Below, one piece after another: positions 1-64,000 of a DNA stretch of 64,000 nucleotides. The notes below the pieces were generated by a model. It had not been told where the DNA came from and did no database searches. It saw nothing but the letters and a program-made list of their open reading frames with translations. The position numbers were made by a program, and so were the translations under genes. This stretch comes from Actinomycetota bacterium (GTDB taxonomy: Bacteria; Actinomycetota; Actinomycetes; Nanopelagicales; Nanopelagicaceae), in the NCBI GenBank assembly GCA_009698815.1, contig WLPJ01000006.1, positions 55,081 to 119,080 of the forward strand, read 5' to 3'. How positions within the stretch are numbered: the stretch's first letter is position 1; each line of letters starts with the position of its first letter.

Positions 1-1
1 A

Positions 2-340
2 ATAGTTATCTACGATGGTCAATGTCAGTTATGCAAAAATTCCATTTCATGGGTTTCTAAGAAACTTGAGATTAGTGCTATTGATTTTCACACTGCAGAT
101 CTTGCGCAATTTGGATTAAGTGCAGAACAATGCTCACGTGAAGTCTTTGTAATCACCGAGCAGCACCGTTTTAGCGGCGCTCAAGCGGCAGCCTTCCTGC
201 TAATTCGTAGGGGTAACAGAGTTCTGTCAGTGCTAATCACCCTTTCGGGCCCGCTGGGACGCGTTGTCTATCGTTGGATTGCTAGCCACCGAAACTCATG
301 GCCGGTAAAAATTCTCTCGCGACTTCTTAAACCTAGATAA
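2..340 (+). CDS. DCC1-like thiol-disulfide oxidoreductase family protein (DUF393), 5'-truncated by the window edge
   Basis: Translated by hand (absent from the ORF track): IVIYDGQCQLCKNSISWV...YRWIASHR, stop TAA 338-340. The YDGxCxLC motif is typical of DUF393. Confidence 0.8.
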   Translation: MVIYDGQCQLCKNSISWVSKKLEISAIDFHTADLAQFGLSAEQCSREVFVITEQHRFSGAQAAAFLLIRRGNRVLSVLITLSGPLGRVVYRWIASHRNSWPVKILSRLLKPR

Positions 341-1805
341 TTCCTTGCTCTAAACCTTTTAGTACCTCTTGCGCGCGCACCTTTAACTCGGGCAGATCAC
401 TCAAGCGATTTAGCCCAAATACTTGTTGGCTCATTCGATGATTTTTAGCAAATGTTTCTCTATGGCGATCTAGAAAATCCCAGTACAAAGTTGTAAAAGG
501 ACAAGCATCTGCGCCAACGCGCAGCTTGGGGTTGTAGGCACAAGGTTTGCAATAGTCAGACATCCGCGAGATGTAGGCACCACCTGCGGCATATGGTTTA
601 GTCATCATCGCTCCACCGTCGGCGTGAACACCCATGCCAATAACATTTGGAACCATTACCCATTCCGTGGCATCGATAAATACTTCGCGCATCCAATCTA
701 GAAATTCTTGCGGATTGGTGCCAGTTACTAAAGCCAAATTAGAGAGCACCATTAACCGGGGGATGTGATGCACCCAAGCCCGGTTTTGGATATCTGTTCC
801 TATCTCTTTCATGCAATTCATCTTGGTGGCGCCAGGATCTGAAAATAACGGAAACAGTTTGCGGTTGGCACCTAATTGATTATTGCTTCGATACTCAGGT
901 CCCAGAAACCAATACATTCCGTTTACATATTCACGCCAACCAATTACCTGACGGACAAATCCTTCGGCAGATTCAATTGGAATTTTGCCGGTTTCAAATG
1001 CCTTCATTGCCGCATCAATTACCTCACTAGGATGCAAAAGACCATTGTTTAAATAGGGAGAAAGCAGTGAATGGTGCAGCGCCCAGTTCTGGGTTGTCAT
1101 GGCATCTTCTAGTGGCCCAAACTCGGCAAAATGGTTATCAATAAAATTCTTCAACTGCGCAAGTGCGCCTTTGCGCGTTGTTGCCCAAGTATTAGTGGGA
1201 ACGTGCGAGAGCTCATTTGCTACTTCTTTATCAATCTCATCTCGCTTATGTTCCAGGTATGCCGGGCCTTCATATTTTTTCGGCGGTGGCACACGATTTT
1301 CTTTATCAAAGTTCCAAGACCCACCTATTGGATCTTTTCCGGCCATCAATACATTTAGGCGCAGCCGTTGTTTTCGATAGAAATTTTCCATGAGATAAGA
1401 TTTTTGCTCATCTGCCCAAAGTTTAAAGAGAGAGCGAGAAGTTAGAAAGAAATCATTTTCAACGAAAGTCACCTTATGTTTTTTAAGTGACTCATATTGG
1501 CGAAAGGAACTTGGCTCTGCGCAAACGATCGGCAGCGCCCCGTGCTTCTTGGTGATTTCCTTTAGCCCATCAATTGTTGTGGCAGCTTTTAGGTATTCAA
1601 CTTTAAAGCCTTCGTCTTCTAGCGACTTCGCAAAATGGCGGGCGCTAGAAATTAGAAAGAACAACCGCTCCTTGTGCCAGTTGCGCCCAGTGGTCATGCG
1701 CGCACTTTCCACAAATACAATCAGATCTGATTTGGGATCAGCGCCCTTAAGTGCACCGTGCTTGCGATGTAGGTGATCAAAGGGGATATAAATAACGTGC
1801 TTCAT
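333..1805 (-). CDS. Fe-S bacterial cryptochrome/photolyase (FeS-BCP, CryB/PhrB-like)
   Basis: N-terminal DPRP-like region (IPFDHL...WHKERL). Four Cys in NCMKE and YCKPC...ACPF match the Fe-S ligands of the class; HHIPRLMV and [15 protein letters not shown] motifs present. Confidence 0.9.
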
Positions 1806-1945
1806 TTATTCTCACGGCACCGATCACTGCAGTACTTCACATCTGCCCAATTCTTGGCCCACTTCTTACGCCATTCAAATTCCAGGCCACAGCGCAAACA
1901 GACTTTTGGAACAAAACCATTCTTGACCTTTGCTACCCGCGACAT
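1802..1945 (-). CDS. DUF2256 family small Cys-rich protein
   Basis: [31 protein letters not shown]. Start reassigned to ATG 1945, 6 nt after a TACCAT -10 (leaderless). Overlaps the photolyase start. Confidence 0.85.
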
Positions 1946-2084
1946 TGAGCAATGGTAATCCAACACCGAGCGTGCGCCAGTCGAGTATTTAAAGATTTCC
2001 AATCGAGCCCTTTTATAACTCTCATAACAGGTCTACCTTGACTAAACGAAGAAATATTCACTGCTATTTACGAGGGAGCACAAG

Positions 2085-2456
2085 TTGAGCAAAGATTTGG
2101 ATGAAGTAACAGCTCTGATTAATCTATATATCGAAGGTGCCGGTAAAGGTAATGCGGAAAAATTAAATAAAGCTTTCCATACAAGCGCGAGATGGTTTGG
2201 CACTATGGGTGGAACTGACTACGACATGGATAAAACTGGCTTTGTCGAGTTAATGGTTGGCTCACCGGGCGATGCCGGACAACTCGTAGCAAAGATAACT
2301 GATATTCAAATCGATGGAACCGCGGCAACGGCAACTGTTAAGGAGGAAGGTTTCTGGGGTACCCTTTCATTCACTGATTACTTCACATTATCTGTCCTTG
2401 ACGGTCGCTGGCAGATAACTTGCAAGACATTCGCACACACTGGAGGAGAGCACTAG
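2085..2456 (+). CDS. NTF2/SnoaL-like (putative lumazine-binding) protein
   Basis: YIEGAGKGNAEKLNKAFH...FTDYFTLSVLDGRWQITCKTF pattern; GAGGGAG RBS before the TTG start. Confidence 0.75.
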   Translation: MSKDLDEVTALINLYIEGAGKGNAEKLNKAFHTSARWFGTMGGTDYDMDKTGFVELMVGSPGDAGQLVAKITDIQIDGTAATATVKEEGFWGTLSFTDYFTLSVLDGRWQITCKTFAHTGGEH

Positions 2457-3187
2457 TGCCTAAGAAGAACATTGCACTTGTTACTGGAGCTGGCGGCGGC
2501 ATCGGTGCTGGAATCGCTAAGACTTTAGCCGGTGATGGATTCACGGTGATCTGCGTTGATAAAGATGCAAATAAAGTAGAGCAGATATCTAAATCAATCC
2601 CCGGATCACATTGGTTTGCACTAGATGTGACGAAGGAGAGCGAGATAGTTGCGCTGCGAGATTCGCTAGCGAAAAGTATTGGTAACCCAACGCACCTAGT
2701 TAACTCAGCGGGCATTTTCTTTGAGCACAACCTTCTTACCTTCACAGAAGAAGAATTTGATTTGATGATGAATGTAAATATCAAGGGAATGTTCTTTATG
2801 TGTAAAGCATTTATCCCAGCGATGGTCACAACCGGCAAAGGAAATGTAATAAATATTGCATCAACTGCTGGATTACGTGGTGGTCGCAATAGACCTATTT
2901 ATTCCGCATCAAAAGGTGCCGTAGTCTTGTTTACTCGTTCTATCGCAATTGATTTTGGCCCGAAAGGTGTTCGTGCAAATACCGTGGCACCTGGCCTAAT
3001 CGATACGCCTATGGCCTCTTGGTTAAGCGATGATAAGGAAGCGCTAGCCAAATGGGAGAAAACCATTGCTGCCCAAAGAATTGGTACACCCGATGATATT
3101 GGCAAGGCAGTTAGCTACCTAGCATCCGATGCTTCATCCTTTGTCTTTGGTGAAACCCTAGTAGTCGATGGCGGGGGAATGGCGTAA
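2456..3187 (+). CDS. SDR family oxidoreductase
   Basis: TGAGGGIG, NSAG, YSASKG, VAPG motifs. Likely GTG start at 2456 overlapping the upstream stop. Confidence 0.9.
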   Translation: MPKKNIALVTGAGGGIGAGIAKTLAGDGFTVICVDKDANKVEQISKSIPGSHWFALDVTKESEIVALRDSLAKSIGNPTHLVNSAGIFFEHNLLTFTEEEFDLMMNVNIKGMFFMCKAFIPAMVTTGKGNVINIASTAGLRGGRNRPIYSASKGAVVLFTRSIAIDFGPKGVRANTVAPGLIDTPMASWLSDDKEALAKWEKTIAAQRIGTPDDIGKAVSYLASDASSFVFGETLVVDGGGMA

Positions 3188-3286
3188 CAAAGGCGCCATT
3201 TGCGGTTCAGCGATAACTTTCAAGGAACCTTTTCTCTCTGGGTCCTATAAGATTTGGGCTTATCCAATACAGAAAAGAGAGATGTC

Positions 3287-3436
3287 ATGGGCGCTTGCGT
3301 TTGCACTTACACCAGAGATGAAGAGAAGAACTGCGATGGAACACATAAGGTCGTTAAGGCTGTAAAGGCTGAATTGGCCGAAAAGCTTGAAGCCAATGGT
3401 TTTCCACACGCTTCCGAATACGTAAAGAACAACTAA
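3287..3436 (+). CDS. CDGSH-type iron-sulfur domain protein
   Basis: CVCTYTRDEEKNCDGTH resembles the CDGSH motif; ATG 3287 follows an AGAGAG RBS-like stretch. Confidence 0.65.
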   Translation: MGACVCTYTRDEEKNCDGTHKVVKAVKAELAEKLEANGFPHASEYVKNN

Positions 3437-3506
3437 GCCCTTTCTCGCATTTAGCGCCAGATTTCGGCGCCCTCGCCCGCCGCTGCGCGCTCAAAAGGTG
3501 TGACTC

Positions 3507-3573
3507 AGGCGACACGCCAAAGGAATAAGTGCCGCATAGGTTATTGCTTTCTGCCTGATTCACCCTTTAGTAT
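3507..3573 (+). promoter_or_regulatory. Promoter of the PTS operon with upstream AGGCGACACGCC box
   Basis: AGGCGACACGCC 3507-3518, TTGCTT 3544-3549, 18-nt spacer, TAGTAT 3568-3573; same geometry as 57528-57594. Confidence 0.55.
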
Positions 3574-3641
3574 TTGCAAAACGGGCAATATCGGGCATTC
3601 CTCCCTGATATCCCACGATGCTTGCTCGGGGGGATCCTTAA

Positions 3642-4400
3642 TTGTTGACTGAAGAACGTCGCCTGGCGATCGTCGAATTGGCTCAGAAAGATGGCCGCGT
3701 CGATGTCGTTAACGCCGCCAACGCGTTTTCTGTAGCCGTTGAAACCATTCGGCGGGATTTGGATGTTTTGCAACGGCGCGGGTTGATGCGCCGGGTTCAT
3801 GGTGGGGCGATCGCCTTAGACCGTTTCTCACGAGAATATTCAGTAGCAGAGCGGCGCTCGCTTAATAACGAAGTTAAACAAAAGATCGCAGCAGTGGCAG
3901 TTCAATATTTGCCGCTATCTGGAACCATCTTTGTCGATGCCGGCACCACTACAGAATTTTTATTTCCATTTTTACGCGATAAGAAAGAGCTTACCGTTGT
4001 CACCAATAGCTTGCTTTTGGCAACCGATATCGGTGATTCAACAACGAATGTAATTTTACTAAGTGGCCGTATTCGCCCAATTACTCTAAGCGCGGTGGGA
4101 GATTTAGCCCTAAATGCGATGGAGAATTTTCATGCCGATATCGCATTCCTTGGTACAAATGGGGTCGATATAAATATTGGTTTCACAACTCCCGATTCTG
4201 ATGAATCTGCCGTGAAACGCAAAATGATCGCTCACGCTCGCGAAACCATAGTGATGGTCGATAGCAGCAAATTTGGAAAATCTTTTGCAACTCGATTTGC
4301 GAAATTGAATGAAATTGATCGTGTTGTTACCGATATAGGGGCTGATAACGCTGCAGTTCAAGAGATGGAAAAAGCAGGGATTGAAGTGGTGCTGGCATGA
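3642..4400 (+). CDS. DeoR/GlpR family transcriptional regulator
   Basis: VAVETIRRDLDVL...RRVHGGA HTH; DAGTTT and DSSKFG sensor-domain motifs. Confidence 0.92.
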   Translation: MLTEERRLAIVELAQKDGRVDVVNAANAFSVAVETIRRDLDVLQRRGLMRRVHGGAIALDRFSREYSVAERRSLNNEVKQKIAAVAVQYLPLSGTIFVDAGTTTEFLFPFLRDKKELTVVTNSLLLATDIGDSTTNVILLSGRIRPITLSAVGDLALNAMENFHADIAFLGTNGVDINIGFTTPDSDESAVKRKMIAHARETIVMVDSSKFGKSFATRFAKLNEIDRVVTDIGADNAAVQEMEKAGIEVVLA

Positions 4401-5344
4401 TCACTACTTTGACTCCCAGCCCATCAATTGATTTTGATTATGGACTTTCAACTTTGAAGTTAGGTGGAGTCAATCGCGCGCTTAGTTTTGGGCTACACGC
4501 AGGCGGTAAAGGTGTAAATGTTTCAAGAGTTTTAACTTTGATGAAAGTTAATAACATTGCCCTTGTTCCTATGGCGAAAGTAAATGGTGATTTTTTCTTA
4601 AATGCAGCAGAGTCAGAGAATTTACGTTTAGAGATATTGCCCATCGGGTCACCTCTTCGTTTCAACGTCTCTTTAGTGCACGAGGGGTTAACTACAAAAG
4701 TCAATGCAGAATCTTCTTCGTGGACTTCGACTGAAGCAAAGAGAATTGCTGGGCGTTTTAAATTGCGAGCCCGCCGCAGCGAATTTGGAGTCATTGGTGG
4801 TTCGCTGCCCGCAGGACTTGATCCAGCATGGCTTGCCAAACTTGTTTCTGACAATGTAAATCGTACTAAGGTCGTAGTCGATTGCAGTGGCGACGTATTG
4901 CGCGCTGCAGTTGCTGCCAAACCATTCTTAATCAAGCCAAATCAAGAAGAAGCTGAGAATTTAATTGGTTCTGCAATTTCGACTATGGCAGATGCAGTAA
5001 GCGCTTGTTTTGAGATGGTTGGAATGGGTGCTCAAAATGTACTTCTATCCCTGGGAGAAAAAGGAAGTCTGTTTTGGAACGGTGAAGATTTATTCCGTGC
5101 CAACGCTGAAAAAATAAATGCAACAAATACCGTTGGAGCAGGCGACGCGTTACTCGCTGGATTTATTGGCAGCTTTAAAAGTGGTCCAGTTAAAGCCCTT
5201 GCAACTGGAGTTGCCTGGTCGGCTGCTGCGATTAAATCGCGCGGAACCGGAATTACAACTGCGCCAAACGAAATTTCATTGCAACTTATTTCACAGATAA
5301 ATCCAAAGGAGGCGTCCCTTGGTCAAGATCTACTTCACAGCTGA
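4397..5344 (+). CDS. 1-phosphofructokinase family hexose kinase (PfkB family)
   Basis: GGKGVNVSRVL, GGSLP, IKPNQEEA, SLGEKG, NTVGAGDALLAG. Confidence 0.9.
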   Translation: MITTLTPSPSIDFDYGLSTLKLGGVNRALSFGLHAGGKGVNVSRVLTLMKVNNIALVPMAKVNGDFFLNAAESENLRLEILPIGSPLRFNVSLVHEGLTTKVNAESSSWTSTEAKRIAGRFKLRARRSEFGVIGGSLPAGLDPAWLAKLVSDNVNRTKVVVDCSGDVLRAAVAAKPFLIKPNQEEAENLIGSAISTMADAVSACFEMVGMGAQNVLLSLGEKGSLFWNGEDLFRANAEKINATNTVGAGDALLAGFIGSFKSGPVKALATGVAWSAAAIKSRGTGITTAPNEISLQLISQINPKEASLGQDLLHS

Positions 5345-5386
5345 CGCCACTAAGAATTCAGTTCGGCATACCCCTGCTGTTCTGAT

Positions 5387-5421
5387 TGCCAGAACTCGTC
5401 TGGCATCTCTTGTACAAGAGG
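5387..5421 (+). promoter_or_regulatory. Two abutting inverted repeats in front of the IIC ribosome-binding site
   Basis: TGCCAGA-ACTCG-TCTGGCA (5387-5405) followed directly by the perfect 16-bp palindrome TCTCTTGTACAAGAGA (5406-5421), which overlaps the GAGAGGG RBS. Confidence 0.5.
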
Positions 5422-5434
5422 AGGGCTATAAAGC

Positions 5435-6535
5435 ATGACCAATTACATAGGAAGCGCAGATTCCCATTCGGGTTGGCGCTCACAGCTACAAAAGATCGGT
5501 GGAAACCTCGCAGGAATGGTGATTCCAAACATTGGAGCATTCATCGCTTGGGGACTTCTAACCGCTCTCTTTATTCCAACAGGGTGGATTCCTAATGAGG
5601 AGTACGCCAAGATGGTTGGACCAATGATCGTTAACTTGTTACCAATTCTTATTGGTCTAACAGGTGGTCGAATGGTTCATGGGCAACGTGGTGCCGTTAT
5701 TGGTGCGGTTGCAACTGTTGGCGTTATCTGCGGTACTGATATCCCAATGTTCCTTGGTGCAATGATTATTGGACCAGCAGCAGCTTGGGTATTGAAGAAG
5801 ATCGATGCAGTTCTAGATCCAAAGGTTCCAGTCGGCTTTGAAATGCTTATTAGCAACTTCAGCCTTGGTATCACAGGTCTTGGAATGGCAATGGTTGGCT
5901 TCAAGGCAATCGGACCGGTTGTAAAGAGCATAAGCACTGTACTCGGAAACGGTATTCAGTCACTTGTTGACAACAATCTGCTTCCTATTGCATCAGTCAT
6001 TATTGAACCTGCCAAGGTTCTCTTTCTCAACAACGCCATTAACCATGGTGTGCTCGGACCACTAGGTGTTACACAAGCAAAGGAAACTGGAAAGTCAGTT
6101 CTATTCATGCTTGAAACAAACCCAGGTCCTGGCCTCGGTGTATTGCTTGCATTCTGGTTGGTTGGACCACGTATCGTGCGCGGTTCAGTCCCTGGCGCAA
6201 TCATCATCCACTTCTTTGGTGGAATTCATGAAATTTATTTCCCTTACATTCTCATGAAGCCACGCTTGATCCTCGCAGCTATTGCTGGTGGAGCAGCTGG
6301 CGTTGCAATGAACGTTCTGCTTGATAACGGTCTAACTGCAACACCATCTCCAGGATCAATCTTCGCTTATATGGTTGTTACTCCTAAGGGTGACACCTTC
6401 AAAGTACTACTTGCGATCGCAGTATCTGCGGCCGTTGCATTTGCAGCTGCTTGGTTCTTGCTAAAGACCGATAGCTCAAATAATGACGATCTCGATTCAG
6501 CAAAATCTCGCAAAGATTCATTGAAGAACGGATAA
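5435..6535 (+). CDS. mtlA: PTS mannitol-family transporter subunit IIC
   Basis: MVIPNIGAFIAWG, PMFLGAMI, GFEMLISNFS, EPAKVLFLNNAINHG, FMLETNPGPG, HFFGGIHEIYFP. Confidence 0.92.
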   Translation: MTNYIGSADSHSGWRSQLQKIGGNLAGMVIPNIGAFIAWGLLTALFIPTGWIPNEEYAKMVGPMIVNLLPILIGLTGGRMVHGQRGAVIGAVATVGVICGTDIPMFLGAMIIGPAAAWVLKKIDAVLDPKVPVGFEMLISNFSLGITGLGMAMVGFKAIGPVVKSISTVLGNGIQSLVDNNLLPIASVIIEPAKVLFLNNAINHGVLGPLGVTQAKETGKSVLFMLETNPGPGLGVLLAFWLVGPRIVRGSVPGAIIIHFFGGIHEIYFPYILMKPRLILAAIAGGAAGVAMNVLLDNGLTATPSPGSIFAYMVVTPKGDTFKVLLAIAVSAAVAFAAAWFLLKTDSSNNDDLDSAKSRKDSLKNG

Positions 6536-6538
6536 CCA

Positions 6539-6853
6539 ATGCCAAGCATTTCCGGTTCTGATGTAAAGCTCGTTGTGATCGCTTGTGAAGCAGGAATGGG
6601 ATCTAGCGTGATGGTTGCAAATCAATTGGCTAAGCAGTTAAAGCCACTTGGTATCGCCGTCAAGCACTCACCTGTAAATCAACTTGAATCAATGGGCGCC
6701 GACCTGATCCTCTGCCACCGTGGGCTAGCGGGTAGGGCGCGGCAAGCTGTTCCAGATAAAGTCGTAATTGCATTCGACATGTTTCTGGGGGATCCAGCTA
6801 TTGCATCTGTTGTTAGTGCAATTCAAGGAGGCGGAACAATCTCACATGAGTAA
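6539..6853 (+). CDS. PTS mannitol-family subunit IIB
   Basis: VIACEAGMGSS phosphorylation loop with the catalytic Cys. Confidence 0.88.
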   Translation: MPSISGSDVKLVVIACEAGMGSSVMVANQLAKQLKPLGIAVKHSPVNQLESMGADLILCHRGLAGRARQAVPDKVVIAFDMFLGDPAIASVVSAIQGGGTISHE

Positions 6854-6870
6854 TTTCATGACAGGTTGCG

Positions 6871-7305
6871 ATGCCTAACCTTTTGACGCAAGCCGGAATC
6901 CACTTCGGTGCTACAGCCTCTTCGAAAAAGGAGGCTGTAGCGCTGTGTGGGGCACAATTTGTTGAATTGGGCGCTACTTCACAAGATTATGCCGACGCGA
7001 TGTGGGAGAGAGAACAGATCGCATCTTCATATTTAGGTAATGCCGTTGCAATGCCGCATGGCACAGACGAATCTAGAAAGTATGTAAATTTTGGTCAGAT
7101 TGTTTTTATCCGCTTTGCAACTCCATTTATCTGGGATGACGAGGAAGTCAAACTCTGTATTGGTATCGCCGCGCAAGGCGATGAGCATGTAGAAATTATC
7201 GGCAACTTAGCCGAGGCGCTTCTTGACGATGAGAAGTTTGAAATTTTGCTCAGTACAAAAGATAAATTGCAGGTTTTAGAGATTTTAAATCCAAGTAGTA
7301 TTTAG
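6871..7305 (+). CDS. PTS mannitol/fructose-family subunit IIA
   Basis: REQIASSYLGNAVAMPHG with the phospho-His; DEHVEII. Confidence 0.9.
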   Translation: MPNLLTQAGIHFGATASSKKEAVALCGAQFVELGATSQDYADAMWEREQIASSYLGNAVAMPHGTDESRKYVNFGQIVFIRFATPFIWDDEEVKLCIGIAAQGDEHVEIIGNLAEALLDDEKFEILLSTKDKLQVLEILNPSSI

Positions 7306-7342
7306 CCCATCTAGCTTTGAAGTAACGAAAGAGGAAATTGCC

Positions 7343-8383
7343 ATGAAAGCAGCGCTATATAGCGGCCCCCAAGATTTGAAAGTAGTCGATGTCCCAACGC
7401 CTAAAGAAGGCGCCAAGGAGATTTTGATTAGGGTCCGTAGCTGCGCCACTTGTGGCACGGATGCCAAGATCTACAACCATGGCCATCCACGCTTGAATCC
7501 ACCACAGATTATTGGCCACGAAATTGCAGGTGAAATAGTTTCTGTCGGTAGCAGTGTTAAGGGTTATGCCATTGGCGATCGCGTGCAGGTTATCGCTGCT
7601 ATTCCTTGTGGAACATGTTGGCTCTGCAGCGCGGGCCGAATGACCATTTGTGAAAACCAACTCTCAATGGGCTATCAATTTCCAGGTGGCTTCGCCGAAT
7701 TTATGATTATTCCTGATGAAGTTATCCGCGTTAATGGCGTAAATAAGATTCCAGCAAATGTTTCATACGACGAGGCAGCCGTTACTGAGCCGCTAGCTTG
7801 TGTATTAAATGCGCAACGGATTTTAAATATCCAAAAGGGTGACATCGTTTTGGTGATGGGAGCCGGACCAATCGGTTGCTTGCATGTTCGCGTGGCTCGC
7901 GCACTTGGCGCCTCTAAAGTATTTTTAGCAGATATCAATGGGGGTCGTTTGGAAATGTCGGCGAAGGTAGTTAAGCCAGATGCTTCCTTTGATATGTCGC
8001 AGGTGAAGTTAGAAGATGAAATTCTTAAAGTAACCGACGGACATGGCCCCCGCATCATTATTACTGCAGCCCCGGCCGCCAAGGCGCAAGAACAAGCGAT
8101 TTCTATGGTGGCACCTGGTGGAAAGGTTTCATTCTTTGGAGGACTGCCCAAGGATGCACCCTTTATAAATTGTGATGCCAATATCGTGCACTACAAAGAG
8201 GTAACACTCTTCGGCGCCAATGGATCAAGCCCGCAACAGAATTTAGATGCGCTAAATATGATCGCATCAGGTGAGGTAAAAGTCTTGGATTTAATTACTC
8301 ATAAAGTTAAACTTGATGATGTGCAAAGCGCCATAGATGCGGTACTAAGTGGAAATGCCATAAAAGTGGTTATCAATCCATGA
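7343..8383 (+). CDS. Zn-dependent medium-chain dehydrogenase (polyol/polyol-phosphate dehydrogenase-like)
   Basis: CATCGTD, GHEIAG, CGTCWLCSAGRMTIC structural Zn lobe, GAGPIG. Confidence 0.88.
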   Translation: MKAALYSGPQDLKVVDVPTPKEGAKEILIRVRSCATCGTDAKIYNHGHPRLNPPQIIGHEIAGEIVSVGSSVKGYAIGDRVQVIAAIPCGTCWLCSAGRMTICENQLSMGYQFPGGFAEFMIIPDEVIRVNGVNKIPANVSYDEAAVTEPLACVLNAQRILNIQKGDIVLVMGAGPIGCLHVRVARALGASKVFLADINGGRLEMSAKVVKPDASFDMSQVKLEDEILKVTDGHGPRIIITAAPAAKAQEQAISMVAPGGKVSFFGGLPKDAPFINCDANIVHYKEVTLFGANGSSPQQNLDALNMIASGEVKVLDLITHKVKLDDVQSAIDAVLSGNAIKVVINP

Positions 8384-8643
8384 TCATCAAAGAGTGCGTG
8401 ATCACGGTAAAGGTTGGCCTACATGCCCGCCCAGCAAATGAATTTTCGGCTATTGCAAAGGCAGCGCCATTTGAAATCACCGTTGGCAAGCCAGGCGCGC
8501 CATTAGTTAAAGCCAATAGCCCACTTCGCCTTTTAACTTTGAAGGCGCACGAAGGGGATACCTTAACAATCGCCTTTGCTACTGACGATGAGGGCGCTGC
8601 AAATGAGCTATTTGAAAAACTCGTAGCCACAATTAGCGAGTAG
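8380..8643 (+). CDS. ptsH: Phosphocarrier protein HPr
   Basis: GLHARPA (His15) and KANSPLRLL (Ser46 region). Confidence 0.9.
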   Translation: MIIKECVITVKVGLHARPANEFSAIAKAAPFEITVGKPGAPLVKANSPLRLLTLKAHEGDTLTIAFATDDEGAANELFEKLVATISE

Positions 8644-8652
8644 CGTCTGCAT

Positions 8653-10293
8653 ATGGAATCTGTGCGCACCCTAGAAGGCATTGGCGTAGGCAATCGCGCA
8701 GTGCGCGCTGAAGTGCTGCGTTGGTCAGCACGCAAATCACTTCCTGCAATGGCAAAGAGTTCACTGGGTGTTGAAGTTGAAGTTAATGCGTTAAGCATGG
8801 CAATTGCTAATTTAGAAAATCAATACGCGGCCAAGATTAAAGCTGCAGACAATCGAGAACTACAGGAGATTTTAGAAGCCCAATGTGCTTTTGCAACCGA
8901 TCCTGAGCTTGCGGATATGGCAAAAGATTTCTGCGAGCAAGGTTGGGATGCGTCATCTGGGCTGCAACTTGCGATGAGTGAATTTAAATCACTGCTCGAA
9001 GGCGCCGGTGGCGAATTTAGCGAAAGAGTTGCCGATCTTGATGAGATTGTCTATCGCTTAATTCAATGGATGAGTGGCGAAAGTGATGAAACGGTATTAC
9101 CGACGAGCGGCAAGTTTATTATCGTCGCCGATGATTTAACTCCGATGGACACTATTGCCTTTAACGATGTAGTTGTCGGAGTAGTTACCAAAGGTGGGGG
9201 ACCAACTTCTCACACCGCAATAGTCTGCAGATCTCGCGGCATTCCTGCAGTTGTCGCATGTGCCGGAGCTGACGAGTTAGTAAATGGGCAAATGGTGGTT
9301 ATTGACCCAGATGCATCACAGGTAATTATTAATGGTGTGCTGGAAGACTCCACTGGTGATTGGTGGGCGGGTCGTTCAAGCCATGGTGCGCCGGTTATTC
9401 AAGTAATGGCCAATGTCGGTTCTGTTGCAGATGCTACGAAAGTTCAAGGTGCAGATGGCGTTGGTTTGTTAAGAACTGAATTATTTTTCTTAGATCATAA
9501 AATTGCCCCGACGCGTGCGCAACAAGTGAAGATATACGAACAAGTATTAGCCGCTGGCCCTGATGGCGAAATAATTGTCCGAACTTTGGATGCCGGAAGT
9601 GATAAGCCGATTGCATTCTTAGGTCTTGGCCGTGAAGAAAATCCGGCACTCGGTGTGCGCGGACAGCGCGTGGCAGCGATTTCTCCACAGTTTTTTGAGG
9701 ATCAGTTGCATGCAATTAAGGCAGCCGCTGACTCCGTCCGAGCAACTGGTAAGAAGATTGAAGTTTCAGTGATGGCGCCAATGATTGCCACAGTTGAAGA
9801 AGCGGAGCAATTTTCTAAAGCGGCCCGCGCAGCGGGCTTTACGCGAGTTGGCATCATGATTGAAATTCCGGCAATAACTCAAGTAATTGCACAGCTAAAG
9901 GGCGTTGTTGATTTCTTGAGCATTGGAACAAATGATCTTTCGCAGTATCTATTCGCAGCAGATCGCGTTAACTCAGGGGTCGCCGCGCTTTTAAACCCTT
10001 GGCAACCAGCACTACTTTCACTGTTGCAATCAATTGCAATCGATAGCGCAAAAGTTGGCATTAAAGTTGGAGTCTGCGGCGAAGCGGCATCTGATCCTTT
10101 GTTGGCAGTTGTCATGGCAGGCCTTGGGATTAATTCTGTAAGCGCATCGCCTAGTTCGGTGGCTGCGGTCCTAGATCTGTTATCGCGCGTCGATGCATCG
10201 GCTGCACGGGAAGCAGCCAATAGTGCGCGTAGTGCGAACACTCCCCGAGATGCAAAAGCGGCAGCGAAGGCTGCTCTAATTGAATTCCTCTAG
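8653..10293 (+). CDS. ptsI: PTS enzyme I (PEP-protein phosphotransferase)
   Basis: GGPTSHTAI active site; GVGLLRTE, RTLDAGSDK, NPALGVRG, IMIEIP, SIGTNDLSQY, GVCGE. Confidence 0.93.
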   Translation: MESVRTLEGIGVGNRAVRAEVLRWSARKSLPAMAKSSLGVEVEVNALSMAIANLENQYAAKIKAADNRELQEILEAQCAFATDPELADMAKDFCEQGWDASSGLQLAMSEFKSLLEGAGGEFSERVADLDEIVYRLIQWMSGESDETVLPTSGKFIIVADDLTPMDTIAFNDVVVGVVTKGGGPTSHTAIVCRSRGIPAVVACAGADELVNGQMVVIDPDASQVIINGVLEDSTGDWWAGRSSHGAPVIQVMANVGSVADATKVQGADGVGLLRTELFFLDHKIAPTRAQQVKIYEQVLAAGPDGEIIVRTLDAGSDKPIAFLGLGREENPALGVRGQRVAAISPQFFEDQLHAIKAAADSVRATGKKIEVSVMAPMIATVEEAEQFSKAARAAGFTRVGIMIEIPAITQVIAQLKGVVDFLSIGTNDLSQYLFAADRVNSGVAALLNPWQPALLSLLQSIAIDSAKVGIKVGVCGEAASDPLLAVVMAGLGINSVSASPSSVAAVLDLLSRVDASAAREAANSARSANTPRDAKAAAKAALIEFL

Positions 10294-10339
10294 AAAAGTT
10301 AACCAATCAATTTGAGAGCGGAGTCGTATCATGGGTCCT

Positions 10340-10645
10340 ATGCCTAACTTTATTCAATCGCCGATAAACACTTTGGGTCGCTACTTTGATTACAAAGGCA
10401 AAGCAACTCGCTCCGAGTTCTGGCTCTTCATTCTCTTCACCTGGCTAACTTCGTTTGGCGTGGGACTAATTGATGCGCTAATACCGGGTGATTACTTAGG
10501 CTCGATCTGGAATCTCTTGCTTTTCATTCCAACTATTACCTGCGCAATTCGGCGCATGCACGATGTAGACCACCGCGGTTGGTACTTATTAATTCCAATC
10601 TATAACATTATTATGTTGATTTTTCCGTCCCGCCCCGCCAAATAA
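10340..10645 (+). CDS. DUF805 family membrane protein
   Basis: YFDYKGKATRSEFW...RRMHDVDHRGW. Start probably ATG 10340, 7 nt after TATCAT (the track gives 10331). Confidence 0.9.
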   Translation: MPNFIQSPINTLGRYFDYKGKATRSEFWLFILFTWLTSFGVGLIDALIPGDYLGSIWNLLLFIPTITCAIRRMHDVDHRGWYLLIPIYNIIMLIFPSRPAK

Positions 10646-10780
10646 AACCAAAAGCAAGAAAATTACGCTCAGAGACCGGAGGCTATATATCTAATGTTTC
10701 TAGATTGGACATGCAAAGTTCAGGGTTCAGGCTTAGCATTTAGCAACTCGTAAGAAATCCACAGACCAAGTGGAGCAATC

Positions 10781-11155
10781 ATGGATGAAAAAGGTTTATT
10801 AGAGCTTTGGAACACAAAGCGCACACAGATTATCAATGCTCAAATCGCACCAACACTGTTGCTAATTGGCGTTTTTGTATTGGCAGCTTATGGAAAATTT
10901 GAGAGCGCATCAGATGGCGCCAAGTACCTAACTGTTGGCGTTGCCGCAGCCACCGGAATCCTGGCGATTATTTCTCAATACGCAGCCGTTCGTGAGGCTG
11001 AAGCCCTGCTTGTAGATCTGAAGAAAATTGAGAAGCCTTCGGCGCTTGCAACTAAAATTGCAGATTCACGGGGACTTCTATCATTGTCAGCAATTGCAAT
11101 GGTTGGACTAGGAACCGGCGTATTCGCACTAGTTGTATGGGCAGTACTCGGTTAA
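10781..11155 (+). CDS. Hypothetical membrane protein (about 3 TM)
   Basis: 124-aa ORF with a GGAG RBS and hydrophobic segments. Confidence 0.7.
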   Translation: MDEKGLLELWNTKRTQIINAQIAPTLLLIGVFVLAAYGKFESASDGAKYLTVGVAAATGILAIISQYAAVREAEALLVDLKKIEKPSALATKIADSRGLLSLSAIAMVGLGTGVFALVVWAVLG

Positions 11156-11159
11156 TTCG

Positions 11160-11282
11160 TTGGATAAATTTCTGATTCTGGCAGCCTTCATCGTCATTCT
11201 TTCGGTGGCGTTGATTGTCTACGACCGCCCGGCTAAAAAGAAACAGAAAATTACTGGACGCGGCGGAGACTTCGAGTCCTAA
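11160..11282 (+). CDS. Small single-TM protein (40 aa)
   Basis: Read by hand: MDKFLILAAFIVILSVALIVYDRPAKKKQKITGRGGDFES, TTG start; fills the gap between co-oriented genes. Confidence 0.55.
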   Translation: MDKFLILAAFIVILSVALIVYDRPAKKKQKITGRGGDFES

Positions 11283-11305
11283 CCAATCAACGTTGTAATT
11301 AACTT

Positions 11306-11695
11306 ATGCGCTATCTAAAAAATGCCACGCAACTTCTCTTAGGTGCTGCCCTTGTCTATGCCGGTATCGGCCATTTGACGACAAACCGTTTGGAATTTCG
11401 GGCACAAGTTCCAACCTCGCTTAAAGATTATGCCGACTTCGTTGTCATCGCATCTGGCATTGTCGAAATCGCACTGGGCTTATCTCTTGCTCTGCTTTGG
11501 AAATATCGCACCCAAGTTGGCTGGCTTACCGCCGCATTCTTCATCGCAATTTTTCCCGGCAACATCTCGCAATATGTAAACCACATCGATGCTTTCGGCC
11601 TGGACAGCGATCGAGCCCGCGCAATTCGCCTGCTCTTTCAACCGCTCTTAGTTATCTGGGTGCTCTGGTCGACCGGTGCTTGGAAAAGGCGATGA
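11306..11695 (+). CDS. DoxX-like membrane protein
   Basis: AGIGHL, SGIVEIALG, AIFPGNISQY, RLLFQPLLVIW. Confidence 0.8.
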   Translation: MRYLKNATQLLLGAALVYAGIGHLTTNRLEFRAQVPTSLKDYADFVVIASGIVEIALGLSLALLWKYRTQVGWLTAAFFIAIFPGNISQYVNHIDAFGLDSDRARAIRLLFQPLLVIWVLWSTGAWKRR

Positions 11696-13093
11696 CTATT
11701 TGGGTTGGAATTCTTTTCGTTTAATAGATTCTGCAATTAGTTTTCGTCCTTCTTCAAGGTTTGCAATCCAGCCAGCGCTGATCATCTGAATAATTAGATT
11801 ACCCATCACGGTTGCCTCAGCTGGTCCAGCAATCACGGGAAGACCTGTTACATCCGCAGTTAATTGATTTAGAAGATCATTTGACGATCCACCGCCAATA
11901 ATGTTTATTTCTTTTACTTTAACGTTAGCGGCATCTTCTAGTTCGCGAAGTGATTGCGCATAAGCGTCGGACAAACTGTCAAAGATACAGCGAGCAAATT
12001 CGGCGGGTGTATCAGGAACTTTTTGGTTAGTTTCTCGGCAATACGCAGCGATACGTTCCGGCATCGCACCAGGCTTGGCAAAGCGTGGATCGTTTGTGTT
12101 TATGATTTGTTCACGAGGAAGCTGGCGAGCGTCTTGGGTCAAATCTGCAGCGGTCAAAGTAAGACCTTGAGAGTTCCAATAGCGAAGAGATTCTTCGAGC
12201 AACCACATCCCTGATACATTTTTAATGAACCGGATGCGATCTGCCACGCCCGCTTCGTTGGTGATGTTGTATGAAAGCGCTTTCGCGTTAGTGATTGGCT
12301 TATCAAGCTCAAGACCAATTAGCGACCAAGTACCACTTGAAATATAGGCCGAATCTTTCGAAGAGAGAAGCGGTACTCCAGCAACTGCAGATGCTGTGTC
12401 ATGAGAACCAACTGCAACGACAGAGAGGCCATCTAGTTTGCCATGGCCTTTGATGTTGCCAATTTTTATCCCCGGCTTATGCAATGCAGGGAAGATAGAC
12501 CTGGGTATCTCAAGTTTGTCGATGAGTTCCCAATCCCATTCTTGCGAGTGAGCATTTAAGAGTTGTGTAGATGATGCGTTGGTAATGTCGTTGCTCTGCA
12601 CTCCAGAGAGAGCGTAGTTAAGTAAATCTGGGAGCATTAAGAAAGTAGCCGCGCCTTTGAGCGCCGCCGTATTTCGCGCAGCGTGCAGTTGGTAGGCGGT
12701 ATTAAAGAAGATAAATTGAATTCCGGTTCTCTGATAAATCCACTCTGCACCAAGTGAGTCTGAGATTGATTGCATCAAACCATCGGTTCGTGAATCTCGA
12801 TAGCAATAAGGTTCTTCGATTAGATTTCCCTGAGCGTCCAGTAATCCGTAGTCAACTGCCCAGGTATCAATACCGATAGAGATGATTTCACCAAACTCTT
12901 GCGCCTTTAATAAACCGGTCTTAACCTCATCGACAATCTTGGCCCATTCCCAGCGCAGCCCGCCATCTTCAGAAGCTTTCGCTTCGTGTTTAAAGCGATG
13001 GACTTCTTGAATCACGAGAGATCCTGAATCAAGAGACCCCACAGCTATGCGTCCGCTGGAGGCGCCAAGATCTATCGCTGCACAGAACTTCAT
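11696..13093 (-). CDS. rhaB: Rhamnulokinase
   Basis: AIDLGASSGR, GIDTWAVDYGLLD, CYRDSRT, SHDTASAV, SSGTWSL, GGGSSN, GPAEAT; lies in the rha cluster. Confidence 0.92.
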   Translation of the reverse strand: MKFCAAIDLGASSGRIAVGSLDSGSLVIQEVHRFKHEAKASEDGGLRWEWAKIVDEVKTGLLKAQEFGEIISIGIDTWAVDYGLLDAQGNLIEEPYCYRDSRTDGLMQSISDSLGAEWIYQRTGIQFIFFNTAYQLHAARNTAALKGAATFLMLPDLLNYALSGVQSNDITNASSTQLLNAHSQEWDWELIDKLEIPRSIFPALHKPGIKIGNIKGHGKLDGLSVVAVGSHDTASAVAGVPLLSSKDSAYISSGTWSLIGLELDKPITNAKALSYNITNEAGVADRIRFIKNVSGMWLLEESLRYWNSQGLTLTAADLTQDARQLPREQIINTNDPRFAKPGAMPERIAAYCRETNQKVPDTPAEFARCIFDSLSDAYAQSLRELEDAANVKVKEINIIGGGSSNDLLNQLTADVTGLPVIAGPAEATVMGNLIIQMISAGWIANLEEGRKLIAESIKRKEFQPK

Positions 13094-13099
13094 AATGGT

Positions 13100-15139
13100 T
13101 TATCGCAAGAAGGCTGCAGATACTCCACCATCGACAGGTATATGTAGTCCAGTTGTGAGAGATAGTTCTCCGCTAAGCAGAACAAATACTGCCGCTGCGA
13201 TATGTTCTGGCAAAACTTCCTTTTTTAAAATTGTTCGTTGGGCGTAGAACTCACCGAGTTTAGATTCCTCAACGCCATAGACGGCAGCGCGATTTGCTCC
13301 CCATCCCGATGAGAAGATTCCTGAACCCTTTACAACGCCATCAGGATTAATGCCATTAACGCGGATTCCATGTTCTCCAAGTTCTGCCGCTAATAGCCGA
13401 ACTTGATGCGCCTGATCCGCTTTCGTTGATCCATAACCAATGTTATTTGGACCGGCAAATACGGAATTCTTAGAGGAAATATAGACAATATCTCCACCTA
13501 AATGTTGTGCGATCATAACCTTGGTCGCTTCACGCGATACTAAGAAAGATCCGCGGGCCATGATGTCGTGTTGCAAATCCCAATCTTGGACAGTTGTCTC
13601 GACTAAAGATTTACTGATTGATATACCAGCGTTATTGATAACGATATCCACGCCACCGAAAGCTAAGTTGGTAGCTTTAATTGCCTCGGCAATCGCACCT
13701 TCATCAGTGACATCCATTGCGATACCAATCGCTTTATCCGAATTGCCAATTTCGATTGCAACAGCAACAGCTCCATCTTTATCGCGGTCTGCAACGACAA
13801 CACACGCACCCTCTGCTGCTAGGCGCAGGGCAGTTGCCTTACCAAGACCCGAAGCAGCGCCTGTGATAAGTGCAATTCGACTAGCAAGTGGCTTGGGTTT
13901 AGGTGCGCGCTTTAGCTTGGCATCTTCTAAATCCCAATACTCAATGCGGAATTTTTCAGACTCGACAATAGGTGCATAAGTTGAGAGAGCTTCGGCTCCG
14001 CGCATAACGTTAATGGCGTTGATATAGAACTCGCTAGAAACGCGAGCGGTCTGCTTATCTTTTCCAAATGAAAACATTCCGATTCCGGGCACGAGAATAA
14101 TTGTTGGGTCAGCCCCACGCATTGCGGGGGAGTCCTTTGATGCATGACGTGCGTAGTAAGCGGCGTAATTTTCGCGATACTTGTCATGAAGTTCGGCAAC
14201 ACGTTTGAGAACTTCTTCAAGTGGCGCATCAGGTGCTGTATCTAGAACCATTGGAGAAATCTTCGTGCGCAAAAAGTGATCTGGACAAGAAGTACCAAGG
14301 GTGGCTAACCGAAAGAGTTCAGCGCCCTGCGTGAAATCAAGAACTACATCTGAGTCTGTAAAGTGGCCGACCATACGCAAATCACGTGAAGCCACAGCGC
14401 GCAGATGAGGGGCAAGTTCAGCGGCGCGCAAGATACGTGATGCCGAATCCAGCGGCTTGTATTTTTCAACAACCGATCCAAACGGGTTTTTCTTACCCTT
14501 TGACTTAATAAATTCTTCAGCTTTGGTGATCGCTGCAATAGAGCGCTCTTCACACTCTTTACTTGTTGCACCCCATGTTGTGAGGCCATGTCCTCCTAGA
14601 ACGCAACCCTTTGCCTTTGGGTTTTCGGAGGCAATCTTTTCCATATCTAGTCCAAGTTGAAATCCCGGACGGCGCCAATTAACCCAGAGAATCTCATCGC
14701 CAAAACATTCACGTGTTAATTTCTCACCATCTGCAGAAGTTGCAAGTGCGATTATCGAATCTGGGTGCAGATGATCTACATGATCAAATGGAATGAGCGC
14801 ATGCACTGTTGTATCGATACTAGGAGCTGCTTTGGATGTGCCGAATAGACAGTAATCGAAAAGCGCGACCATCTCATCTTCATGCTCGACACCGCGATAA
14901 ACGCTCTTAAGTGCTTTAAATTTCTCTAGCTCTAGAGCAGCTAAGCCAGATTCAGTCATTGTGCCGAGATCGCCACCAGAACCCTTAACCCAGAGCACTG
15001 TTGTCTCTTCACCTGTTGCGGGATTGGTAATGAAACCCTTCGCTGACGTATTACCGCCGGCGTAATTAGTAAATTTTGGGTTTGAACCTAGAAAGTTACT
15101 GCGTTCGAGAAGTTCTTTTACAACTTTGGGTACTGTCAT
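13100..15139 (-). CDS. Bifunctional rhamnulose-1-phosphate aldolase / short-chain dehydrogenase (RhaEW type)
   Basis: NYAGGNTSAK, WVKGSGGDL, APSIDT, HLHPD, GTSCPDHFLRTK aldolase half plus TGAASGLG/YGSTKA SDR half. ATG 15139 overlaps the rhaI stop. Confidence 0.93.
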   Translation of the reverse strand: MTVPKVVKELLERSNFLGSNPKFTNYAGGNTSAKGFITNPATGEETTVLWVKGSGGDLGTMTESGLAALELEKFKALKSVYRGVEHEDEMVALFDYCLFGTSKAAPSIDTTVHALIPFDHVDHLHPDSIIALATSADGEKLTRECFGDEILWVNWRRPGFQLGLDMEKIASENPKAKGCVLGGHGLTTWGATSKECEERSIAAITKAEEFIKSKGKKNPFGSVVEKYKPLDSASRILRAAELAPHLRAVASRDLRMVGHFTDSDVVLDFTQGAELFRLATLGTSCPDHFLRTKISPMVLDTAPDAPLEEVLKRVAELHDKYRENYAAYYARHASKDSPAMRGADPTIILVPGIGMFSFGKDKQTARVSSEFYINAINVMRGAEALSTYAPIVESEKFRIEYWDLEDAKLKRAPKPKPLASRIALITGAASGLGKATALRLAAEGACVVVADRDKDGAVAVAIEIGNSDKAIGIAMDVTDEGAIAEAIKATNLAFGGVDIVINNAGISISKSLVETTVQDWDLQHDIMARGSFLVSREATKVMIAQHLGGDIVYISSKNSVFAGPNNIGYGSTKADQAHQVRLLAAELGEHGIRVNGINPDGVVKGSGIFSSGWGANRAAVYGVEESKLGEFYAQRTILKKEVLPEHIAAAVFVLLSGELSLTTGLHIPVDGGVSAAFLR

Positions 15140-16305
15140 TATGCGCCCCATCCCGCCTGAACACCGCCAACTCGTTCCGCTGCAATCTTTTCTGCATATC
15201 CGCTTCGAGCATATGCACTTTTGGGATCTGCTTCGACGCCCATATCGCTACGAAGTTCATCAAGAAGTGGCCGGACATCTGTGTTGTACGCATGCATCAA
15301 GATGTCATTTCCACCAAGTACATCGCCCTCTTGTTGCGCCTTCTTTAGAGCAATATGGTCGACAAGAAGAGCCTTAGCTACAGCTTCTTGCACATTGGTA
15401 ATGGAACGAATCTGTGCAGGAATTTTTGGTTCAATGTTGTGGCATTGATCAAGTACGTAAGAGACGGGAGTTCCCACATCAAAGCCACCGTTTTGATTTA
15501 CCTCGTGCATAATTCGAAAGAGTTGGAATGGATCTGCCGCACCAACAATTAAGTCATCATCGGCGTAGAAACGTGAATTAAAGTCGAATGCGCCAAGGCG
15601 TTTCTTGCGAAGCAGGAAGGCAACTATGTATTCAATGTTGGTACCTGGCGCATGGTGGCCAGTATCAACGCACACCATCGCCTTCTCGCCGAGTTCAAGG
15701 CAGTGCACATATGAAGTTCCCCAATCGGGAACATCAGTTGAATAGAAAGCTGGCTCAAAGAACTTGTATTCCAGAAGCATGCGTTGGTCTGGTCCCAGTC
15801 GGTCATAGCATTTACGAAGGGCTTCAGATAAACGATCCTGACGTGCTGCCAGATTATCCTGTCCTGGATAGTTAGTACCGTCGGCAAACCAGAGCTTTAG
15901 ATCGGTGGAGCCTGTCTTACCCATGATCTCGATGCATTCATAGAGATGGTCCAGCGCCTTCTGGCGAATCTTGGCATCGGGATGGCAGACCGAACCTAAT
16001 TTGTAATCATCATCTTGAAATGTATTTGAGTTAATTGTGCCAAGTCGCACTCCAAGCCCAGATGCGTAATCAGCGAGATGCTTGTAATCATCGACCTTAT
16101 CCCAAGGAATATGAAGAGCTACTGATGGAGCAGCACCGGTGAACTTATGAACTTGCGCCGCATCAGCAATTTTTTCGTATGGATCGCGTGGCACACCTGA
16201 TTGGGCGAATACCTTAAATCTTGTTCCAGAGTTGCCGTAAGCCCAGGATGGAGTTTCAATCCAGAAGCGCTTGAGCACATCCTTTGCCTCTTTTGGTGTT
16301 GCCAC
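15139..16305 (-). CDS. rhaI: L-rhamnose isomerase (Actinobacteria-type)
   Basis: ETPSWAYGNSGTRF, ALHIPWD, NSNTFQD, EYKFFEP, DTGHH, FNSRFYADDD, DQCHN. Confidence 0.93.
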   Translation of the reverse strand: MATPKEAKDVLKRFWIETPSWAYGNSGTRFKVFAQSGVPRDPYEKIADAAQVHKFTGAAPSVALHIPWDKVDDYKHLADYASGLGVRLGTINSNTFQDDDYKLGSVCHPDAKIRQKALDHLYECIEIMGKTGSTDLKLWFADGTNYPGQDNLAARQDRLSEALRKCYDRLGPDQRMLLEYKFFEPAFYSTDVPDWGTSYVHCLELGEKAMVCVDTGHHAPGTNIEYIVAFLLRKKRLGAFDFNSRFYADDDLIVGAADPFQLFRIMHEVNQNGGFDVGTPVSYVLDQCHNIEPKIPAQIRSITNVQEAVAKALLVDHIALKKAQQEGDVLGGNDILMHAYNTDVRPLLDELRSDMGVEADPKSAYARSGYAEKIAAERVGGVQAGWGA

Positions 16306-16341
16306 TATCTGTACTCCTTTACCTGGTTGATGAAAAAAACT

Positions 16342-16665
16342 TCACTGTAAATAAAAAACGCTTTCGAGTGTCTTAAAACCTTCATCGGCTGCCTTGCCAT
16401 CAAGTCCGGTGAAGAAAGGAGCCATATCTGCCTGCCATTTTTCATTTACTTCTAGCGCCGCCATTCCTACCTCTGCTGCTTCTAGATTTGGGGTTTCAAA
16501 GTAGCCAAAGAGTGTTCCGTCGTTGCGATCTAGAAAAAGTGAATAGTTAGTCCAGCCAGTATCGCGAAGTGCCTGCAACATGTCGGGCCAAACTTGTTCA
16601 TGGCGATGAACATATTCATCCATCATCTCTGGACGAACCTGCAAGCGAAAGCCCACTCGTTGCAT
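16342..16665 (-). CDS. rhaM: L-rhamnose mutarotase
   Basis: EYVHRHEQVWPDML...GWTNYSLFL...KWQADMAPFF. Confidence 0.9.
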   Translation of the reverse strand: MQRVGFRLQVRPEMMDEYVHRHEQVWPDMLQALRDTGWTNYSLFLDRNDGTLFGYFETPNLEAAEVGMAALEVNEKWQADMAPFFTGLDGKAADEGFKTLESVFYLQ

Positions 16666-16685
16666 TGCTAGGCACTCTCCTTTAT

Positions 16686-16762
16686 GAATACACCTTTTGT
16701 GTATTCGAGATATTTAGAATTGCTCCAGAATGAAATTGTATTTGATCGCACAGAATTGACAA
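16686..16762 (-). promoter_or_regulatory. rha operon promoter and inverted repeat
   Basis: Minus-strand TTGTCA (16762-16757), 16 nt, TACAAT (16740-16735); perfect IR GAATACAC-N5-GTGTATTC at 16686-16706. Confidence 0.45.
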
Positions 16763-16789
16763 TAGGTAGTTGTCTTTGGTTTAGCAAAA

Positions 16790-18028
16790 TCATGTGGGTT
16801 GTGAAATTGAATGAGGAGAATTAAAGAGTTCATCTTGGGCCAAAATACAGGCGCCGAAAAGCGCCGCATCTGTATCTAGGGCAGATGTACCTATTGAGAA
16901 AGAAGTAATATCTTTATTTTTTCTCTCCAAGTGATGCTTCAGCCTCGGTATGAGCAAGTCGGTGATACGCACTGCATATCCTCCTAAAATCACCATATCT
17001 GGGTCTAAAATGGGAATTAAGATTGAAAGAGTTGTCGCTAAAGATTGCGCAATAAGATCAATGCCTTTAAATACAACTTCATCGCCATTTTTTGCCCTCG
17101 TGATGATCTCACTTAGGTAGAACTCACTGTCCTTGCTCCAGTCTTTAACTAGATCAGGACAAGTGTTTTCAATCAGGACTTTAAAGCCAATTTCAGTCTC
17201 TGTGCACCCAATTTTTCCGCACTTGCACAATTTGCCATGCTCGTTAATTGAAATGTGGGCAATATTTCCCATAGATAAGTTTGCACCTAATTGTATTTCA
17301 CCATTTTGCACAACAGCGATGCCTGGAGTGATTCCCAATTCGAGATGCATCAGTAGCTTGGATGATTTATTTTCTTTTAAAAGATATTCGTATTCAGCAA
17401 ATGCGGCGAGTTTTGCGACAGTGTTTATCTCTATTGGGATACTTGGCGGCACTACATTTTTTACGTACTGCATCAACTCTAACTTTTCCCAATTAAGCGA
17501 TGAAGAAGAAACTTTCAATTCTGCATCAATAATTCCAGGAAAAACGACAATTAATTTGGCGATGCGCGATGTCTGGCGGGCGGCTGATTGAATTGCGCGT
17601 TCCAGCAATGGCGCAACTTCTATGGTGCGCTTTTCGGGTGTGAGGTTGTAGGAAGTAGTAGTTCGCTCGCGATAGAACTCTTGGCCGAGCAAATCAAATG
17701 TGATTATTGATGTATAAAAGGCGCGCAGCTCAATGACGATGATCGAAGTGGCTTTTGCATTAATTGAGAGCAGAACGCCAGGGCGACCCCGCTCTGGCTT
17801 TGACTCTTCTACGCCTTGAGTAAGAAGTCCTCGCTCGAGCAGCTCGTCAACGATGTTATTTACCCCGGGCTTGGTCATTCCAGTTGCATTGGCCAATTGC
17901 GCCCGCGAAAGTGGCCCCGAATCTCGCAAAGCTCTGAAGATGATCCCCAAGTTATGTCGGCGCAGCCCCGACTGTTCTAGGATTTGCCCATTTTTAGGGT
18001 TATTCGAGGGTGATTTGACCGCTTGCAT
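16790..18028 (-). CDS. ROK family transcriptional regulator
   Basis: LSRAQLANATGMTKPGVNNIV HTH; GNIAHISINEHGKLCKCGKIGCTET ROK Zn motif. Start likely MQAVK at 18028. Confidence 0.9.
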   Translation of the reverse strand: MQAVKSPSNNPKNGQILEQSGLRRHNLGIIFRALRDSGPLSRAQLANATGMTKPGVNNIVDELLERGLLTQGVEESKPERGRPGVLLSINAKATSIIVIELRAFYTSIITFDLLGQEFYRERTTTSYNLTPEKRTIEVAPLLERAIQSAARQTSRIAKLIVVFPGIIDAELKVSSSSLNWEKLELMQYVKNVVPPSIPIEINTVAKLAAFAEYEYLLKENKSSKLLMHLELGITPGIAVVQNGEIQLGANLSMGNIAHISINEHGKLCKCGKIGCTETEIGFKVLIENTCPDLVKDWSKDSEFYLSEIITRAKNGDEVVFKGIDLIAQSLATTLSILIPILDPDMVILGGYAVRITDLLIPRLKHHLERKNKDITSFSIGTSALDTDAALFGACILAQDELFNSPHSISQPT

Positions 18029-18094
18029 GGTCAACCTCGTTTCCTCTGGCGATCCAACTGCTGGACTTAAAAAATAGCCGCACCCTTGTGAGTC

Positions 18095-18123
18095 TTGACA
18101 CATCATTTGAGGATGGTTAGTTT
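18095..18123 (+). promoter_or_regulatory. Sigma-A type promoter of the FGE/sulfatase operon
   Basis: TTGACA 18095-18100, 17-nt spacer, TAGTTT 18118-18123. Confidence 0.55.
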
Positions 18124-18229
18124 TAGTATAGAGGCTTAACTATATAAAAGTACATGGGGGGTAACTTCCTGGATTAAGCCCCAGATATGTACGTGAATTT
18201 AGTTAACTGAGATTATCTAAGGAGGGCTC

Positions 18230-19174
18230 GTGGGGAGTGGATGCTGTAGTCCAGCTGGGACCTTGACTGTGGAAAATCGCAGCGCAGGTATATCCCTACT
18301 CACAGCCCCAAAAACTGCAATACGAGATTACTCAAAAATGGTGCGGATTCCAGCGGGCCCATTTTTAATGGGAACTAACAATGCAATGGCTTATCCGGCA
18401 GATGCGGAAGGACCGCAAAGATCTGTCGAACTCGATGAATATTGGATCGATGAGACTGCAGTTACAAACTTAGATTTCTCAAAATTTGTTGAAGCAACCG
18501 ATTACAAGACCGAGGCAGAACTATTGGGCTGGTCATTTGTTCCCGCCAATTTAATTTCCGAACTCGATGAGCAACATTTAATTGGCAAGTCTTCAAATAC
18601 GCCATGGTGGGTTGGGGTAAATGGCGCAGATTGGCGCCACCCGCAAGGACCTAGTTCATCAATTACAAAAATTCTTGATCACCCCGTAGTCCACATCTCT
18701 TGGGATGATGCCAATGCATTTGCGCAATGGAACGGAAAGAGACTTCCAACGGAAGCCGAATGGGAAAAGGCTGCTCGGGGAGGTCGCGAAGGTTCTCTTT
18801 ATTCTTGGGGAGATGAACTAACACCTAATAATGAATTTCGCTGCAATATTTGGCAGGGAGAATTTCCTGATTTTAATTCTGGCGAAGATGGGTATCTCGC
18901 CACGGCTCCAGTTTATTCATTTGCCGCAAATGGATACGGGCTCTATAACGTCTGCGGAAATGTCTGGGAATGGTGCTCGGACTGGTGGAGTGATAATTCA
19001 CAACTATCAGGTGAGAGCAAAGTGATTAAGGGTGGCTCTTACTTATGCCATGACTCATATTGCAATCGATATCGCCTTTCTGCCCGAACATCTCAACCAA
19101 AAAATGGTTTCACTGCGCACATCGGATTTCGTTGCGTAGCGGATAAAAACACAGAATTGCTAGGTTCACTGTGA
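18230..19174 (+). CDS. Formylglycine-generating enzyme (sulfatase-modifying factor)
   Basis: HPVVHISWDDA, RLPTEAEWEKAARGG, GNVWEW, GGSYLCHDSYCNRYR with both catalytic Cys; sits beside Cys-type sulfatases. Confidence 0.9.
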   Translation: MGSGCCSPAGTLTVENRSAGISLLTAPKTAIRDYSKMVRIPAGPFLMGTNNAMAYPADAEGPQRSVELDEYWIDETAVTNLDFSKFVEATDYKTEAELLGWSFVPANLISELDEQHLIGKSSNTPWWVGVNGADWRHPQGPSSSITKILDHPVVHISWDDANAFAQWNGKRLPTEAEWEKAARGGREGSLYSWGDELTPNNEFRCNIWQGEFPDFNSGEDGYLATAPVYSFAANGYGLYNVCGNVWEWCSDWWSDNSQLSGESKVIKGGSYLCHDSYCNRYRLSARTSQPKNGFTAHIGFRCVADKNTELLGSL

Positions 19175-19208
19175 ACCCAGCAAAGAAGCAAATGAGAGAA
19201 GGTAAGCA

Positions 19209-20639
19209 ATGATAAAAGCAAGAAAATGGCGGAAGGTGGCCGTTGCCGGAACTGCGTTATTTGCAATTCTCGCTACATCGCTACCTATGTCAATTGCTCA
19301 GGCTGAAGTTAAGAAGTTGACGATTAACGTCAATCAGTCTCCATGGCTGAATGCGTATAAGAAGTTAGTTCTTGATTACACCAAGGAAACAGGCATCGAA
19401 GTCGATGTTCGCGTATTTCCATACGCAGAAATGCGTCCAACACTGGTCACAGATATTCAGGCCAGCAACCGAACCTATGATGTTTATCAATACGATGAAC
19501 TCTTCACCCACGAATTCCCAAATAACAAATGGGTTAAGCCATTTAAGTCAGTTGATCCTAACTTCAAGGTTGATCCAAATATTGGCTCATACGGAAACTT
19601 CATCTATTGGAATCCAACAAAGAGGTTTAGCGATCCAAAGGGCGATGTGATGAGCATGCCTTTGAACGGAAATACAAACGTATTTCTATATCGCAAAGAT
19701 ATCTACGAACAACTAAAACTCACAGTTCCAACAACTTGGGATGAAGTTTTGGCTAACGCTGCAAAAATTAAGGCAGCAAAAGTTGTGAAGTATCCATACA
19801 TCATTCGTACACAGGCAACAACCAGCGGTGCGAGTGTTACCTATGACTACATCCACATCCTTGCCTCATACGGTGGAAGATTCTTCAATAAGCAGGGCGA
19901 AGACTGGCTTCCAATTATTAACTCTACAGAAGGCAGAGCAGCAGCAACGACCTTACGTGCTCTGGCTAAATATGGTCCGCCAGCAACTAACACAATTGGT
20001 CAGAACCAGGTAATTGCTGCAATGCAAGCTGGAGATGCGGCACAAGGTCAGGTCGTATTCGCAGCTGCAAATGCGATGAATGATCCGGTTGCATCAAAAG
20101 TTGCCGGCAAGATCGGCTTTGCAGTTATGCCAAAGGGTTGCCCTACTTGTAATCCTGGTGTCGTCTCTGGAACATGGGCGATGGCTATTCCAACTGGACT
20201 CACATCAGAGCGTGAGAAGGCTGCTTTGAGTTACATCAACTGGGTACTCTCAAAGAAAGCCCAAACGAAATTCGCTGAATACGGCGGAATTCCAACTCGT
20301 ACAGATGTCATTGCAGATGCGAATTTGACTGCAACTCAACGTGACTACCTTGCGGTCTATCAAAAGGGAATGGAGTTTGTTTCAGAGAACATCCGTCAGA
20401 CCTTTGCTGCTCCTATGTTGACTGCAACAGAGACACGCCTAGCTGCAATTGCCGCTGGAACTGTTACGCCTCTTGCTGGAATCAACGCGCTAAACGCTGA
20501 TCTGGTAAAAGTTGTGAAGGCAACAACATTTGCGGTCAATGAAAAAACGACCATCACATGTGTTAAGGGCGATCGACAAATATCTGTGACCAGAATGGGC
20601 GCAGATATTAAATGTCCTCCTGGCTACACCAAGAAATAA
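19209..20639 (+). CDS. Carbohydrate ABC transporter substrate-binding protein (family 1) with C-terminal TITCVKG...KCPPGY tail
   Basis: Sec signal ending AQA with no lipobox; FLYRKDIY, VPTTWDEV, GTWAMAIP; followed by two CUT1 permeases. Confidence 0.88.
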   Translation: MIKARKWRKVAVAGTALFAILATSLPMSIAQAEVKKLTINVNQSPWLNAYKKLVLDYTKETGIEVDVRVFPYAEMRPTLVTDIQASNRTYDVYQYDELFTHEFPNNKWVKPFKSVDPNFKVDPNIGSYGNFIYWNPTKRFSDPKGDVMSMPLNGNTNVFLYRKDIYEQLKLTVPTTWDEVLANAAKIKAAKVVKYPYIIRTQATTSGASVTYDYIHILASYGGRFFNKQGEDWLPIINSTEGRAAATTLRALAKYGPPATNTIGQNQVIAAMQAGDAAQGQVVFAAANAMNDPVASKVAGKIGFAVMPKGCPTCNPGVVSGTWAMAIPTGLTSEREKAALSYINWVLSKKAQTKFAEYGGIPTRTDVIADANLTATQRDYLAVYQKGMEFVSENIRQTFAAPMLTATETRLAAIAAGTVTPLAGINALNADLVKVVKATTFAVNEKTTITCVKGDRQISVTRMGADIKCPPGYTKK

Positions 20640-20679
20640 ATAACAGGTAACTAATTACGAAATGAGAGGGAATTCAAGT

Positions 20680-21597
20680 ATGAAGAACGCCGCAGTTAGT
20701 GGTCGTACTAGAGGCTCGTTCTCCCTTTCAGGTAGAAGGGCGACATCAGTTGTCGCCCTTCTACCATTCGTAGTTTTCCTTGCCATATTTGCGGTTTATC
20801 CGCTCTATGAATTAGTTAGATTGTCATTTCAGGAAACTGAGGTTTTAGATGGTGAGTTCTTCTCTGCCTTCAACGGACTAGATAACTTTAAGAAAATTCC
20901 AAATGATCCCTTGGCCGTTAATTCGATCAAGGTCACCTTGCTCTTTTCAACTCTATGTGTGATTTTGACCCTTGTCGCAGGAACTGCCGGGGCGATGATG
21001 GTCAATAGCTCAAGAATTTTTAAGAGCGCGGCTCGAAATATATTTGTCTGGCCGGCCGTGGTTGCTCCAGTTGTGGTCAGCGTTATGTGGCTGCTAATTC
21101 TTGATCCAACAATGGGGCTAGTAAATAAAATTTTAGAATCTCTAGGTCGAGAGCCACAAATTTGGCTAAATAGTAAGGCTGGCGCATTCATCTCGGTGGT
21201 CGTAGTCGATGTTTGGCACTGGACCCCGGTTGTCTTTCTCTTCATTTATGCGGGCCTAAATGGAATAAATCAAGAGATTTTGGAAGCAGGAAGAGTTGAC
21301 GGGGCCAATGAAGGCCAATTGATTAGAAGAATTATTCTGCCGATTTTATTACCGACGATCGCAGTAATCGCAGTTCTTAGAACAATCATGAGTATCAAGG
21401 CCTTTGATGAAATGTACTTGTTGACCAAGGGTGGGCCAGAGGGCGCCACTTCTCTTATCAGCTTGCACATCCGCGAGATATTTGTTGATGTCCTTGATTT
21501 TGGCTATGCCAGTGCGCTCAGTCTCTGCATCGTTGCGATTTTGGGGCTGATTGTTGGAATTGCTTATTCACTGAGAAGAAAGAATAGGTCTCGCTAA
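20680..21597 (+). CDS. Carbohydrate ABC transporter permease (CUT1)
   Basis: VVDVWHWTP, EAGRVDGA EAA loop, FDEMYLLTKGGP. Confidence 0.9.
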   Translation: MKNAAVSGRTRGSFSLSGRRATSVVALLPFVVFLAIFAVYPLYELVRLSFQETEVLDGEFFSAFNGLDNFKKIPNDPLAVNSIKVTLLFSTLCVILTLVAGTAGAMMVNSSRIFKSAARNIFVWPAVVAPVVVSVMWLLILDPTMGLVNKILESLGREPQIWLNSKAGAFISVVVVDVWHWTPVVFLFIYAGLNGINQEILEAGRVDGANEGQLIRRIILPILLPTIAVIAVLRTIMSIKAFDEMYLLTKGGPEGATSLISLHIREIFVDVLDFGYASALSLCIVAILGLIVGIAYSLRRKNRSR

Positions 21598-22442
21598 TGA
21601 CTATGGAAAAGAGAGTTCAAAAATCTAAAGTTAATGTCACTTTAGAGTTAGCTATTTTTGTGACGATCGTTATAACTCTAATTCCAATCATTTGGATTGC
21701 AATTCTTGCTTTTCTACCCAATAAGTCAATTATCGGTACTAGTTTTGATTTCTCATTTTGGTTAGGCAATTTCCGAACCTTAGCTGACCCGGGACAGAAC
21801 TTTCTGAGACAGATTTTTAACAGCCTAACGATAACTTTTGGCACAGTGATTCTGACTTTGGTTATTGGATCCGGATCCGGATACTCGCTTTCAAAGCTAA
21901 AGCCACCGAAGTGGGCTACTACTCCAGTATTTATCCTCGCTTCCTTTCTTCCTATCGTTCCTCCAATTACTCTTGTTCCCGGTATCTATGTAACCCTGAC
22001 AAACTTGAACTTGTTAGGTTCTGTTACAGGACTTGTTCTAGTAAATACCGTCTTTAATCTGCCCTTTGCGATTTTGATGATTAAGTCTTACTTTGATCAA
22101 ATTCCTGACGAGCTGCGCGAGGCCGCGATAGTAGACGGTGCCTCTGAGAGACGAGTCTTTTTCTCAGTACTTCTTCCACTTGCAAAACCTGGTTTAGGCG
22201 CCGTAGCAATCTATGTTGCGATCATGGCCTGGAATGAGTTCTTAATGGGCTTGATTATGACAACTGGCGGCGGAGCGGCTCCGCTGACTGTAGGAATTGC
22301 CTCGCTAGTACAAGATTATGAAATTACCTTTGGTCAGATGTCTGCTTCTGGTTTTGTGGCGGCGATTCCAATTATTATCTTGACCGCCGTTGCAAGTCGT
22401 CAGATTGTTTCTGGACTCACCGCTGGCGCCGTGAAGTCATGA
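21597..22442 (+). CDS. Carbohydrate ABC transporter permease (CUT1)
   Basis: IPDELREAAIVDGA, WNEFLMGL. Confidence 0.9.
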   Translation: MTMEKRVQKSKVNVTLELAIFVTIVITLIPIIWIAILAFLPNKSIIGTSFDFSFWLGNFRTLADPGQNFLRQIFNSLTITFGTVILTLVIGSGSGYSLSKLKPPKWATTPVFILASFLPIVPPITLVPGIYVTLTNLNLLGSVTGLVLVNTVFNLPFAILMIKSYFDQIPDELREAAIVDGASERRVFFSVLLPLAKPGLGAVAIYVAIMAWNEFLMGLIMTTGGGAAPLTVGIASLVQDYEITFGQMSASGFVAAIPIIILTAVASRQIVSGLTAGAVKS

Positions 22443-24049
22443 CAAATGTAGTTATATTCCTTGCCGATGATCTGGGTTACTCAGATTTGGGATGCTATGG
22501 CGGTGAGATAAAGACTCCAAATATCGATGCACTGGCTGCAAACGGTGTTCGGATGAGCAACTTTCACAATACGCCACGTTGTAGCCCAAGCCGGGCATCA
22601 CTTCTTACCGGTTTACATCCCCACCAAGCAGGTATGGGAATTCTTGCTAAGGATGATTCAGCCGATGGTGGTTACACCGGCAAGTTAAATGATCGCTGCA
22701 TCACTCTTGCCGAAGTTCTAAAGCAAGAAGGATTTACTACTGCAATCCGCGGCAAGTGGCATTTAACTCCGAGCAATCACATCCCTGATGATGCCTGGCC
22801 AACTGCTCGCGGCTTCGACACGTTCTGGGGAACCATGACTGGATGCGGAAGCTTCTATCAACCAGGAACGCTAACGCGTGGCACAGAAAATATTGATCAC
22901 GAAGCAGAGCGCAAAGATTTCTTCTATACCGATGTGATTGCAGATGAATCTGTTGCATTTTTAAAAAATCATAAATCAGAAAGCGCCGAGAAGCCATATT
23001 TTCTCTATGTTCCATTTACGGCGCCACATTGGCCGCTGCATGCTCGAGAAAAAACCATCAAAGAGTATGACGGCGTCTACGACGTGGGCTGGGATGAGTT
23101 GCGCAAAAGTCGGCTAAAGCGCCAACAAGATTTAGGGCTTCTGCCTTCATACCTAGAGTTAAGCCCACGAGATGAAGGCGTTCCTAGCTGGGAAGATGCG
23201 GCGAACCACCAATGGCAAGCTCGTCGCATGCAAGTTTATGCAGCGATGGTCACCGAGATGGATCAAGCAATCGGTCGAGTACTTGATCAGATTAAAGCAA
23301 ATGGTGATTGGGAAGACACTGTTGTTCTGTTCTTGGCAGATAACGGGGCATCAGCTGATCCAATGCCTTTTGGCGAGCTTTCAGATTTTAGAGAGCGCAG
23401 TGACATCGTGCGCAAGAAAACTAAAGATGGCCGAGACGTTCGAATCGGAAATGATCCACTTCTTATGCCGGGTGGAGAAGAGACCTATCAAAGTTATGGT
23501 CGCGGCTGGGCCAACTTATCCAATACCCCATTTAAATTATTCAAATTATGGGCACATGAAGGCGGAGTTGCTTCCCCATTTGTGGCGCACTGGCCAAAGG
23601 GAAAACTTCGCACTGGAGAGATTTTTGAGCAGCCCTTCCAATTAACTGATGTGATGCCAACGCTATTAGAACTACTTGGTGCTAAATATCCAAGTGAGCG
23701 TGCCGGCGTGAAGCTGCCCCCACTTGTCGGACAGAGCATGTTCGGTGCGTGGAAAGGAGCAGATGTTTCCAATCCAACTTTATGGTGGGAGCACTGCGGC
23801 AATGCCGCTCTGCGAAGTGGCAAGTGGAAACTAGTTCGTCAATATGACTTCCCTTGGGAACTCTATGACATTGATACAGATAGAAGTGAGATAACAGATC
23901 TAAGCGCCAAACACCCTGAAGTTGTTAAAGAACTCACTGCTAAATGGGAAGAAATCGCTAAGACGAACGGAGTAATTCCTTTCCGGCAGATTATGAATAT
24001 TTATGAAAATAAGAACATGGTAATGAATGCCTATCTGGCTATTCAGTAG
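22439..24049 (+). CDS. Cys-type arylsulfatase-family sulfatase, no signal peptide
   Basis: LADDLGYSDLG, CSPSRASLLTG (CxPxR), GKWHL, FTAPHWPLHA, ADNGA, HEGG. Confidence 0.93.
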   Translation: MTNVVIFLADDLGYSDLGCYGGEIKTPNIDALAANGVRMSNFHNTPRCSPSRASLLTGLHPHQAGMGILAKDDSADGGYTGKLNDRCITLAEVLKQEGFTTAIRGKWHLTPSNHIPDDAWPTARGFDTFWGTMTGCGSFYQPGTLTRGTENIDHEAERKDFFYTDVIADESVAFLKNHKSESAEKPYFLYVPFTAPHWPLHAREKTIKEYDGVYDVGWDELRKSRLKRQQDLGLLPSYLELSPRDEGVPSWEDAANHQWQARRMQVYAAMVTEMDQAIGRVLDQIKANGDWEDTVVLFLADNGASADPMPFGELSDFRERSDIVRKKTKDGRDVRIGNDPLLMPGGEETYQSYGRGWANLSNTPFKLFKLWAHEGGVASPFVAHWPKGKLRTGEIFEQPFQLTDVMPTLLELLGAKYPSERAGVKLPPLVGQSMFGAWKGADVSNPTLWWEHCGNAALRSGKWKLVRQYDFPWELYDIDTDRSEITDLSAKHPEVVKELTAKWEEIAKTNGVIPFRQIMNIYENKNMVMNAYLAIQ

Positions 24050-24070
24050 TTAAAAACAATCGAGAGGGAG

Positions 24071-25693
24071 ATGAATATGCAAAGCAAGGCGACCAATGTA
24101 ATTATTTTCTTAGCTGACGACCTTGGCTTTTCTGACATTGGTGGATACGGCGGGGAGATACGCACCCCTAACCTAGATCGCCTGGCTGGCAGTGGCGTAA
24201 AACTCTCAAATTTTCATAACACCCCACGATGCAGCCCAAGCCGCGCCTCATTACTTACTGGCATTCATCCGCACCAAACCGGAATTGGTATTTTGACTGG
24301 TAGCAATGCCGCAGAAGGTGGATATGCAGGCAACTTAAATACTCGCTGTGCAACTATTGCCGAAGTTTTGAAATCAAATGGTTACATCACCGCAATCACA
24401 GGTAAATGGCACCTCACCAATAGTCCAAATGTGCCAAACGGTGCTTGGCCAACTGATCGAGGCTTTGATAATTTCTTTGGCACGCTAGATGGCTGCGCAA
24501 CATATTTCCGCCCGGGCACACTTACTCGCGGCTTAGAAAATGTTGAATTAGAGGCAGATAAGAACCCTGACTTTTTCTACACAGATGCAATCGCAACTGA
24601 GGCCGCCAAGTTCATTAAAGAGCGACCAAGTGATAAGCCATATTTCCTCTACGTTCCTTTCACCGCTCCGCACTGGCCACTTCACGCAAGAGAAGAGACG
24701 ATCAAGTCATATGCGGGCACCTATGACGCAGGTTGGGATGCCATCAGAGCAAAACGACTAGAGCGACAGAAAGCAATGGGCATCATCCCTAAAGAGACAG
24801 AGTTAAGTCCACGCGATGCGCGAGTTCTGGCTTGGGAAGAAGAGCCAGAGAAGAAGTGGCAAGCACGGCGCATGGAAGTTTATGCAGCGATGGTCACAGA
24901 GATGGACACAGCGATAGGCAAGATTCTTGATCAAGTGGAAAAGAATAACGAATGGGATAACACCATCATTATCTTCCTATCAGATAATGGGGCGTGTGCC
25001 GAGGCCTTGCCACTTGATGATATTTCAGAATTTCGTCGCGCTAAGAACTTAATAAGCACACGCACTCGCGATGGCCGCAAAGTTGTTCTTGGAAATGATC
25101 CAGATGTTATGCCTGGGGGAGAAGACACCTATGCAAGTTACGGTGTTGGCTGGGCAAATGTTTCCAACACACCATTTCGACTTTATAAGCGTTACACACA
25201 TGAAGGCGGCGTTATGTCACCTTTCATCATTCACTGGCCAGAAGGCAAGCTAAACTGTGGCAAAGTAAATACCAGCACTTTCCAGTTAGTAAACGTTGCT
25301 CCAACTCTCTATGACGCACTTGGCGTCACATACCCAGCAAGCCTTAATGGAAATGCGCTAGAACCTCTTGTGGGGGGCAGCATGTTGCCCGCTCTTCAAA
25401 GTTCAGATACCCAGAGTTCACAATTGTGGTGGGAGCACATTGGTAATGGCGCAATTATCAAAGGCAAGTGGAAGTTAGTTCGCCAGTATGACTGGGAATG
25501 GGAACTCTATGATTTAACAACCGATAGAAATGAATTGAAGGATCTTTCGGGTGCCAATCCCCAAATTGTTGCTGAGCTATCTGTTGAGTGGCAGAAGTTA
25601 GCCGATCAGTATGGAGTAATTCCATTTAGAAAGACGCTCGAGATTTATCACAAGCAAGGAATACGCGCCTCCGACTCGAATCACCACATTTAA
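24071..25693 (+). CDS. Cys-type arylsulfatase-family sulfatase, tandem paralog
   Basis: LADDLGFSDIG, CSPSRASLLTG, GKWHL, FTAPHWPLHA, SDNGA, HEGG; colinear with the upstream gene. Confidence 0.93.
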   Translation: MNMQSKATNVIIFLADDLGFSDIGGYGGEIRTPNLDRLAGSGVKLSNFHNTPRCSPSRASLLTGIHPHQTGIGILTGSNAAEGGYAGNLNTRCATIAEVLKSNGYITAITGKWHLTNSPNVPNGAWPTDRGFDNFFGTLDGCATYFRPGTLTRGLENVELEADKNPDFFYTDAIATEAAKFIKERPSDKPYFLYVPFTAPHWPLHAREETIKSYAGTYDAGWDAIRAKRLERQKAMGIIPKETELSPRDARVLAWEEEPEKKWQARRMEVYAAMVTEMDTAIGKILDQVEKNNEWDNTIIIFLSDNGACAEALPLDDISEFRRAKNLISTRTRDGRKVVLGNDPDVMPGGEDTYASYGVGWANVSNTPFRLYKRYTHEGGVMSPFIIHWPEGKLNCGKVNTSTFQLVNVAPTLYDALGVTYPASLNGNALEPLVGGSMLPALQSSDTQSSQLWWEHIGNGAIIKGKWKLVRQYDWEWELYDLTTDRNELKDLSGANPQIVAELSVEWQKLADQYGVIPFRKTLEIYHKQGIRASDSNHHI

Positions 25694-25708
25694 TAGGCAC
25701 TAAAGACA

Positions 25709-26497
25709 ATGCTTGTTTTATCACTTAGCGTATTAATTGGATTAATCATGGGCCTGCTTGGCGCCGGCGGCTCCATCATGACGACTCCGCTGTTTCTCTA
25801 TGTGGAACATATGCCGGCGGTGGAAGCGATAGCTTCCAGCCTTATTGTCGTTGCAGTAGCTACTGCATTCGGTCTTATTGGCCACGCAAAGCGTGGTCAC
25901 ATCCAATGGCGCACTGGATTTATCTTTGGAATCTCAGGAATGCTCAGCGCCTTTGTGGGCGGGCAAGTTGGATCTCATCTACCGAGTGAGATCCTGCTCT
26001 TCACATTTTCATTGATCATGGCAGTAACTGGAATTGCAATGATTCGCCGCCGAAACGATTTGGAAACAGAGACTACACATAGGCCCATTACCCACCGCCT
26101 AATTTTAAATGGCGCACTCGTTGGCTTCATTACTGGCACCGTGGGTGTTGGCGGCGGATTTATGGTTGTCCCTGCCCTAGTTCTCTTTGGCGGCCTAGCC
26201 ATAAAAGATGCCATCGCAACCTCATTTGTCATAGGAATTACCAATTGCCTCGGAGCTTTTTCGGGGTATGTCCTCAGATTTGATAGTGAGTCATTGGTAT
26301 CACTTAATACTGATATCGCTTTTGATTTCAAGATAATTCTGCCCGCACTTATTGGAACATCCTTGGGCGCACTGGTGGGCTCTATATTCTCCCATCGAGT
26401 TAAAGCCCAGAAATTAAAAAGCGCCTTTGGCTGGTTTGTCATATTACTCGCGGTCTTTATCTTCGTTGAAAATATCCTTGGCGTAATGAAGAACTAG
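25709..26497 (+). CDS. TauE/SafE (TSUP) family membrane exporter
   Basis: GLLGAGGSIMTTP and GTVGVGGGFMVVPAL internal repeat motifs; highly hydrophobic. Confidence 0.88.
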   Translation: MLVLSLSVLIGLIMGLLGAGGSIMTTPLFLYVEHMPAVEAIASSLIVVAVATAFGLIGHAKRGHIQWRTGFIFGISGMLSAFVGGQVGSHLPSEILLFTFSLIMAVTGIAMIRRRNDLETETTHRPITHRLILNGALVGFITGTVGVGGGFMVVPALVLFGGLAIKDAIATSFVIGITNCLGAFSGYVLRFDSESLVSLNTDIAFDFKIILPALIGTSLGALVGSIFSHRVKAQKLKSAFGWFVILLAVFIFVENILGVMKN

Positions 26498-26529
26498 TTC
26501 TTCCGCCCCAAATTACTTGTCCTAGTCCA

Positions 26530-26554
26530 CGCTATAGCTCTATTAGCTATAGCG
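26530..26554. terminator. Hairpin between convergent genes
   Basis: CGCTATAGCT-N5-AGCTATAGCG, a perfect 10-bp stem. Confidence 0.5.
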
Positions 26555-27406
26555 AGCCTTCATGTATTTCAGGGCATGGGCCGACAAGTCATCTGAATCT
26601 TCCCAAAGGTTGCGCCAGATACAGAGCGCGTTAGAAAGTTCAGGATCGACAACTACTGAAGAAAATGACTCAAAGGTAATTGGACCTTTGTAATTTATCT
26701 TCTTTAGCGCGCCAAAGAATGTATCAAAATCAACATTTCCCGCGCCAAGATAACCTCGGTGGCTTTCACCGATATGGACATAACCAAGTGCATCCCCGGC
26801 TTCTAACACCGCTGCTGACATTCCATCTTCTTCGATATTCATATGATAGGTATCAAGGTGTAGATAGGCATTTGGGCGATTGACGGACTCAAGAAACTTA
26901 AGCCCTTCCTTTGCCGTATTCATAATATTTGTTTCATATCGGTTTACAACTTCAAGGCTTATGTTAATTCCTTTATCAGCGGCGTAATCAGCAAGTCTTT
27001 GCATGGCAGCAATTGAGTTAGCCCGATTTTCAGGTGAGGCAGGGCCCGGATATTTGCCCAAATTGCTGTAGATAACACCACAAAGTTCAGCAGATCCCAG
27101 GGCGTGAAGTTTATCTACAGCTTTTCTAAGTAGTTCATCCCCTTTTTTCACAATTGACGGATCTGTACTTGTTACATCAGTTGCAGGAGAAAGACCAAGA
27201 GATGCGGTAGCAAATAATCCATGTTCGGCTAGAACATCTTTTGTCATAGCCACATCAATAGAGTCTGGATCAATCATCAACATTTCGATGTAGTCATAGC
27301 CAGCACGCTGAGCACTTGCTGCAGCGCTGCGAGCACTTGCTTCAGTCCAATCCCCAGCCCAAACGAGCGCGTGACCACCAAAAGATAATGATTTGTTGTT
27401 AGGCAT
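26543..27406 (-). CDS. Ketose 3-epimerase (D-allulose/D-tagatose/L-ribulose 3-epimerase family)
   Basis: LEVVNRYE, HLDTYHMNIEE, HIGESHRGYLG, FESF, LCIWRNLW metal and catalytic motifs. Confidence 0.9.
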   Translation of the reverse strand: MPNNKSLSFGGHALVWAGDWTEASARSAAASAQRAGYDYIEMLMIDPDSIDVAMTKDVLAEHGLFATASLGLSPATDVTSTDPSIVKKGDELLRKAVDKLHALGSAELCGVIYSNLGKYPGPASPENRANSIAAMQRLADYAADKGINISLEVVNRYETNIMNTAKEGLKFLESVNRPNAYLHLDTYHMNIEEDGMSAAVLEAGDALGYVHIGESHRGYLGAGNVDFDTFFGALKKINYKGPITFESFSSVVVDPELSNALCIWRNLWEDSDDLSAHALKYMKARYS

Positions 27407-27441
27407 CTTCTACTCCTTAGGTTGTAAGACTGTTTAAAACT

Positions 27442-28323
27442 TTAAGCGTGGCTATCTAGCCAATCACCAATGATTCGCTTAAAGCGCGCTGGCTCTTCGA
27501 GATGCGGTGTGTGAGATGACTCGGGAAAGAGTTCCCAAGTTGATCCTGGAATCAATGAATGAATCTCGCTAACCATCGCTGGAGTCGCCTCATCAAATTG
27601 TCCCGAAACTAGAAGTGTCGGCACATTGATCTTTGCTAGATCAGCTCGGATGTCCCATGTCTTTAGAGAGCCGATAACATGGAATTCACTTGGGCCATTC
27701 ATCGTGTGATAAACAGTTGGTTCAGCTGCTAATTGAGCAAAACTGTCAATCATGCATTGTGGTTGTGGGATGCGACAGAGATGGCGATCATAGAAAACAG
27801 TTACGGCTGCTTCATATGCTGGATTATCAGTTGTGCCATCTGCTTCATGTTTAAGTAGCGTTGCCTGAACTTCTGGCGGAAGTAGATCTCGCAACTTATT
27901 TGCTTCAGAGACCCAGACGTCCATGCTTGCGGGGGAGTCTGCAACGATTAGAGATGTAAGACCAGCCGGACGTGTGATTGCAAATTGCATTCCCAACATA
28001 CCGCCCCAAGATTGACCGATGATTGCATAGTTATCTGCGATGCCCAGATGTTCGGTTAAGAGAACGAGCTCTTGCATAAATAACTCTGGCGTCCAGAATT
28101 CCTTTGGCGCCTCTGGCAAGTGCGTTGAATTACCGCAACCGATTTGATCGTAGAGAATGCAGGCGCGTCCAGTTTGTGCGATTAACTCAGCGATTGGGAT
28201 GCAGTAGTTATGGCCGGCGCCAGGTCCACCGTGTAAAACCAGCAATGGTGTCTTACCGTTCTTGAGATCGCCAACTACACGATACCAAGTGTTGCCATGC
28301 TCCCATTTCATCATTTCACTCAT
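27442..28323 (-). CDS. Proline iminopeptidase-family / L-amino acid amidase (alpha/beta hydrolase)
   Basis: LHGGPG, YDQIGCGNS, GQSWGG, MNGPSEF, SSHTPHLEEP. Confidence 0.88.
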   Translation of the reverse strand: MSEMMKWEHGNTWYRVVGDLKNGKTPLLVLHGGPGAGHNYCIPIAELIAQTGRACILYDQIGCGNSTHLPEAPKEFWTPELFMQELVLLTEHLGIADNYAIIGQSWGGMLGMQFAITRPAGLTSLIVADSPASMDVWVSEANKLRDLLPPEVQATLLKHEADGTTDNPAYEAAVTVFYDRHLCRIPQPQCMIDSFAQLAAEPTVYHTMNGPSEFHVIGSLKTWDIRADLAKINVPTLLVSGQFDEATPAMVSEIHSLIPGSTWELFPESSHTPHLEEPARFKRIIGDWLDSHA

Positions 28324-29249
28324 AGCAGCACCTTAAATGGTCGGGGATTGGATTTTAACTTTGGAACGCGCACGCGCGCGATCTTGGTGCCAGGAGATGG
28401 ATGGCACGCCTGTGCAACACCGAGATCTGCTTGGACAGAGAGGAAGATAAAGGCATCTTCGATAGTAAATCCCCACTGATCAACGAGAATCTTTGCCGCC
28501 TCTTCGCATGCGATAGTCATCGCCGCATCTAAGTCGCCAGGAGTTGTTCCGTGGGTATAGAACGAGTCGGCATCTTCAGTTACTGGCCAGCCACCTGCTA
28601 CACCTTTTATAACATCTACTGAAATCACAACATCTCCGCCGATTTCAACACCGGTACCGGAGATTTCTCCATCACCCATTGATGCATGCATGTCACCAAT
28701 AGCAAGAAGTGCGCCTTCTTGAAAAACTGGCATGTAAAGCGTTGCACCCTTGCGGTGGAAGTGATCATCCATATTTCCACCGTGGCGGCCTGCTTCAAAG
28801 GTTGCGATGGCACCAGATTCAGGTGCAACACCAATTACTCCAAGCATTGGAACTGCTGGGAACGAAACCTTCTCATTCATGGTCACGATGCCATCGCTTA
28901 CTTTAAAGATTCTAGTTACTGGTGATTTTGATTTGTGAATCAACTGTCCCCATTCAGGGATCACCATGCCAGCACCTTGAGGACCCGGATCAATTGTTTT
29001 TAGAGTGACTGCAAGTGAATCTCCAGGCATCGCACCTTCTACAAATATTGGACCAGTTGCGCTGTTAACGCGATTTAAATCAAGTTTTTCAACTGTATCT
29101 GCTTCGCTCTGAACTTGTCCGGTAAAGCAATCCCAAGTTTCAAGATGAATAGTTGCACCAGCTTTAACGCGAAGCACTGGTTGCATATCTGCGGCGAATG
29201 CCCAGACATGTTGGTCTTTGGTAATGTGGTGATCTGCCTGATACTTCAC
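28320..29249 (-). CDS. Acetamidase/formamidase family protein
   Basis: TGPIFVEGAMPGD, HGGNMD, GDMHASMGDGEISGTGVE. Confidence 0.9.
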   Translation of the reverse strand: MKYQADHHITKDQHVWAFAADMQPVLRVKAGATIHLETWDCFTGQVQSEADTVEKLDLNRVNSATGPIFVEGAMPGDSLAVTLKTIDPGPQGAGMVIPEWGQLIHKSKSPVTRIFKVSDGIVTMNEKVSFPAVPMLGVIGVAPESGAIATFEAGRHGGNMDDHFHRKGATLYMPVFQEGALLAIGDMHASMGDGEISGTGVEIGGDVVISVDVIKGVAGGWPVTEDADSFYTHGTTPGDLDAAMTIACEEAAKILVDQWGFTIEDAFIFLSVQADLGVAQACHPSPGTKIARVRVPKLKSNPRPFKVLL

Positions 29250-29370
29250 TTTTCCTCCTACTTAGATTAAAGCGTTGAAAATTTAGCCTCTGAAACGAAT
29301 GCCGTAATTGTGCATCAATATGTGGCGGTTGCATAGTGATTAAAGTCCTAGAACTCGCTATCTTTCTCAC

Positions 29371-30306
29371 ATGTTGCCAGAGTCATTTAAGAGCGCCAAT
29401 CATTACCTCTCGCGCGATCATCACACCTATAGTTTCGCTAGTACCCATCAGCCGGTGCTTACCGTTGAACCAGGTGAGTTAATACATCTCCAAACCTGGG
29501 ATTGCTTTGCCGGGCAAGTCATCGTTGACGCCGATCTCACAAAAGATATTGATGACTCCAAAGTAAACCCAGCCACTGGGCCGATCTATGTAAAGAGCGC
29601 CGAACCAGGCGATACTTTGGCAGTTACTATTTTGGAAATCATTACCCAAGAACGTGGTGTTGCGCGCTGCTTTGAAGGAGAAGGCCAGCTTTCACACCTT
29701 TTAAAAGGTCCTTACGGCAGATTCTTTAAAGTGGTCGATGGCGTTGTAACGATGAACGAACACGTTTCATTTCCAGCAGCGCCTATGTTGGGTGTAATCG
29801 GGGTTGCACCTGAATCTGGAGAAATAGCCACTATGCCAGCAGGTAAGCACGGTGGAAACTTAGATAACAACATGAATAAAGTTGGTTCAACAATTTATCT
29901 GCCCGTCAAACATTCAGGTGCGCTACTTGGCATTGGAGATATGCATGCAGCCATGGGCGATGGTGAAATCTCCGGTACCGGTGTTGAGATCGGCGGTGAT
30001 GTCTTAATAAAAGTTGAAGTCATCAAAGCGATTACGACAGATTTTCCTGTAACCGAATTAGATGGCTGCTGGATTACACATGGGGTTGCAGTACAAGATA
30101 TCGAAGCGGCGATGCGGATTGCCTGCGAACAAGCAGCCGGATTATTGGTAGACCATTGGGGATTTACGATTGAAGATGCCTTTATCTTTCTATCTGTTGC
30201 TTGCGATCTGGGCATTGCACAGAACGTTCATCCCAGCACAGGAACAGTAATTGCCAAATTGCGAGTTCCAAAGCTTGCTGCTTGTCCGCGTCCCTTTAAT
30301 CTTTAA
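29371..30306 (+). CDS. Acetamidase/formamidase family protein, divergent paralog
   Basis: NPATGPIYV, HGGNLD, GDMHAAMGDGEISGTGVE; ATG 6 nt after TATCTT (leaderless). Confidence 0.9.
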   Translation: MLPESFKSANHYLSRDHHTYSFASTHQPVLTVEPGELIHLQTWDCFAGQVIVDADLTKDIDDSKVNPATGPIYVKSAEPGDTLAVTILEIITQERGVARCFEGEGQLSHLLKGPYGRFFKVVDGVVTMNEHVSFPAAPMLGVIGVAPESGEIATMPAGKHGGNLDNNMNKVGSTIYLPVKHSGALLGIGDMHAAMGDGEISGTGVEIGGDVLIKVEVIKAITTDFPVTELDGCWITHGVAVQDIEAAMRIACEQAAGLLVDHWGFTIEDAFIFLSVACDLGIAQNVHPSTGTVIAKLRVPKLAACPRPFNL

Positions 30307-30316
30307 CCATTAACTT

Positions 30317-31276
30317 TTAAGAGATTAAATCGCAGGCCACATCCACGCCACGAATATCACGAAGTGCTGGGCTGTTGATTGCACATTCTGGCTTTGCGAT
30401 CGGACAGCGGGTATGAAATGAGCACCCACTAGGGCGGTTAAGCGGCGATGGAATATCTCCGACAAGAATTTGACGGCTACTTGCACCGTTTTCACCGATA
30501 CGTGGGTTAGCTGACAAAAGTGCTTTGGTATATGGGTGCTTGGGGTCAGAGTAAATCTCTTCGACGCTACCGATCTCAACGATGCGTCCTAAATACATCA
30601 CCGCGATGCGATCTGAAATATGGCGAACTACGCCAAGGTCGTGGGCGATAAATATGTAGGTTAAGCCAAGTTCTTCTTGTAATTCTTTGAAGAGGTTTAA
30701 GACCTGCGCTTGAATCGAGACATCAAGTGCGCTTACTGGCTCATCTGCAATGATCAACTCTGGTTTAAGAGTAAGGGCACGGGCTATAACCACGCGCTGG
30801 CGCTGACCACCTGAAAACTCATGCGGATACTTTTCGTAAGAACCTTTATCTAGCCCAACTCGCTCTAACAGAGCCTGTGCTTGCGATCTGCGCTCTTCTT
30901 TGGAGACACCATTGATGCGCAGCGGCTCTTCAACTATTGCGCCAATCTGGCGACGTGGATTTAGGGATGCATAAGGATCTTGAAAAATAAACTGAATCGA
31001 TTTACGCAGTGGACGCATCGCCGATAGTGACTTACCAGCAATATTTTCACCTTTATAAATAATCTCACCAGCAGAGGGTGTATCAAGCCTTGAAATCACT
31101 CGACCTAGCGTTGATTTTCCACATCCGGATTCGCCAACAATTCCTAAAGTTTGGCCTTGTGAAACTGAAAATGAAACGTCTTCCAGAGCTGAGACTGAGC
31201 TCTTTCGCACAGAAAGAGAACCTCCTGCAGTCTTATAAATTTTAGAGAGGTTTTTTATCTGAAGTAGCTCTGACAT
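30317..31276 (-). CDS. Oligopeptide/dipeptide ABC ATPase (OppF/DppF-like)
   Basis: GESGCGKS, FSGGQRQR, ADEPVSALD, C-terminal CSFHTRCP. Confidence 0.93.
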   Translation of the reverse strand: MSELLQIKNLSKIYKTAGGSLSVRKSSVSALEDVSFSVSQGQTLGIVGESGCGKSTLGRVISRLDTPSAGEIIYKGENIAGKSLSAMRPLRKSIQFIFQDPYASLNPRRQIGAIVEEPLRINGVSKEERRSQAQALLERVGLDKGSYEKYPHEFSGGQRQRVVIARALTLKPELIIADEPVSALDVSIQAQVLNLFKELQEELGLTYIFIAHDLGVVRHISDRIAVMYLGRIVEIGSVEEIYSDPKHPYTKALLSANPRIGENGASSRQILVGDIPSPLNRPSGCSFHTRCPIAKPECAINSPALRDIRGVDVACDLIS

Positions 31277-32251
31277 TTAACGGACACCCTCTTCTAGCAG
31301 AATGCACGCTGCACCAAAACCTTGGCTATCTGCAATAAAAGGTGGGACGCTAGAACAAGCTGGCTTTACCTGCGGGCAACGTGCTTGAAATGCGCAGCCG
31401 ACTGGAAGATTTAAAAGCGATGCTGGTTGACCAGAAATTGTTTCTAGTCGCGATGTACGTGCACGGTCGATGCGCGGAACTGAGTTCATTAGACCTTTTG
31501 TATACGGATGTTGCGGAGATTTAAAGAGCGAATCTTTACTCGAACGCTCAACTGCGCGGCCGGCATACATAACCAATACCTGTGAAGCAATCTCAGAGAC
31601 AACACCCATATCGTGAGTGATTACGATAATTGAAGAGTTATGAGTCTTGCGAAGGCGCTCAAGTAGATCAAGGATCTGCGCTTGGATAGTTACATCTAGC
31701 GCAGTTGTTGGTTCATCTGCAATCAGAAGTGCTGGATTTAGCGATAGCGCCATCGCAATAATGGCGCGCTGGCGCATTCCACCAGAGTATTCATGTGGAT
31801 ATTGATCAACTCTCTTTGCTGGATCTGGGATACCAACTTCATCAAGAAGTTCAATCGCGCGCGCCCGCGCTGCCTGCTTTGAGATCGAGCTATGTAGTTG
31901 CAACTGTTCACGGATATGCCAACCAACTGTATAAACCGGGGTAAGGGCCGTCATGGGATCTTGGAAGATCATCGCAATATCTTTACCCCGAACCGCGCGA
32001 AGTTCAGGATCACTCTTCTTTAATAAATCTTCACCTTGAAATAAGACTTCACCAGTAATTTCGGCGTTGTCATCTTTGATCAGTCCCATAACAGCGCCCA
32101 TCGAAACGCTCTTGCCTGAACCAGATTCACCAACGATTCCAAGTACCTCACCGGCGTCAATTGAGAAAGAGAGATTGTTAACCGCGCGCACCAAGCCTTT
32201 GCGAGTACGGAAGGTGACGTTTAAATCTTTTACTTCGAGTAATTTAGCCAC
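31277..32251 (-). CDS. Oligopeptide/dipeptide ABC ATPase (OppD/DppD-like)
   Basis: [29 protein letters not shown]. Confidence 0.93.
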
Positions 32252-33212
32252 GGCGCACCCGTGGATCTAGCCAGGCATAGAGAACATCAACAACCGCGTT
32301 TGCGATAACGATAAAGAAAGCGGCATACATAACAGTTGCCATAATTAGGGGGAGATCAAAATTCTGCAGCGCAGTAAAGGTCAATCGCCCAACGCCCTGG
32401 ATTCCAAATACAACTTCTGTAAGAAGAGCTGATCCGCCAACGAGTGCGCCAAAATCAAGGCCAAAGAGTGAGACCACGGTAATAAGGCTCATTCGGCTGG
32501 AGTGTTTTAAAAGAATCCGTTTTTCACTCGCACCTTTTGCGCGCTCGGTCTTAACGAAATCCTCCTGCATCAAGCCAACAATCTCACCGCGGATAACTCG
32601 GATATATATACCCGCATATAAAAGTGAGAGCGTTAGCCAAGGAAAAAGAAGTGAGAGAAACCATTGACCTGGATTTTCCGTTAGAGGTACATAACCTAAC
32701 GGGGGGACCCAGCGGAAAGCGGTGTCATGAAGCCTTCCTTGCGTTATTAGATTTACAACTTCGCCCAGCCAATAAACTGGTAGCGAGACGCCAATAATTC
32801 CGACAACGCCGATCGCTGGATCTATCCAAGATTTACGCATTCCCGCAGCGGTTACGCCCAGGCCTATTCCCAGTAGCAACCAGATAATTGAAGCGCCAAT
32901 AACTAGCGAGAGAGTTGCTGGGACTGCCTGAATAAGTTGCGGCCAAACTTCTTCACCACGATTTACATATGATGTTAGATCGCGCTGAATAAAGAGGTGA
33001 TCCATCATTGAGAGATAACGCTCGGGAAGTGGTTTATCTAAATCAAAGGTTGCGCGCACTTGAGCCAACGTTTCTTGGCTAGCGTTGCGGCCAGCGATTC
33101 GCGCAGCTGGATCGACGCCAGGTGTTGCAAAGAAGATGAGAAAAACGAGAATGCTGATTGAGGTTAATACAAAGATGGCTGCGCTAAATCGCTTTGCGAT
33201 AAAGGCAATCAC
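32244..33212 (-). CDS. Peptide ABC permease (OppB/DppB-like)
   Basis: DFVKTERAKGASE EAA loop, EVVFGIQGVG, DPRVR. Confidence 0.9.
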   Translation of the reverse strand: MIAFIAKRFSAAIFVLTSISILVFLIFFATPGVDPAARIAGRNASQETLAQVRATFDLDKPLPERYLSMMDHLFIQRDLTSYVNRGEEVWPQLIQAVPATLSLVIGASIIWLLLGIGLGVTAAGMRKSWIDPAIGVVGIIGVSLPVYWLGEVVNLITQGRLHDTAFRWVPPLGYVPLTENPGQWFLSLLFPWLTLSLLYAGIYIRVIRGEIVGLMQEDFVKTERAKGASEKRILLKHSSRMSLITVVSLFGLDFGALVGGSALLTEVVFGIQGVGRLTFTALQNFDLPLIMATVMYAAFFIVIANAVVDVLYAWLDPRVRRG

Positions 33213-34225
33213 ACAGCACCTCGCATACGGGCCTTTGGATCTAGCGCATCGCGAACTGCATCACCAAGTAAATTTAGCGAGACTGCCGTAATTACTATTA
33301 GTAAACCCGGCAAAAGTGCAACAAGTGGGCGGGTGTAGAGCAAGCCGAGTCCATCCTTAATGATTGTTCCCCAAGATGCATCAGGTGGTTGAACGCCTAT
33401 AGATAGGAAAGAGAGCGCAGATTCAGTTAACATGGCAAGGGCGACCATCATTGGAATAAAAACGATAACACTCGGAATAACATTAGGCAGAATTTCACGG
33501 AAGATAATTTGACTACTCTTAGCGCCACTTCCGATAGCAGCCTTAACAAATTCACGCTCGCGTAGCGCAATTACCTGTCCACGAATTGGGCGCGCAACAT
33601 AGGGCACATAGACAAGTCCAATAATAAATATCGGAAGATAGAGCGAACCTGCTTCGAGTGAAATTGGTCCCCATTTAAAACCACTCGTTAATAAAACCAC
33701 CGAGAGCGAGATAGAGAGTAGATAGACCGGAAATGCCCAGATCACATCTAAAATACGAGAGATAAATGAGTCAACAAATTTACCTGAGTACCCGGCGATG
33801 ACTCCTAACAAAGTGCCGATCGTTATCGTTAGAAAACCTGCCGTAAAACCAATGAGCAAGGTATTGGTGCCACCGTATAGAAGTCTGGCTGCAACATCGC
33901 GGCCTTGGTTATCGGCGCCAAGTGCGTAGGAGCCGATGCGCCAGGTTGGTCCGATGGGATTGACACCAATTCTCAGACCTTCTGTTGATTGCTGGAGAAC
34001 TGACACCTCTTGCCCATCAATGACAGTCGTTCCATTAATTGAGGAGACGAAGGGATCGGTCTTTGAAACATAGGTGGCATATAGAGGCGCCGACAAAGTT
34101 AAGACAACTATAAATAAAAGTAGCGCTGAGGCTATCCAAGTACGACGATCGTGAGCCAGCGTTTCTCGTGCAATTCTTCCAGGACTTTCGGAAAGAACTT
34201 GCACTGCTGGCTCACGATCAGTCAT
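33209..34225 (-). CDS. Peptide ABC permease (OppC/DppC-like)
   Basis: LGADNQGRDV, EFVKAAIGSGA, ESALSFLSIG, GDAVRDALDP. Confidence 0.9.
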   Translation of the reverse strand: MTDREPAVQVLSESPGRIARETLAHDRRTWIASALLLFIVVLTLSAPLYATYVSKTDPFVSSINGTTVIDGQEVSVLQQSTEGLRIGVNPIGPTWRIGSYALGADNQGRDVAARLLYGGTNTLLIGFTAGFLTITIGTLLGVIAGYSGKFVDSFISRILDVIWAFPVYLLSISLSVVLLTSGFKWGPISLEAGSLYLPIFIIGLVYVPYVARPIRGQVIALREREFVKAAIGSGAKSSQIIFREILPNVIPSVIVFIPMMVALAMLTESALSFLSIGVQPPDASWGTIIKDGLGLLYTRPLVALLPGLLIVITAVSLNLLGDAVRDALDPKARMRGAV

Positions 34226-34284
34226 ACACCCACTCTACCTAGGACTTGCTTACTTTTTCTTCTTGTTAATTAGCGAGCGACTGG

Positions 34285-36012
34285 TTATTTAACCTGTAGC
34301 TGGCTTACCAACATGTAGAACTGCTTCGAGAAGTTGTAGTTCTTTACACGCTTTGACAAGAAGTCAACTTGCTTTGGTGTAAAGGCAACAGCTACAGGAG
34401 CCTCATCCATGATGTCCTTATCAATTACGCCCCACTCTTTGTTAGCAGCAGCCTCATCGGTTACAGCTAAGTCCATGGCAGCGATCATGCGCTTATTTAT
34501 ATCCTTATTGCAGTAACCAGCCATGTTGATTGAGGAATCTGAACCTGGTGTAAATGATTCACAACCAAGCAAGATATATGAGAAGTCCATTGCAGCAGGG
34601 AAATCTTGATACCACTGGGATAGCGAGATTTGAACCTTGTTATTTGTATTTTGGATGTAGGTAAATTGGATATTTGAAGAAATTGGCTTTAACGTCGCCT
34701 TGTATCCAATTTGATTTAATACGCTCTGGACATATTCACCCATCTGCTTATTAACTTCATCATCTGAGACCACAACGCCGACTTTCTGGCCGAGAGTTCC
34801 AGATTCCTTTACTAAAGCCTTTGCCTTTTCTAGATCTGGCTCAACCCATTCCTTGGCAGGTGACGCTGTATCTGCACCCTTTGTGTACTGACAGAAGTCA
34901 GCGTGCCCTGGGAATCCTGGTGGTAAGAAGGTACAAGCAGGTGATGCTAGTTGTTCTCCACCGAAGATTTTGACCATCGCATTACGATCGAGGGCGTAGT
35001 TAACTGCTTGACGCGCCTTAACGTTATTAAATGGTGCGATGTTGTTATTCATTGGTAAGTACCACATCGCTGTAAGGGTATGGACATTGATCTGGTCAGC
35101 ATTCTCGGTGCCGAGCTCAGATAAACGGTCTGCTGGAATTGGATCGAGCATCCAGTCAGCCTGATCATTTTTGATGGCATTTACTTGCGCTTCGGCCGTT
35201 AAACCAAAGGAGTAAACAATTTCGTCAGGATAACCAGCAGGCTGTGCCTCACGGTTCCACTCAACGAAGTGGGTGTTGCGAACCATCTTTAATTCATTGT
35301 TTGGATCATATGAAGCAAATGCATAGGCGCCAGTTCCTGGAATTGGATCTGAGCCAGCATCTTTGCTTGGCGCATCAGCAGGCAGTACCACAGCGTGTGG
35401 AAGTGCCAACTTGTATTTAATTGTTGCATCAGCACCAGTTAGATTAATTACAATCTTATTTGTTGCTGCATCTACAACGACTCCCTTATCTAAATTACAG
35501 GTAGCTGGAGTTGCTAGACACTTATCTGCTCCAACTATTCCGTTATAGAAACCACCAGCTGTTGGTGATGAGACTTTGAAGATACGCTCAAATGATGCTT
35601 TAACATCTGCCACAGTGACATCGCGGCCGTCTGAGAATTTAATTCCAGAGCGAAGAGTAAATGTGAGAGTCTTTCCATCAGCACTTACTTCAGGAAGAGC
35701 TTCTGCTAAGTCAGGAACAATTTCAAATGACTTTGGACCATCAACTTTGCGGAATGCAAGAAGACCGTCGTATGTAGCCTGATAGAGCTGCCAGAATTGC
35801 AGCGTGTAGTTAATGTGTGGATCTAGAGTTCCGGCTGCTCCCTTTGCTACTAAGCGAAGTGTTCCACCAGCTTTTGATTCATCGTAAGCAGCGAGTGCGC
35901 CTTCTTGCGCTTGGGCACCTGAACCGGCTTCATCTTCGGCACCTGAACTACAAGCGCTGAGAATAAATGCCAGTGACAGCAGCGCTGCCACAGATTTCGA
36001 ACGTCTCATCAT
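34285..36012 (-). CDS. Family 5 (peptide/nickel) ABC substrate-binding lipoprotein
   Basis: LSAC lipobox, TLDPH, FSDG, PFNNVKARQAVNYA. Start at ATG 36012 or 36009 after GGAGG (the track start is too long). Confidence 0.9.
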   Translation of the reverse strand: MMRRSKSVAALLSLAFILSACSSGAEDEAGSGAQAQEGALAAYDESKAGGTLRLVAKGAAGTLDPHINYTLQFWQLYQATYDGLLAFRKVDGPKSFEIVPDLAEALPEVSADGKTLTFTLRSGIKFSDGRDVTVADVKASFERIFKVSSPTAGGFYNGIVGADKCLATPATCNLDKGVVVDAATNKIVINLTGADATIKYKLALPHAVVLPADAPSKDAGSDPIPGTGAYAFASYDPNNELKMVRNTHFVEWNREAQPAGYPDEIVYSFGLTAEAQVNAIKNDQADWMLDPIPADRLSELGTENADQINVHTLTAMWYLPMNNNIAPFNNVKARQAVNYALDRNAMVKIFGGEQLASPACTFLPPGFPGHADFCQYTKGADTASPAKEWVEPDLEKAKALVKESGTLGQKVGVVVSDDEVNKQMGEYVQSVLNQIGYKATLKPISSNIQFTYIQNTNNKVQISLSQWYQDFPAAMDFSYILLGCESFTPGSDSSINMAGYCNKDINKRMIAAMDLAVTDEAAANKEWGVIDKDIMDEAPVAVAFTPKQVDFLSKRVKNYNFSKQFYMLVSQLQVK

Positions 36013-36198
36013 TCCTCCTAGGAATTCAACGGGGCAGGGATCGCCCCTTGCGGTGGGGAAAGCATTCCATTTAACCTGCAAAAAGGCGCTACCAATTTCA
36101 AACTATTTTCGAAAGCATTGCTCTTAGATCCCATCATCCAAGATGGCTATGGCCCCAGATCTACTTTTGAGAGCCAGTAAAGGCCAACGCCGAGTCCA

Positions 36199-36624
36199 TT
36201 AAGAGCGCAACATCAAGTGATTCCTGGATCGGCAGTACCCAAACGTCCTGCCCACTAATTTAACAATCAGGCCAACCAGAATAAAGAGCAGACCTAAGGG
36301 CAGGCTGGCCATTAAAAACCAGAGATAACCACCGCCACCTGAGCCCTCATCAAACATCGACCCACCCTTGATAACCGAATATAAGAAAGCACAAATAATC
36401 GGAAATACTGCAATGAGCAGACCGGCTCGAATGAATGAGAATCTCTTCACGTAATAAATGATAAACAGGCCACCATTCAATAACCCCAAAAATAGGATGA
36501 AAAACACGGCCATAAATCCGTTAGCGCTTCTGTTACCCGTTGTGACCATGTTGGAGAAGTAGGTGTAGATACAGATTGCGTTAATAAAGAGGGCGATCAG
36601 TAAGACAATCCTTTTGAAAGACAT
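36199..36624 (-). CDS. Hypothetical 4-TM membrane protein
   Basis: 141-aa hydrophobic ORF; ATG 6 nt after TACCCT (leaderless). Confidence 0.65.
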   Translation of the reverse strand: MSFKRIVLLIALFINAICIYTYFSNMVTTGNRSANGFMAVFFILFLGLLNGGLFIIYYVKRFSFIRAGLLIAVFPIICAFLYSVIKGGSMFDEGSGGGGYLWFLMASLPLGLLFILVGLIVKLVGRTFGYCRSRNHLMLRS

Positions 36625-36753
36625 ATCGTAAGGGTAGGGCTAAAGATGAAAGATAAAGGGTTTTTTGAATCGGCCCCGGTGATTAAAAGATATCCACACG
36701 AAAAGAAAAAAACTAAATCAGTTTTCGTAACTGACTTAGGTTCAGCCTTGCGT

Positions 36754-36827
36754 ACCGCTGTAGCTCATTTGATAGAGCACCCCACCAACTATGGGAAGTG
36801 TAGCGGGTTCGATTCCCGCCAGTGGTA
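36754..36827 (+). tRNA. Degenerate tRNA-like gene (apparent anticodon AAC)
   Basis: Acceptor ACCGCTG/CAGTGGT; TA; D arm GCTC-ATTTGATA-GAGC; anticodon arm CCCCA-CCAACTA-TGGGA; T arm GCGGG-TTCGATT-CCCGC. Non-canonical C33, T37, GA in the D loop and a 6-nt variable region. Confidence 0.6.
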
Positions 36828-36837
36828 CGCACACCAA

Positions 36838-36873
36838 GTGGCCTCACGCTAGTTACGTGGGGCCACTTTGCAT
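36838..36873 (+). terminator. Intrinsic terminator after the tRNA-like gene
   Basis: GTGGCCTCACG-N7-CGTGGGGCCAC, an 11-bp stem followed by TTTGCATTT. Confidence 0.6.
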
Positions 36874-36888
36874 TTGTGACTCTGCGTA

Positions 36889-37093
36889 ACTACCCGCAAT
36901 TAATATTGTGAATATCGGCAAACATATCCGCCTCTCTCCCGGGGCGCTCCAGCACATAATCACCACACACCTGACAGAAGGCATGAAAGTAATAAACCCC
37001 AAGCTCTTCCATCCATTTGTAGTCATAGATAAATGAGACAACAACGGCGCCAAAATCTGGCAGTGACCGATGCCCGCGCGCACGATGGGCCGC
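36889..37093. repeat. 205-bp direct repeat, left copy
   Basis: Matches 50869-51073 with 5 mismatches counted by eye (36900, 36904, 36905, 36966, 37076). Confidence 0.95.
36890..37093 (-). pseudogene. Duplicated 3' fragment of the hypothetical gene 50870-51436
   Basis: Encodes ...AHRARGHRSLPDFG...FCQVCGDY...HNINCG-stop; no start and no 5' part. Confidence 0.85.
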
Positions 37094-37152
37094 GCTTTGT
37101 GGAGCTGACGAATTTACAGGAAACGGTGCATTACGCCCTAAACAAACATCTG

Positions 37153-38343
37153 CTATTTCACTCCAAGAAGATGTTCAAGTGCTAACTGATTTAATCTGAC
37201 AAAAGCAAAACCTTTACCGTTGAAATATTCATCCGTGTTAAATTCTTCAAATGAACTTTGGTCCGCAATTAGTTCATTGTAATTTTCACCTGGGTTTAAT
37301 GTAGGTATACTAATTTCAGATACTCTTGAATTCCGTAACGCTTGCTGAACTGCTGGATCCGCACGGAATACTTTGGAGCGCTCCTTGAAAATCAGATAGT
37401 TCCTCATATTTGCACGTGCAGAATCCCAAACTCCTTCGTAATCTTCGGTACGACTTGGCTTGTAATCGAAATGTCGAGGACCGTCATAAGCTGGAGTTCC
37501 ATTAGGACCAGAATTTTCCAGAAGATCAATAAGCGTGAAAGCATTCATAAGATCGCCGTGTCCAAATACTAAATCCTGATCATATTTGATTCCCCGTTGC
37601 CCGTTTAGATCTATATGAAATAACTTCTTATGTTCGATGGCCTGGGCAATTCCTGCTGTGAAGTTTAATCCTGCCATTTGCTCGTGCCCGACTTCAGGAT
37701 TTACCCCAAAAAGCTCAGGTCGATCTAGCGTGTTAATAAAAGCTATTGCATGACCTAGCGTCGGCAATAATATGTCGCCCCGTGGCTCGTTTGGCTTTGG
37801 CTCAATTGCAAATCTAATGTCATATTTTTTGTCTGTTACATATTCACCAAAGATGTTTAGCGCTTCTCTATATCTTTCAATGGCACCCGAAACATTCTTA
37901 GCATGGTCGTATTCCGCACCTTCACGGCCACCCCACATTACAAATGTCTTTGCGCCTAATTCAGCGCCGAGGTCTAGCTGTCGAAATGCTTTCCGCAATG
38001 AAAAGCGGCGCACCCCGCGGTCATTGGAAGTAAATGCACCATCTTTAAAGACGGGAGCGCTAAAGAGGTTAGTGGTGACCATCGGTATCTCTATCCCGGT
38101 CTCTGCCAGGATTTTCTTTAGCCGTTGGATCATGGTCTCTCGCTGCTGATTTGATGAGCCAAACGGGAATAAATCATCATCGTGGAAGGTCAGGCCATAC
38201 GCCCCAATTTCGGCCAATTTGGTCACGACATCCTCTATTTCAAGCCCTTTTCGAGTCGGCCCCCCAAAAGGGTCGGTGCCGTTATACCCCACGGTCCATA
38301 GCCCAAAGGAAAACTTGTCAGCCTTGGTCGGTGTCAGATACAT
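37153..38343 (-). CDS. xylA: Xylose isomerase (Actinobacteria-type)
   Basis: [53 protein letters not shown]. Start ATG 38343 with a GAGG RBS. Confidence 0.95.
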
Positions 38344-38587
38344 CTTGGACCTCAATCCTTTTTCAATAATTTGTTGATTAAAACTACAAACTAGCATAAG
38401 GGGAAGAAATATGGAATTTACCGGATGCCGCCACAATTGAACATGAGCGTCGATTGCCCAAATTACCTTGAAATCAAGCCCCATAGGATGAGATTTGTCG
38501 TATTTTGCCTTATATAGGTAAATAGCGCCACTCAGGATTATTTAAGTTTTTGGCGAAACTTGCGATAAATACTTGCCAATCTCTTGC

Positions 38588-38609
38588 ATATGTTGTTGCT
38601 TCAACATAT
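38588..38609. promoter_or_regulatory. Candidate operator in the xylA/ABC divergent region
   Basis: Perfect inverted repeat ATATGTTG-N6-CAACATAT. Confidence 0.5.
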
Positions 38610-38689
38610 TGTTTGCTCAAATGAATCGAGAGGTCTCCCGGCTTCCAGGTCAAACTGAAGAAATTAGATAGAAAGGGATAGGTGCCAAA

Positions 38690-40297
38690 ATGAGTTTTCC
38701 CACTGCTTTATCGACTACTCGGTCGGCCCCGATCATCCTTGATATTCGCCAAATTAGTAAGAGTTACCAGGGAGTGGCTGCACTTGAAAACGCGAGTCTT
38801 CAGGTTCGAAAAGGTGAAATCCATGCCGTCTTGGGCGGCAATGGAGCTGGCAAATCTACTTTGATTGGAATCCTCTCCGGAGTTACGCAACCAGATTCTG
38901 GAGAGTTTCTTCTAGAAGGCTCTGCACTAGCACCTCGAAATCCAAGGGACGCGATTAAGTCAGGTATTACCACTATCTACCAAGAGCTCTCTTTGGTACC
39001 CGCACTTACGACACTTGAAAATATCTTTCTAGGCCGGGAATTAATTATTGAGCGAGCAGGCATGAAGGTATTGCTAGATCGCAAAAAAATGAAAAATGAA
39101 GTTATTGAACTTGCCCAAATATTTGGAATATCAAAGGATGAGCTTGATATCCCGATTAGCGAATTTGGAGCTTTGAAAAAGAAAGTCATCGAGATTGTTA
39201 AAGCTTTGACTTTTGATGCTCGGATCTTAATTCTAGACGAACCAACGTCTGGCTTGGAAGAAGAAGAACGCCTTCACTTATTTGATCATATGCGTAATTT
39301 GCGTAGCAGAGGTGTCGGTCTCATTTGGGTAACCCATCATTTAGATGAACTTCATGGCCTTGCAGACGTTGCCACCATTTTCCGTGACGGCAGAACGCTT
39401 GAATCTCTAAATTTAGAAAATTCCACAGTAGGAGAAATTACAAACTTAATGTTTGGAATCCAATCAAATGAAGCAGGCTTGAGAACCAAAAATGATCGTT
39501 TACAAAAAGATGATAAGTCCAATAGACCTGAGGTTCTAAGTCTGCATGCAGTAAGTCGAGCAGGCGTGCTTCGAGATATCTCTTTTAGCTTGCATGCTGG
39601 TGAAGTTATAGGGATATCTGGATTGGCGGGCGCCGGCAGAACAGAGTTAGCAAGAGTGATCATGGGAATTGATACCCGAACTTCTGGTCAGATTTTTTTA
39701 AAGGGCAAGGAAGTTAATTTCAAATCATCTGCTTTTGCCTACAAAGCGGGTATCGCAATGCTCCCGGAAGATCGGAAGCAACTAGGAATTATTTCTGGCT
39801 TATCGGTTGCAGAAAACATTTCAATTTCTAATTTGTCAAGTGTCAGCAGGTTCGGATTTATCATAAGCCGGAAAAAAGAACGCGAATTAGCGACCAAGTA
39901 TAAAGAGATACTTTCAATTCGAACTCCAAGCGTAAATCAAAAGATAAACAATCTCAGTGGCGGAAGCCAGCAAAAAGCAATTGTCGCAAGATGTCTAAAT
40001 TCCAAGCCATCAGTTTTAATCATTGATGAGCCAACACAAGGTGTTGATGTTGCAGCAAAAACCGAAGTCCACGAACTTATTCGAGATTTTACCTCGAAAG
40101 GTGGGGCTGCAATAGTGATTGCATCTGAAATCCAAGAACTTCTAGAACTTTCTCACGAGATTTTAGTGCTCAGAAATGGCTCCATAGTAGGAAGAATTGA
40201 AAATGTTCAGAACTCTATAGAAAAGTCCCGAGTAGTAGAAATCAAAGCGGAAGTACTTGCTTTATCTGCCGGAAAAAGGTTAAAAAATGAAATTTAA
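38690..40297 (+). CDS. Monosaccharide ABC ATP-binding protein (CUT2, RbsA-like)
   Basis: Two NBDs: GGNGAGKS, LDEPT, LSGGSQQK, DEPTQGVD. Confidence 0.93.
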   Translation: MSFPTALSTTRSAPIILDIRQISKSYQGVAALENASLQVRKGEIHAVLGGNGAGKSTLIGILSGVTQPDSGEFLLEGSALAPRNPRDAIKSGITTIYQELSLVPALTTLENIFLGRELIIERAGMKVLLDRKKMKNEVIELAQIFGISKDELDIPISEFGALKKKVIEIVKALTFDARILILDEPTSGLEEEERLHLFDHMRNLRSRGVGLIWVTHHLDELHGLADVATIFRDGRTLESLNLENSTVGEITNLMFGIQSNEAGLRTKNDRLQKDDKSNRPEVLSLHAVSRAGVLRDISFSLHAGEVIGISGLAGAGRTELARVIMGIDTRTSGQIFLKGKEVNFKSSAFAYKAGIAMLPEDRKQLGIISGLSVAENISISNLSSVSRFGFIISRKKERELATKYKEILSIRTPSVNQKINNLSGGSQQKAIVARCLNSKPSVLIIDEPTQGVDVAAKTEVHELIRDFTSKGGAAIVIASEIQELLELSHEILVLRNGSIVGRIENVQNSIEKSRVVEIKAEVLALSAGKRLKNEI

Positions 40298-41300
40298 GAA
40301 TTTCTTTTTTCGAAGTGTCTCCATAACTGGAGTTCCAATTTTCGGTCTCCTAATCTTAATCGTGGCACTTTTTCAATTTGTTGTACCAATTTTTAATGCA
40401 ACAGTTGGCGACTACATCACAAATCTTGTTCCTGTTCTTTTACTCACCGTGGGTGCCGCAATTGTGATAATTGGTGGATCTATCGATCTATCAATCGGTA
40501 CAGTTTGTGGATTAAGTGCGGGAATAACAATGTGGACATTGGCGTCTGGTCTTCCAACCGCTTTATCAATTTTACTAGGCGTAGCGACAGGTACATTTTT
40601 TGGACTTCTCAATGGATTTCTTATTACAAAATTTGGAATAAATGACTTCATCGCGACATTAGCGACACTCAATATTTCCGGGGGATTACTCATCGTGTTG
40701 AGCCAGGCTACAGAGCTCTACGGAGCAGAATCTGAGTTTTTTACCTCTTTGGTATACGGCAGTTTCTTTGGTATCCCCACCTCATTTTTCATCGCGGGAG
40801 CAATCATTCTCTTGATGCAATTTTTGTTGCTCAAAACAATCTTGGGCAGAAGAATTTTTGCAATGGGAAATAGTGGAGCCGCTGCAAATGTCGCGGGAAT
40901 CAATGTTCGCAATGTAAAACTAGCGACCTTCGTATTATCAGGGACTCTGGCTGGTTGTGCTGGCGTGCTTTTGGCTTCAAGACTTGGTGGAGTTCAAGCC
41001 TTTCTGGGTCTTGGCTACGAATTTACGGCAATCGCAGGTGCGGTCGTAGGTGGCGTAAGTCTGGCAGGTGGACGAGGTTCGGCGGCGGCTGCCCTGGCTG
41101 GTGGTCTCTTCATCGGAACATTGGCACAAGGATTGCAACTTATAGGTGTCGAGCCAATCTTTTTCGGAATTGTGAGTGGTTTAGCACTGATTATCGGCGT
41201 CATCTTTGACCAAAAAATTCAGGATATTGGTCAATTGCGTTCGAGATTTGATAGCCGTGTTTTAGCACAACCTCCTCGAAAGGAGGGAGATCATGGCTAA
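40287..41300 (+). CDS. Monosaccharide ABC permease (CUT2)
   Basis: GSIDLSIG, FIATLA, GNSGAAANVAGI, YEFTAIAGAVVGG. Confidence 0.9.
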   Translation: MKFKNFFFRSVSITGVPIFGLLILIVALFQFVVPIFNATVGDYITNLVPVLLLTVGAAIVIIGGSIDLSIGTVCGLSAGITMWTLASGLPTALSILLGVATGTFFGLLNGFLITKFGINDFIATLATLNISGGLLIVLSQATELYGAESEFFTSLVYGSFFGIPTSFFIAGAIILLMQFLLLKTILGRRIFAMGNSGAAANVAGINVRNVKLATFVLSGTLAGCAGVLLASRLGGVQAFLGLGYEFTAIAGAVVGGVSLAGGRGSAAAALAGGLFIGTLAQGLQLIGVEPIFFGIVSGLALIIGVIFDQKIQDIGQLRSRFDSRVLAQPPRKEGDHG

Positions 41301-42294
41301 TCAAAGGTTTAACATTTCGATGAAAAAATTTTTGTCGGATCCTATTTTAGGTGTAATTATATTATTACTTCTCGTTGGTGGAGTTGCCTCATTTACTGTT
41401 GAAGTTTTCTTTACCTTACAAAACTTTACAAATTTCTTGAGTGGCAGCTATTTTGTGATGTTGTTAGCGATGGGAATGACCGTAGTTCTTATATCCGGCG
41501 GTATTGATTTATCTATTGGCGCCGTCATGGCCCTCTGTGCAGGAATTGTTGCAAAATTGGCCTTGCAAGGAATGTCGGTACCCTTAGTAATAGTTTGCGC
41601 ACTAGCAGTCGGCGCTTTCGTTGGTTGTCTCAATGGACTTCTTGTCACAGTTGTTGGCTTACCTGACTTCATAGCAACATTGGCAATGTCGGCTTTTGCC
41701 ACTGGAATTCTATTCATCTGGACTAAAGGCACCCCGATCGTGGGCTATATGGATGAGACTTACAAGCAAATCGGTGGGCTAGCTCCGATTTATCGCGAAG
41801 TGACAGTTCCTATGGTGATAGCAATAGTCGTTGCATTCGCTTTGGGAGCGATGTTGAAAAAAACCAAATTTGGAGTTCATCTTTTTTCAGTAGGAAGTAA
41901 CAGATTAGCGACGCGACAATCTGGAATAAATGTTACAAACATACGAATCTTGGCTTACGTGATTTCTGGAGTTTGTGCTGCTCTCAGTGGCATCATCATG
42001 GCTGGTCGAAATACCACGGTGCCACCAGATCTAGGGGGCGGTTATGAGGTTCTTGCAATAGCCGCCGCACTCATCGGAGGCGCAAGTCTGATGGGTGGTC
42101 GCGGACGAATACTGGGAGCAATACTGGGTGAAGTAGTACTTGCCATGACGATAAATATCATCAACCTTTTAGGTGTTCCGTCAAGCTATCAGAAAATTTT
42201 TATTGGTGGAATTTTGCTACTGGCAGTTTTAGTGAACCAGCTTGTCATCTCCTCGCGAACGAAAATATTGATGCGAAGTACAAATAAAAAATAA
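41293..42294 (+). CDS. Monosaccharide ABC permease (CUT2), second
   Basis: GGIDLSIG, PDFIATLA, GSNRLATRQSGI, YEVLAIAAALIGG. Confidence 0.9.
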   Translation: MANQRFNISMKKFLSDPILGVIILLLLVGGVASFTVEVFFTLQNFTNFLSGSYFVMLLAMGMTVVLISGGIDLSIGAVMALCAGIVAKLALQGMSVPLVIVCALAVGAFVGCLNGLLVTVVGLPDFIATLAMSAFATGILFIWTKGTPIVGYMDETYKQIGGLAPIYREVTVPMVIAIVVAFALGAMLKKTKFGVHLFSVGSNRLATRQSGINVTNIRILAYVISGVCAALSGIIMAGRNTTVPPDLGGGYEVLAIAAALIGGASLMGGRGRILGAILGEVVLAMTINIINLLGVPSSYQKIFIGGILLLAVLVNQLVISSRTKILMRSTNKK

Positions 42295-42365
42295 TAGATT
42301 TCTTCTACGTCGGGTAGAAGAATGCACTACAAGGATCATGAAAATGATCGAATGAAAGGATCGGA

Positions 42366-43514
42366 ATGAAAAGTACTATAAAAACAAAGACTTTGGTATT
42401 AGCTGTTATTGCCTCATTGGTGACCTTAACAATGACCGGAAGTGCCGCAAATGCCATAGGAACATTAAAACAAGACGCTCTAACAGGCACTTCGGCGACA
42501 GTTGACACTGCAGCTACAGATGCGGCAATCCGTAAATTGGTAAACGGTCGGACAATTAAGCTCGGCTTTGCTCCTCCGATCCTTTCTGAGGCTTACACCA
42601 TTGCACAACAGGGTGCATGGAACCAGATGAAAGATTACGAGACTCGGTACGGAGTAAAGTGGGTCTGGACAGAGGAAGCACCGCTGAATAATGCCCACTC
42701 CGGTGTGGAAACAACGGGCTTCATTCAGAACTATGTTGCCAAGAAGTATGACGCAGTGTTCGTATGCTCTGCTGCTCCGGCTGCAGTCATGCAACAGCTT
42801 TATAAGCAAGGTTCTGCGAAGGGTGTTGAGTTCTACCAGTTTAACTCAACGGAGCAGTTGAATCAGAAATCTCAAGCAACTGATGCAACAGCTGGCTTAT
42901 CTAGCGTGTCAAACATCAGTTATGACAATCGTTGGCAGTCCGGTGCTTTAGCAGCGCAATACATCGCTAAGGAACTTAAAGGAAAAGGCGAAATTATTAT
43001 GATCCTTGGGCCAGCAGGATCTGACTGGACAAAACTTCGCGAGCAGGGATTTAGAGCTGTCATTAAGAAGTTCCCTGGTCTTAAGATTGTTGGAGCCGCT
43101 GACGGTGGATACGTTCGCGATAAAGGCTTGACTGCTGCGGCAGACTTGTTGACCAAGTATCCAAAAATTAACGCTATCTACGGCGAAAATGAAGATATGG
43201 CACTTGGAGCATCAGCAGCAATCGACGCCGCGCGCTTGAAGCACTGGGATGGCAAGTCAGGAATCATCACTATCGGTGCTGATGGACTTGTTTCCGGTAT
43301 GGACGAAATCCGTAAAGGCAATCTGACTGCAACAGTAAATGTTGGTTATGCCGATATGGGTCGCACCATGATTCGTACCATGTTCGCACACAAAGTACTC
43401 GGCATGGATGTCGCTAAATTCATTCGAGTTCCAACAGTGATCGTCGACAAGAGCAATGTCGATATCTTCCAATCACAAATCAAGGCTGAGTTAGCCACAA
43501 AGGTTAAGTACTAG
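42366..43514 (+). CDS. Monosaccharide ABC substrate-binding protein (RbsB-like)
   Basis: Signal ending ANA; DNRWQSG, REQGF, AIYGENEDMALGA, IGADG. Confidence 0.88.
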   Translation: MKSTIKTKTLVLAVIASLVTLTMTGSAANAIGTLKQDALTGTSATVDTAATDAAIRKLVNGRTIKLGFAPPILSEAYTIAQQGAWNQMKDYETRYGVKWVWTEEAPLNNAHSGVETTGFIQNYVAKKYDAVFVCSAAPAAVMQQLYKQGSAKGVEFYQFNSTEQLNQKSQATDATAGLSSVSNISYDNRWQSGALAAQYIAKELKGKGEIIMILGPAGSDWTKLREQGFRAVIKKFPGLKIVGAADGGYVRDKGLTAAADLLTKYPKINAIYGENEDMALGASAAIDAARLKHWDGKSGIITIGADGLVSGMDEIRKGNLTATVNVGYADMGRTMIRTMFAHKVLGMDVAKFIRVPTVIVDKSNVDIFQSQIKAELATKVKY

Positions 43515-43520
43515 CCAGTA

Positions 43521-43563
43521 GTAGACGCCTGGCGCCGTAGTAATTACGACGCCAGGCATCTAC
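43521..43563. terminator. Long stem-loop after the binding-protein gene
   Basis: 19-bp stem with two C-A mismatches and a 5-nt loop. Confidence 0.55.
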
Positions 43564-43599
43564 ACCCTCAATAAAAAAGGAGTTAGAAGGGGAAATGAA

Positions 43600-45297
43600 A
43601 TGAACAAGTCGGGCACGTTAGATGCGGTTGATGTAGTCATTGTTGGATTAGGTGCTGGTGGTGGTCCCGCGGCAAAGGTATTGAGCGAGGCGGGTTACAC
43701 GGTTATTGGATTTGATAAAGGACCATGGTTGCGTCACGAAGAACACTATTCCGGAGACGAACTTAAGTTCCAAAACCGTAGCTACTTATGGCCAGATGTA
43801 AAACTTATGCCCCGCACTGTTCGCAGCGATGTAAATTCCAAAGCTAGAATTTTCAATTTCTCGCCTGTTCCCTCAAATGTTGGCGGCGGAACTAGCCACA
43901 TGGCTGGATGGACGCCAAGACCTAGACCGTCGGATTTTATTTTTAGAAGTCTCCATGGTGATTTACACGGCGCAAGTTTGGCTGATTGGCCATACCGATA
44001 CGAACATTTGGAACCATATCTCACCAAAGTTGAATGGGAGTATGGAATTTCAGGCTTAACCGGTGCTGAGAAAGGGGCAGGTTTTAGAAGCAAGCCTTAT
44101 CCAAGTGCTCCACTTCCTCCAACTCGATTTGGAAAAGCTTTCTATGACGCTTGCAAAAAACTTGATATTAACGCGTTCCCATTGCCGATGTCTCACATCA
44201 CCAAAGACAATGCATTGGGGCGAGAAGCAATAAATCGCACAAGTTTCTGGAATCAATATGGAGATCCTACGGCGACTCGATCAAGCGTAGCCACGACATT
44301 CATACCTGACGCGATCAAAACAGGAAATTTCGAAGTAAGGGCAAATTCCTTTGTAAAAGAAGTAATTGTTGATGATCAAGGGGTCGCAAAAGGCGTTATC
44401 TATGTAGATGAAGATGGCATAGAATTTCGACAAGAAGCGCGCGTCGTAATTCTTTCATTAGGCTCCATTGAATCTGCAAGATTGATGTTACTTTCTAAAT
44501 CTCGCAGATTCCCAGATGGGTTGGCTAATGATTCAGGACTAGTTGGAAAGAATGCGACATTCCACGAATACATTTTTGCAGTAGGACTTTTTGATAAAGA
44601 CTTTACTGATCCACTCTATGGATTTACCGGAAATTATCAAAGCGGTGGGTCAATGGAATTCTATGAAACAGATGAGAATCGTGGCCATATCGGTGGTGGC
44701 ATTATTGCAACCACACAAATTGGTCAACCAATTAACATGATTATGCCAGGCAAGCCTAGTTGGGGTCAGGCTGCAAAAGATTCGGATCGAGATTTCTTCA
44801 ATTACTCAATGAAAATAGGTTTCATCCTTCAGGATATGCCTCAGGAAAGTAATCGAGTTGATTTGGATCCTGATGTGAAAGATATGTGGGGGCTTCCCGT
44901 TGCACGAATTACAAATAAGCCTCACATAAACGACACGGCGATGAGCCGCTGGCAGATCAACAAAAATGTCGAAATCCTTGAGGCAGCCGGCGCTATTCGC
45001 ACTATGCCGGTTTATCTGGGCGATGAATTCACTGGAAATTCCTGCCATCAGCAAGGTTCTGTGCGTATGGGAGTAGATCCTAGAAAGTCTGTACTAAATG
45101 AATGGGGTCAAGCTCATTCTGCTGAGAACGTTTTTGTATTAGATGGTGCAGGTTTTCCAACCGCAATGGGAGTAAATCCAACTCTAACAATCATGGCTCA
45201 CTCTTGGCGCTGTGCTGATTACATCGCCAAAGTTTATCTAAAGGGCAGAACTGAGAAAACTGTTCTTGAACCGCTTAAAAATTTAGGGAGGAAATAA
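43600..45297 (+). CDS. GMC family flavoprotein oxidoreductase (gluconate 2-dehydrogenase alpha-like)
   Basis: VGLGAGG, GGGTSHMAG, HQQGSVRMG, NPTLTI (His/Asn catalytic pair). Confidence 0.9.
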   Translation: MNKSGTLDAVDVVIVGLGAGGGPAAKVLSEAGYTVIGFDKGPWLRHEEHYSGDELKFQNRSYLWPDVKLMPRTVRSDVNSKARIFNFSPVPSNVGGGTSHMAGWTPRPRPSDFIFRSLHGDLHGASLADWPYRYEHLEPYLTKVEWEYGISGLTGAEKGAGFRSKPYPSAPLPPTRFGKAFYDACKKLDINAFPLPMSHITKDNALGREAINRTSFWNQYGDPTATRSSVATTFIPDAIKTGNFEVRANSFVKEVIVDDQGVAKGVIYVDEDGIEFRQEARVVILSLGSIESARLMLLSKSRRFPDGLANDSGLVGKNATFHEYIFAVGLFDKDFTDPLYGFTGNYQSGGSMEFYETDENRGHIGGGIIATTQIGQPINMIMPGKPSWGQAAKDSDRDFFNYSMKIGFILQDMPQESNRVDLDPDVKDMWGLPVARITNKPHINDTAMSRWQINKNVEILEAAGAIRTMPVYLGDEFTGNSCHQQGSVRMGVDPRKSVLNEWGQAHSAENVFVLDGAGFPTAMGVNPTLTIMAHSWRCADYIAKVYLKGRTEKTVLEPLKNLGRK

Positions 45298-45300
45298 AAT

Positions 45301-46062
45301 ATGATCTCGAAATCTGAGTGGGAAATTGTTCCCCTAACTATCGATCCGGACTCAAGTAAAAAGCTTTTCTTTACTGATCATGAGTGGGAAACTATTGAAG
45401 CCGCAGCCGCACGAATCATTCCAACTGATCATGATCCTGGAGCAAAAGAAGCACGAGTAATCGTCTTCATCGATCGTTACCTATCAGGAATTGACTACGT
45501 GTATGCCGCGGCAGATGGAAGTGGTTTTTTGCGAATGTCTGGACGAGATGCGACTGCCGCTAGAGTCAGTAATGAAATATTTAAGGCTATGTACCGTGAA
45601 GGAGTCAAAGACTTAGATCACTTAGCGGGTGAATTTGGATCCAAAAATTTTAAGGAGAGTCCTGCAGAGACTCAAGATAGAATTTTGGAGAAGTTAAGTG
45701 GTAGGCCGAAACCAGAACCTATTCGTTTTGATATCCACGAAGTTTATTACTCTCGCCTTCAAGGAAATACCGATCAAGATAAAACTTTCTTCGACACTCT
45801 TTGTTTGCATGTTCGCCAAGGTTTTTATTCTGATCCGGTATATGGCGGTAACAAAGATCAAATTGGCTGGAAAGTCATCGGCTTCCCTGGTCCAAAGTCC
45901 CTCAAAGACACAATTGATGGTACCTACACAACTGACCCGTACTTCGTCCATGACGTGAGTTGGCCAGAACTCCTGTTGGACTTCAAGGGCGTTGCAGTAT
46001 GCAAAGTTTCGTGTGCCACCGAAGGAGGTGTCTGCTGCGGGAAATTAGAGATAGAGAGTTAG
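45301..46062 (+). CDS. Gluconate 2-dehydrogenase subunit 3 (gamma)-like protein
   Basis: AAAARIIPTD..PGAKEARV..FIDRYL, GFYSDPVYGGN, GWKVIGFPG; no twin-Arg signal. Confidence 0.88.
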   Translation: MISKSEWEIVPLTIDPDSSKKLFFTDHEWETIEAAAARIIPTDHDPGAKEARVIVFIDRYLSGIDYVYAAADGSGFLRMSGRDATAARVSNEIFKAMYREGVKDLDHLAGEFGSKNFKESPAETQDRILEKLSGRPKPEPIRFDIHEVYYSRLQGNTDQDKTFFDTLCLHVRQGFYSDPVYGGNKDQIGWKVIGFPGPKSLKDTIDGTYTTDPYFVHDVSWPELLLDFKGVAVCKVSCATEGGVCCGKLEIES

Positions 46063-46116
46063 CACCGGGGATAAAAAAGAAAATAAATTAATTTCAAACT
46101 AACGAAAGGGCATAAA

Positions 46117-46845
46117 ATGTCAACGCATCAAGAGAAACTGGATAAGTATGTGGATCGTTCCAACAGAATTATCCCAAACAAGATTGATCTAAAGCGAACT
46201 GTTGTTCACTGCTTGGATATTCAAAATCTTTGCCTATCCAAGAAAGGCTCTGACTACGTAGAAAGCGTGGGAGGAGCGCCTTCAGGAGAAGAAACGTTAG
46301 TTCAAGCAAAAAAGGTTTTGGATTTAGCGAGAGAAAAAGGAATCACTGTCAATTGGTCTATGTGGGGTATGGACCCAAATGGCTATGACATCGGAATTTG
46401 GGGATTGAAGTATCCATCTTGGCGTAAGCCAGATTCACCTTTTAATCACGGAACATTCGATGGTGCCCTCTGTGACGGGTTTGTACCGGCTAAAGGTGAG
46501 GCTCTATTGAAAAAACATCGTAATAGCAGCTTCTTTGAAACTGCATTTAATTCATGGCTACTCGAGGCAAAATGTGAATATTTAGTTATCAATGGATCAT
46601 CTACTGGTAATTGCGTACCCACAACTGCACGCGATGGTTTTGAATTGGGATATAAAGTCATCGTACTTGCCGACTCTGGAACTGCGATTCCTCTAAATCG
46701 TGGAGGTCGCAATCCAGCTTATGACAAAGATACTCCAGAAGGTTACGGTCAATACTGGGAAGGCTTGCGCAACATGCAAGCTCAATACGCTGATGTCATG
46801 TCAACAGCAGAGTTTATTGATCTTGTAAATAATTCATCAAATTGA
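46117..46845 (+). CDS. Isochorismatase/cysteine hydrolase family protein
   Basis: LDIQN, KHRNSSF, STGNCVPTTARDG: Asp-Lys-Cys triad pattern. Confidence 0.85.
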   Translation: MSTHQEKLDKYVDRSNRIIPNKIDLKRTVVHCLDIQNLCLSKKGSDYVESVGGAPSGEETLVQAKKVLDLAREKGITVNWSMWGMDPNGYDIGIWGLKYPSWRKPDSPFNHGTFDGALCDGFVPAKGEALLKKHRNSSFFETAFNSWLLEAKCEYLVINGSSTGNCVPTTARDGFELGYKVIVLADSGTAIPLNRGGRNPAYDKDTPEGYGQYWEGLRNMQAQYADVMSTAEFIDLVNNSSN

Positions 46846-46860
46846 TGGTGGGGGAGGTGA

Positions 46861-46894
46861 GCTACCTCGAAGTTGTTTACAACTTCGAGGTAGC
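46861..46894. terminator. Perfect 16-bp inverted repeat between the hydrolase and AKR genes
   Basis: GCTACCTCGAAGTTGT-TT-ACAACTTCGAGGTAGC. Confidence 0.6.
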
Positions 46895-46928
46895 AAACTT
46901 TCAGTGAATTGGAAGGAGGTGTTTGCGT

Positions 46929-47927
46929 ATGTCTAAAATTTCAGTAAGAGCGAAATTTGGTGGACAGAACTGGGATTCAACGATCTTGGGTTTTGGAACC
47001 GTGCCTCTAGGTAATTTTGGCAAGCCTATGGATTCTTCCACTGCTCATAATTTGATTGAAAGAGCCTGGGATGACGGAGTGCGTTTTTTCGATACTGCCC
47101 CTATGTATGGACACGGGCTAGCGGAATATCGTTTAATGGATTTTCTACTCAACAAGAAAAGGGAAGATTATCAATTAGTAACAAAGGTAGGGAGAACGTT
47201 ACTTCCAGCAAAACCTGGAACTTTCGATTCTGCTCCTTGGGTTGATACACCCCCATTTAAAATTGAATTTGATTACTCTTATGACGGCGTTATGCGTCAA
47301 GTTGAAGATAGCCTGCAGAGATTAGGCACATACTATTTAGATGTCGTATTGATTCACGACACAGATAGATGGACTCATGGAGATGATTACCAAGCAAGAT
47401 TCGATGAAGCGGTTGCTGGGGCAGCTAAAGCGCTTGTCAAATTGAGAGATGAAAAAGTAGTAAAGGCTATAGGGTTTGGAGTAAATGAAGTTGATGTTTG
47501 TTTGAGCGCTTTAGATCAAGTAGATGTCAATGCATTTTTAATCGCTGGCACTTACACATTGTTAAATCAAAGTGCTGGCCGGGAATTGTTACCAAGGTGC
47601 CATGCTCGCGGAGTAGGCATTATCAACGGTCGAGTCTTCGGTTCTGGGATTCTAGCAACCGGTTCAGCAGAGGGTGCCAAATTTGATTATGCGGTTGCTC
47701 CTCGGGAGATTGTCGCAAAAGTGCAAAAATTTGAAGAAGTTTGTAAATCATATGAAATCTCATTAGGTGCTGCAGCAATTCAATTTGCAGCAAGGGGACC
47801 TGCGATAGCAAACGTTTGTATAGGATCGCGAACCATTGAACAACAAACTGAGAGCTATGCCTGGTTTGAACAATCAATACCAGATGAATTTTGGGCAGAG
47901 TTAAAGAAAAAGCAATTGATCGAATAG
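46929..47927 (+). CDS. Aldo/keto reductase (AKR15-like: L-fucose/D-threo-aldose/pyridoxal dehydrogenase group)
   Basis: LGFGTVPLGN, FDTAPMYGHG, TKVGR, FDYSYDG, IHD. ATG 46929 fits the GGAGG spacing. Confidence 0.88.
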   Translation: MSKISVRAKFGGQNWDSTILGFGTVPLGNFGKPMDSSTAHNLIERAWDDGVRFFDTAPMYGHGLAEYRLMDFLLNKKREDYQLVTKVGRTLLPAKPGTFDSAPWVDTPPFKIEFDYSYDGVMRQVEDSLQRLGTYYLDVVLIHDTDRWTHGDDYQARFDEAVAGAAKALVKLRDEKVVKAIGFGVNEVDVCLSALDQVDVNAFLIAGTYTLLNQSAGRELLPRCHARGVGIINGRVFGSGILATGSAEGAKFDYAVAPREIVAKVQKFEEVCKSYEISLGAAAIQFAARGPAIANVCIGSRTIEQQTESYAWFEQSIPDEFWAELKKKQLIE

Positions 47928-47968
47928 CAGCACCACTAATACCAATAACAATGGAGAGGAACTAGAAA

Positions 47969-48367
47969 ATGTTTACGGAGTTAAAACATATTGCGCAGTT
48001 AGCGGAAGAGACTGCTAGTAAAATGGGGCTTGGAGTCGTAGTTAGTATCGTGGATGTCCATGGAAATGCGGCGTTGCTTCATCGGATGGATAAGGCACCT
48101 ATGCATTCACTAGAGATGGCTTTTAGAAAAGCCTATACCGCGGCTACTTTCAACGTTGTCACCGAAGACCTAACTGAAAAAGTTCAGCCGAATGCACCAC
48201 TATTTGGGCTTGCTGTTAATTCCGGAAGCAAATTGATTGCATTCGGTGGCGGTGCTCCATTTATAGTTTCAACAGGTGAACGTTACGGAATTGGAATTTC
48301 AGGTGGTACGACTGAAGAAGATATTGACATAATGCGCGCTGCAGTATCTGCCTTTAATAAACGTTAA
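47969..48367 (+). CDS. GlcG/HbpS family heme-binding protein
   Basis: VSIVDVHGN, RKAYTA, FGGGAP, GIGISGGT...D. Confidence 0.88.
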   Translation: MFTELKHIAQLAEETASKMGLGVVVSIVDVHGNAALLHRMDKAPMHSLEMAFRKAYTAATFNVVTEDLTEKVQPNAPLFGLAVNSGSKLIAFGGGAPFIVSTGERYGIGISGGTTEEDIDIMRAAVSAFNKR

Positions 48368-48368
48368 A

Positions 48369-49394
48369 TTATTCTGCGGAGAATTTATGAATCGTTTTGT
48401 GAAAATATTCCTGATCCGGTTTTAAGACTATCGATTGTAAGTCTGGCAAGACCTGGTTATCTATCACTCGCTGTGTTTCGATGCAGATCGAATTGCCTTG
48501 ACCATATTTAATTCCGTGCCTACCCTTCAAATCTCCCAAACGATTTGCTGAGTAAACTTGCAAGGAAGGTTCAGTGGTTGTTATTGTCATTTTTCGGCCA
48601 CTGGTTGGGTCATAAAGTATTGCTGACTCTGTTAATTCGCCAGTCGTTTTATTCGAAAGAACGAAAGTATTATCAATACCTGGCCAAGGTTCAGTTGGAT
48701 TCGTAGGTAGTGAATGAGCAATTTTGGTAAGCTTTTTAAAATCCATCCCAGATTCGGCACAAGATAAGTACCCACCTGCAGGTAGCAATTGAGCATCCAT
48801 CTTGATTATTTTGTCCGCATTAATCTGCAATTCGTGATCTAGAACGCTAGTTGCACCTGCATCATGAAGGTTCCAATAGATGTGATTTGTTATATTTACA
48901 GGAGTATCTAACGAGGCTTTGGCTGAATATTCGAAAATCAATTCATTTATATTTGTGAGAGAACAAGTAAGCGCAACGGACAAATCTCCCGGATATCCGC
49001 CTTCTCCAGATTTACTCTCATATGAGAACTGCACTGCTTGAGATCCTGCAACTTCACATAATTCGCTCGACCAGAAAACTCTATCAAGTGATTTCTCTTT
49101 ACCTCCGTGTAAGTGGTTTCCCCCTTCATTGACCATCAATTGAAATCTAAGGCGGCCTCCATTGAAAACACCCTTGGAAATTCTTCCCGCAACCCGCCCA
49201 AGAGTGGCACCAAAATAGTTTCCAACATTTATTACATACTCTTCATGAGTATTAAATCCAAGCACAACATTAGAACAATTACCGATCCTGTCTGGGACCA
49301 TTAACTCAATAAGTCGCGCTCCAAAATTGGAAAAAGTGGCCTTCATTCCATTGGAGTTCTCAATTACAAATTCTTTGTTCAGAATCCGAACCAC
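48369..49394 (-). CDS. galM: Aldose 1-epimerase (mutarotase)
   Basis: GRVAGRI, NHLHGG, GYPG, NITNHIYWNL, CIETQ. Confidence 0.9.
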   Translation of the reverse strand: MVRILNKEFVIENSNGMKATFSNFGARLIELMVPDRIGNCSNVVLGFNTHEEYVINVGNYFGATLGRVAGRISKGVFNGGRLRFQLMVNEGGNHLHGGKEKSLDRVFWSSELCEVAGSQAVQFSYESKSGEGGYPGDLSVALTCSLTNINELIFEYSAKASLDTPVNITNHIYWNLHDAGATSVLDHELQINADKIIKMDAQLLPAGGYLSCAESGMDFKKLTKIAHSLPTNPTEPWPGIDNTFVLSNKTTGELTESAILYDPTSGRKMTITTTEPSLQVYSANRLGDLKGRHGIKYGQGNSICIETQRVIDNQVLPDLQSIVLKPDQEYFHKTIHKFSAE

Positions 49395-49406
49395 CTTTTC
49401 TATGGC

Positions 49407-50618
49407 TTAATTAATCTTACTCTTAGTAAATTCTGGACCCGCAGGGTCATATAAAAAATTCATGAATACCAGTTCTGCCGCCCCAAGGACGACTTGGTTT
49501 ACGCCAAGTGCTGCGCGACTGATTCGGACAGACTCGTAACTTGGTTTTAAAGTGTTTATTGCAACAATTTTTTGAACTTTCTTGGTGTCCATACTGTAAA
49601 TAGTTCCCAAAAATCCACCAAGAATAATCAATTCGGGATTTAGCAAGTTAATAAAGTTTGAAATCGCCAATGCCAGATACTCCAACTGTCTTCCGACTTC
49701 ACTTAATACTGCATGAGACTTGGAGGTGCGTAGGGCATAATCAAATTGATCATAATCTGCAATTTTTAAATTTAGTAGAGATAGAAGCTTCTCTCTCGAG
49801 ACCTCTGCTTCCACCGTGCCCACCACATTGGCAGAATCCACACCACCAGTTAATGCAACTCTGGTATGGCCCATCTCGCCTGCATAACCTTTATGACCTC
49901 TCATTAATTGCCCACCGGAAACGATTCCGCCAGCAATACCGCTAGAACCGCCATTGATAAAGACCATATCTTTTATGCCAACACCAGAGCCAAATACCTG
50001 CTCAGCTAAAGTACTTAAGAACGCTTCATTTCCCGCCGAGGTTTTAAACCCTGTGGAGCTTTCAATAAGCTGAATTATAGATACTTCTTTCCATTCCAGG
50101 TGGTGCGAAGATCCAATTAATCCATCTTCTTTCCGAATTAACTCCGGTATAGCAAGACCGATTCCAATAATTTGGAAATTTTCTTTGGAAACACTAGTTA
50201 GACCATCAATGATTGCATTTGTAATTTTTATTGTTTCAGCAATAGTAGGAGCACCAGTTGTTTCAAATCTTGATTGTTTGTGAACATAACCTCCAAGCCC
50301 AATTACCCCAATATTAACTGCATCACTTTCTGGGTTCACAGCTATCGCTATTGCATTTTGATTTGCCACCACCACCGTACTTGGTCGTCCAACTCTTTTG
50401 TTTTTCTTATCCGAAATTTCATTTACTAAACCCTGTGAAGTCAATTCTCCGATTAGTGCAGAGATTGTTGATCGATTAAGCCCAGTTCTTATGGAAAGAT
50501 CTGATCTGGATATAGAGCGTTCATGATGGACGATCTTTAGAACTGTTGAAATATTGAACCGTCTTAAGTCGTCGAGATTATTACCTGCGGACAAATTTCC
50601 CGGTGGCGTAAGCTTCAA
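49407..50618 (-). CDS. ROK family transcriptional regulator (XylR-like)
   Basis: SRSDLSIRTGLNRSTIS HTH, GRPS, GYAGEMGH; the CxCG Zn motif is absent (GGVDSANVVGTVE). Confidence 0.9.
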   Translation of the reverse strand: MKLTPPGNLSAGNNLDDLRRFNISTVLKIVHHERSISRSDLSIRTGLNRSTISALIGELTSQGLVNEISDKKNKRVGRPSTVVVANQNAIAIAVNPESDAVNIGVIGLGGYVHKQSRFETTGAPTIAETIKITNAIIDGLTSVSKENFQIIGIGLAIPELIRKEDGLIGSSHHLEWKEVSIIQLIESSTGFKTSAGNEAFLSTLAEQVFGSGVGIKDMVFINGGSSGIAGGIVSGGQLMRGHKGYAGEMGHTRVALTGGVDSANVVGTVEAEVSREKLLSLLNLKIADYDQFDYALRTSKSHAVLSEVGRQLEYLALAISNFINLLNPELIILGGFLGTIYSMDTKKVQKIVAINTLKPSYESVRISRAALGVNQVVLGAAELVFMNFLYDPAGPEFTKSKIN

Positions 50619-50868
50619 ATTTCCTCCGGTTAATTGCCGTAGATTTTGAACAATAGAATCTTTTAAAAAGTCTGTTAAAGCATCAATAATAGCATGGGCT
50701 GGATCTCGAAACTAGTCAATGTAGACCAGATTATTGGGACTACACGGGCAATTTATCGGGACTCGCATATGATTTTTTGACACTTATAGTTTCGAACACT
50801 TGATACAAATTTTTAATGATCCGAAAGTATCGACAGTTCGCATTAGTGTTTATTTAAAGTTAACGGAG

Positions 50869-51073
50869 ACTACCCGCAACTAACGTTGTGAATATCGGCA
50901 AACATATCCGCCTCTCTCCCGGGGCGCTCCAGCACATAATCACCATACACCTGACAGAAGGCATGAAAGTAATAAACCCCAAGCTCTTCCATCCATTTGT
51001 AGTCATAGATAAATGAGACAACAACGGCGCCAAAATCTGGCAGTGACCGATGCCCACGCGCACGATGGGCCGC
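50869..51073. repeat. 205-bp direct repeat, right copy
   Basis: Begins 1 nt beyond the stop codon of 50870-51436 and matches 36889-37093. Confidence 0.95.
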
Positions 51074-51436
51074 ATCTAGCTCAAGCCCCGCAAGCCCACC
51101 AACTTCGGCCACTGCATCCATCTCCACGACCAACCCACACGTGCAGTGCCATTGCTTACCCGCATAGTTAACGTAACCCCAATGCCATTTCTGGTGCTGC
51201 CACGAATTCAAATTCGCATAATGCAGCCACGCCTTATAGCGCCCGTACTTACGCATTCCGGATTTGCCATCCATCTTGCTGTGCAGTTCCTCTAGCTTTT
51301 CATTTGAAATTGAGACATCGACATAACTCTTCTTATTTCGCTTAGACATAACAAACCAGCCCTTAATGGACCTCATATAGAGACCCGCTCTTCTGGCGGT
51401 GTCTGTCATCGCCAGCAGGTCTTCCTTTAGAACCAC
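50870..51436 (-). CDS. Hypothetical phage-like protein with Cys/His (putative Zn) motifs
   Basis: HCTCG...HRARGH and FCQVYG...HNVSCG; start uncertain (MTDT, MRSI or MSKR). Confidence 0.7.
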   Translation of the reverse strand: MVLKEDLLAMTDTARRAGLYMRSIKGWFVMSKRNKKSYVDVSISNEKLEELHSKMDGKSGMRKYGRYKAWLHYANLNSWQHQKWHWGYVNYAGKQWHCTCGLVVEMDAVAEVGGLAGLELDAAHRARGHRSLPDFGAVVVSFIYDYKWMEELGVYYFHAFCQVYGDYVLERPGREADMFADIHNVSCG

Positions 51437-51520
51437 CGTGCGCGGTTGGCGCGGTTGGTACTAAGCAGCTAAAGGCTTAACGCTTAGTTCTTGACCTACT
51501 TTGAGTATAGACCTAGTGAC

Positions 51521-51542
51521 TGTCAGTTCTCGGTTGTATCTT
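51521..51542 (+). promoter_or_regulatory. PafBC/RecA-NDp-type promoter
   Basis: TGTCAG-N10-TATCTT, ATG 6 nt later. Confidence 0.7.
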
Positions 51543-51548
51543 TGAACT

Positions 51549-51689
51549 ATGAAAGAGAAACCAGAGCAAAAGCAGGGCGATGGTCCTTTCTTTATAGAGG
51601 TTCCCAAGCCAGTAAATCAAATGACACAGGCAGAGAAAGACGCCTTTGTGGATGAGATTCTCAATGCTATTGATGGGGAACATAATTGA
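51549..51689 (+). CDS. Small leaderless protein (46 aa)
   Basis: MKEKPEQKQGDGPFFIEVPKPVNQMTQAEKDAFVDEILNAIDGEHN; its stop overlaps the next start (TTGA). Confidence 0.7.
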   Translation: MKEKPEQKQGDGPFFIEVPKPVNQMTQAEKDAFVDEILNAIDGEHN

Positions 51690-52621
51690 AAAGCTGCCCA
51701 TTGTGTAAATCTAAAACAAGCTTACGAAAAATCGTTTACGGGTACCCAGATGGACCAATAGATGAGAAGAAGTATGCGATAGGTGGCTGTTGTATTTCAG
51801 ATAATGACCCAACGGTTAAATGTATTGAATGTGGATGGGAAGGTGAATTTGTGAACCATATAGGACCTAGACCGATGATTCCAGAATCACCTCAACGAAT
51901 AGATACATCCGTTCTTGAAAGAATTTCAGTAGAAGTCTTATCGGGTATTTCTAAAGAGCAAAGCAAGTTTGCGCCGCTAACTGCTGAGTTAGACGCTACA
52001 TGGGAGAAAATTGCCAAGGAGGCAAAAGAAATAATGGCTATGGGCTACACCGTAGATATTGTTTCTGAAATCCCAGAGATTGAAATCCCTTACCACCCTT
52101 ACCGTGTGATATTTGAAGGATCATCACTTCTGGGTGAATCAAATGGACTTGAGAATTTTATGTTGGCACACGGGAAGCTTTCTGAATTAAGGGATAAGGG
52201 TCGCGCTAAGTGCTATACCCGATGGTGCAAAGCCTGCACTCTTTATCGTTTGCCACTTCAAAATGACGTGACTGGCCATGTTTTAAAAATCTCTTTTCCA
52301 AATGTTATTTCACTTGCCAGTAATATCAACATCGATTGGCGCTGGGAGCGCCCGGATAGTGAATGGGCCAATCAACAGGGTGACCCAGTGAAGGAATATA
52401 AGTCTTTGGTGGAACGTAAGTCCAAGCCTGTCTTTTACGTGCGGCTGGAGTCAGAAGAATACATAAACATGCTGTTGGGAGGGCAAAGCGAAAGAAGTAA
52501 TAGTCGTTTTGTATGGGATTCCCCTGAGGGTATAAGTGTTAAATGTGCTGACTGTGAAAAATGGTTTGCACTCAGCGAAGGCAGGAAATCGCACGATTGC
52601 ACAACTATAACTAGACCATAG
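51686..52621 (+). CDS. Hypothetical protein with terminal Zn-ribbon-like motifs
   Basis: CPLC...IVYGYP...GGCCI...CIEC at the N-terminus; CADC...HDC at the C-terminus. Confidence 0.75.
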   Translation: MKSCPLCKSKTSLRKIVYGYPDGPIDEKKYAIGGCCISDNDPTVKCIECGWEGEFVNHIGPRPMIPESPQRIDTSVLERISVEVLSGISKEQSKFAPLTAELDATWEKIAKEAKEIMAMGYTVDIVSEIPEIEIPYHPYRVIFEGSSLLGESNGLENFMLAHGKLSELRDKGRAKCYTRWCKACTLYRLPLQNDVTGHVLKISFPNVISLASNINIDWRWERPDSEWANQQGDPVKEYKSLVERKSKPVFYVRLESEEYINMLLGGQSERSNSRFVWDSPEGISVKCADCEKWFALSEGRKSHDCTTITRP

Positions 52622-52679
52622 GAAAGCAACACTCATGCTTAAGAGTTGTAGGACATCTATCTAAAAAGCCCTACCAAAG

Positions 52680-53144
52680 TTATCCCCATCCCAGAAGGTG
52701 GTTCTCAAACTCCTTATTGCTTAATGCATGGTGGCTTCTCTTCTTGCGGATGAGAGCGATGGCTTCTTTGGCGCTCATCCCATCTTGCATCAGGATAAGT
52801 CCGATCACGAGACCAGAACGGTTGAGGCCGGCTTCACATCGCACCAACACACGGCGTCCTTTCTTCCACTCTAAATACGCCCACTCTGCAACGTGTTCAA
52901 TTTCTTCGATTATCTCTGGTGCTAGTGGCCCATCTGCAAAACCGAATCGAAGTTCCTTCACCAACCAGCCAACTGGCAGTGCATATGAATTCAGGCTAAC
53001 CACCACATCAAATGGCTTTGGGTCATTCATCGCAGGCAATCGTTTCTGCCCTTGATAAGTAGTCTCGTATTGACCTGTGCCACCCTGCCACAGATTCAAA
53101 GTTATCTCTGAGTAAAGATCAATGTCATCGTCCTCTTGTCCCAT
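52680..53144 (-). CDS. PTP/dual-specificity phosphatase family protein
   Basis: VRCEAGLNRSG (CX5R), FGFADG acid loop, ALSNKEF. Confidence 0.88.
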   Translation of the reverse strand: MGQEDDDIDLYSEITLNLWQGGTGQYETTYQGQKRLPAMNDPKPFDVVVSLNSYALPVGWLVKELRFGFADGPLAPEIIEEIEHVAEWAYLEWKKGRRVLVRCEAGLNRSGLVIGLILMQDGMSAKEAIALIRKKRSHHALSNKEFENHLLGWG

Positions 53145-53150
53145 TAGATA

Positions 53151-53172
53151 AGCCTAGTTGCGGGTGCTGACA
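53151..53172 (-). promoter_or_regulatory. PafBC/RecA-NDp-type promoter
   Basis: Minus strand TGTCAG-N10-TAGGCT, ATG (53144) 6 nt later. Confidence 0.7.
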
Positions 53173-53208
53173 ATGCTGCTGATGAATTGCTCGGATAAAC
53201 CATTAGGT

Positions 53209-53230
53209 TGTCAGTGCCCACACGTAATAT
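53209..53230 (+). promoter_or_regulatory. PafBC/RecA-NDp-type promoter
   Basis: TGTCAGTG-N8-TAATAT, ATG (53238) 7 nt later. Confidence 0.75.
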
Positions 53231-53237
53231 CCCTTGA

Positions 53238-53435
53238 ATGCTGAACCTTTACCCGACTAGTTCTCAACTTGATACCCACGTCTGGCGACTTGATATTGAT
53301 CGAAAAAGAAACTTTATATATCAAGCCTGTTCATGCGGATGGAAAACAAAGGTCCGAGATTTCTATGGAGCCGCTTGCACATATGACACGGCATATCAAT
53401 GGATGAACCACTTTGACTTCAAATCCGGTGATTAA
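53238..53435 (+). CDS. Small phage-like protein with a CxC...H motif
   Basis: QACSCGW...WMNHF; leaderless start behind the promoter above. Confidence 0.65.
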   Translation: MLNLYPTSSQLDTHVWRLDIDRKRNFIYQACSCGWKTKVRDFYGAACTYDTAYQWMNHFDFKSGD

Positions 53436-53575
53436 GAGTTAACGGAAGTAAGGACTTACGCACTACTAATCACGCACACTACCGCATGTAATAAGCCTAG
53501 TAAACGCTCAATTATCGAATTAGGCATCCAAACGACTATCCGCGTTACTACCTCGTTGCTACCTCGAGATTCAAA

Positions 53576-54076
53576 GTGCACACTAGGGAGGTGAAAAGAC
53601 TCATTTTCCTTCTGACTTTAGTTTTAGCCATGGGCGTGATTCCTTCGGCACATGCAGAAGAGATCACCATTGATGGGTACGTCACAATCAATTACCCAGC
53701 CACGGTGAAGCTAAACCAGACAGGGTGTCAAAACATTGCCTTCAAATACGTAACAGATGAAAATTTGCCACGTGAAAATTCTGTCTTTTTAGTCTCAATA
53801 ACACCAAATGACAGTAAGCGGGTTTATGGTTATGCGGCATGGATGTCGACTCTAACTTATATGGGAGATCAGGCACTTCCACCTATGGCTCGTATTGGAG
53901 TTTTACAGGTTAAAATTTGCAGAAAAGCTTTTATGTATTCCTCGAAATCAACTAAGTTGACACTTGCAAGCAAGCCAGGCACCTACACGATTTATTTTAA
54001 CGCAGGAACTTACGATGAAAATGGCTCATTGACCGGGGAAAAGATTGAATTCAAGCGAAAGATTAAGTTCTACTAG
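53576..54076 (+). CDS. Hypothetical secreted protein
   Basis: Signal peptide ending AHA; two Cys; beta-rich appearance. Confidence 0.7.
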   Translation: MHTREVKRLIFLLTLVLAMGVIPSAHAEEITIDGYVTINYPATVKLNQTGCQNIAFKYVTDENLPRENSVFLVSITPNDSKRVYGYAAWMSTLTYMGDQALPPMARIGVLQVKICRKAFMYSSKSTKLTLASKPGTYTIYFNAGTYDENGSLTGEKIEFKRKIKFY

Positions 54077-54094
54077 CCTTTATTTACTCGCATA

Positions 54095-56245
54095 CTAACC
54101 ACTGCCGTACATCTTAAAACACCATCCATCAGCAGTTGTTTTTGCTCTTTCCATGTCCTTATCCATTAGAGAAGAATCATAGGTTCCTTTTTCCTTTGCA
54201 CGGTTCCCTAGTTCGAGCAGCTTGGCGTTGTATGTGCACGATTCCTTATCTTTCCCTAGCATAAAAAGCAGGGCCGAATAAAAGGCAGTTCCGGAGAAAT
54301 CATTGCGCGCTGCCAATTTTTCATACCATTTTGCCGCCTCTTCCAAGTTTTTCTCATCCAGGCGATAAATTGTTCCAAGCTTGCGAATCGCATCGGTATT
54401 TCCTTTATTGGCAGCCTTTAGTAGTAACTGTTTGCCCTCTTCCTTTTGACCTGAGTCATAAGTAACCGCACCAAGTACGTATGTGGAGAGAAGATCTCCA
54501 AAACTCATGCCTTGTGTTGCCCATTTCTTGGCCGCAGCAAAATCTTTGTCGTAAAAATAGGTTATGGCGAGAACGCCCATATTCACCTGGTTACCACTAT
54601 TCGCTGAGACTAATAGCCATTTTCGAGTTAGCTCTTTGTCGCCGATCTGGTCGGCATAACCAATTAAGGCATTTATTCCTGTCGTACTTCCCAATTCGGC
54701 CGCCTTCGTAAGCCATTTGAGGGCATTAGCTTTGTCTTCGAGGTCTCTGTAGTGAATTCCTAGCCAAGCCGCCGCGTCGCTATTGCCATAATCAGCGGCA
54801 TCGCTGAGATACATAATTGCTTCTTTAGTAGCTCCAGCACGAGTGAGAATGAAACCCTGCATCATCTTGCAGTAAGCGACGTCCTTTAAAGGAGCCGTAT
54901 CAGTTTGTGCGTAACTCGTATCTGCACACGTCTTCGTCCAACGATCACGCTCTGTTGTGTTAGATAACTGAGTGTAAGTATCAATTAAATAGCGCATACT
55001 ATTTAGATCATTCTTTTTAGCACCTTTTAAAAACCATTTTTCGGCATCCTTAAAATTTGAGTTTGCAAAGTATTCACGCCCAACGTAGAAAATAGAGGTA
55101 AGGTCTCCCGCATTTGCCGAAGGTAAACATTTCTTTACGACATTGCGTCCTTTATTTTCATATTCAGTTTCACATTCCCGAGAACTGGATGTTTTACCAA
55201 TTTGAGGGCTTAGTGGGTCCTTGGTCACAGTGGGTGTCGTAGAAGGTGTGTCAAGTGGTTTAGGTGAAGCTGAAATTGTGGGAACTTTCGTAGGAATAGT
55301 CGAGTTTCTGTCATAAAGCAGTGATGAGAAAACCGAAATTACTAAAATAAGCGAAACTGAAACAAGAGTCTTCCTAGAAGAAATTACCTTCATGGTTCGT
55401 CGTCGAGATTTCAATGGACGAGGCTGCTTCGTCCTCCCAAGAAGAAACTCAATGTAGCCCAATGCGCTTTGATGGGCTTCAAGAGCGGTTGGGCGGTCGG
55501 ATGGATTTTTCTCCAGGAGGGGGAAAATGAATTTTTCTTGATTCTCGGAAAGACCCTCAAGATTTGGTGAATCTTCATTGATACTTCTCATTAGCTGAAG
55601 GTCATTGTCGCCTTTCCAGATACTTCCACCTTTTGCAGCATAGGCGAGAGTTGCGGCTGCACTAAAGACGTCCATTTTAGGATTTGGCCTAATTGTGAAA
55701 TGTTCCGGCGAGCTGAAGGGGGTTGAGCCTTCGCGGTCACCAAAGATCGCGGTTCTTGTTTGCCCTGAAATATGGGCGATGCCAAAATCAATTAACTTGT
55801 TGCCTGTTTCGCCTAGAATAATATTGCTAGGCTTTATATCTTTATGAATAATGCCAATTTCATTTGCAGTAACGATTGCATGGAAAATATTTGCGGCAAG
55901 GTTGAACCATGCTATTTCTTCGAGAGGGCCTTCGTACTTGACTTTGTCATCAAGAGTAGGTCCGTTAATGAATTCTGTAGCGATCCACGGGAATTCTCCA
56001 CTTAAGTCAGATTCAAGAATTTTTCCGATAGATGGATCCGAAAGTTTTGAAAGAACTTCAGCTTCCGTAGCCAGCCGATTACGTGCTTCATCTGCTTCAA
56101 CAAATTCTTTTCTAATTACTTTGATGGCTGCCTTCTGCGCACCCTTCTCAGCTAAGAAGACTGTTCCAAAGCCGCCTTCTCCCAGACGGCCATTGATGCG
56201 CCAGCCCCCTAACTCATCGGGGTCGTTTGCCTTTTTTGGCTCCAC
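54095..56245 (-). CDS. Membrane Hanks-type Ser/Thr kinase with extracellular Sel1-like repeats
   Basis: LGEGGFG, AAIK, HKDIKPSN, DFG, SPE; one TM; P/T linker; repeated A..W..KAA..G...A units; AAGGAGG RBS. Confidence 0.9.
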   Translation of the reverse strand: MEPKKANDPDELGGWRINGRLGEGGFGTVFLAEKGAQKAAIKVIRKEFVEADEARNRLATEAEVLSKLSDPSIGKILESDLSGEFPWIATEFINGPTLDDKVKYEGPLEEIAWFNLAANIFHAIVTANEIGIIHKDIKPSNIILGETGNKLIDFGIAHISGQTRTAIFGDREGSTPFSSPEHFTIRPNPKMDVFSAAATLAYAAKGGSIWKGDNDLQLMRSINEDSPNLEGLSENQEKFIFPLLEKNPSDRPTALEAHQSALGYIEFLLGRTKQPRPLKSRRRTMKVISSRKTLVSVSLILVISVFSSLLYDRNSTIPTKVPTISASPKPLDTPSTTPTVTKDPLSPQIGKTSSSRECETEYENKGRNVVKKCLPSANAGDLTSIFYVGREYFANSNFKDAEKWFLKGAKKNDLNSMRYLIDTYTQLSNTTERDRWTKTCADTSYAQTDTAPLKDVAYCKMMQGFILTRAGATKEAIMYLSDAADYGNSDAAAWLGIHYRDLEDKANALKWLTKAAELGSTTGINALIGYADQIGDKELTRKWLLVSANSGNQVNMGVLAITYFYDKDFAAAKKWATQGMSFGDLLSTYVLGAVTYDSGQKEEGKQLLLKAANKGNTDAIRKLGTIYRLDEKNLEEAAKWYEKLAARNDFSGTAFYSALLFMLGKDKESCTYNAKLLELGNRAKEKGTYDSSLMDKDMERAKTTADGWCFKMYGSG

Positions 56246-56321
56246 AGCGCACCTCCTTTAGTCGAATTATGTAGTGGATACCGGGTTATTCCTAGCTAAT
56301 CCTTGGTCAATTCTCCTGGAG

Positions 56322-57422
56322 CTAGATCAATTGCAGCAGGATCTCTTCAACTTTCTTAAGGTCTTGCTTGGTTGCTGTTGAAAGTGAAATTGTCACAACA
56401 GATTTTCCGCTTTGCAGTGAAACGTTTAGCAAGCCCTTTCCCGTATAAACAAGGAACTGGGCCTTCATCGCCTTCACAAATAAGGAGATAGCCTCTTCAG
56501 TGACTCCTGAAGATAACTGAATTTTTAATGGTCTCCCATTCAATTCGAGGTCATAGTTATCTAAGTTGTGGAGAACAGCACTTATCGTGGCTTTTTCAGT
56601 TACTGCTGTTGCGCGCTTTTGAAATACTGAAGATGTCTTTGCCTCAGTAATATCTCCTAGCATTGTGGTCCATGTTCTGGATGCCCCATCTTCAAGATTA
56701 TTGAGTCTAGCGGTTAGGGGACTTGCGTCATCTTCTCTCACTTCGATAGAGAAGCTTGGGCCTAATTTTTCGTTGGCAAATAGTTCCCATTGCTTGAAGT
56801 AAGTGTTGATTGCCTTCCTGCTAATGAGGCCCTTCTTACTTGCACCTTCAACAAAATCATCTTCACCATCATCGGCTTGCTCGCCATCGCTAATATCGGA
56901 GAGCAGCTCGTGTGAATCTTTTATCCATTTAGAAAAATCTACTGCGGTAGAAACACTGACTTTTAAGAGGTTATTGGAGCGCACCACCACCTTCTTGAGA
57001 GCATCAGGGTTTAGAAAAGGGGAGTAGACCTGGGGAAGAGATCTCTCCGGATCTAAAATATTGAGATGTGCATTTACGCAGCTGGCACGATTTCGGCTCA
57101 GGTTGAGAGTTTTCTGATGCTCGAGTACCAGTGCACTAATCTCGATAACCACCTCTGTTAAATCAACGCTCTTGGGATTAGTGGCAGGAAGCTTATTAAT
57201 CATGTCACTTAGCTTCTGGCGACCCGCGAGTCCAGAAACTAGGCCAGCCTTTGCGAGCGCAGAATATGTTTTTTCATCAAGCTTGCCTAAGCCTTTACGC
57301 TCCCAGTAGGTAGCGATCTCCGAACTGGCCGCTGCCTCGGTAAGTAAACGGGCACGGTTAGCCTCAAAGCCAAGGTCGCGCTCTAGGCGCTCCTTAATTT
57401 GCTTGCCTGTCATAGATGCCAT
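56322..57422 (-). CDS. Hypothetical cytoplasmic protein (366 aa)
   Basis: Long ORF with a GGAGG RBS; no family recognised. Confidence 0.75.
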   Translation of the reverse strand: MASMTGKQIKERLERDLGFEANRARLLTEAAASSEIATYWERKGLGKLDEKTYSALAKAGLVSGLAGRQKLSDMINKLPATNPKSVDLTEVVIEISALVLEHQKTLNLSRNRASCVNAHLNILDPERSLPQVYSPFLNPDALKKVVVRSNNLLKVSVSTAVDFSKWIKDSHELLSDISDGEQADDGEDDFVEGASKKGLISRKAINTYFKQWELFANEKLGPSFSIEVREDDASPLTARLNNLEDGASRTWTTMLGDITEAKTSSVFQKRATAVTEKATISAVLHNLDNYDLELNGRPLKIQLSSGVTEEAISLFVKAMKAQFLVYTGKGLLNVSLQSGKSVVTISLSTATKQDLKKVEEILLQLI

Positions 57423-57434
57423 TGTGCCTCCATA

Positions 57435-57605
57435 TTGTTTCTATAAGAACTATATCAATATCTATAAGAAATGGCTACATGCGCCACCGAGCCCTATCGG
57501 ATCTATTTTGCGCTCAATTCACGCTTGAGGCGACACGCCGCAGCAAATATTTTGGCCAGGGGGCTTGACTTCTCTTGTTTCTATAATCTACTATAAAGTT
57601 TATAG
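57435..57605. promoter_or_regulatory. Divergent promoter region with CTATAA boxes and a GACAC-type promoter
   Basis: TCTATAAGAA at 57440 and 57461; TTGTTTCTATAA at 57435 and 57575; palindrome CTATAAA-G-TTTATAG 57591-57605; AGGCGACACGCC 57528; TTGACT 57565; TACTAT 57589. Confidence 0.65.
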
Positions 57606-57635
57606 AGGTGATAGACACCTCAGTAGGAGGAAGAA

Positions 57636-58655
57636 ATGTTAAGCAAGAATTCAGTAAAAGCAGTAAGAAACAATGCTTTTAGAGCTTTGGTCGTTGGTTT
57701 AAGTGGAGCGGCACTGGTCATGTCGCTCTCAGCTTGCTCTCCTGTGAGCTCACTCAAATCAGCATATGAGGGTCAGCCTTTCCCTCAGATGCCAGCTCCC
57801 GAGGTAGCTACATACGTCCTGGACTTGTCGGGGTCCACTTATCCAACCGCTCAGTTGGAAGCGTTGGGATCAGGAATTACTGATTTCATCGCAGGACAGT
57901 CACTGGGTAATCCATTCGCCCAGTCTCCTGTAGCTCCTCGGGGGTTAAGCATTCAGTTCGTAACCAAGAACTCGGCCCAAGCTCCTCGAATTCTTCTCGT
58001 TTCAACAAAAACAAGCCAGAGCCTTTATGAGTACATAAAGGAGAAGACGCCGAACCTAGAGGGCGCACTTCAACTCTGGGATGGCTTCGTTAATGCACGA
58101 ACACAGATTTGGCAGGACTCAGCACTTGAAGCCAATCAGGCTGATTGTGTGATCAAGATCGTGGGGATGTTGGGTCGCCAACAACTTCTCCCTGATGCTC
58201 TGAAGTTCCCCGCAGGCATCATCTGCCAAGACGCAAAACAAACGGCAATATCCCTCAAGCGCCTTCAAGACTTTGTGGCTAACCCAGGAATTGAAATGGG
58301 TTCTGACGTTAAAGGTGCAGTTGAAGCTAGTTTAAGGAACTTAGCTACAGCAAAAGCAGAAAATCCATCAGCACGACTCACTCTTGTAATCGCCTCTGAC
58401 TTAGTCGATGAGGTCTCACTCACTCTTCCTCGTCGATTGAAGGGAATTGATTCTAATGGCGTGTGTGAAATGGCAGTTCAAGATGCAGGGAATGTTGCCA
58501 ATGATTACTCATCTGTGAATGTGGTGATTGTTGGCGCTCGCAATTCGAAAGTAAATGTAAAAACTCTGGATCAAGTTCAGGCCTACTGGACTTGCTACTT
58601 AAATCAAATCGGAATAACAAACGTAACAGAGCAGTCTGATCTCTCAGGCTTCTAA
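57636..58655 (+). CDS. Lipoprotein with a VWA-like (MIDAS) domain
   Basis: LSAC lipobox; VLDLSGS (DxSxS), GSDV, VIASDL. Confidence 0.75.
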   Translation: MLSKNSVKAVRNNAFRALVVGLSGAALVMSLSACSPVSSLKSAYEGQPFPQMPAPEVATYVLDLSGSTYPTAQLEALGSGITDFIAGQSLGNPFAQSPVAPRGLSIQFVTKNSAQAPRILLVSTKTSQSLYEYIKEKTPNLEGALQLWDGFVNARTQIWQDSALEANQADCVIKIVGMLGRQQLLPDALKFPAGIICQDAKQTAISLKRLQDFVANPGIEMGSDVKGAVEASLRNLATAKAENPSARLTLVIASDLVDEVSLTLPRRLKGIDSNGVCEMAVQDAGNVANDYSSVNVVIVGARNSKVNVKTLDQVQAYWTCYLNQIGITNVTEQSDLSGF

Positions 58656-58686
58656 TAATCCAAACAAAGAAAATAGGAGTAATAAA

Positions 58687-59817
58687 ATGAAAAGCAAGTC
58701 AAAATCATCAGCACCAAAGGAAGTAATCAAGGACGCCCGTAAGCACGGTCGACGCGATGGCAAGAATCAAATTCCTCGCCAAGAATGGGAATACAACAGC
58801 ATTCCCTATTTAATGCAGCTACAGCGTCAATATGCAGCATTTGGCAGAGAGCTAGATCTTCAGCTTGAAGAGAAGAAACTAGCTAAGGAAAATCAGAAGG
58901 TTAATGCGTTAAGAAATGAAATCCAAGAAAAGGGAAAGTCACAAGCCCTTGCGGACAATCTGGCTCTTGCACAAGCAGAGTTAGCATCCGTCCAGGCAAA
59001 GCTAGATGGCGGAGCAGAGGAAGTTCCTATGGCGAAATTCGCGCGAATTCGCCAAATTGGGAATATCTTCTATCTTCCATTCTTGTTCCTACTCTTCATC
59101 GGTGAGTTCACAATTACTGCACCTGCATTTCGAGTTTTACTTGGTGAAAAAGTGGGAACTTCGCTGATTGTTACCTTAGCGGTAAGCGGGCTCTCTGTAG
59201 GGGCAGCTCACATACTTGGCATTTACTTCAAATCTCTATTTGATCGTAATCGGCCAAAGTCCGGCATATATCATGTGATGTTTGGCGTTGCTGGAGCTTT
59301 ACTAGTTGGAACCATCACCTTCTTATCTAATATCCGAGCACGCAATGGCGTCCTTACTTCAGGCAATCTAACAGGTATGACAGAAGACGAAAAGATTGTC
59401 TACCTATGGATCTTCTACACACTGTTGCAACTTACATTCATTGGAGTTGGAATCCTGATTTCATTTATGCACTATTCAGAAATTGAAAGTGCTGTCGCTC
59501 GCGCTAAACGCAAAGTTTGGTTCCTGCGTAATCTTCAGAATCGTCGTAATAGCAAAAAGCTAAAGTCAGGTGCGTCTGTAGAAGAGTCAGAGATCGATAC
59601 ATCAAAGATGTTTGATCGCGAACTTGAAGTACTTGAAAGTAAGAAGATACTTCTTCGTGCACAGTACGAGGAATCTGTAGCAGTTTACCGCGATGCAAAT
59701 ATTCAATCTCGTCGTGATGAGATGAGCGGTGCGCATGCATCTCTGCAAGCATCGGAGCTGGATTTTCGTACTTCGGGACTTGAATTCAGCACAGCGGAGC
59801 TAGTTGGCTCCCGATGA
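58687..59817 (+). CDS. Hypothetical 4-TM protein with N- and C-terminal coiled coils
   Basis: Charged helical N-terminus, four hydrophobic segments, charged helical C-terminus; AGGAG RBS. Confidence 0.75.
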   Translation: MKSKSKSSAPKEVIKDARKHGRRDGKNQIPRQEWEYNSIPYLMQLQRQYAAFGRELDLQLEEKKLAKENQKVNALRNEIQEKGKSQALADNLALAQAELASVQAKLDGGAEEVPMAKFARIRQIGNIFYLPFLFLLFIGEFTITAPAFRVLLGEKVGTSLIVTLAVSGLSVGAAHILGIYFKSLFDRNRPKSGIYHVMFGVAGALLVGTITFLSNIRARNGVLTSGNLTGMTEDEKIVYLWIFYTLLQLTFIGVGILISFMHYSEIESAVARAKRKVWFLRNLQNRRNSKKLKSGASVEESEIDTSKMFDRELEVLESKKILLRAQYEESVAVYRDANIQSRRDEMSGAHASLQASELDFRTSGLEFSTAELVGSR

Positions 59818-60515
59818 ATTCGCAAATGATTGCATCAGGTGTGTTACTTGCGATCGGATTATCGATCTTGAGTACCGCTACGGGGACAGCAGCTCCGACA
59901 GTTATCAAGGTATATGACGGTGACACAATAACTCTGAGCACTGGTGAAAAAGTCAGGCTATTACAGATCGATACCCCGGAACTCGCCTCGGGTGAGTGCT
60001 ACAGCGAAGAAGCCAGACGCGCGTTAATCTCGTTATTGAAATTGCCTGGTCAAATTACATTAAGGGCTGACCCGAAGCTAGATCAAGTAGATCGTTATGG
60101 CCGTCTACTTCGGTACGTATTTAAAGGAAATTCAAACATTAATCTAAAAATGGTAGAGATCGGTGCGGCAGCCCCGTATTTCTACCAAGGCCAAAAAGGG
60201 AAGCACTCATCTCAGATTCTTAAAGCGGCGGAGAATGCAAAATCTAAGTCGCTTGGTTTATGGAAAACCTGTCCAAGTGCAAAGCTGACGCCGAACAACG
60301 CCATAAAGACAGTGGCAGGCAACATCTCCCACGTATCGGCCACCCCACCAGCCGGCGCGAATTGCGACCCAAACTATGCGGGTTGCATTCCCATCTTCCC
60401 GGCTGATATCGATTGCACGGACATTAAACGTCTTGGCCTTGCACCCGTGAAAGTAGTTGGCACAGACATACACAAGCTAGATCGTGACGGCGACGGCCTT
60501 GGGTGCGATAAATGA
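59814..60515 (+). CDS. Secreted thermonuclease (SNase family) with an Excalibur-like Ca-binding tail
   Basis: VYDGDT, VRLLQIDTPE, DRYGRLLRYV, GLW; C-terminal CDPNY...DC...LDRDGDGLGC; ATGA overlap with the upstream gene. Confidence 0.9.
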   Translation: MNSQMIASGVLLAIGLSILSTATGTAAPTVIKVYDGDTITLSTGEKVRLLQIDTPELASGECYSEEARRALISLLKLPGQITLRADPKLDQVDRYGRLLRYVFKGNSNINLKMVEIGAAAPYFYQGQKGKHSSQILKAAENAKSKSLGLWKTCPSAKLTPNNAIKTVAGNISHVSATPPAGANCDPNYAGCIPIFPADIDCTDIKRLGLAPVKVVGTDIHKLDRDGDGLGCDK

Positions 60516-60648
60516 TTGCAATCTCCTATTTTGGCGAAGACACCAGAATTTACTGTCCGGCTACACGGTGCCTTCGAAAAATGAATTTCTCCGAAATATG
60601 TGACTATGCATCCCAGCTTTCTGACTACGTCATTCTGAGATCAGAGAC

Positions 60649-60670
60649 TGTCAGTGGCCACTGATAACTT
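60649..60670 (+). promoter_or_regulatory. PafBC/RecA-NDp-type promoter
   Basis: TGTCAGTG-N8-TAACTT, ATG (60678) 7 nt later. Confidence 0.75.
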
Positions 60671-60677
60671 CTTGAGT

Positions 60678-60830
60678 ATGGAAAACTTACAAGGTTTTGA
60701 GGGCTTATCTGCCCTGGAGGAGTCTGCCGTCCGGCTCCATGAAATCTACAAATCCCTTATGACTGGGGGATTTACCGAAGATGAAGCGCTCTCACTGATA
60801 GCCAAGATGACTAAGCCAAACTCAGAGTGA
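60678..60830 (+). CDS. Small leaderless phage-like protein (50 aa)
   Basis: MENLQGFEGLSALEESAVRLHEIYKSLMTGGFTEDEALSLIAKMTKPNSE, read by hand. Confidence 0.7.
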   Translation: MENLQGFEGLSALEESAVRLHEIYKSLMTGGFTEDEALSLIAKMTKPNSE

Positions 60831-60893
60831 TCCCCTTACTAGAGATCAACGCGAGCTAAAACTCAAGGTTCAGTTTTAAGGGAGGTAGAACAA

Positions 60894-61205
60894 ATGTCAC
60901 AGATTTCAATCATAGGAGATGAAGGCACGCCAGTTCTTTATGCATCGCTGGCTTTAGAAGGCAAACTCTTTTTTGAGTTTGAGTATTACGGCCTTCATGA
61001 AAATGAGGGCGATTACGAATTTAACCACACTGTAGAGCCTGAAGAGTTTCCACAAATTGCCAATAGATTCGGCTTAAACCCCACAGATCCCATCTTGATC
61101 ATTGTTCAACAGATAACAGATATGGGCAAAGGACAAGAATTAGAGCGGGCACTAACTAAGAAGGAGATCAAAAATGAACTATGGACCTGGCTCAATACCC
61201 CTTAA
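60894..61205 (+). CDS. Hypothetical protein (103 aa)
   Basis: GGAGG RBS; acidic ORF; no family recognised. Confidence 0.7.
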   Translation: MSQISIIGDEGTPVLYASLALEGKLFFEFEYYGLHENEGDYEFNHTVEPEEFPQIANRFGLNPTDPILIIVQQITDMGKGQELERALTKKEIKNELWTWLNTP

Positions 61206-62240
61206 TTAGCCCTTGGCAACTCGTGAGCACATTCCAAGCAATGCTTTCGAAACACTTAGATCATTAACTCGTGCCACATCAATCTTTGGCTTAGCCCCAT
61301 AGTCATTGGAGCGTATTGCTTCAATATTGATTCCTTCAATGTTCTCAAAAAATGTAACTAACTCATCAACGAATTGTTCTTTTTTGTAATCAACGAATCT
61401 AGCTTCAACTGTGGCTTTGCCAAAGGTATGGAATACAAGTGGATACCTAAAACCTCTTGCTGTTTTGACACATATGGCGCCAGAGGGAGTTTCAGATTTT
61501 GTGCCGCCCCATTTATGGCCATCGGATTCGAGCAAGGCCATGAGTGATTCGAATTTCGGGAGAGAGGATGGCTCGTTTGAAAGTAACCAAGCAGCAAACT
61601 CATCTTTAGTCCAAGGATTTCTTTGCTCATAGGCATCAACTTGAGGCTTTAGAGCCTCATAACCAAATGTTTGGGGGATCACGATTTCTGTATCACCGGT
61701 CGAATGGCGAGCCAATTCAATCAGAGCAACACGAAAAGTCGCATCAGTTTTCTTGTTTACAAGAATCACCATATCTTTAAGTGGCTCATTAATTTCATCA
61801 ACCGCCAGTAGTAATGTGAACCTTGCACCTTCAAGATTTGTTGTGACTCCTAGCGATAAGGGTCCTTTTGTAGTCTCTACCGAAGTTAGATCTGCGCCAC
61901 CACGATCTTGCCAACGCTGGTGGAACTCTTCAAATGAGAGCTTGCTGATGCTTGCTGCGTAATCAATTATCTGACCAATTATCTTCCTGCGAACCTCAGG
62001 ATTTCTCGCAAGCTTGCATTCAACCAAAGTGATTGAACCATCTTTGGAATTGATGATCACATTATCAATTGGCCCAGAGTCTGTGTTGAATTCTCTACAT
62101 ACAAATGAATCAGAGCTCACACCAGGTAATAACTCTGGGAATTCTGAAATCATCGCCTGCAGTTGATCTTCGCTCGCATATCCTGAATCAGTTGGTGAGA
62201 TCCACGCGCCGTTACCCCTTCGGTAAAGAATTCCACTCAT
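61206..62240 (-). CDS. NucS/DUF91-like PD-(D/E)xK nuclease domain protein
   Basis: EDQLQ...REF...GPID...TLVECKL...RRKIIGQIIDYAA. Confidence 0.78.
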   Translation of the reverse strand: MSGILYRRGNGAWISPTDSGYASEDQLQAMISEFPELLPGVSSDSFVCREFNTDSGPIDNVIINSKDGSITLVECKLARNPEVRRKIIGQIIDYAASISKLSFEEFHQRWQDRGGADLTSVETTKGPLSLGVTTNLEGARFTLLLAVDEINEPLKDMVILVNKKTDATFRVALIELARHSTGDTEIVIPQTFGYEALKPQVDAYEQRNPWTKDEFAAWLLSNEPSSLPKFESLMALLESDGHKWGGTKSETPSGAICVKTARGFRYPLVFHTFGKATVEARFVDYKKEQFVDELVTFFENIEGINIEAIRSNDYGAKPKIDVARVNDLSVSKALLGMCSRVAKG

Positions 62241-62956
62241 AGTCGTGCCAATAACTTCTTAAAATCCGGTTTTCCCAGATTGCCTTCAGTTAGATAGATG
62301 CTTCTTGTGCTTTTAAATTCCACTCTGTTTTTATGGTCAAACAACTCAGGCACGGCAGTGAACCATCCCAACATATTCCTGCTCATAATGATTAACGCAT
62401 CTCGCTTAATCGCCTCACTCACCAGGTTAAAGGAGTAGTGCTGGGTCGGGAATGTGAAGGGAATAGGATGCCAAGACTTTGAATGGTAGGCATGGAAATT
62501 AAGCAGGAATAAACCTCGAGTCACTCTCTCTACTGAAGTCTTTGCCACAAGCTCTCGGACTCTTGGTTTAAACCAAGCACTCTCCATTTCAGGTTTATTG
62601 GGTGAGTCAATTCTTGACCTAAAGGATTCTAAATCTACGTGCCTTAAGTTCCTTGTATTCTGCTCTAGTTTATTTGCGTTCATTCTAAATTTTGGGTTCT
62701 TCTCTTTTTCATTAACTCCCGGATTGGCCATAAGCACAAAGATATTCGCCTTGGGGTTCCCGAGATAAGGATGAGGTTCTAAGTGTTCAGCCAAAAGGTA
62801 ATTCTCTTTATCTTTACTTTCCCTAGAACCCATTCCCTTATTAAACCCCTGAAAATAAGGTAGATCTGTCAGATGAACTTTGGGCTCATTCTTTTGAGGA
62901 TTAAAAGTCAGCCAAGGATTTTCAATCACTCTCATAAGGTAGTGCGCTCGTAACAC
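62237..62956 (-). CDS. Uracil-DNA-glycosylase-superfamily-like protein
   Basis: PHPYLGNPKANIFVLMANPG resembles UDG motif A; NFHAYHS; its stop overlaps the nuclease start. Confidence 0.55.
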   Translation of the reverse strand: MLRAHYLMRVIENPWLTFNPQKNEPKVHLTDLPYFQGFNKGMGSRESKDKENYLLAEHLEPHPYLGNPKANIFVLMANPGVNEKEKNPKFRMNANKLEQNTRNLRHVDLESFRSRIDSPNKPEMESAWFKPRVRELVAKTSVERVTRGLFLLNFHAYHSKSWHPIPFTFPTQHYSFNLVSEAIKRDALIIMSRNMLGWFTAVPELFDHKNRVEFKSTRSIYLTEGNLGKPDFKKLLARL

Positions 62957-63032
62957 CTTGTAAACACTTATTTACGAGATCTCTAACTGTCTCTAATGGC
63001 CAAACGACGTAAGAAAAACTAAGCCTTTCTGT

Positions 63033-63998
63033 TCAAGCCGTTGGAAGGGTGAATCGATAATCAATCGGACTTAGAGAATCTTCATCTGGATTCCAATCCC
63101 ACCAAAACCTTTCGCGACCACCTGAAGTCTTGTATTCATCCCCATCTTTGGTGCAAACAATCTGGTCCACGACATAGAGAAGAGAACGGAATTCTTCACC
63201 TGCAATTTGGGCATACTCAACTTCAGCAGTTGTGACGGCAACCTCTATTCGAGACATAATGCTTGCTTTAACTTCAACTCCGACTACCTCATCTCCCTTA
63301 ACGGCTCTTAAGTCATACCCAAGTCGCTTTTGGGAACTTACGTCCTCAACGGCATAGCCCAACTTCTCTAGATAATTGGTAGCGAGCGCCATTCCTCGTA
63401 ACTCTGTGGCCTTCTTCTTTTTTTCATCAGTTTGTATTCCGTATGAAGATTCAGCTGGTGGTTTTGGACTCGTAGGTTTGTATGTTGCCAACCTTGATGT
63501 AATCGGTGACTTAATGTGCGAAATCTCGGGTGCAATATCCACTCCAAGTTGTTGAACAGCAGTAGGGAATAAATCAACTAACGCCTTAGGCATTTTGCTC
63601 AGATAGGCACCTTGTGCAGGCTGTATGACTTTTTCTTTCGGAATTTGAAATGGGAAGTAGATAGATTTTCCATCGTATTTTTTATCCAAAGCAGACTTGA
63701 TAGTTCGTATCGAGCCCTGCTTATCCTGAATTTCTTTTAACGTAATTGGTTCATCAAGTTCCGTGTAATTGATTAGGTCGATTTTATAGGCAGGGCTAAT
63801 CTCTGACTTCTTTCGGTCTGGCCATCGGATCTCACCAATTTTCGGGAATCCTCTTGCAACCGAGAACGCAACAATCGATTTTGTTGGTTGGTAGTAATGG
63901 AAGACAACATCTCCATCCTCCACGAAAGCGACCAGCTTCTGACCTGCATGAGTACTAATAGGCGCGAGAAGGTTTCTACCGATATCTGTTCTATCCGT
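63033..63998 (-). CDS. EVE/PUA-like reader fused to a DUF3883-type PD-(D/E)xK nuclease, 5'-truncated by the window edge
   Basis: The frame stays open to the edge (TDRTDIGRNLLAP...VEDGDVVFHY); C-terminal EDVS...GYDL...EVKAS. Confidence 0.75.
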   Translation of the reverse strand, partial: TDRTDIGRNLLAPISTHAGQKLVAFVEDGDVVFHYYQPTKSIVAFSVARGFPKIGEIRWPDRKKSEISPAYKIDLINYTELDEPITLKEIQDKQGSIRTIKSALDKKYDGKSIYFPFQIPKEKVIQPAQGAYLSKMPKALVDLFPTAVQQLGVDIAPEISHIKSPITSRLATYKPTSPKPPAESSYGIQTDEKKKKATELRGMALATNYLEKLGYAVEDVSSQKRLGYDLRAVKGDEVVGVEVKASIMSRIEVAVTTAEVEYAQIAGEEFRSLLYVVDQIVCTKDGDEYKTSGGRERFWWDWNPDEDSLSPIDYRFTLPTA

Positions 63999-64000
63999 TG

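Follow-up and report, generated by a model that had tools for sequence, protein, structure and literature searches.

A GMC flavoprotein (alpha) and its small partner (gamma), encoded side by side in the window (the whole 64,000-nucleotide stretch of actinobacterial DNA analyzed here), probably form an intact, soluble and cytoplasmic sugar oxidoreductase that works with FAD only, lacks an Fe-S cluster, has its FAD re-oxidized directly and retains gamma for folding. The pair belongs to a Cys-free clade that is a widespread, uncharacterized branch of the FAD-dependent dehydrogenase complex family, and a literature search found no published characterization or biochemical data for any member of it. 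The clade represents a natural experiment in which the 3Fe-4S relay has been removed from a direct-electron-transfer dehydrogenase, and such removal is relevant to the engineering of FAD-glucose (FADGDH) and fructose (FDH) dehydrogenases for biosensors.

Gene organization and genomic context

The alpha and gamma genes are real and translationally coupled: the ATG of gamma lies 3 nt past the alpha stop codon, and a GGGAGG ribosome-binding site is found within the 3' end of alpha. The operon containing them (Table 1) is located on an accessory island that is carried by none of 36 genomes of the same genus, and the binding protein of its CUT2-type importer matched Peripla_BP_4 (Pfam).

Table 1. 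Features of the GMC pair and its operon, with positions in the window.
Feature	Position	Strand	Basis or remark
CUT2-type sugar ABC importer: ATPase, two permeases, secreted binding protein	38690..43514	+	Operon head; ORFs
GMC flavoprotein, catalytic alpha subunit, 565 aa	43600..45297	+	Pfam GMC_oxred_N/C
His100 codon, counterpart of FADGDH covalent-FAD His105	43897..43899	+	Aligns with FDH His in GGTTWHW
Loop GREAINRTSFWNQYGDPTATRSS, alpha residues 207–229, in place of the Cys-rich 3Fe-4S-binding loop	44218..44286	+	Alignment
His483 codon, GMC catalytic histidine	45046..45048	+	Aligns with FDH residue mutated in 8k6j ('H1147A')
Asn526 codon, second active-site residue, GVNPT motif	45175..45177	+	Aligns with VNSTLT of FDH
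Small (gamma, 'hitch-hiker'-type) subunit, 253 aa, Gluconate_2-dh3	45301..46062	+	Pfam E 7e-28
C-terminal Cys4 tail CKVSCATEGGVCCG, gamma residues 234–247	46000..46041	+	Cys234, Cys238, Cys245, Cys246
Isochorismatase-family hydrolase	46117..46845	+	Pfam; operon gene directly after gamma
Aldo/keto reductase	46923..47927	+	Pfam; same operon as GMC pair
GlcG/HbpS-like protein (heme-binding family)	47969..48367	+	HbpS-like Pfam E 3e-27; last gene of operon

Gene neighborhoods were counted over 80 loci related to the GMC pair, and residues, as given below, over 81 clade members. A gamma homolog adjoins alpha in 78 of the 80 loci, ABC importer homologs occur within 10 kb of the pair in 61, and an isochorismatase-family homolog is found nearby in 53; a DJ-1/PfpI gene is a conserved neighbor in 43/80. 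The GlcG/HbpS-like gene is present in 12/80 loci and the aldo/keto reductase is kept in 9/80, the latter being the closest syntenic loci only. The pair appears to mark a conserved cytoplasmic route of sugar oxidation in soil and freshwater bacteria. The route is associated with an ABC importer and an isochorismatase-like hydrolase, frequently also with a DJ-1/PfpI protein, and in the present case, an abundant lake actinobacterium, it resides on a rare island. The conserved neighbors (isochorismatase-like hydrolase and DJ-1/PfpI) do not fit any textbook pathway.

The alpha subunit is a complete GMC flavoprotein

Alpha exceeded the cut-offs of both Pfam profiles of the GMC superfamily (PF00732, 38.8 bits; PF05199, 70.4 bits) and contains the FAD-binding GxGxxG motif at residues 12–22 (VVIVGLGAGGG). 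Over residues 7–543 it aligned with the large subunit of FDH (7w2j_A) and with FADGDH alpha (6a2u_B) at E-values of about 1e-32, and homologs sharing 90% and 80% identity were found in metagenomes and in Microbacterium, respectively. The FAD of FADGDH is covalently linked at His105 (PMC6719666); the counterpart in alpha, His100, is conserved in all 81 clade members and is predicted to be the covalent-FAD histidine. The GMC catalytic His/Asn pair, expected at the flavin re-face, is likewise in place, as His483 and Asn526 align with active-site residues of FDH and are kept in 80 and 79 of the 81 members, respectively. No signal peptide, transmembrane segment or amphipathic anchor was found in alpha, where the maximum hydropathy (1.45) falls at the Rossmann motif.

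Like FADGDH from Burkholderia cepacia (6a2u) and FDH from Gluconobacter (7w2j), the window pair comprises a full-length alpha subunit with the FAD histidine and the catalytic His/Asn, as well as an obligatory Gluconate_2-dh3 small subunit encoded next to it, and it falls into the same complex family as the gluconate, 2-ketogluconate and sorbitol dehydrogenases. Unlike FADGDH and FDH, it has no Cys-rich loop, no Tat leader on gamma and no multiheme cytochrome c subunit, and its genes stand behind an ABC importer. Its gamma is roughly twice as long as the FADGDH/FDH-type small subunit, with two insertions, and whereas FADGDH and FDH are periplasmic and membrane-bound, the window pair is predicted to be cytoplasmic and soluble.

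Pyranose oxidase and C-glycoside 3-oxidase (CarA, PsG3Ox; 7qf8, 7dve) are cytoplasmic or soluble GMC oxidases of Actinomycetota with a single FAD and no Fe-S. Unlike the window pair they have no small subunit, and the match of alpha to CarA and PsG3Ox was confined to the C-terminal domain (E 1e-10 to 1e-9). Membership of the pyranose oxidase/CarA group was rejected, as the NCBIfam model pyranose_ox (TIGR02462) gave 43.4 bits (cut-off 544.9) and covered the C-terminal part only.

A conserved Cys-free loop replaces the 3Fe-4S-binding loop

A preliminary description of this DNA had proposed that all four cysteines of the Fe-S motif are replaced in alpha, and the alignments bear this out. The Cys-rich GRPQCCGNNNCMPICP of FDH aligns onto alpha residues 207–229, GREAINRTSFWNQYGDPTATRSS. 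Relatives of alpha, searched for among 1.8 billion representatives, lead to the same placement, with nearly all full-length relatives of 30–40% identity carrying GRxxCxxCxxCxxxxC in the same loop (e.g. GRPACVNCGFCSGHGC), a pattern that matches the Cys motif quoted beforehand. Compared with these relatives, alpha has the four cysteines exchanged one for one for I211, T214, W217 and D222 at unchanged loop length. The motif has not moved to another part of alpha, because the entire subunit contains only three cysteines (185, 482 and 538), which are scattered and none of which is invariant; such a relocation was thus ruled out. With the Cys-rich loop gone, alpha, and with it the pair, is predicted to be without a 3Fe-4S cluster. 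An AlphaFold2 model of alpha built from a 15-sequence alignment reached a mean pLDDT of 58, and 31–36 in the loop region, which is too poor for placing the loop.

The Cys-free loop is common to all 81 members examined, from Actinomycetota, Bacillota, Alphaproteobacteria and Verrucomicrobiota. Within it, Arg208, Gly221, Asp222 (81/81) and Ser228 are invariant, and W217 and T214 are found in 74 and 71 of the 81 sequences. The replacement loop is so strongly conserved that it points to a settled alternative design and not to decay. The clade is a monophyletic group lying within Cys-bearing lineages, so the loss of the cysteines is ancient and derived, and it is a clade-wide trait and not a peculiarity of the source genome. 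The earlier wording that the Fe-S ligands were 'lost' is therefore apt as regards direction, but not if read as a local event.

The nearest Cys-bearing relatives (uncharacterized and Tat-exported, e.g. from Myxococcota) show 35–40% identity and share with the window pair the two-gene layout, the loop length and the flanks GR...F...YG.P...(K/R)S; like it, they are without a cytochrome c gene nearby (2/80 loci). Unlike the window alpha, they keep three or four loop cysteines, and in 58 of 62 cases their small subunit carries a Tat leader, after which a Cys often follows, as it does in lipoprotein signals. These Cys-bearing loci were obtained by a search with a five-sequence alignment and come from Myxococcota only; a wider alignment of 15 Cys-bearing sequences lacked any conserved stretch on which such a search could be based.

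The small subunit is retained without an export signal or cytochrome partner

Gamma matched the Gluconate_2-dh3 profile PF13618 with 98 bits (cut-off 23.4) and shares 26% identity across the whole domain with a Tat-bearing gamma from Myxococcota, from which it differs by two insertions. Its N-terminus, MISKSEWEIVPLTIDPDSSKKLFFTDHEW (MISKSEWEIV...), starts about 20 residues ahead of the conserved FFTDHEW and has no hydrophobic leader nor, as had been observed at the outset, an RR leader. A Tat or Sec leader is absent from both alpha and gamma, and no RR/Tat leader was seen among the gammas found in the 80 loci, Gram-negative members included. The source genome encodes TatC (tatC), which means that the Tat route would have been open. 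No ORF with CxxCH was detected across the entire window, which agrees with, and extends, the initial remark that no cytochrome c gene is nearby; the sole diheme ORF of the genome is on a different contig, and in none of the 80 related loci does an ORF with at least two CxxCH motifs occur within 10 kb. The lack of leaders and the nested position of the Cys-free clade favor the view, put forward in the preliminary description, of a cytoplasmic derivative of Tat-exported Fe-S GMC/small-subunit dehydrogenases.

Gamma is tightly conserved, with a mean column identity of 62% in the clade, is translationally coupled to alpha and in some genomes is naturally fused to it (e.g. at locus L072), yet it carries no Tat leader anywhere in the clade, from which we infer that the small subunit plays its own part in structure or assembly, apart from export. 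An AlphaFold2 model of gamma (34 sequences) had a mean pLDDT of 68, too poor for placing its C-terminal tail, and gave no Foldseek match in the PDB below E = 1; the solved gamma chains were not retrieved by PDB searches with the window gamma, a gamma profile or a Myxococcota gamma.

The joint absence of three hallmark features is what would be expected of a remnant in decay, or catalytically dead, whose cofactor site and partners are gone. Such a fate is highly improbable, as conservation over four phyla extends to the loop, the catalytic residues and the FAD histidine, gene order and translational coupling are maintained, and synonymous changes exceed non-synonymous ones (97 vs 50 codon differences between gamma and an 80% homolog, indicating purifying selection). 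Decay to a pseudogene was ruled out by these codon differences together with the conserved loop and catalytic residues.

Proposed function and electron acceptor

In the proposed mechanism, a sugar or sugar derivative would be imported via the ABC system and one of its hydroxyls then oxidized on FAD. The bulky Trp217/Asp222 loop, together with Trp104, would occupy the former cluster pocket, and gamma would be retained for the folding and stability of alpha and not for export. [quoted passage not shown] With the cluster gone, the reduced FAD would hand its electrons straight to a small diffusible acceptor. O2, yielding H2O2, is the leading candidate, although it falls somewhat short of being probable, and there is a precedent in GMC/small-subunit glycoside oxidoreductases that are reportedly regenerated by O2 (PMC4650693). 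Sequence does not reveal O2 reactivity. A quinone comes next and is tentatively considered, and a soluble protein acceptor encoded elsewhere may also serve.

The pair could alternatively act as a respiratory, peripheral-membrane dehydrogenase that passes electrons from FAD to menaquinone, or to an ETF or ferredoxin encoded elsewhere, with little or no H2O2 formed. We regard this as unlikely. Its relatives are indeed dehydrogenases and not oxidases (PMC6719666), and the pair has no conserved catalase or peroxidase gene beside it; alpha has neither a membrane segment nor an amphipathic anchor, however, and no carrier gene is conserved among the 80 loci. Cytoplasmic GMC enzymes that feed quinones do exist, choline dehydrogenase being an example. 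Against this stands the redox potential of the flavin: menaquinone is the only quinone expected in Actinomycetota, and the potential of FAD is usually high when the cofactor is bound covalently, a poor match for menaquinone.

For the preferred reading of a soluble FAD-only enzyme, the glycoside 3-oxidoreductases represent a plausible functional analog, likened here by description. These enzymes (FAD-GO/glucoside 3-dehydrogenase) are Tat-exported, whereas the window pair would act on an imported substrate. Like the window pair, FAD-GO/glucoside 3-dehydrogenase from Rhizobium sp. GIN611 and Agrobacterium consists of a GMC protein with a co-expressed small subunit; it oxidizes a sugar ring hydroxyl, and regeneration by O2 has been reported (PMC4650693).

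The Cys4 tail of gamma

Gamma ends in VAVCKVSCATEGGVCCGKLEIES, and it had been suggested that a metal site was relocated to this tail. The four cysteines and the GG of the tail are kept in homologs of 80–94% identity, with varying residues around them, and Cys tails are common in Fe-S-bearing relatives, observations that hint weakly at the predicted relocated metal site. Conservation of the tail is limited to the closest low-GC relatives, however; orthologs (in Microbacteriaceae and elsewhere) that share the operon and show an alpha identity of about 80% lack it, and the enzyme thus works without it. Most of the clade has neither the tail nor GlcG. As judged from these sequences, the Cys4 tail cannot be a general replacement for the cluster, and in the soluble FAD-only enzyme favored here it would be a lineage-specific addition.

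There is a slim chance that in this lineage the tail binds a metal or Fe-S center near FAD that replaces the cluster relay, with the GlcG/HbpS-like protein, encoded in the same operon, as a possible acceptor. Slimmer still is the prospect that the tail of the freshwater low-GC lineage forms a new metal/Fe-S center at the alpha/gamma interface, in the ancestral 3Fe-4S position. If true, such a center would rebuild the electron exit from FAD on the other subunit, perhaps towards the GlcG/HbpS-like protein, and would be a case of a redox cofactor site having moved from one subunit to another within the same enzyme. Beyond the tail-less orthologs and the absence of tail and GlcG from most of the clade, the C-x3-C-x6-CC spacing is not among known cluster motifs, model confidence is low in the tail region, and the conservation could just as well reflect a structural Zn site. 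The location itself is conceivable, since in FADGDH a gamma Cys is bonded to the alpha Cys loop adjacent to the cluster (PMC6719666), which makes it plausible that the gamma C-terminus lies near the cluster site. Cysteines also recur at this end of the small subunit: the gamma homolog P0146 has a second, different Cys-rich tail, and two-Cys C-terminal tails are present in 47 of the 62 Fe-S-bearing Myxococcota loci.

A GMC-type gene pair behind a sugar importer

The source organism is an actinobacterium with a streamlined genome (1.35 Mb, G+C content about 45%), in which the large (alpha) and small (gamma) subunit genes are part of a same-strand run. The run starts with genes encoding an ABC ATPase, two permeases and a secreted sugar-binding protein, followed by alpha, gamma, an isochorismatase-family hydrolase, an aldo/keto reductase and a GlcG/HbpS-like protein. 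A divergent xylose isomerase gene is located upstream of the operon, and convergent genes for an aldose 1-epimerase and a ROK regulator are found downstream. The gamma ATG lies 3 nt past the alpha stop codon and a GGGAGG ribosome-binding site is contained in the alpha 3' end, so that translation of the two genes is coupled. An inverted repeat (GACGCCTGGCG ... CGCCAGGC) between the binding-protein and alpha genes may form an intra-operon stem-loop that determines how much binding protein is made relative to the products encoded downstream. Two additional GMC-family genes are encoded elsewhere in the genome (contigs C22:45556-45765 and C18:50815-50979); neither has a small-subunit gene, since the one PF13618 match in the genome is at the pair described here.

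Features of the gene pair and its operon (window coordinates).
Feature	Position	Strand	Description
Operon region	36889-51073		Whole operon
Inverted repeat	43520-43565		Between binding-protein gene and alpha
Alpha ORF	43600-45297	+	565 aa; GMC_oxred_N and GMC_oxred_C domains
Gamma ORF	45301-46062	+	253 aa; Gluconate_2-dh3 domain (E 7e-28)
GlcG/HbpS-like gene	47969-48367		Haem-binding family; last operon gene

The iron-sulfur loop is retained without its cysteines

Alpha residues 7-543 could be aligned with the fructose dehydrogenase (FDH) large subunit (7w2j) and the FAD-glucose dehydrogenase (FADGDH) alpha subunit (6a2u), with E-values of about 1e-32, placing the Cys-rich stretch of FDH (GRPQCCGNNNCMPICP) onto residues 207-229 (GREAINRTSFWNQYGDPTATRSS). 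In FADGDH, the 3Fe-4S cluster is bound by Cys212, Cys218 and Cys222 of this loop, and Cys213 is disulfide-bonded to gamma Cys152 (PMC6719666). Among the 13,276 relatives found by searching 1.8 billion representative proteins, almost all full-length ones of 30-40% identity carry GRxxCxxCxxCxxxxC at the loop position (e.g. GRPACVNCGFCSGHGCPINAK), the same motif that was quoted in the preliminary description. Compared side by side, the query loop is of equal length and keeps the flanking residues (G-R, F, Y-G, P, K/R-S), with the four Cys exchanged for Ile, Thr, Trp and Asp. The earlier claim that all four Cys positions are replaced is thereby borne out by both the relatives' motif and the FDH/FADGDH alignment, which had been proposed as a check; the whole of alpha contains only three scattered Cys (185, 482 and 538), none invariant. 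No hydrophobic segment other than the Rossmann motif was found in alpha.

Homologs of alpha share up to 90% identity in metagenomes, 80% in Microbacterium, Salinibacterium and Nakamurella, and 50-65% in Pseudonocardia, Micromonospora, Paenibacillus, Bacillus, Ensifer, Mameliella and Verrucomicrobiota. Of 277 loci detected by pattern scanning of species genomes, 80 were fetched and analyzed. The Cys motif is missing from the loop in all 81 sequences (query included), and its absence is a trait of the clade rather than a local accident of this genome. Within the loop, Gly221, Asp222, Arg208 and Ser228 are invariant, Trp217 is present in 74/81 and Thr214 in 71/81, and the FAD-linking His100 (81/81), catalytic His483 (80/81) and Asn526 (79/81) are conserved. 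Gamma adjoins alpha in 78 of the 80 loci and is strongly conserved (mean column identity 62%). Fusions of alpha to gamma also occur in the Cys-free clade, in Agrococcus sp. KRD186 (L072:8492-10975, 827 aa) and a metagenomic representative (P0241, 810 aa). The family itself is already known, and databases annotate alpha genes of this kind as "GMC family oxidoreductase" and gamma genes as "gluconate 2-dehydrogenase subunit 3 family protein"; a literature search, with subscription journals outside its coverage, returned no description or characterization of the cytoplasmic cluster-free clade.

Export signal and cytochrome partner

The gamma subunit begins with MISKSEWEIVPLTIDPDSSKKLFFTDHEW; just these 20 residues stand in the place of the RR leader of a Tat-bearing relative, in agreement with the twin-Arg leader having been reported as lacking. 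All gammas of the loci, also in Alphaproteobacteria and Verrucomicrobiota, start about 20 residues ahead of FF(T/S)xHEW and lack an RR leader. TatC is encoded in the source genome. The reported lack of a nearby cytochrome c gene also holds, as CxxCH is absent from every ORF of at least 60 aa in the 64-kb window. The single dihaem ORF of the genome is located on another contig, and no ORF with at least two CxxCH was found within 10 kb in any of the 80 loci. Near the enzyme, the sole candidate haem protein is the GlcG/HbpS-like protein, which is kept in the syntenic loci (12/80).

The nearest Cys-bearing group fetched, from Myxococcota (L087-L166), has a Tat leader on gamma in 58/62 loci, in many cases with a Cys right behind it that resembles a lipoprotein signal, and usually a two-Cys C-terminal tail (CLRECG or CGGGKGC; 47/62). 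A multihaem neighbor was found in just 2/80 of these loci, so even cluster-bearing relatives do not always have a cytochrome c partner.

In a quick, midpoint-rooted FastTree of representatives, made without support analysis, the query and P0021, P0241, P0242, P0365 and P0312 formed one Cys-free clade among Cys-bearing clades. Together with the presence of the Cys in the more distant FDH and FADGDH, this nesting indicates that the loss of cluster ligands is derived. A second Cys-free pair (P0336 and P0375; fused proteins of about 758 aa with the loop G(L/R)PATxYxxWAxGxGS) is found on a different branch as an independent lineage, so the cluster has been lost at least twice. Several gamma-alpha fusions start straight at the gamma domain, lacking a leader, and keep the four loop Cys (P0295, P0300 and P0331), making Tat loss separable from Cys loss. 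Subunit fusions are known in both orders (L072, P0241, P0242, P0255, P0294 and others), and the many gamma-alpha ones among relatives (690-780 aa) include some with a Tat leader (P0255 and P0294).

The cysteine tail of gamma

Gamma ends in VAVCKVSCATEGGVCCGKLEIES, and the four Cys and GG of this CKVSCx6CCG tail are constant in homologs of 80-94% identity while the intervening residues vary. One homolog (P0146) has a Cys-rich tail of another kind, and in most clade members gamma stops earlier or carries an unrelated tail. From this pattern, the tail is judged to be maintained within one lineage but not needed by this type of enzyme. It may represent a Zn or Fe site. The metal site previously suggested here gains from the Cys conservation in close homologs and loses from the lack of such a tail in most members; it stays alive, at low probability, because the gamma C-terminal region plausibly lies against the alpha Cys loop in FADGDH and because cluster-bearing relatives often have Cys tails.

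Genomic context and proposed function

A CUT2 ABC importer accompanies the pair in 61/80 loci, an isochorismatase-family hydrolase in 53/80, and a DJ-1/PfpI gene, absent from the window, directly precedes the GMC gene in 43/80 (L010-L060 and others); together these look like a conserved catabolic module. Rarer companions are a PfkB sugar-acid kinase and a GntR regulator. At about 80% alpha identity, genes arranged exactly as in the window are found again in Microcella, Salinibacterium, other Microbacteriaceae, Nocardioides and Pseudarthrobacter. The order is also identical in low-GC (41.5%) metagenome contigs (L083-L085), and both the pair and the whole operon are absent from 36/36 same-genus genomes. 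This distribution would fit an island that actinobacterial lineages have exchanged with one another.

The sequence features point to an alpha-gamma flavoprotein that is soluble and cytoplasmic, keeps its GMC active site intact, lacks cluster ligands, export signal and cytochrome, and is encoded behind a sugar importer. Predicted structures of both subunits were poor and a fold search was empty. The enzyme would act on a sugar or sugar derivative taken up by the cell, oxidizing one of its hydroxyl groups, and with the relay gone reduced FAD would meet the acceptor directly. Covalently bound flavins usually have a high potential, which favors O2 as first choice, with a quinone as the main alternative. 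Related glycoside oxidoreductases reportedly regenerated by O2 also favor this choice (PMC4650693). The pocket left by the cluster is probably occupied by Trp104 and the conserved Trp217/Asp222 loop, and gamma may be kept as a folding or stability partner. The clade implies a role for the "hitch-hiker" subunit besides export, and provides a naturally cluster-free counterpart of enzymes that serve in biosensors. More speculatively, the aldo/keto reductase, epimerase and xylose isomerase might support an oxidize-then-reduce conversion of a sugar to a xylose- or glucose-type product, and the DJ-1/PfpI neighbors in other loci would fit handling of a reactive keto-aldose.

Follow-up and report, generated by a model that had tools for sequence, protein, structure and literature searches.

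The 64,000-nucleotide stretch of DNA analysed here (the window) comes from a freshwater Planktophila-type (acI) actinobacterium and contains several tiny genes and a phosphatase gene headed by the motif TGTCAG-N10-TAnnnT. The features are as follows.

50870..51349, minus: 159-aa Cys/His-rich protein, predicted to be riboswitch-gated; 67 homologue clusters, 53-92% identity
51382..51496, minus: full-length SAM-IV riboswitch (RF00634, 54.5 bits, gathering 38; model positions 1-116)
51504..51525, minus: P0, putative riboswitch promoter, TGACAG-N10-TATACT
51521..51542, plus: P1, candidate promoter, TGTCAGTT-N8-TATCTT, 6 nt before the ATG at 51549
51549..51689, plus: 46-aa ORF (MKEKPEQKQGDGPFFIEVPKPVNQM...), predicted leaderless, conserved in L057-L060
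51686..52621, plus: 311-aa protein with an N-terminal C4 Zn-ribbon (residues 1-57), TTG start
52680..53144, minus: 154-aa dual-specificity (CX5R) phosphatase (Pfam DSPc 6e-11; phrog_10650 4.5e-15)
53151..53172, minus: P2, candidate promoter, TGTCAGCA-N8-TAGGCT, 6 nt before the ATG at 53144
53209..53230, plus: P3, candidate promoter, TGTCAGTG-N8-TAATAT, 7 nt before the ATG at 53238
53238..53435, plus: 65-aa CSCGWK...H protein, predicted leaderless; five homologue clusters, 63-95% identity
60649..60670, plus: P4, candidate promoter, TGTCAGTG-N8-TAACTT, 7 nt before the ATG at 60678
60678..60830, plus: 50-aa protein (MENLQGFEGLSALEES...), predicted leaderless, with conserved homologues
60894..61205, plus: 103-aa ORF with its own RBS, downstream of the 50-aa gene
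61206..64000 in the window, minus: putative P5 three-gene operon, headed by the 449-aa NOV_C gene
61206-62240, minus: 344-aa protein of the P5 operon (PADLOC PDC-S11, weak match)
62237-62956, minus: 239-aa protein of the P5 operon
63033 to ~64382, minus: 449-aa NOV_C-domain protein (NOV_C 1.9e-8), with its 3' part at window 63033-64000
Equivalent 64389-64410, minus, outside the window: P5, candidate promoter, TGTCGGTT-N8-TAACCT-N6-ATG

The sequence-only reading had placed the motif at 51521(+), 53172(-), 53209(+), and 60649(+), each time between genes and a few nucleotides before an ATG, and we reproduced these positions exactly. All four sites are intergenic, the gaps between the -10 element and the ATG are 6, 6, 7, and 7 nt (ATGs at 51549, 53144(-), 53238, and 60678), and the genes behind them are those it had named, namely, the 46-aa ORF with the Zn-ribbon protein, the CX5R phosphatase, the 65-aa protein, and the 50-aa ORF. 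By chance, 0.36 (TGTCAG) or 0.77 (TGTCRG) matches are expected in the window, and none of 100 shuffles gave four. Among the 40 TGTCRG hexamers in the window, only these four have TAnnnT at N9-11, and the spacing is N10 at all four. A TTGACA-like -35 element is absent from all four sites, and no LexA box in the window rises above chance level. A fifth site, P5 (C19:119490(-), equivalent to window position 64410), lies 410 nt past the window end; P1 to P5 have no common sequence outside the motif.

The stop of the 46-aa ORF and the TTG start of the Zn-ribbon gene overlap by 4 nt (TTGA). In four other genomes (L057-L060), orthologues of the P1 operon keep TGTCAG-N10-TAC(A/C)TT-N6-ATG, with a protein of the pattern F[IV]EVP..VN.M..EK..F...IL directly behind the motif every time; the 46-aa protein has no match in Pfam or PHROG. 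The Zn-ribbon protein belongs to a family of 1551 representative clusters with no Pfam match, and its AF2 model (pLDDT 86) found nothing in the PDB and a single BFVD match, an uncultured-phage protein with a TM score of 0.70. The motif is present in every Zn-ribbon homologue context examined (G014, G029, G001, G157, G169, G204, and two metagenomic lineages).

Next to P1, the SAM-IV riboswitch lies on the opposite strand and is of a sub-type (GGTCAAGAACTAAGCG...) also found in G014, G005, G001, and L054. The upstream hexamer of P0 overlaps that of P1 (cTGTCAg / cTGACAg), and in the relatives the hexamer located N10 from TAnnnT reads TGTCGG (G014), TGTCAG (G005), TGTCAC (G001), or TGTCAT (L054), so that their riboswitches are fed by a promoter of the P1 type. 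P0 itself reads GAC in place of the GTC core, and its dependence on PafBC is therefore doubtful. A longer ORF extending up to 51436 consists of riboswitch sequence and is not part of the 159-aa protein, which has no Pfam match and an AF2 model with a pLDDT of 40, with Cys69, Cys71, His100, Cys132, His154, and Cys158 invariant. The last 205 nt of its gene are duplicated at 36889-37093.

P2 and P3 stand back-to-back. P2 is the weakest of the five sites, with a nonconsensus CA at positions 7-8; the phosphatase orthologue in G005 is preceded by TGTCGGTG-N8-TACTGT with a leader of 29 nt, and the one in G014 has an ordinary RBS and no motif. The C-terminal half of the phosphatase shows ∼40% identity to Mycobacterium and Gordonia phage phosphatases. 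For P3, homologues in L054 and L055 (63-66% identity) keep TGTCAC-N10-TATCGT-N7-ATG, and the G169 homologue keeps TGTCAGTG-N8-TAAGTT-N6-ATG. The CxCGWK motif is common to the G029 and G169 proteins that adjoin the Zn-ribbon gene, and in L056 a homologue of the 65-aa protein adjoins a homologue of the P5 gene.

Homologues of the P4 gene in G149 (another genus), G157, and G132 keep TGTCAGTG-N8-TAnnTT-N6-7-ATG within flanks that cannot be aligned. The 50-aa protein shows a pN of 0.014-0.024 and a pS of 0.59-0.93 against its homologues and is therefore under strong purifying selection; together with the five homologue clusters of the P3 gene, this indicates that the small ORFs are real genes. The 103-aa ORF, which has no Pfam match, is probably cotranscribed from P4; in G157 its homologue (64% identical) lies beside the 50-aa gene under its own TGTCAGTG promoter. 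A near-identical P5-type site precedes the P5-gene homologue in both L082 and L056.

The motif had been attributed to the PafBC-activated (RecA-NDp) promoter type, and it fits both published consensus forms, the ChIP-derived tGTCgg(N10)tA(N3)T with its invariant GTC (PMC8635444) and tTGTCRgtg-8nt-TAnnnT (PMC5656591). The computational checks proposed with the sequence-only reading all favoured it. The regulator is encoded in the same genome by two neighbouring HTH-WYL genes followed by tatC, a lipid kinase gene, and a Hel308/HelY-type helicase gene, so that the pafB-pafC pair sits in tatA-tatC-helY synteny. PafB matches M. smegmatis PafB (7P5X) at 3e-48 and conserves Lys5, Arg8, Lys52, and Arg56 together with the GTC-reading Arg46 and Arg50. 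Neither pafA nor Pup-proteasome genes adjoin pafBC in this genome.

The motif exceeds background by a wide margin and, in this genome, also stands in front of canonical damage genes, namely, recA (together with a LexA box), a DinG-type helicase gene, an RNase_T exonuclease (dnaQ-like) gene, the DprA gene, and a DUF6504-dnaE2-Y-polymerase cassette with both motif and LexA box upstream. In an unbiased hexamer count over 863 genome sites of the form TAnnnT-N5-8-ATG/GTG with an ORF of at least 40 aa, TGTCAG (5 sites), TGTCGG (3), and TGTCAC (3) ranked among the most frequent hexamers at N10, with ∼0.2 expected per hexamer. When an ATG was not required, the loose 22-nt motif was no more frequent genome-wide than a reversed control, so that it is the flanks and the leaderless arrangement that make the motif specific.

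In 18 genomes of the genus, we counted 72 matches to the leaderless pattern against 3 for the reversed control, and ∼53 of the 72 fall in one 10-35 kb region per genome. Every complete genome of the genus has this island at one and the same chromosomal position, and the PafBC-type promoter is its dominant promoter throughout. In 14 genomes, 54 island sites (40 with TGTCAG and 14 with TGTCGG) carry T before TGTC in 28 cases and G there in one, T at position 7 in 42, and G at position 8 in 31; these flank positions were not imposed by the search pattern and reproduce the published flanks. The motif is conserved upstream of orthologues for P1, P3, P4, P5, and the Zn-ribbon homologues, and for P2 in G005, while the surrounding flanks cannot be aligned.

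Targets in other islands of the genus include Dcm and N6 methyltransferases, a MutH/Sau3AI-like endonuclease, a membrane trypsin-like peptidase, TPR proteins, and a wHTH-like protein, which in one genome forms a fusion with the Zn-ribbon; most targets have no match in Pfam, PDB, or PADLOC. The genes are neither orphans of a single strain nor a toxin module, as had been considered in the sequence-only reading; their families recur across the genus. The description of the surroundings as a defence-like island held up, since the content fits the published Planktophila GI3 (PMC12817590), with its type I and II restriction-modification systems, Dcm, a NucS-like nuclease, "chromosomal integrity" genes, many hypothetical proteins, and, in some strains, sugar transporters and isomerases. 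A counterpart to these sugar genes in the window is a 13.98-kb sugar-catabolic insertion between the 205-nt repeats, directly beside the island. From content rather than coordinates, we infer that this island is GI3. That paper covers gene content, with no mention of PafBC, a promoter motif, leaderless small genes, or a riboswitch and no occurrence of "DNA damage".

Several other explanations of these sites can be considered. Accidental matches, or copies of one duplicated element, would be conceivable for a degenerate motif with just 9 specified positions, and some of the 13 loose matches in the 1.35-Mb genome do look accidental (pgk with a gap of 2, and C20:30419). However, five of the seven leaderless matches of the whole genome sit within 13 kb, shuffled windows never gave four matches, the promoters of orthologues are conserved, and P1 to P5 resemble each other in the motif only; the statistics and the conservation refute this explanation, which we regard as hardly credible. 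It is also very unlikely that another regulator recognizes the sites (an alternative sigma factor, a factor specific to the island, or a third WYL protein of the genome) or that they are constitutive "-10 only" SigA promoters; on either view, their likeness to PafBC boxes would not affect how the island genes are regulated. A third, weak WYL-domain ORF at C16:49579 could in principle read some of the sites, promoters lacking a -35 element are frequent in actinobacteria (PMC8635444), and, out of context, the loose motif is no more frequent than its reversed control. Against this, the same hexamer, spacing, and flanks occur at recA, the dinG-like, dnaQ-like, and dprA genes, and the dnaE2 cassette; the 54 island sites preserve both the GTC core and the T7/G8 flanks; the sites lack operator palindromes; and retention of the motif upstream of orthologues whose surroundings have diverged is not expected of neutral sequence.

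A phage origin of the island or parts of it, with phage-type promoters exploiting host PafBC, is unlikely but somewhat less so; the small leaderless genes would then be early genes of a phage, either domesticated or left as remnants, or would make up an inducible element of the satellite type, instead of being host damage-response genes. The sequence-only reading had called the genes phage-like, which applies to the phosphatase, with its actinophage homologues, and to the 50-aa protein, whose homologues on IMG/VR contigs (64-67% identity) lie directly upstream of a portal-like gene and near SSB and WhiB genes; it applies only structurally to the Zn-ribbon protein, through its one BFVD match, and not to the 65-aa protein. 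Low-GC (0.38-0.43) IMG/VR contigs also carry two to three copies each of TGTCAGTG-N8-TAnnnT-N6-7-ATG before small ORFs, in 6 of ∼80 contigs versus 0 of ∼80 for the reversed control among the matches listed, counts that are not quantitative, and encode a phrog_1221 protein related overwhelmingly to actinophage proteins. Yet the PafBC motif is missing from the phage homologues of the 50-aa gene, the window from 50.8 to 64 kb contains no integrase, capsid, terminase, or portal gene, and the fixed position of the island in every complete genome of the genus and the recurrence of the families across species are unlike a transient prophage.

We therefore favour the explanation that P1 to P5 are PafBC-dependent "sigma-adaptation" promoters of accessory DNA-damage-regulon genes in the Planktophila flexible island (GI3), and consider it quite likely to be correct. 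Each promoter would combine a -26 element, TGTCRG(tg), which the PafB helix-turn-helix would recognize, with a canonical SigA -10 element, TAnnnT, exactly 10 nt downstream and no -35 element. On the model of the mycobacterial system, single-stranded DNA arising from DNA damage (UV in surface water), phage replication, or restriction would bind the PafBC WYL domains, PafBC would be inserted between the -26 element and SigA region 4, and RNA polymerase would start 6-7 nt past the -10 element, with the A of the ATG as the first nucleotide. By analogy with mycobacteria, the resulting leaderless mRNAs would be translated without a ribosome-binding site and the genes would be damage inducible. The accessory targets would comprise the 46-aa peptide and the Zn-ribbon protein, the dual-specificity phosphatase, the putative Zn-binding 65-aa CxCGWK protein, the strongly conserved phage-related 50-aa protein, the 103-aa protein, and the NOV_C-led three-gene operon. 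Most probably, they would strengthen DNA surveillance and defence when damage or infection occurs. The Zn-ribbon and wHTH proteins may serve as secondary regulators that bind nucleic acids. The recurrence of the same promoter wiring across the genus suggests that DNA damage or phage attack would switch the island on.

Other ssDNA-sensing WYL regulators have been linked to defence genes. BrxR/CapW-type repressors (PMC9122601, PMC11662680) also control defence-island genes but are local, encoded beside their own system, and bind palindromic operators, whereas this island contains no WYL gene and shows activator-type -26 elements of a distant global regulator. DdaA of Pseudomonadota is a single WYL-type activator that appears to link damage to repair and to restriction-modification or defence genes; it belongs to another protein family branch and organism group, recognizes a different DNA motif, and has replaced the SOS system, whereas here LexA boxes persist at recA and the dnaE2 cassette and the link to defence genes is drawn from promoters. 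The closest known system is the mycobacterial PafBC regulon with its RecA-NDp/P1-type promoters (M. smegmatis and M. tuberculosis; PMC8635444, PMC5656591, PMC11804915), which shares the tGTCgg/tTGTCRgtg element, the hexamer-N10-TAnnnT spacing without a -35 element, the regulator-pair architecture and synteny, PafB Arg46 and Arg50, the targeting of recA and repair genes, and many targets of unknown function. The host here differs in being a streamlined freshwater actinobacterium (1.35 Mb, 47% GC) with no pafA beside pafBC and a preference for TGTCAG over TGTCGG, and its sites are mostly of the leaderless type and concentrated in one flexible island instead of dispersed. The targets differ as well, since they include restriction-modification genes and small phage-related proteins, and one target class carries a SAM-IV riboswitch.

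TGTCAG-N10-TAnnnT, which the sequence-only reading had reported four times in the 64-kb window, was confirmed at all four positions, and a fifth PafBC-type site was found 410 nt past the window end. The genes behind the first four sites are those that reading had described. The sites (P1 to P5) and their genes are as follows.

51521, plus strand: P1, TGTCAG; ATG at 51549, opening a 46-aa ORF that ends in a TTGA overlap with the next gene, which has a TTG start and encodes a 311-aa protein with a Zn-ribbon at its N-terminus
53172, minus strand: P2, TGTCAG; ATG at 53144, opening the gene of a 154-aa CX5R phosphatase (Pfam DSPc, 6e-11)
53209, plus strand: P3, TGTCAG; ATG at 53238, opening the gene of a 65-aa CSCGWK...H protein
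60649, plus strand: P4, TGTCAG; ATG at 60678, opening a 50-aa ORF
C19:119490 (contig WLPJ01000006.1), minus strand: P5, TGTCGG, in the context TGTCGGTT-N8-TAACCT-N6-ATG; a 449-aa NOV_C-domain gene, followed by 239-aa and 344-aa genes at 62956-61206 of the window

The spacing is exactly N10 at all five sites and the GTC core of tGTCgg is intact in every one; in the flank at positions 7-8, P3 and P4 read TGTCAGTG, P1 and P5 carry TT and P2 carries CA. All four window sites are intergenic, as claimed, with a gap of 6 or 7 nt between the -10 hexamer and the ATG. This predicted leaderless geometry leaves no space for an RBS between the two elements, and the spacing is kept in orthologues. No TTGACA-like -35 element is present at P1 to P4, and none of the sites gave a -35/-10 pair in a sigma-70 scan. 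Of 40 TGTCRG hexamers in the window, just four have TAnnnT at N9-11, in line with the earlier remark that the others lack a spaced -10.

Dinucleotide-preserving shuffles (n = 100) gave an expectation of 0.36 matches in the window for TGTCAG and 0.77 for TGTCRG, and at least four matches were reached in 0 of 100. Scanning the whole assembly (1.35 Mb, 46.7% GC), in which the window occupies C19:55081-119080, returned 13 loose motif matches, and the loose 22-nt motif, counted per genome without an ATG anchor, was not above the reversed control; the signal became visible only with an ATG-anchored pattern. When hexamers were counted without a prior at the N10 offset, across all 863 genome configurations of the form TAnnnT-N5-8-ATG/GTG with an ORF of at least 40 aa, TGTCAG (5), TGTCGG (3) and TGTCAC (3) were among the commonest, with ∼0.2 expected for each.

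The in vivo PafBC consensus is tGTCgg(N10)tA(N3)T, with an invariant GTC read by PafB R46 and R50, and PafBC promoters are without a -35 element (PMC8635444); an older form of the motif is tTGTCRgtg-8nt-TAnnnT (PMC5656591). The proposed identity of our sites with this motif is supported by the GTC, the N10 spacing, TAnnnT, the lack of a -35 and the flank preferences t-TGTCRG-tg, all of which can be read from the DNA. Elsewhere in the same genome the motif precedes recA, with a TCGAAC-N4-GTTCG LexA box directly after it, a DUF6504 gene, again with a LexA box and with dnaE2-like and Y-family polymerase genes behind it, and the DprA gene; a TGTCAC variant precedes genes for a DinG-type helicase and an RNase_T-family exonuclease. 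In the window no actinobacterial LexA box was found beyond chance, and LexA co-regulation of the island, the variable region that houses P1 to P5, was rejected on that ground.

The genome also has pafBC, for which a check was run: on another contig (C20:77.6-79.6 kb) two HTH-WYL genes lie side by side, encoding 339 and 313 aa. Behind them come tatC, a lipid kinase gene and a Hel308/HelY-type helicase gene, which is the mycobacterial pafB-pafC-tatA-tatC-helY order; pafA is absent upstream of the pair. The first gene product matches Mycobacterium smegmatis PafB, as seen in its RNAP complex (7P5X), at 3e-48, and K5, R8, E42, R46, R50, K52 and R56 are identical in the alignment.

The sites are also found upstream of orthologues. 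For the P1 operon, TGTCAG-N10-TAC(A/C)TT-N6-ATG occurs in four other genomes before a small-ORF homologue of 43 aa (F[IV]EVP..VN.M..EK..F...IL), which is followed by the Zn-ribbon gene with a GGAGGG RBS. In G014, G029, G001, G157, G169 and G204, and in two unrelated metagenomic lineages, the Zn-ribbon gene is itself leaderless behind TGTCAG-N10-TAnnnT-N6-ATG. At P3, homologues that share 63-66% identity have retained TGTCAC-N10-TATCGT-N7-ATG, and a G169 homologue has TGTCAGTG-N8-TAAGTT-N6-ATG. P4 homologues in G157, G132 and G149 (a different genus) keep TGTCAGTG-N8-TAnnTT-N6-7-ATG, with DNA further upstream that can no longer be aligned, and on an ENA contig a homologue has a near-identical P5-type site in front of it. 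Of the five sites, P2 is the least secure. The P2 orthologue in G005 carries TGTCGGTG-N8-TACTGT and a leader of 29 nt; in G014 the motif is missing and the orthologue is preceded by an ordinary RBS.

In 18 genomes of the genus (17 complete), TGTCRG-N10-TAnnnT-N6-7-ATG gave 72 matches against 3 for the reversed control. About 53 of the 72, counted by eye, fall within one region of 10-35 kb in each genome, located at ∼0.38-0.50 Mb, or at 0.87-0.95 Mb where the genome was deposited in the opposite orientation. Island matches made up 6 of 6 in G157, 6 of 8 in G204, 5 of 6 in both G132 and G119, and 5 of 7 in G000. At 54 distinct island sites, the positions that the pattern leaves free show the published flanks (T at position 7 in 78%, G at position 8 in 57%, G before the hexamer in 2%). 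Divergent back-to-back sites like P2 and P3 recur in G029, G169 and G188. Six other genera of the family gave 21 matches against 1 for the control, with no obvious clustering.

Recurrent genes behind the motif in genomes of the genus
Zn-ribbon protein
Membrane-anchored Trypsin_2 peptidase
Membrane protein of 115-136 aa (copy in the present assembly on contig C11)
wHTH-like protein of 95-161 aa (fused to the Zn-ribbon in G132)
Dcm and N6 methyltransferases
MutH/Sau3AI-like protein
TPR proteins
HATPase_c_3 and SNF2 proteins
HsdM

GI3, the published flexible genomic island of Planktophila, contains restriction-modification, Dcm, NucS and sometimes sugar genes and has been linked to "phage defense and maintenance of chromosomal integrity"; the paper makes no mention of DNA damage or PafBC (PMC12817590). 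The island, called defence-like in the sequence-only reading, matches GI3 in its predicted gene content, which would point to DNA surveillance or defence. In this draft assembly the island edges are broken by contig ends, and part of the island is apparently on contig C11.

DNA methyltransferase genes lie directly behind PafBC-type motifs at position 3625 of a JGI contig (L079), at 6682 of locus L015 (G014) and at 2696 of locus L021 (G031), and also in the islands of G005, G106, G119, G132 and G169. They include Dcm-type genes and one of the D12 class, the latter followed by an AlwI-type endonuclease gene. In the G132 island (locus L089, ∼5863, minus strand) a 161-aa protein of the wHTH-like "MDF..ERAR...PVIDL" family ends in a copy of the Zn-ribbon domain. 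Because they are fused there, the two families are functionally linked, and the fusion hints at nucleic-acid-binding regulators.

We consider it probable that P1 to P5 are PafBC-dependent sigma-adaptation promoters that give leaderless mRNAs. By analogy with the mycobacterial system, ssDNA would bind the WYL domains of PafBC, the PafB HTH would read GTC, PafBC would bridge to SigA region 4 and initiation would take place at the ATG. If the sites depend on PafBC, the Planktophila flexible island would be the main seat of an accessory PafBC regulon. Control by some other regulator, or constitutive promoters, seems improbable. Chance or a duplicated element was rejected from the shuffles and from a comparison of the sites, and we give it almost no credence. 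Phage-derived modules that co-opted PafBC are an unlikely source of the island genes. The description of the genes as phage-like held for the phosphatase, which matches phrog_10650 and in its C-terminal half shares ∼40% identity with Mycobacterium and Gordonia phage phosphatases, and for the 50-aa protein, whose IMG/VR homologues (64-67% identity) lie directly upstream of a portal-like gene and near SSB and WhiB; it did not hold for the 65-aa protein, for which, as for the Zn-ribbon, peptide patterns retrieved no confirmed relative from IMG/VR. The promoter of the 50-aa homologues in IMG/VR differs from the PafBC type. GenBank phages gave no match to the Zn-ribbon, 311-aa or 159-aa proteins (the last encoded left of P1), and the predicted Zn-ribbon structure had one match in BFVD, an uncharacterised uncultured-phage protein (TM 0.70). 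No PHROG structural, integrase or terminase match was obtained in the window between 50.8 and 64 kb; a prophage or integrative element was rejected because integrase and structural genes are lacking and the locus is conserved across the genus.

The promoter type itself was found on viral contigs. Among the matches listed in an IMG/VR scan with TGTCAGTG-N8-TAnnnT-N6-ATG, 6 of ∼80 contigs carried 2-3 sites, and there were 0 multi-site contigs among those listed for the reversed control; only multi-site contigs are informative, the totals for the real and reversed motifs not being comparable. The six (L105, L109, L118, L135, L145 and L151) have a GC content of 0.38-0.43 and sites of the form TGTCAGTG-N8-TAnnnT-N6-7-ATG, followed by small ORFs of 38-220 aa, some of them Cys-rich. 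A phrog_1221 protein is encoded on the four tested (L109, L118, L135 and L145), and tblastn with the L109 copy retrieved relatives that were mostly actinophage. This promoter type thus seems to be in use among phages of low-GC actinobacteria. On another viral contig (L068, IMGVR_UViG_3300007735_000768) the 50-aa homologue occupies 3001-3141, between SSB/WhiB-like genes upstream and a 424-aa portal-like gene, a position kept in two further viral contigs.

Conservation marks the small ORFs as real genes. The 50-aa protein has a pN of 0.014-0.024 against a pS of 0.59-0.93 versus its homologues, the 65-aa protein has five homologue clusters, and for the Zn-ribbon domain 1551 representative clusters were retrieved at E<=1e-3. 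This domain has no match in Pfam; its AF2 model (pLDDT 86) gave no PDB match in a fold search, and sequence searches of the PDB with the three P5-operon proteins found nothing. A pattern search of GTDB genomes for the Zn-ribbon, made with a single narrow degenerate pattern, returned matches from Nanopelagicaceae only, a few of them in MAGs recorded under the name "Bifidobacterium breve". PADLOC reported no complete system, its matches being to generic kinase domains (PD-T4-6 and mad6), with weak domain matches to PDC-S11, TmtA and HmaA; a complete known anti-phage defence system was rejected on these results.

On its left, P1 adjoins a riboswitch and a gene read in the opposite direction, the end of which is repeated farther away:

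51382-51496, minus strand: SAM-IV riboswitch (RF00634)
50870-51349, minus strand: gene of a 159-aa Cys/His-rich protein
36889-37093 and 50869-51073: 205-nt direct repeats
36754-36828: tRNA-Val(AAC)

The riboswitch scores 54.5 bits (gathering score 38) and is full length (model positions 1-116, with GGUCA.GA, CAACC, GGUG and GAAGACC blocks); it would gate the 159-aa protein. The family of this protein (158-163 aa, 67 clusters) is unannotated and has invariant C69, C71, H100, C132, H154 and C158; an AF2 model from 26 homologues was unusable (pLDDT 40). The genus has two ordinary SAM-IV classes, before metX and before an amino-acid-binding lipoprotein gene, and the island riboswitch is a third, distinct sub-type (GGTCAAGAACTAAGCG...), which in G005 gates a different, 194-aa Cys-rich protein. 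The promoters of this sub-type in G014, G005, G001 and a JGI contig read TGTCGG, TGTCAG, TGTCAC or TGTCAT-N10-TAnnnT, which suggests combined control by DNA damage and SAM. In the present genome the hexamer of the riboswitch promoter (P0) is TGACAG, overlapping the P1 hexamer on the opposite strand; its GTC core is lost (GAC), and P0 thus lacks the invariant GTC of a PafBC promoter. The repeats, 98% identical and 13,980 nt apart, bound a 13.98-kb sugar-catabolic insertion, each copy corresponding to the 3' 205 nt of the riboswitch-gated gene and the left one lying near the tRNA; they flank this neighbouring insertion and not the P1-P5 gene set.

A broader, tentative reading, which we hold to be possible rather than probable, would make PafBC the master switch of the whole flexible "DNA-integrity and defence" island in Planktophila (acI). 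UV damage or phage ssDNA would turn on restriction-modification enzymes, nucleases and small leaderless proteins, the Zn-ribbon, CxCGWK, 46-aa and 50-aa families would be new effectors or second-tier regulators, and the SAM-IV riboswitch would set a "damage AND low SAM" gate on one target class. Phages with the same promoter before their own small genes might compete with the host for the ssDNA-sensing activator, or co-opt it.

Both the promoter class and its regulator are already known, as are local WYL repressors of defence islands. To our knowledge, PafBC has been studied almost solely in mycobacteria and corynebacteria, and our literature search returned no paper joining it with Nanopelagicales. 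New with respect to the literature searched are the lineage, a regulon concentrated in a single flexible island, the conserved set of small leaderless proteins, the combination of a PafBC-type promoter with a SAM-IV riboswitch and the promoter on phage contigs. Planktophila (acI) is the most abundant freshwater bacterioplankton. If our interpretation is true, the PafBC regulon of this streamlined, globally abundant lineage is dominated by flexible-island genes and not by classical repair genes, and takes in restriction-modification genes and several uncharacterised small-protein families, including the Zn-ribbon. The hypervariable GI3 would gain a testable regulatory logic, induction by sunlight/UV damage or phage-generated ssDNA, and the compact, strongly conserved leaderless genes would be candidates for functional work. 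It would also add an actinobacterial case to the finding that DdaA, a WYL activator of Moraxellaceae, couples DNA damage to the expression of restriction-modification and CRISPR immunity (PMC12392091).

Three minor observations concern neighbouring or related loci. A 61-aa Cys-rich leaderless ORF (MIIKCETCAVRDIGCGDCV...) without a Pfam match lies outside the island in G000 (C17:53946, minus strand), behind a perfect TGTCAGTG-N8-TATCGT-N7-ATG site. Three MAG contigs (L057, L059 and L060; ∼45% GC, island-syntenic and Nanopelagicaceae-like) are titled "Bifidobacterium breve" and look mislabelled. A 716-aa Ser/Thr kinase with Sel1/TPR repeats is encoded at 54095-56245 (minus strand), behind an ordinary RBS and no PafBC motif, ∼1 kb from the gene of the dual-specificity phosphatase (52680-53144, minus strand), and the two could form a kinase/phosphatase pair.

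Follow-up and report, generated by a model that had tools for sequence, protein, structure and literature searches.

Three minus-strand genes, referred to here as A, B, and C, close the window, i.e., the whole stretch of 64,000 nucleotides of DNA that was analyzed. They are probably three separable genes, each directed against foreign DNA, at the outer edge of a hypervariable defense island in a Planktophila-type genome (acI, Nanopelagicaceae). The island is a mosaic of defense genes of known kinds and contains a variant of the Brig family, the bacteriophage replication inhibition DNA glycosylases represented by Brig1 and Brig3 (Hossain et al. 2024, PMC11078745; Mejia-Pitta et al. 2026 preprint).

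Gene layout and the putative nucleases A and C

ORF calling recovered three co-oriented genes on the minus strand at the window end, in agreement with the first-pass annotation, which had also proposed looking beyond position 64000. Gene A occupies 63033..64000 within the window and overruns its end by 382 nt; reading on into contig C19, which extends 749 nt past the window, completes the gene at 64382 (63033..64382, 449 aa; 13033-14382 on L001). Gene B (62237..62956, 239 aa as the longest ORF) and gene C (61206..62240, 344 aa) overlap by 4 nt as previously described, the stop of B and the start of C sharing cgactATGAgtgg at 62237-62240. Such an overlap is ordinary for this genome, where 160 of 1,334 long ORFs (12%) overlap the next ORF of at least 100 aa in the same manner. 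The true start of B is probably a GTG at 62929, giving a protein of 230 aa. This start is favored because the ortholog in G089 carries an upstream stop codon and because a −35/−10 pair shared by the closest relatives (window and L005) lies inside the 5′ end of the longer ORF. All three are genuine conserved genes, with 71 to 105 database clusters each (71 for A, 105 for C).

The first-pass annotation saw no methyltransferase in the vicinity. Indeed, none is present in 61206..64749; this absence is a weak point since the contig ends at 64749, and AlwI-type and MmeI-type restriction-modification genes directly adjoin the same genes on related contigs. The final 14.7 kb of the contig contain no tRNA genes.

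The product of gene A (AF2 model with pLDDT 81) consists of three parts. An N-terminal helical/winged-helix domain (aa 1-100) is encoded entirely past the window end. It is followed by an EVE/PUA-like reader domain at about aa 112-290 (63513..64000, continuing to 64049) and by a PD-(D/E)xK nuclease domain of the DUF3883/NOV_C type at about aa 318-449 (63036..63431). Foldseek matched the middle domain to VcaM4I (E 1.2e-5), the McrB N-domain (8.5e-4), and the DUF55/EVE protein THYN1 (6.8e-3) in the PDB, with YTH domains also among the matches. Pfam EVE is matched by 11 of 35 family members (best E 8.8e-7), with no match in the window protein itself, and the residues W115, W116, W125, E127, H162, and W187 of the reader are invariant in the family alignment. 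The C-terminal domain matches Pfam NOV_C (E 1.9e-8; 32 of 35 family members) and resembles Hjc, EcoRV, and HincII in Foldseek; its predicted catalytic residues D357, E370, and K372 (the latter two within E370-V-K372) are nearly invariant. In a relative from G271, the same wHTH-EVE module is joined to an HNH domain instead. The EVE-like nuclease call made from the sequence is thereby borne out, and the predicted architecture of A is that of modification-dependent (type IV) restriction enzymes: the EVE-like pocket would recognize a modified base and leave cleavage to the DUF3883 PD-(D/E)xK domain at the C-terminus, in the manner of these enzymes.

Gene C encodes an N-terminal NucS_C-like PD-(D/E)xK nuclease domain followed by a C-terminal region of ~200 aa. 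The putative catalytic core D59 ... E74-C-K76 ... Q90-x3-Y94 (61959..62066, minus strand) is invariant throughout the family alignment. The protein matches the PADLOC model PDC-S11 at E 1.1e-9, an alignment limited to aa 18-119, i.e., the nuclease core; all 45 sampled family members match PDC-S11 models (best E 4.7e-20). Its earlier description as NucS-like is right for the nuclease domain, as the family profile aligns to Pyrococcus abyssi NucS (2vld) with an E-value of 3.3e-4 across the catalytic core, covering only residues 126-176 of the chain (C-domain). The Pfam NucS_C model is matched by 26 of 45 family members, all under the curated cut-off, and by the window protein at E 0.04. C is nevertheless not NucS, since the N-terminal NucS domain is missing (nothing precedes the nuclease core at aa 18-119) and the protein matches the single-gene candidate PDC-S11. 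A housekeeping NucS was also rejected in view of the sub-threshold Pfam matches and the absence of canonical NucS from the whole genus. BapA, the helper protein of Brig3, was considered as an analog of C and rejected as well, being a double β-barrel ASCH-like protein. C would be a stand-alone PD-(D/E)xK nuclease of the PDC-S11 kind, co-transcribed with B in this lineage.

Fold, homology, and pocket motifs of gene B

The AF2 model of gene B (pLDDT 93.7, pTM 0.90) is confidently predicted to have the α/β fold of the UDG superfamily. Members of this superfamily (UDG/TDG/UdgX) account for 46 of the top 50 Foldseek matches in the PDB, albeit with weak scores (best E 0.029, TM 0.27-0.36), and a phage UDG is matched in BFVD (E 2.6e-3, prob 0.99). 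Profile comparisons identify B as a remote homolog of Brig1: hhalign aligned the B profile to Brig1 (94.1%, E 1.3e-7), to an alignment of the Brig1 family (97.1%, E 6.7e-11), and to two genome-derived Brig1 homologs alone (96.8%, E 2.8e-10). The Brig1 query was taken from the protein text of the supplement with one Val restored from the printed DNA, and its numbering was checked at Y121, N145, and E147. A direct BLASTP comparison of Brig1 and B falls short of significance (E 0.077), and the relation is visible to profile methods only. Among 3,455 sequences searched with the B-family profile only B and Brig1 were found (Brig1 hmmsearch E 0.0038), and among 401 Actinomycetota genomes the profile found, besides B, just two proteins, which are 33-36% identical to Brig1 and match it at E 4e-36 and 3e-38. 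The UDG-like fold and the homology to Brig1 together uphold the first-pass annotation of 62237-62956 as UDG-like, and the refuting outcome named there, a predicted fold unlike UDG, did not arise.

B is not assigned to the canonical UDG families 1, 4, or 5, represented here by small alignments built from relatives, because hhalign covers the motif A stretch only (prob ≤21.5%). The Pfam UDG model (PF03167) matches neither B nor its 115 relatives, the B profile does not match the two canonical UDGs of the host genome, and searches with B alone or with the 115-sequence profile against Pfam, NCBIfam, PHROGs, PADLOC, and PDB sequences returned nothing informative. No Brig-like chain turned up in the PDB copy used, whether by fold or by sequence. 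Ten fusion proteins of the family were scanned and carry only DUF6508 and a weak match to DUF2207_C, neither of them informative.

Two motifs of the presumed active site were located. Motif A, N78-P79-G80 (62717..62725, minus strand), follows strand β1 (IFVLMANPG), aligns to N72-P-G of Brig1, and by motif analogy would correspond to N50-P-S of Brig3. N78 is found in 113 and P79 in all of the 115 family representatives, and the pocket tryptophan W128, the counterpart of Brig1 W122 and Brig3 W100, in 98 of them. The second motif, N153-F-H155-A-Y157-H158-S159 (62480..62500, minus strand), lies at the end of β2 and aligns to E147-L-Y-P-W-H-S of Brig1. Here, B has Asn153 where E147 of Brig1 and D127 of Brig3 stand. 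This column is Glu in 96 (83%), Gln in 10 (9%), and Asn in 6 (5%) of the 115 representatives of the broad family, whereas 37 of 39 members of B’s own clade have Asn, together with His155, a Phe-to-His change coupled to Asn153.

In Brig3, the N50A mutation abolishes defense, and so do the changes E147A/Q in Brig1 and D127A/N in Brig3, the acid being needed for excision (PMC11078745; Mejia-Pitta et al. 2026 preprint). Asn153 is an acid-to-amide replacement just as in the inactivating D127N and E147Q mutants, and B could therefore be an inactive glycosylase. The replacement of the Brig1/Brig3 acid suggests to us a different target base for B, which, by analogy with Asn204 of UNG, would most likely be of the uracil or thymine type. 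B would then flip a non-canonical base into the aromatic pocket formed by W128/F129 and hydrolyze the glycosidic bond by means of N78 in motif A, after which the abasic sites would block phage replication.

Promoters, distribution, and separability

Gene A and gene B have separate promoters, and only B and C are co-transcribed. Upstream of A, the motif TGTCGGTTACTCTGAGTAACCT at 64389-64410 (minus strand, past the window) ends 6 nt before the ATG. It was identified with the RecA-NDp/PafBC-type consensus, which has four matches in 14.7 kb where 0.07 are expected, and it also occurs 6 nt before the A ortholog in G193/L039. The host genome contains an adjacent pair of PafB/PafC-like genes with WYL domains. 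The motif at this distance implies a leaderless, DNA-damage-inducible transcript of gene A that would start from this PafBC-type promoter, and PafBC control of the gene is suggested by the motif. The promoter of B (62936..62964, minus strand) is σ70-like, with TTTACA at 62959-62964, a 17-nt spacer, and TACCTT at 62936-62941, followed after 6 nt by the GTG at 62929, which likewise points to a leaderless transcript. L038 and L005 both preserve the −10 element at 6 nt from the GTG. TTTACA with the 17-nt spacer is seen again in L005, which lacks gene A; the element in L012/L038 is TTTGCA-like, and its spacing is different or unmeasured. Contigs of metatranscriptomes (in situ RNA) cross the B/C junction.

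The distribution of the genes is modular. A occurs at 90-95% identity without B or C, where it adjoins a DUF2075/SLFN-like helicase gene, a GIY-YIG gene, or a 180-aa ORF. B is patchy, being present in 10 of 301 genomes of the family (3%) and in 3 of 401 genomes of the phylum, and stands without C at 84% identity in L011; C, patchy as well, stands without B at 59-93% identity, with G097 as the 93% case. Breakpoints of metagenome contigs fall at 61201-61205, 62242, and 64379-64439, i.e., at the gene boundaries.

The main alternative, which we deem rather unlikely, is that B and C belong together as a two-gene system in which B marks phage DNA and C cuts at or near the marked sites, with A as an unrelated neighbor. 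The mark could be an abasic site, or a catalytically dead B could flip a modified base and hold it. In line with such a system, G000, G089 (which belongs to a different genus and has B at 86% and C at 92% identity), and contigs L012/L013/L040 all retain the ATGA overlap, and the RNA contigs span the junction; a precedent exists in brig3, which overlaps the gene of its helper, bapA, in one operon (bioRxiv 10.64898/2026.02.25.707755), and Asn at the position of the essential acid would suit an effector-dependent binder. However, most B homologs, among them Asn153-clade members at 55-84% identity, lack an adjoining C, C stands without B as described above, PDC-S11 is cataloged as a single-gene candidate, 4-nt overlaps are common in the genome, and BapA is an ASCH-like deglucosylase and no nuclease. 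Coupling of B and C retains some probability because the two share a transcript and occur as a pair in a second genus as well. A specific form of this idea strikes us as improbable: the Asn153 clade would have lost its glycosylase chemistry, like the Brig3 D127N trap mutant, and would instead sense a modified phage base by flipping it, recruiting or licensing the nuclease C that is translated along with it. If true, this would be a restriction system with a former glycosylase as the reader in place of an SRA or EVE domain.

We give little credence to the possibility that B has no defense role, being either a UDG-like glycosylase with a housekeeping or repair function or a UDG-fold protein with a non-glycosylase role, its location in the island being incidental. 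Repair is the primary role of the UDG fold, and the homologs in L008-L010 lie amid metabolic genes (acetyltransferase, arginase). Yet two UDG-family genes of the canonical kind are already present in the host genome, and the rarity of B in the family and phylum is a poor fit to a housekeeping gene. Moreover, the nearest characterized relatives of B are Brig1 and Brig3, and its usual neighbors are restriction genes (type I, type II of the AlwI kind, and type III-like) along with HNH and GmrSD_C genes.

The single read-excise-cut cassette against modified phage DNA proposed in the first-pass annotation, with A, B, and C as one obligate system, is very unlikely. In its favor, all three genes point the same way with little space between them, nothing terminator-like separates A from B, copies of the trio at 96% identity occur in metagenomes of several lakes, also in a second flanking context, and one contig joins both flanks leaving out exactly the trio. 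Against it, the trio is found in G000 alone among 301 family genomes, each gene stands elsewhere at 84-95% identity without the others (A among quite different neighbors), B-C pairs exist without A, A and B have promoters of their own (PafBC-type and σ70-like), and the breakpoints fall between the genes. We retain the reading of three separable genes against foreign DNA.

Significance and comparison with known systems

The acI Actinobacteria are among the most abundant freshwater bacteria, and their phages and phage DNA modifications are poorly known. The present analysis places a putative Brig-like glycosylase in this group. Anti-phage DNA glycosylases (Brig1, Brig2, Brig3, and Dag) have been recognized only in 2024-2026, and just 42 Brig1 homologs were found in the Brig1 paper (PMC11078745). 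By profile comparison the B family is homologous to Brig1, and it is much larger, as clustering at 50% identity leaves at least 2,235 clusters; the Pfam-A copy searched has no model for it. Its column 153 varies where Brig1 and Brig3 need an acid and is a candidate specificity switch. Further points of interest are a glycosylase-like gene that is co-transcribed with the gene of a stand-alone nuclease, and a type IV-like enzyme gene apparently behind a DNA-damage (PafBC-type) promoter. The locus also calls for caution in annotation, as adjoining defense genes in streamlined genomes need not make up one system.

Modification-dependent enzymes related to A are YenY4I (PUA-superfamily, DUF3427, and DUF3883 domains) and the VcaM4I/TspA15I group (EVE-like and HNH domains) (Lutz et al. 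2019, PMC6765204). Gene A shares the EVE-like reader with VcaM4I, its best structural match, and the DUF3883 PD-(D/E)xK domain with YenY4I, and like the PUA/EVE-nuclease enzymes it has no adjacent methyltransferase. It differs in its domain order, its extra winged-helix-like domain at the N-terminus, the lack of DUF3427 and HNH, and a leaderless start behind what appears to be a DNA-damage promoter of the PafBC type.

The product of gene C resembles PADLOC PDC-S11 (a single-gene phage-defense candidate in PADLOC-DB v2) in size, with 344 aa compared to 358-379 aa, but it aligns at the nuclease core only. With NucS/EndoMS it shares a core (D..ExK, QxxxY) that is remotely similar to the C-terminal domain. 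The order of domains is different: in C, the nuclease comes first and an unrelated region of 200 aa follows, whereas NucS has an N-terminal DNA-binding domain and then a RecB-like nuclease.

Gene B, finally, is like Brig1 in its predicted UDG-superfamily fold and in profile homology over about 110-137 columns, which covers both motifs, [P]EP[FYW]xG...LNPG and ExxPYHS. It has the motif A Asn, the pocket Trp, the small single-domain build, and the location in defense islands in common with Brig1 and Brig3, and it overlaps the downstream gene as brig3 overlaps bapA. In contrast, B and Brig1 share only about 15-23% identity, Asn153 takes the place of the essential acid, and His replaces Phe at 155. 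The overlapping partner is a PD-(D/E)xK nuclease gene, whereas that of brig3 encodes an ASCH-like deglucosylase. Unlike the hosts of Brig1 and Brig3, the host of B is a streamlined freshwater acI actinobacterium.

Organization and occurrence of the three-gene locus

The source assembly spans 1.35 Mb in 22 contigs (47% G+C). The window covers 55081-119080 of contig C19, which extends 749 nt beyond the window end. Genes C (61206-62240, 344 aa), B (62237-62956, 239 aa) and A (63033-64382, 449 aa in full) are all located on the minus strand. The first-pass annotation thus correctly described co-oriented ORFs with a B/C overlap, an ATGA common to the B stop (TGA) and the C start (ATG), while its third gene, A, is cut by the window end. 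Such 4-nt overlaps follow 160 of the 1,334 long ORFs in this genome. Its gene calls also hold: A is an EVE-like nuclease, B is UDG-like by fold and Brig1 homology, and C has a NucS-like nuclease core. The proposal that all three form one system reading, excising and cutting modified phage DNA is not supported. The genes occur apart at high identity, breakpoints fall at their boundaries and A and B have separate promoters; based on these observations and on transcript data, the locus is made up of three modules.

In the family survey of 301 genomes, B is present in ten, C in seven (plus two marginal matches) and A in three (plus two partial matches). B and C are adjacent in two genomes, the source genome and one of a different genus (G089), and the trio is found in the source genome only. 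Homologues carry the taxon label Nanopelagicaceae. B occurs without C at 84%, 79%, 71%, 58% and 55% identity, beside HNH, GmrSD_C, and type I and type III-like restriction genes, and once among metabolic genes. C occurs without B at 93% identity in genome G097, directly 3' of a type I hsdR-like ORF, and at 70% and 59% identity on other contigs. A occurs without B or C at 90-95% identity, where its neighbors are a DUF2075/SLFN-like helicase and a GIY-YIG gene in some contexts and an unrelated downstream ORF of 180 aa in others. The trio recurs on two JGI contigs (C 96% identical), where an AlwI R-M follows it instead. Nine lake metagenomes from three studies each contain 90% or more of the sampled words of 61206-63998, the window part of the trio. 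Metagenome contig breakpoints coincide with gene boundaries (61201-61205, 62242, and 64379-64439), and one lake-metagenome contig (run X11) joins 61201 to 64439, omitting 3,237 nt, which is exactly the A-B-C block.

The sequence TGTCGGTTACTCTGAGTAACCT lies 6 nt before the ATG of A, on the same strand and shortly beyond the end of the window (minus strand, 64389-64410; 14389-14410 in the contig-end stretch L001). We take it to be a RecA-NDp/PafBC-type promoter motif. Four such motifs occur in 14.7 kb (0.07 expected), the others in the same island being at 51521, 53209, and 60649. In G193, the A orthologue is also preceded by the motif (L039, 1753-1774), and the source genome encodes a PafB/PafC-like pair of WYL-domain genes. 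B has its own promoter (TTTACA-17-TACCTT, 6 nt before a GTG), whose elements and spacing are repeated before the B orthologue in contig stretch L005, where A is absent. Metatranscriptome RNA contigs from two lakes cover B and span the B/C junction; none of them, at thin coverage, links A to B. In this lineage, B and C form a single transcription unit; their functional coupling is possible.

In L005 and L011, B has a divergent upstream neighbor, a conserved gene of 46 aa (65% identity between the two contexts) with a PafBC-type motif 6 nt before its start (L005 1039-1207, L011 5765-5933); in L005 it is followed by a gene for a Zn-ribbon-like protein. In L012, the same motif lies upstream of B (5953-5974) and a homologue of this Zn-ribbon protein is present (74% over 62 aa), with no 46-aa ORF called. 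A 103-aa gene (60894-61205, plus strand) adjoins C and has an 85% identical copy near B in L011. G097 (L037) contains a 103-aa ORF beside 233-aa and 376-aa ORFs, matching in position and length. The 103-aa gene at 60894-61205 seems to mark a conserved edge of the island insertion site.

Genes A and C

The only Pfam match of A is NOV_C/DUF3883 (aa 327-405, E 1.9e-8). Its AF2 model, built from an alignment of 35 relatives, has a pLDDT of 81 and VcaM4I, an EVE-like and HNH modification-dependent enzyme (Lutz et al., 2019; PMC6765204), as best PDB structural match (E 1.2e-5). The next matches of the middle part are the McrB N-terminal domain, THYN1 DUF55/EVE and YTH domains, and the C-terminus matches Hjc, EcoRV, and HincII. 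Among the 35 relatives, Pfam EVE is found in 11 (best E 8.8e-7) and NOV_C in 32; the invariant columns include W115, W116, W125, and W187, while D357 and E370-x-K372 are nearly invariant. Readers of the PUA superfamily joined to a DUF3883 or HNH nuclease have modification-dependent endonuclease activity (Lutz et al., 2019), and on this precedent, together with the domain matches, A is a new domain arrangement (winged helix, EVE-like, DUF3883) of a known kind. In L036 (contig C4 of genome G271), a distant A-like wHTH-EVE module (4574-5895; 28% identity over aa 4-236) precedes an HNH fragment in place of DUF3883. In L044-L047, A (90% identity) is divergent to a 620-aa DUF2075/SLFN-g3-type helicase, recalling the DUF3883-DUF2075 association in Lutz et al. 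(2019).

The C family has invariant residues D59, E74-x-K76, and Q90-x3-Y94, and its profile matches P. abyssi NucS in the nuclease domain (E 3.3e-4). All 45 family members match PDC-S11, a PADLOC single-gene phage-defence candidate, while Pfam NucS_C is touched by 26, every score being below cut-off. In contrast to NucS, the nuclease of C is located at the N-terminus without the NucS N-domain; the last ~200 aa have no assigned domain. Canonical NucS (PF01939) was not found in any of 13 genomes of the genus (the source genome and 12 others, complete ones included), whereas all eight other sampled families of the class encode it (E 1e-36 to 1e-42, and 9e-19 for one match truncated where its contig ends). 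C was rejected as a canonical NucS on its domain layout, the Pfam scores and this absence from the genus, in which the NucS mismatch-repair pathway of actinobacteria may be missing.

Gene B, a remote relative of Brig1

B has no informative match in Pfam, NCBIfam, PHROGs, PADLOC, or PDB sequences. It has 103 close homologue clusters, and its profile retrieves 2,235 clusters at 50% identity (1,328 below E 1e-10), mostly stand-alone proteins of ~225 aa. AF2 predicts its structure with very high confidence (pLDDT 93.7, pTM 0.90). Of the best 50 PDB matches of the model, 46 are UDG-superfamily proteins (UdgX, family 4/5 UDG, TDG, UNG), individually weak (E 0.029 or worse, TM ~0.3); among viral structure models it matches a phage UDG (E 2.6e-3, prob 0.99).

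Brig1, machine-read from the supplementary material of Hossain et al. (2024; PMC11078745), has the same two motifs as the B family (PDPWVGD...LGLNPG and NFELYPWHS) and aligns with the 115-sequence B profile (hhalign 94.1%, E 1.3e-7, 109 columns). Among 3,455 sequences, the B profile matches only B and Brig1. Among 401 Actinomycetota genomes, it matches, besides B, only two proteins, both of them homologous to Brig1 (33-36% identity; E 4e-36 and 3e-38). These two alone align with the B profile (hhalign 96.8%, E 2.8e-10, 137 columns), independently of the machine-read text. Canonical UDG family profiles align at motif A only. Judged from these profile comparisons, B is a remote relative of Brig1 and nearer to it than to canonical UDG families.

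Among ten B-family fusions scanned, the sole recognizable partner is DUF6508, at the N-terminus of the 366-aa representative P0409 (E 3.7e-29). L036 also encodes, ~2.3 kb from the A-like module (stretch 8242-10670), a B-like protein (28%) preceded by a 571-aa protein with 'VGINPS' that possibly carries another UDG-like domain.

Active site of B compared with Brig1 and Brig3

N78-P79-G80 of B (N in 113, P in 115, and G in 109 of 115 family representatives) aligns to Brig1 N72-P-G and resembles, by motif analogy only, Brig3 N50-P-S, in which N50A is inactivating (Mejia-Pitta et al., 2026, preprint). W128, kept in 98/115, corresponds to Brig1 W122 by hhalign and to Brig3 W100 through the pocket comparison in the Brig3 paper (bioRxiv 10.64898/2026.02.25.707755). 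Column 153 is N in 37/39 members of B's own clade; across the broad family it is mostly E (96 of 115, against Q in 10, N in 6 and D in 2). N153 aligns with Brig1 E147 and corresponds, through the same comparison, to Brig3 D127; defence is lost in Brig1 E147A/Q (PMC11078745) and Brig3 D127A/N (bioRxiv 10.64898/2026.02.25.707755). H155, aligned to Brig1 Y149, is H in 38/39 of the clade and mostly F in the broad family.

From its sequence, B would either perform Asn-only chemistry of the TDG/MUG/SMUG type on a different base or be chemically inactive. An active enzyme is likelier than a pure sensor, since most members of the Asn153 clade stand alone. UNG reads uracil by Asn204, and N204D turns it into a cytosine glycosylase; by this analogy, the active B would target a uracil- or thymine-type base. 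B is the most interesting element of the locus, as it relates the Brig glycosylases to a large unnamed family and bears a natural change at a residue that is essential in both Brig1 and Brig3.
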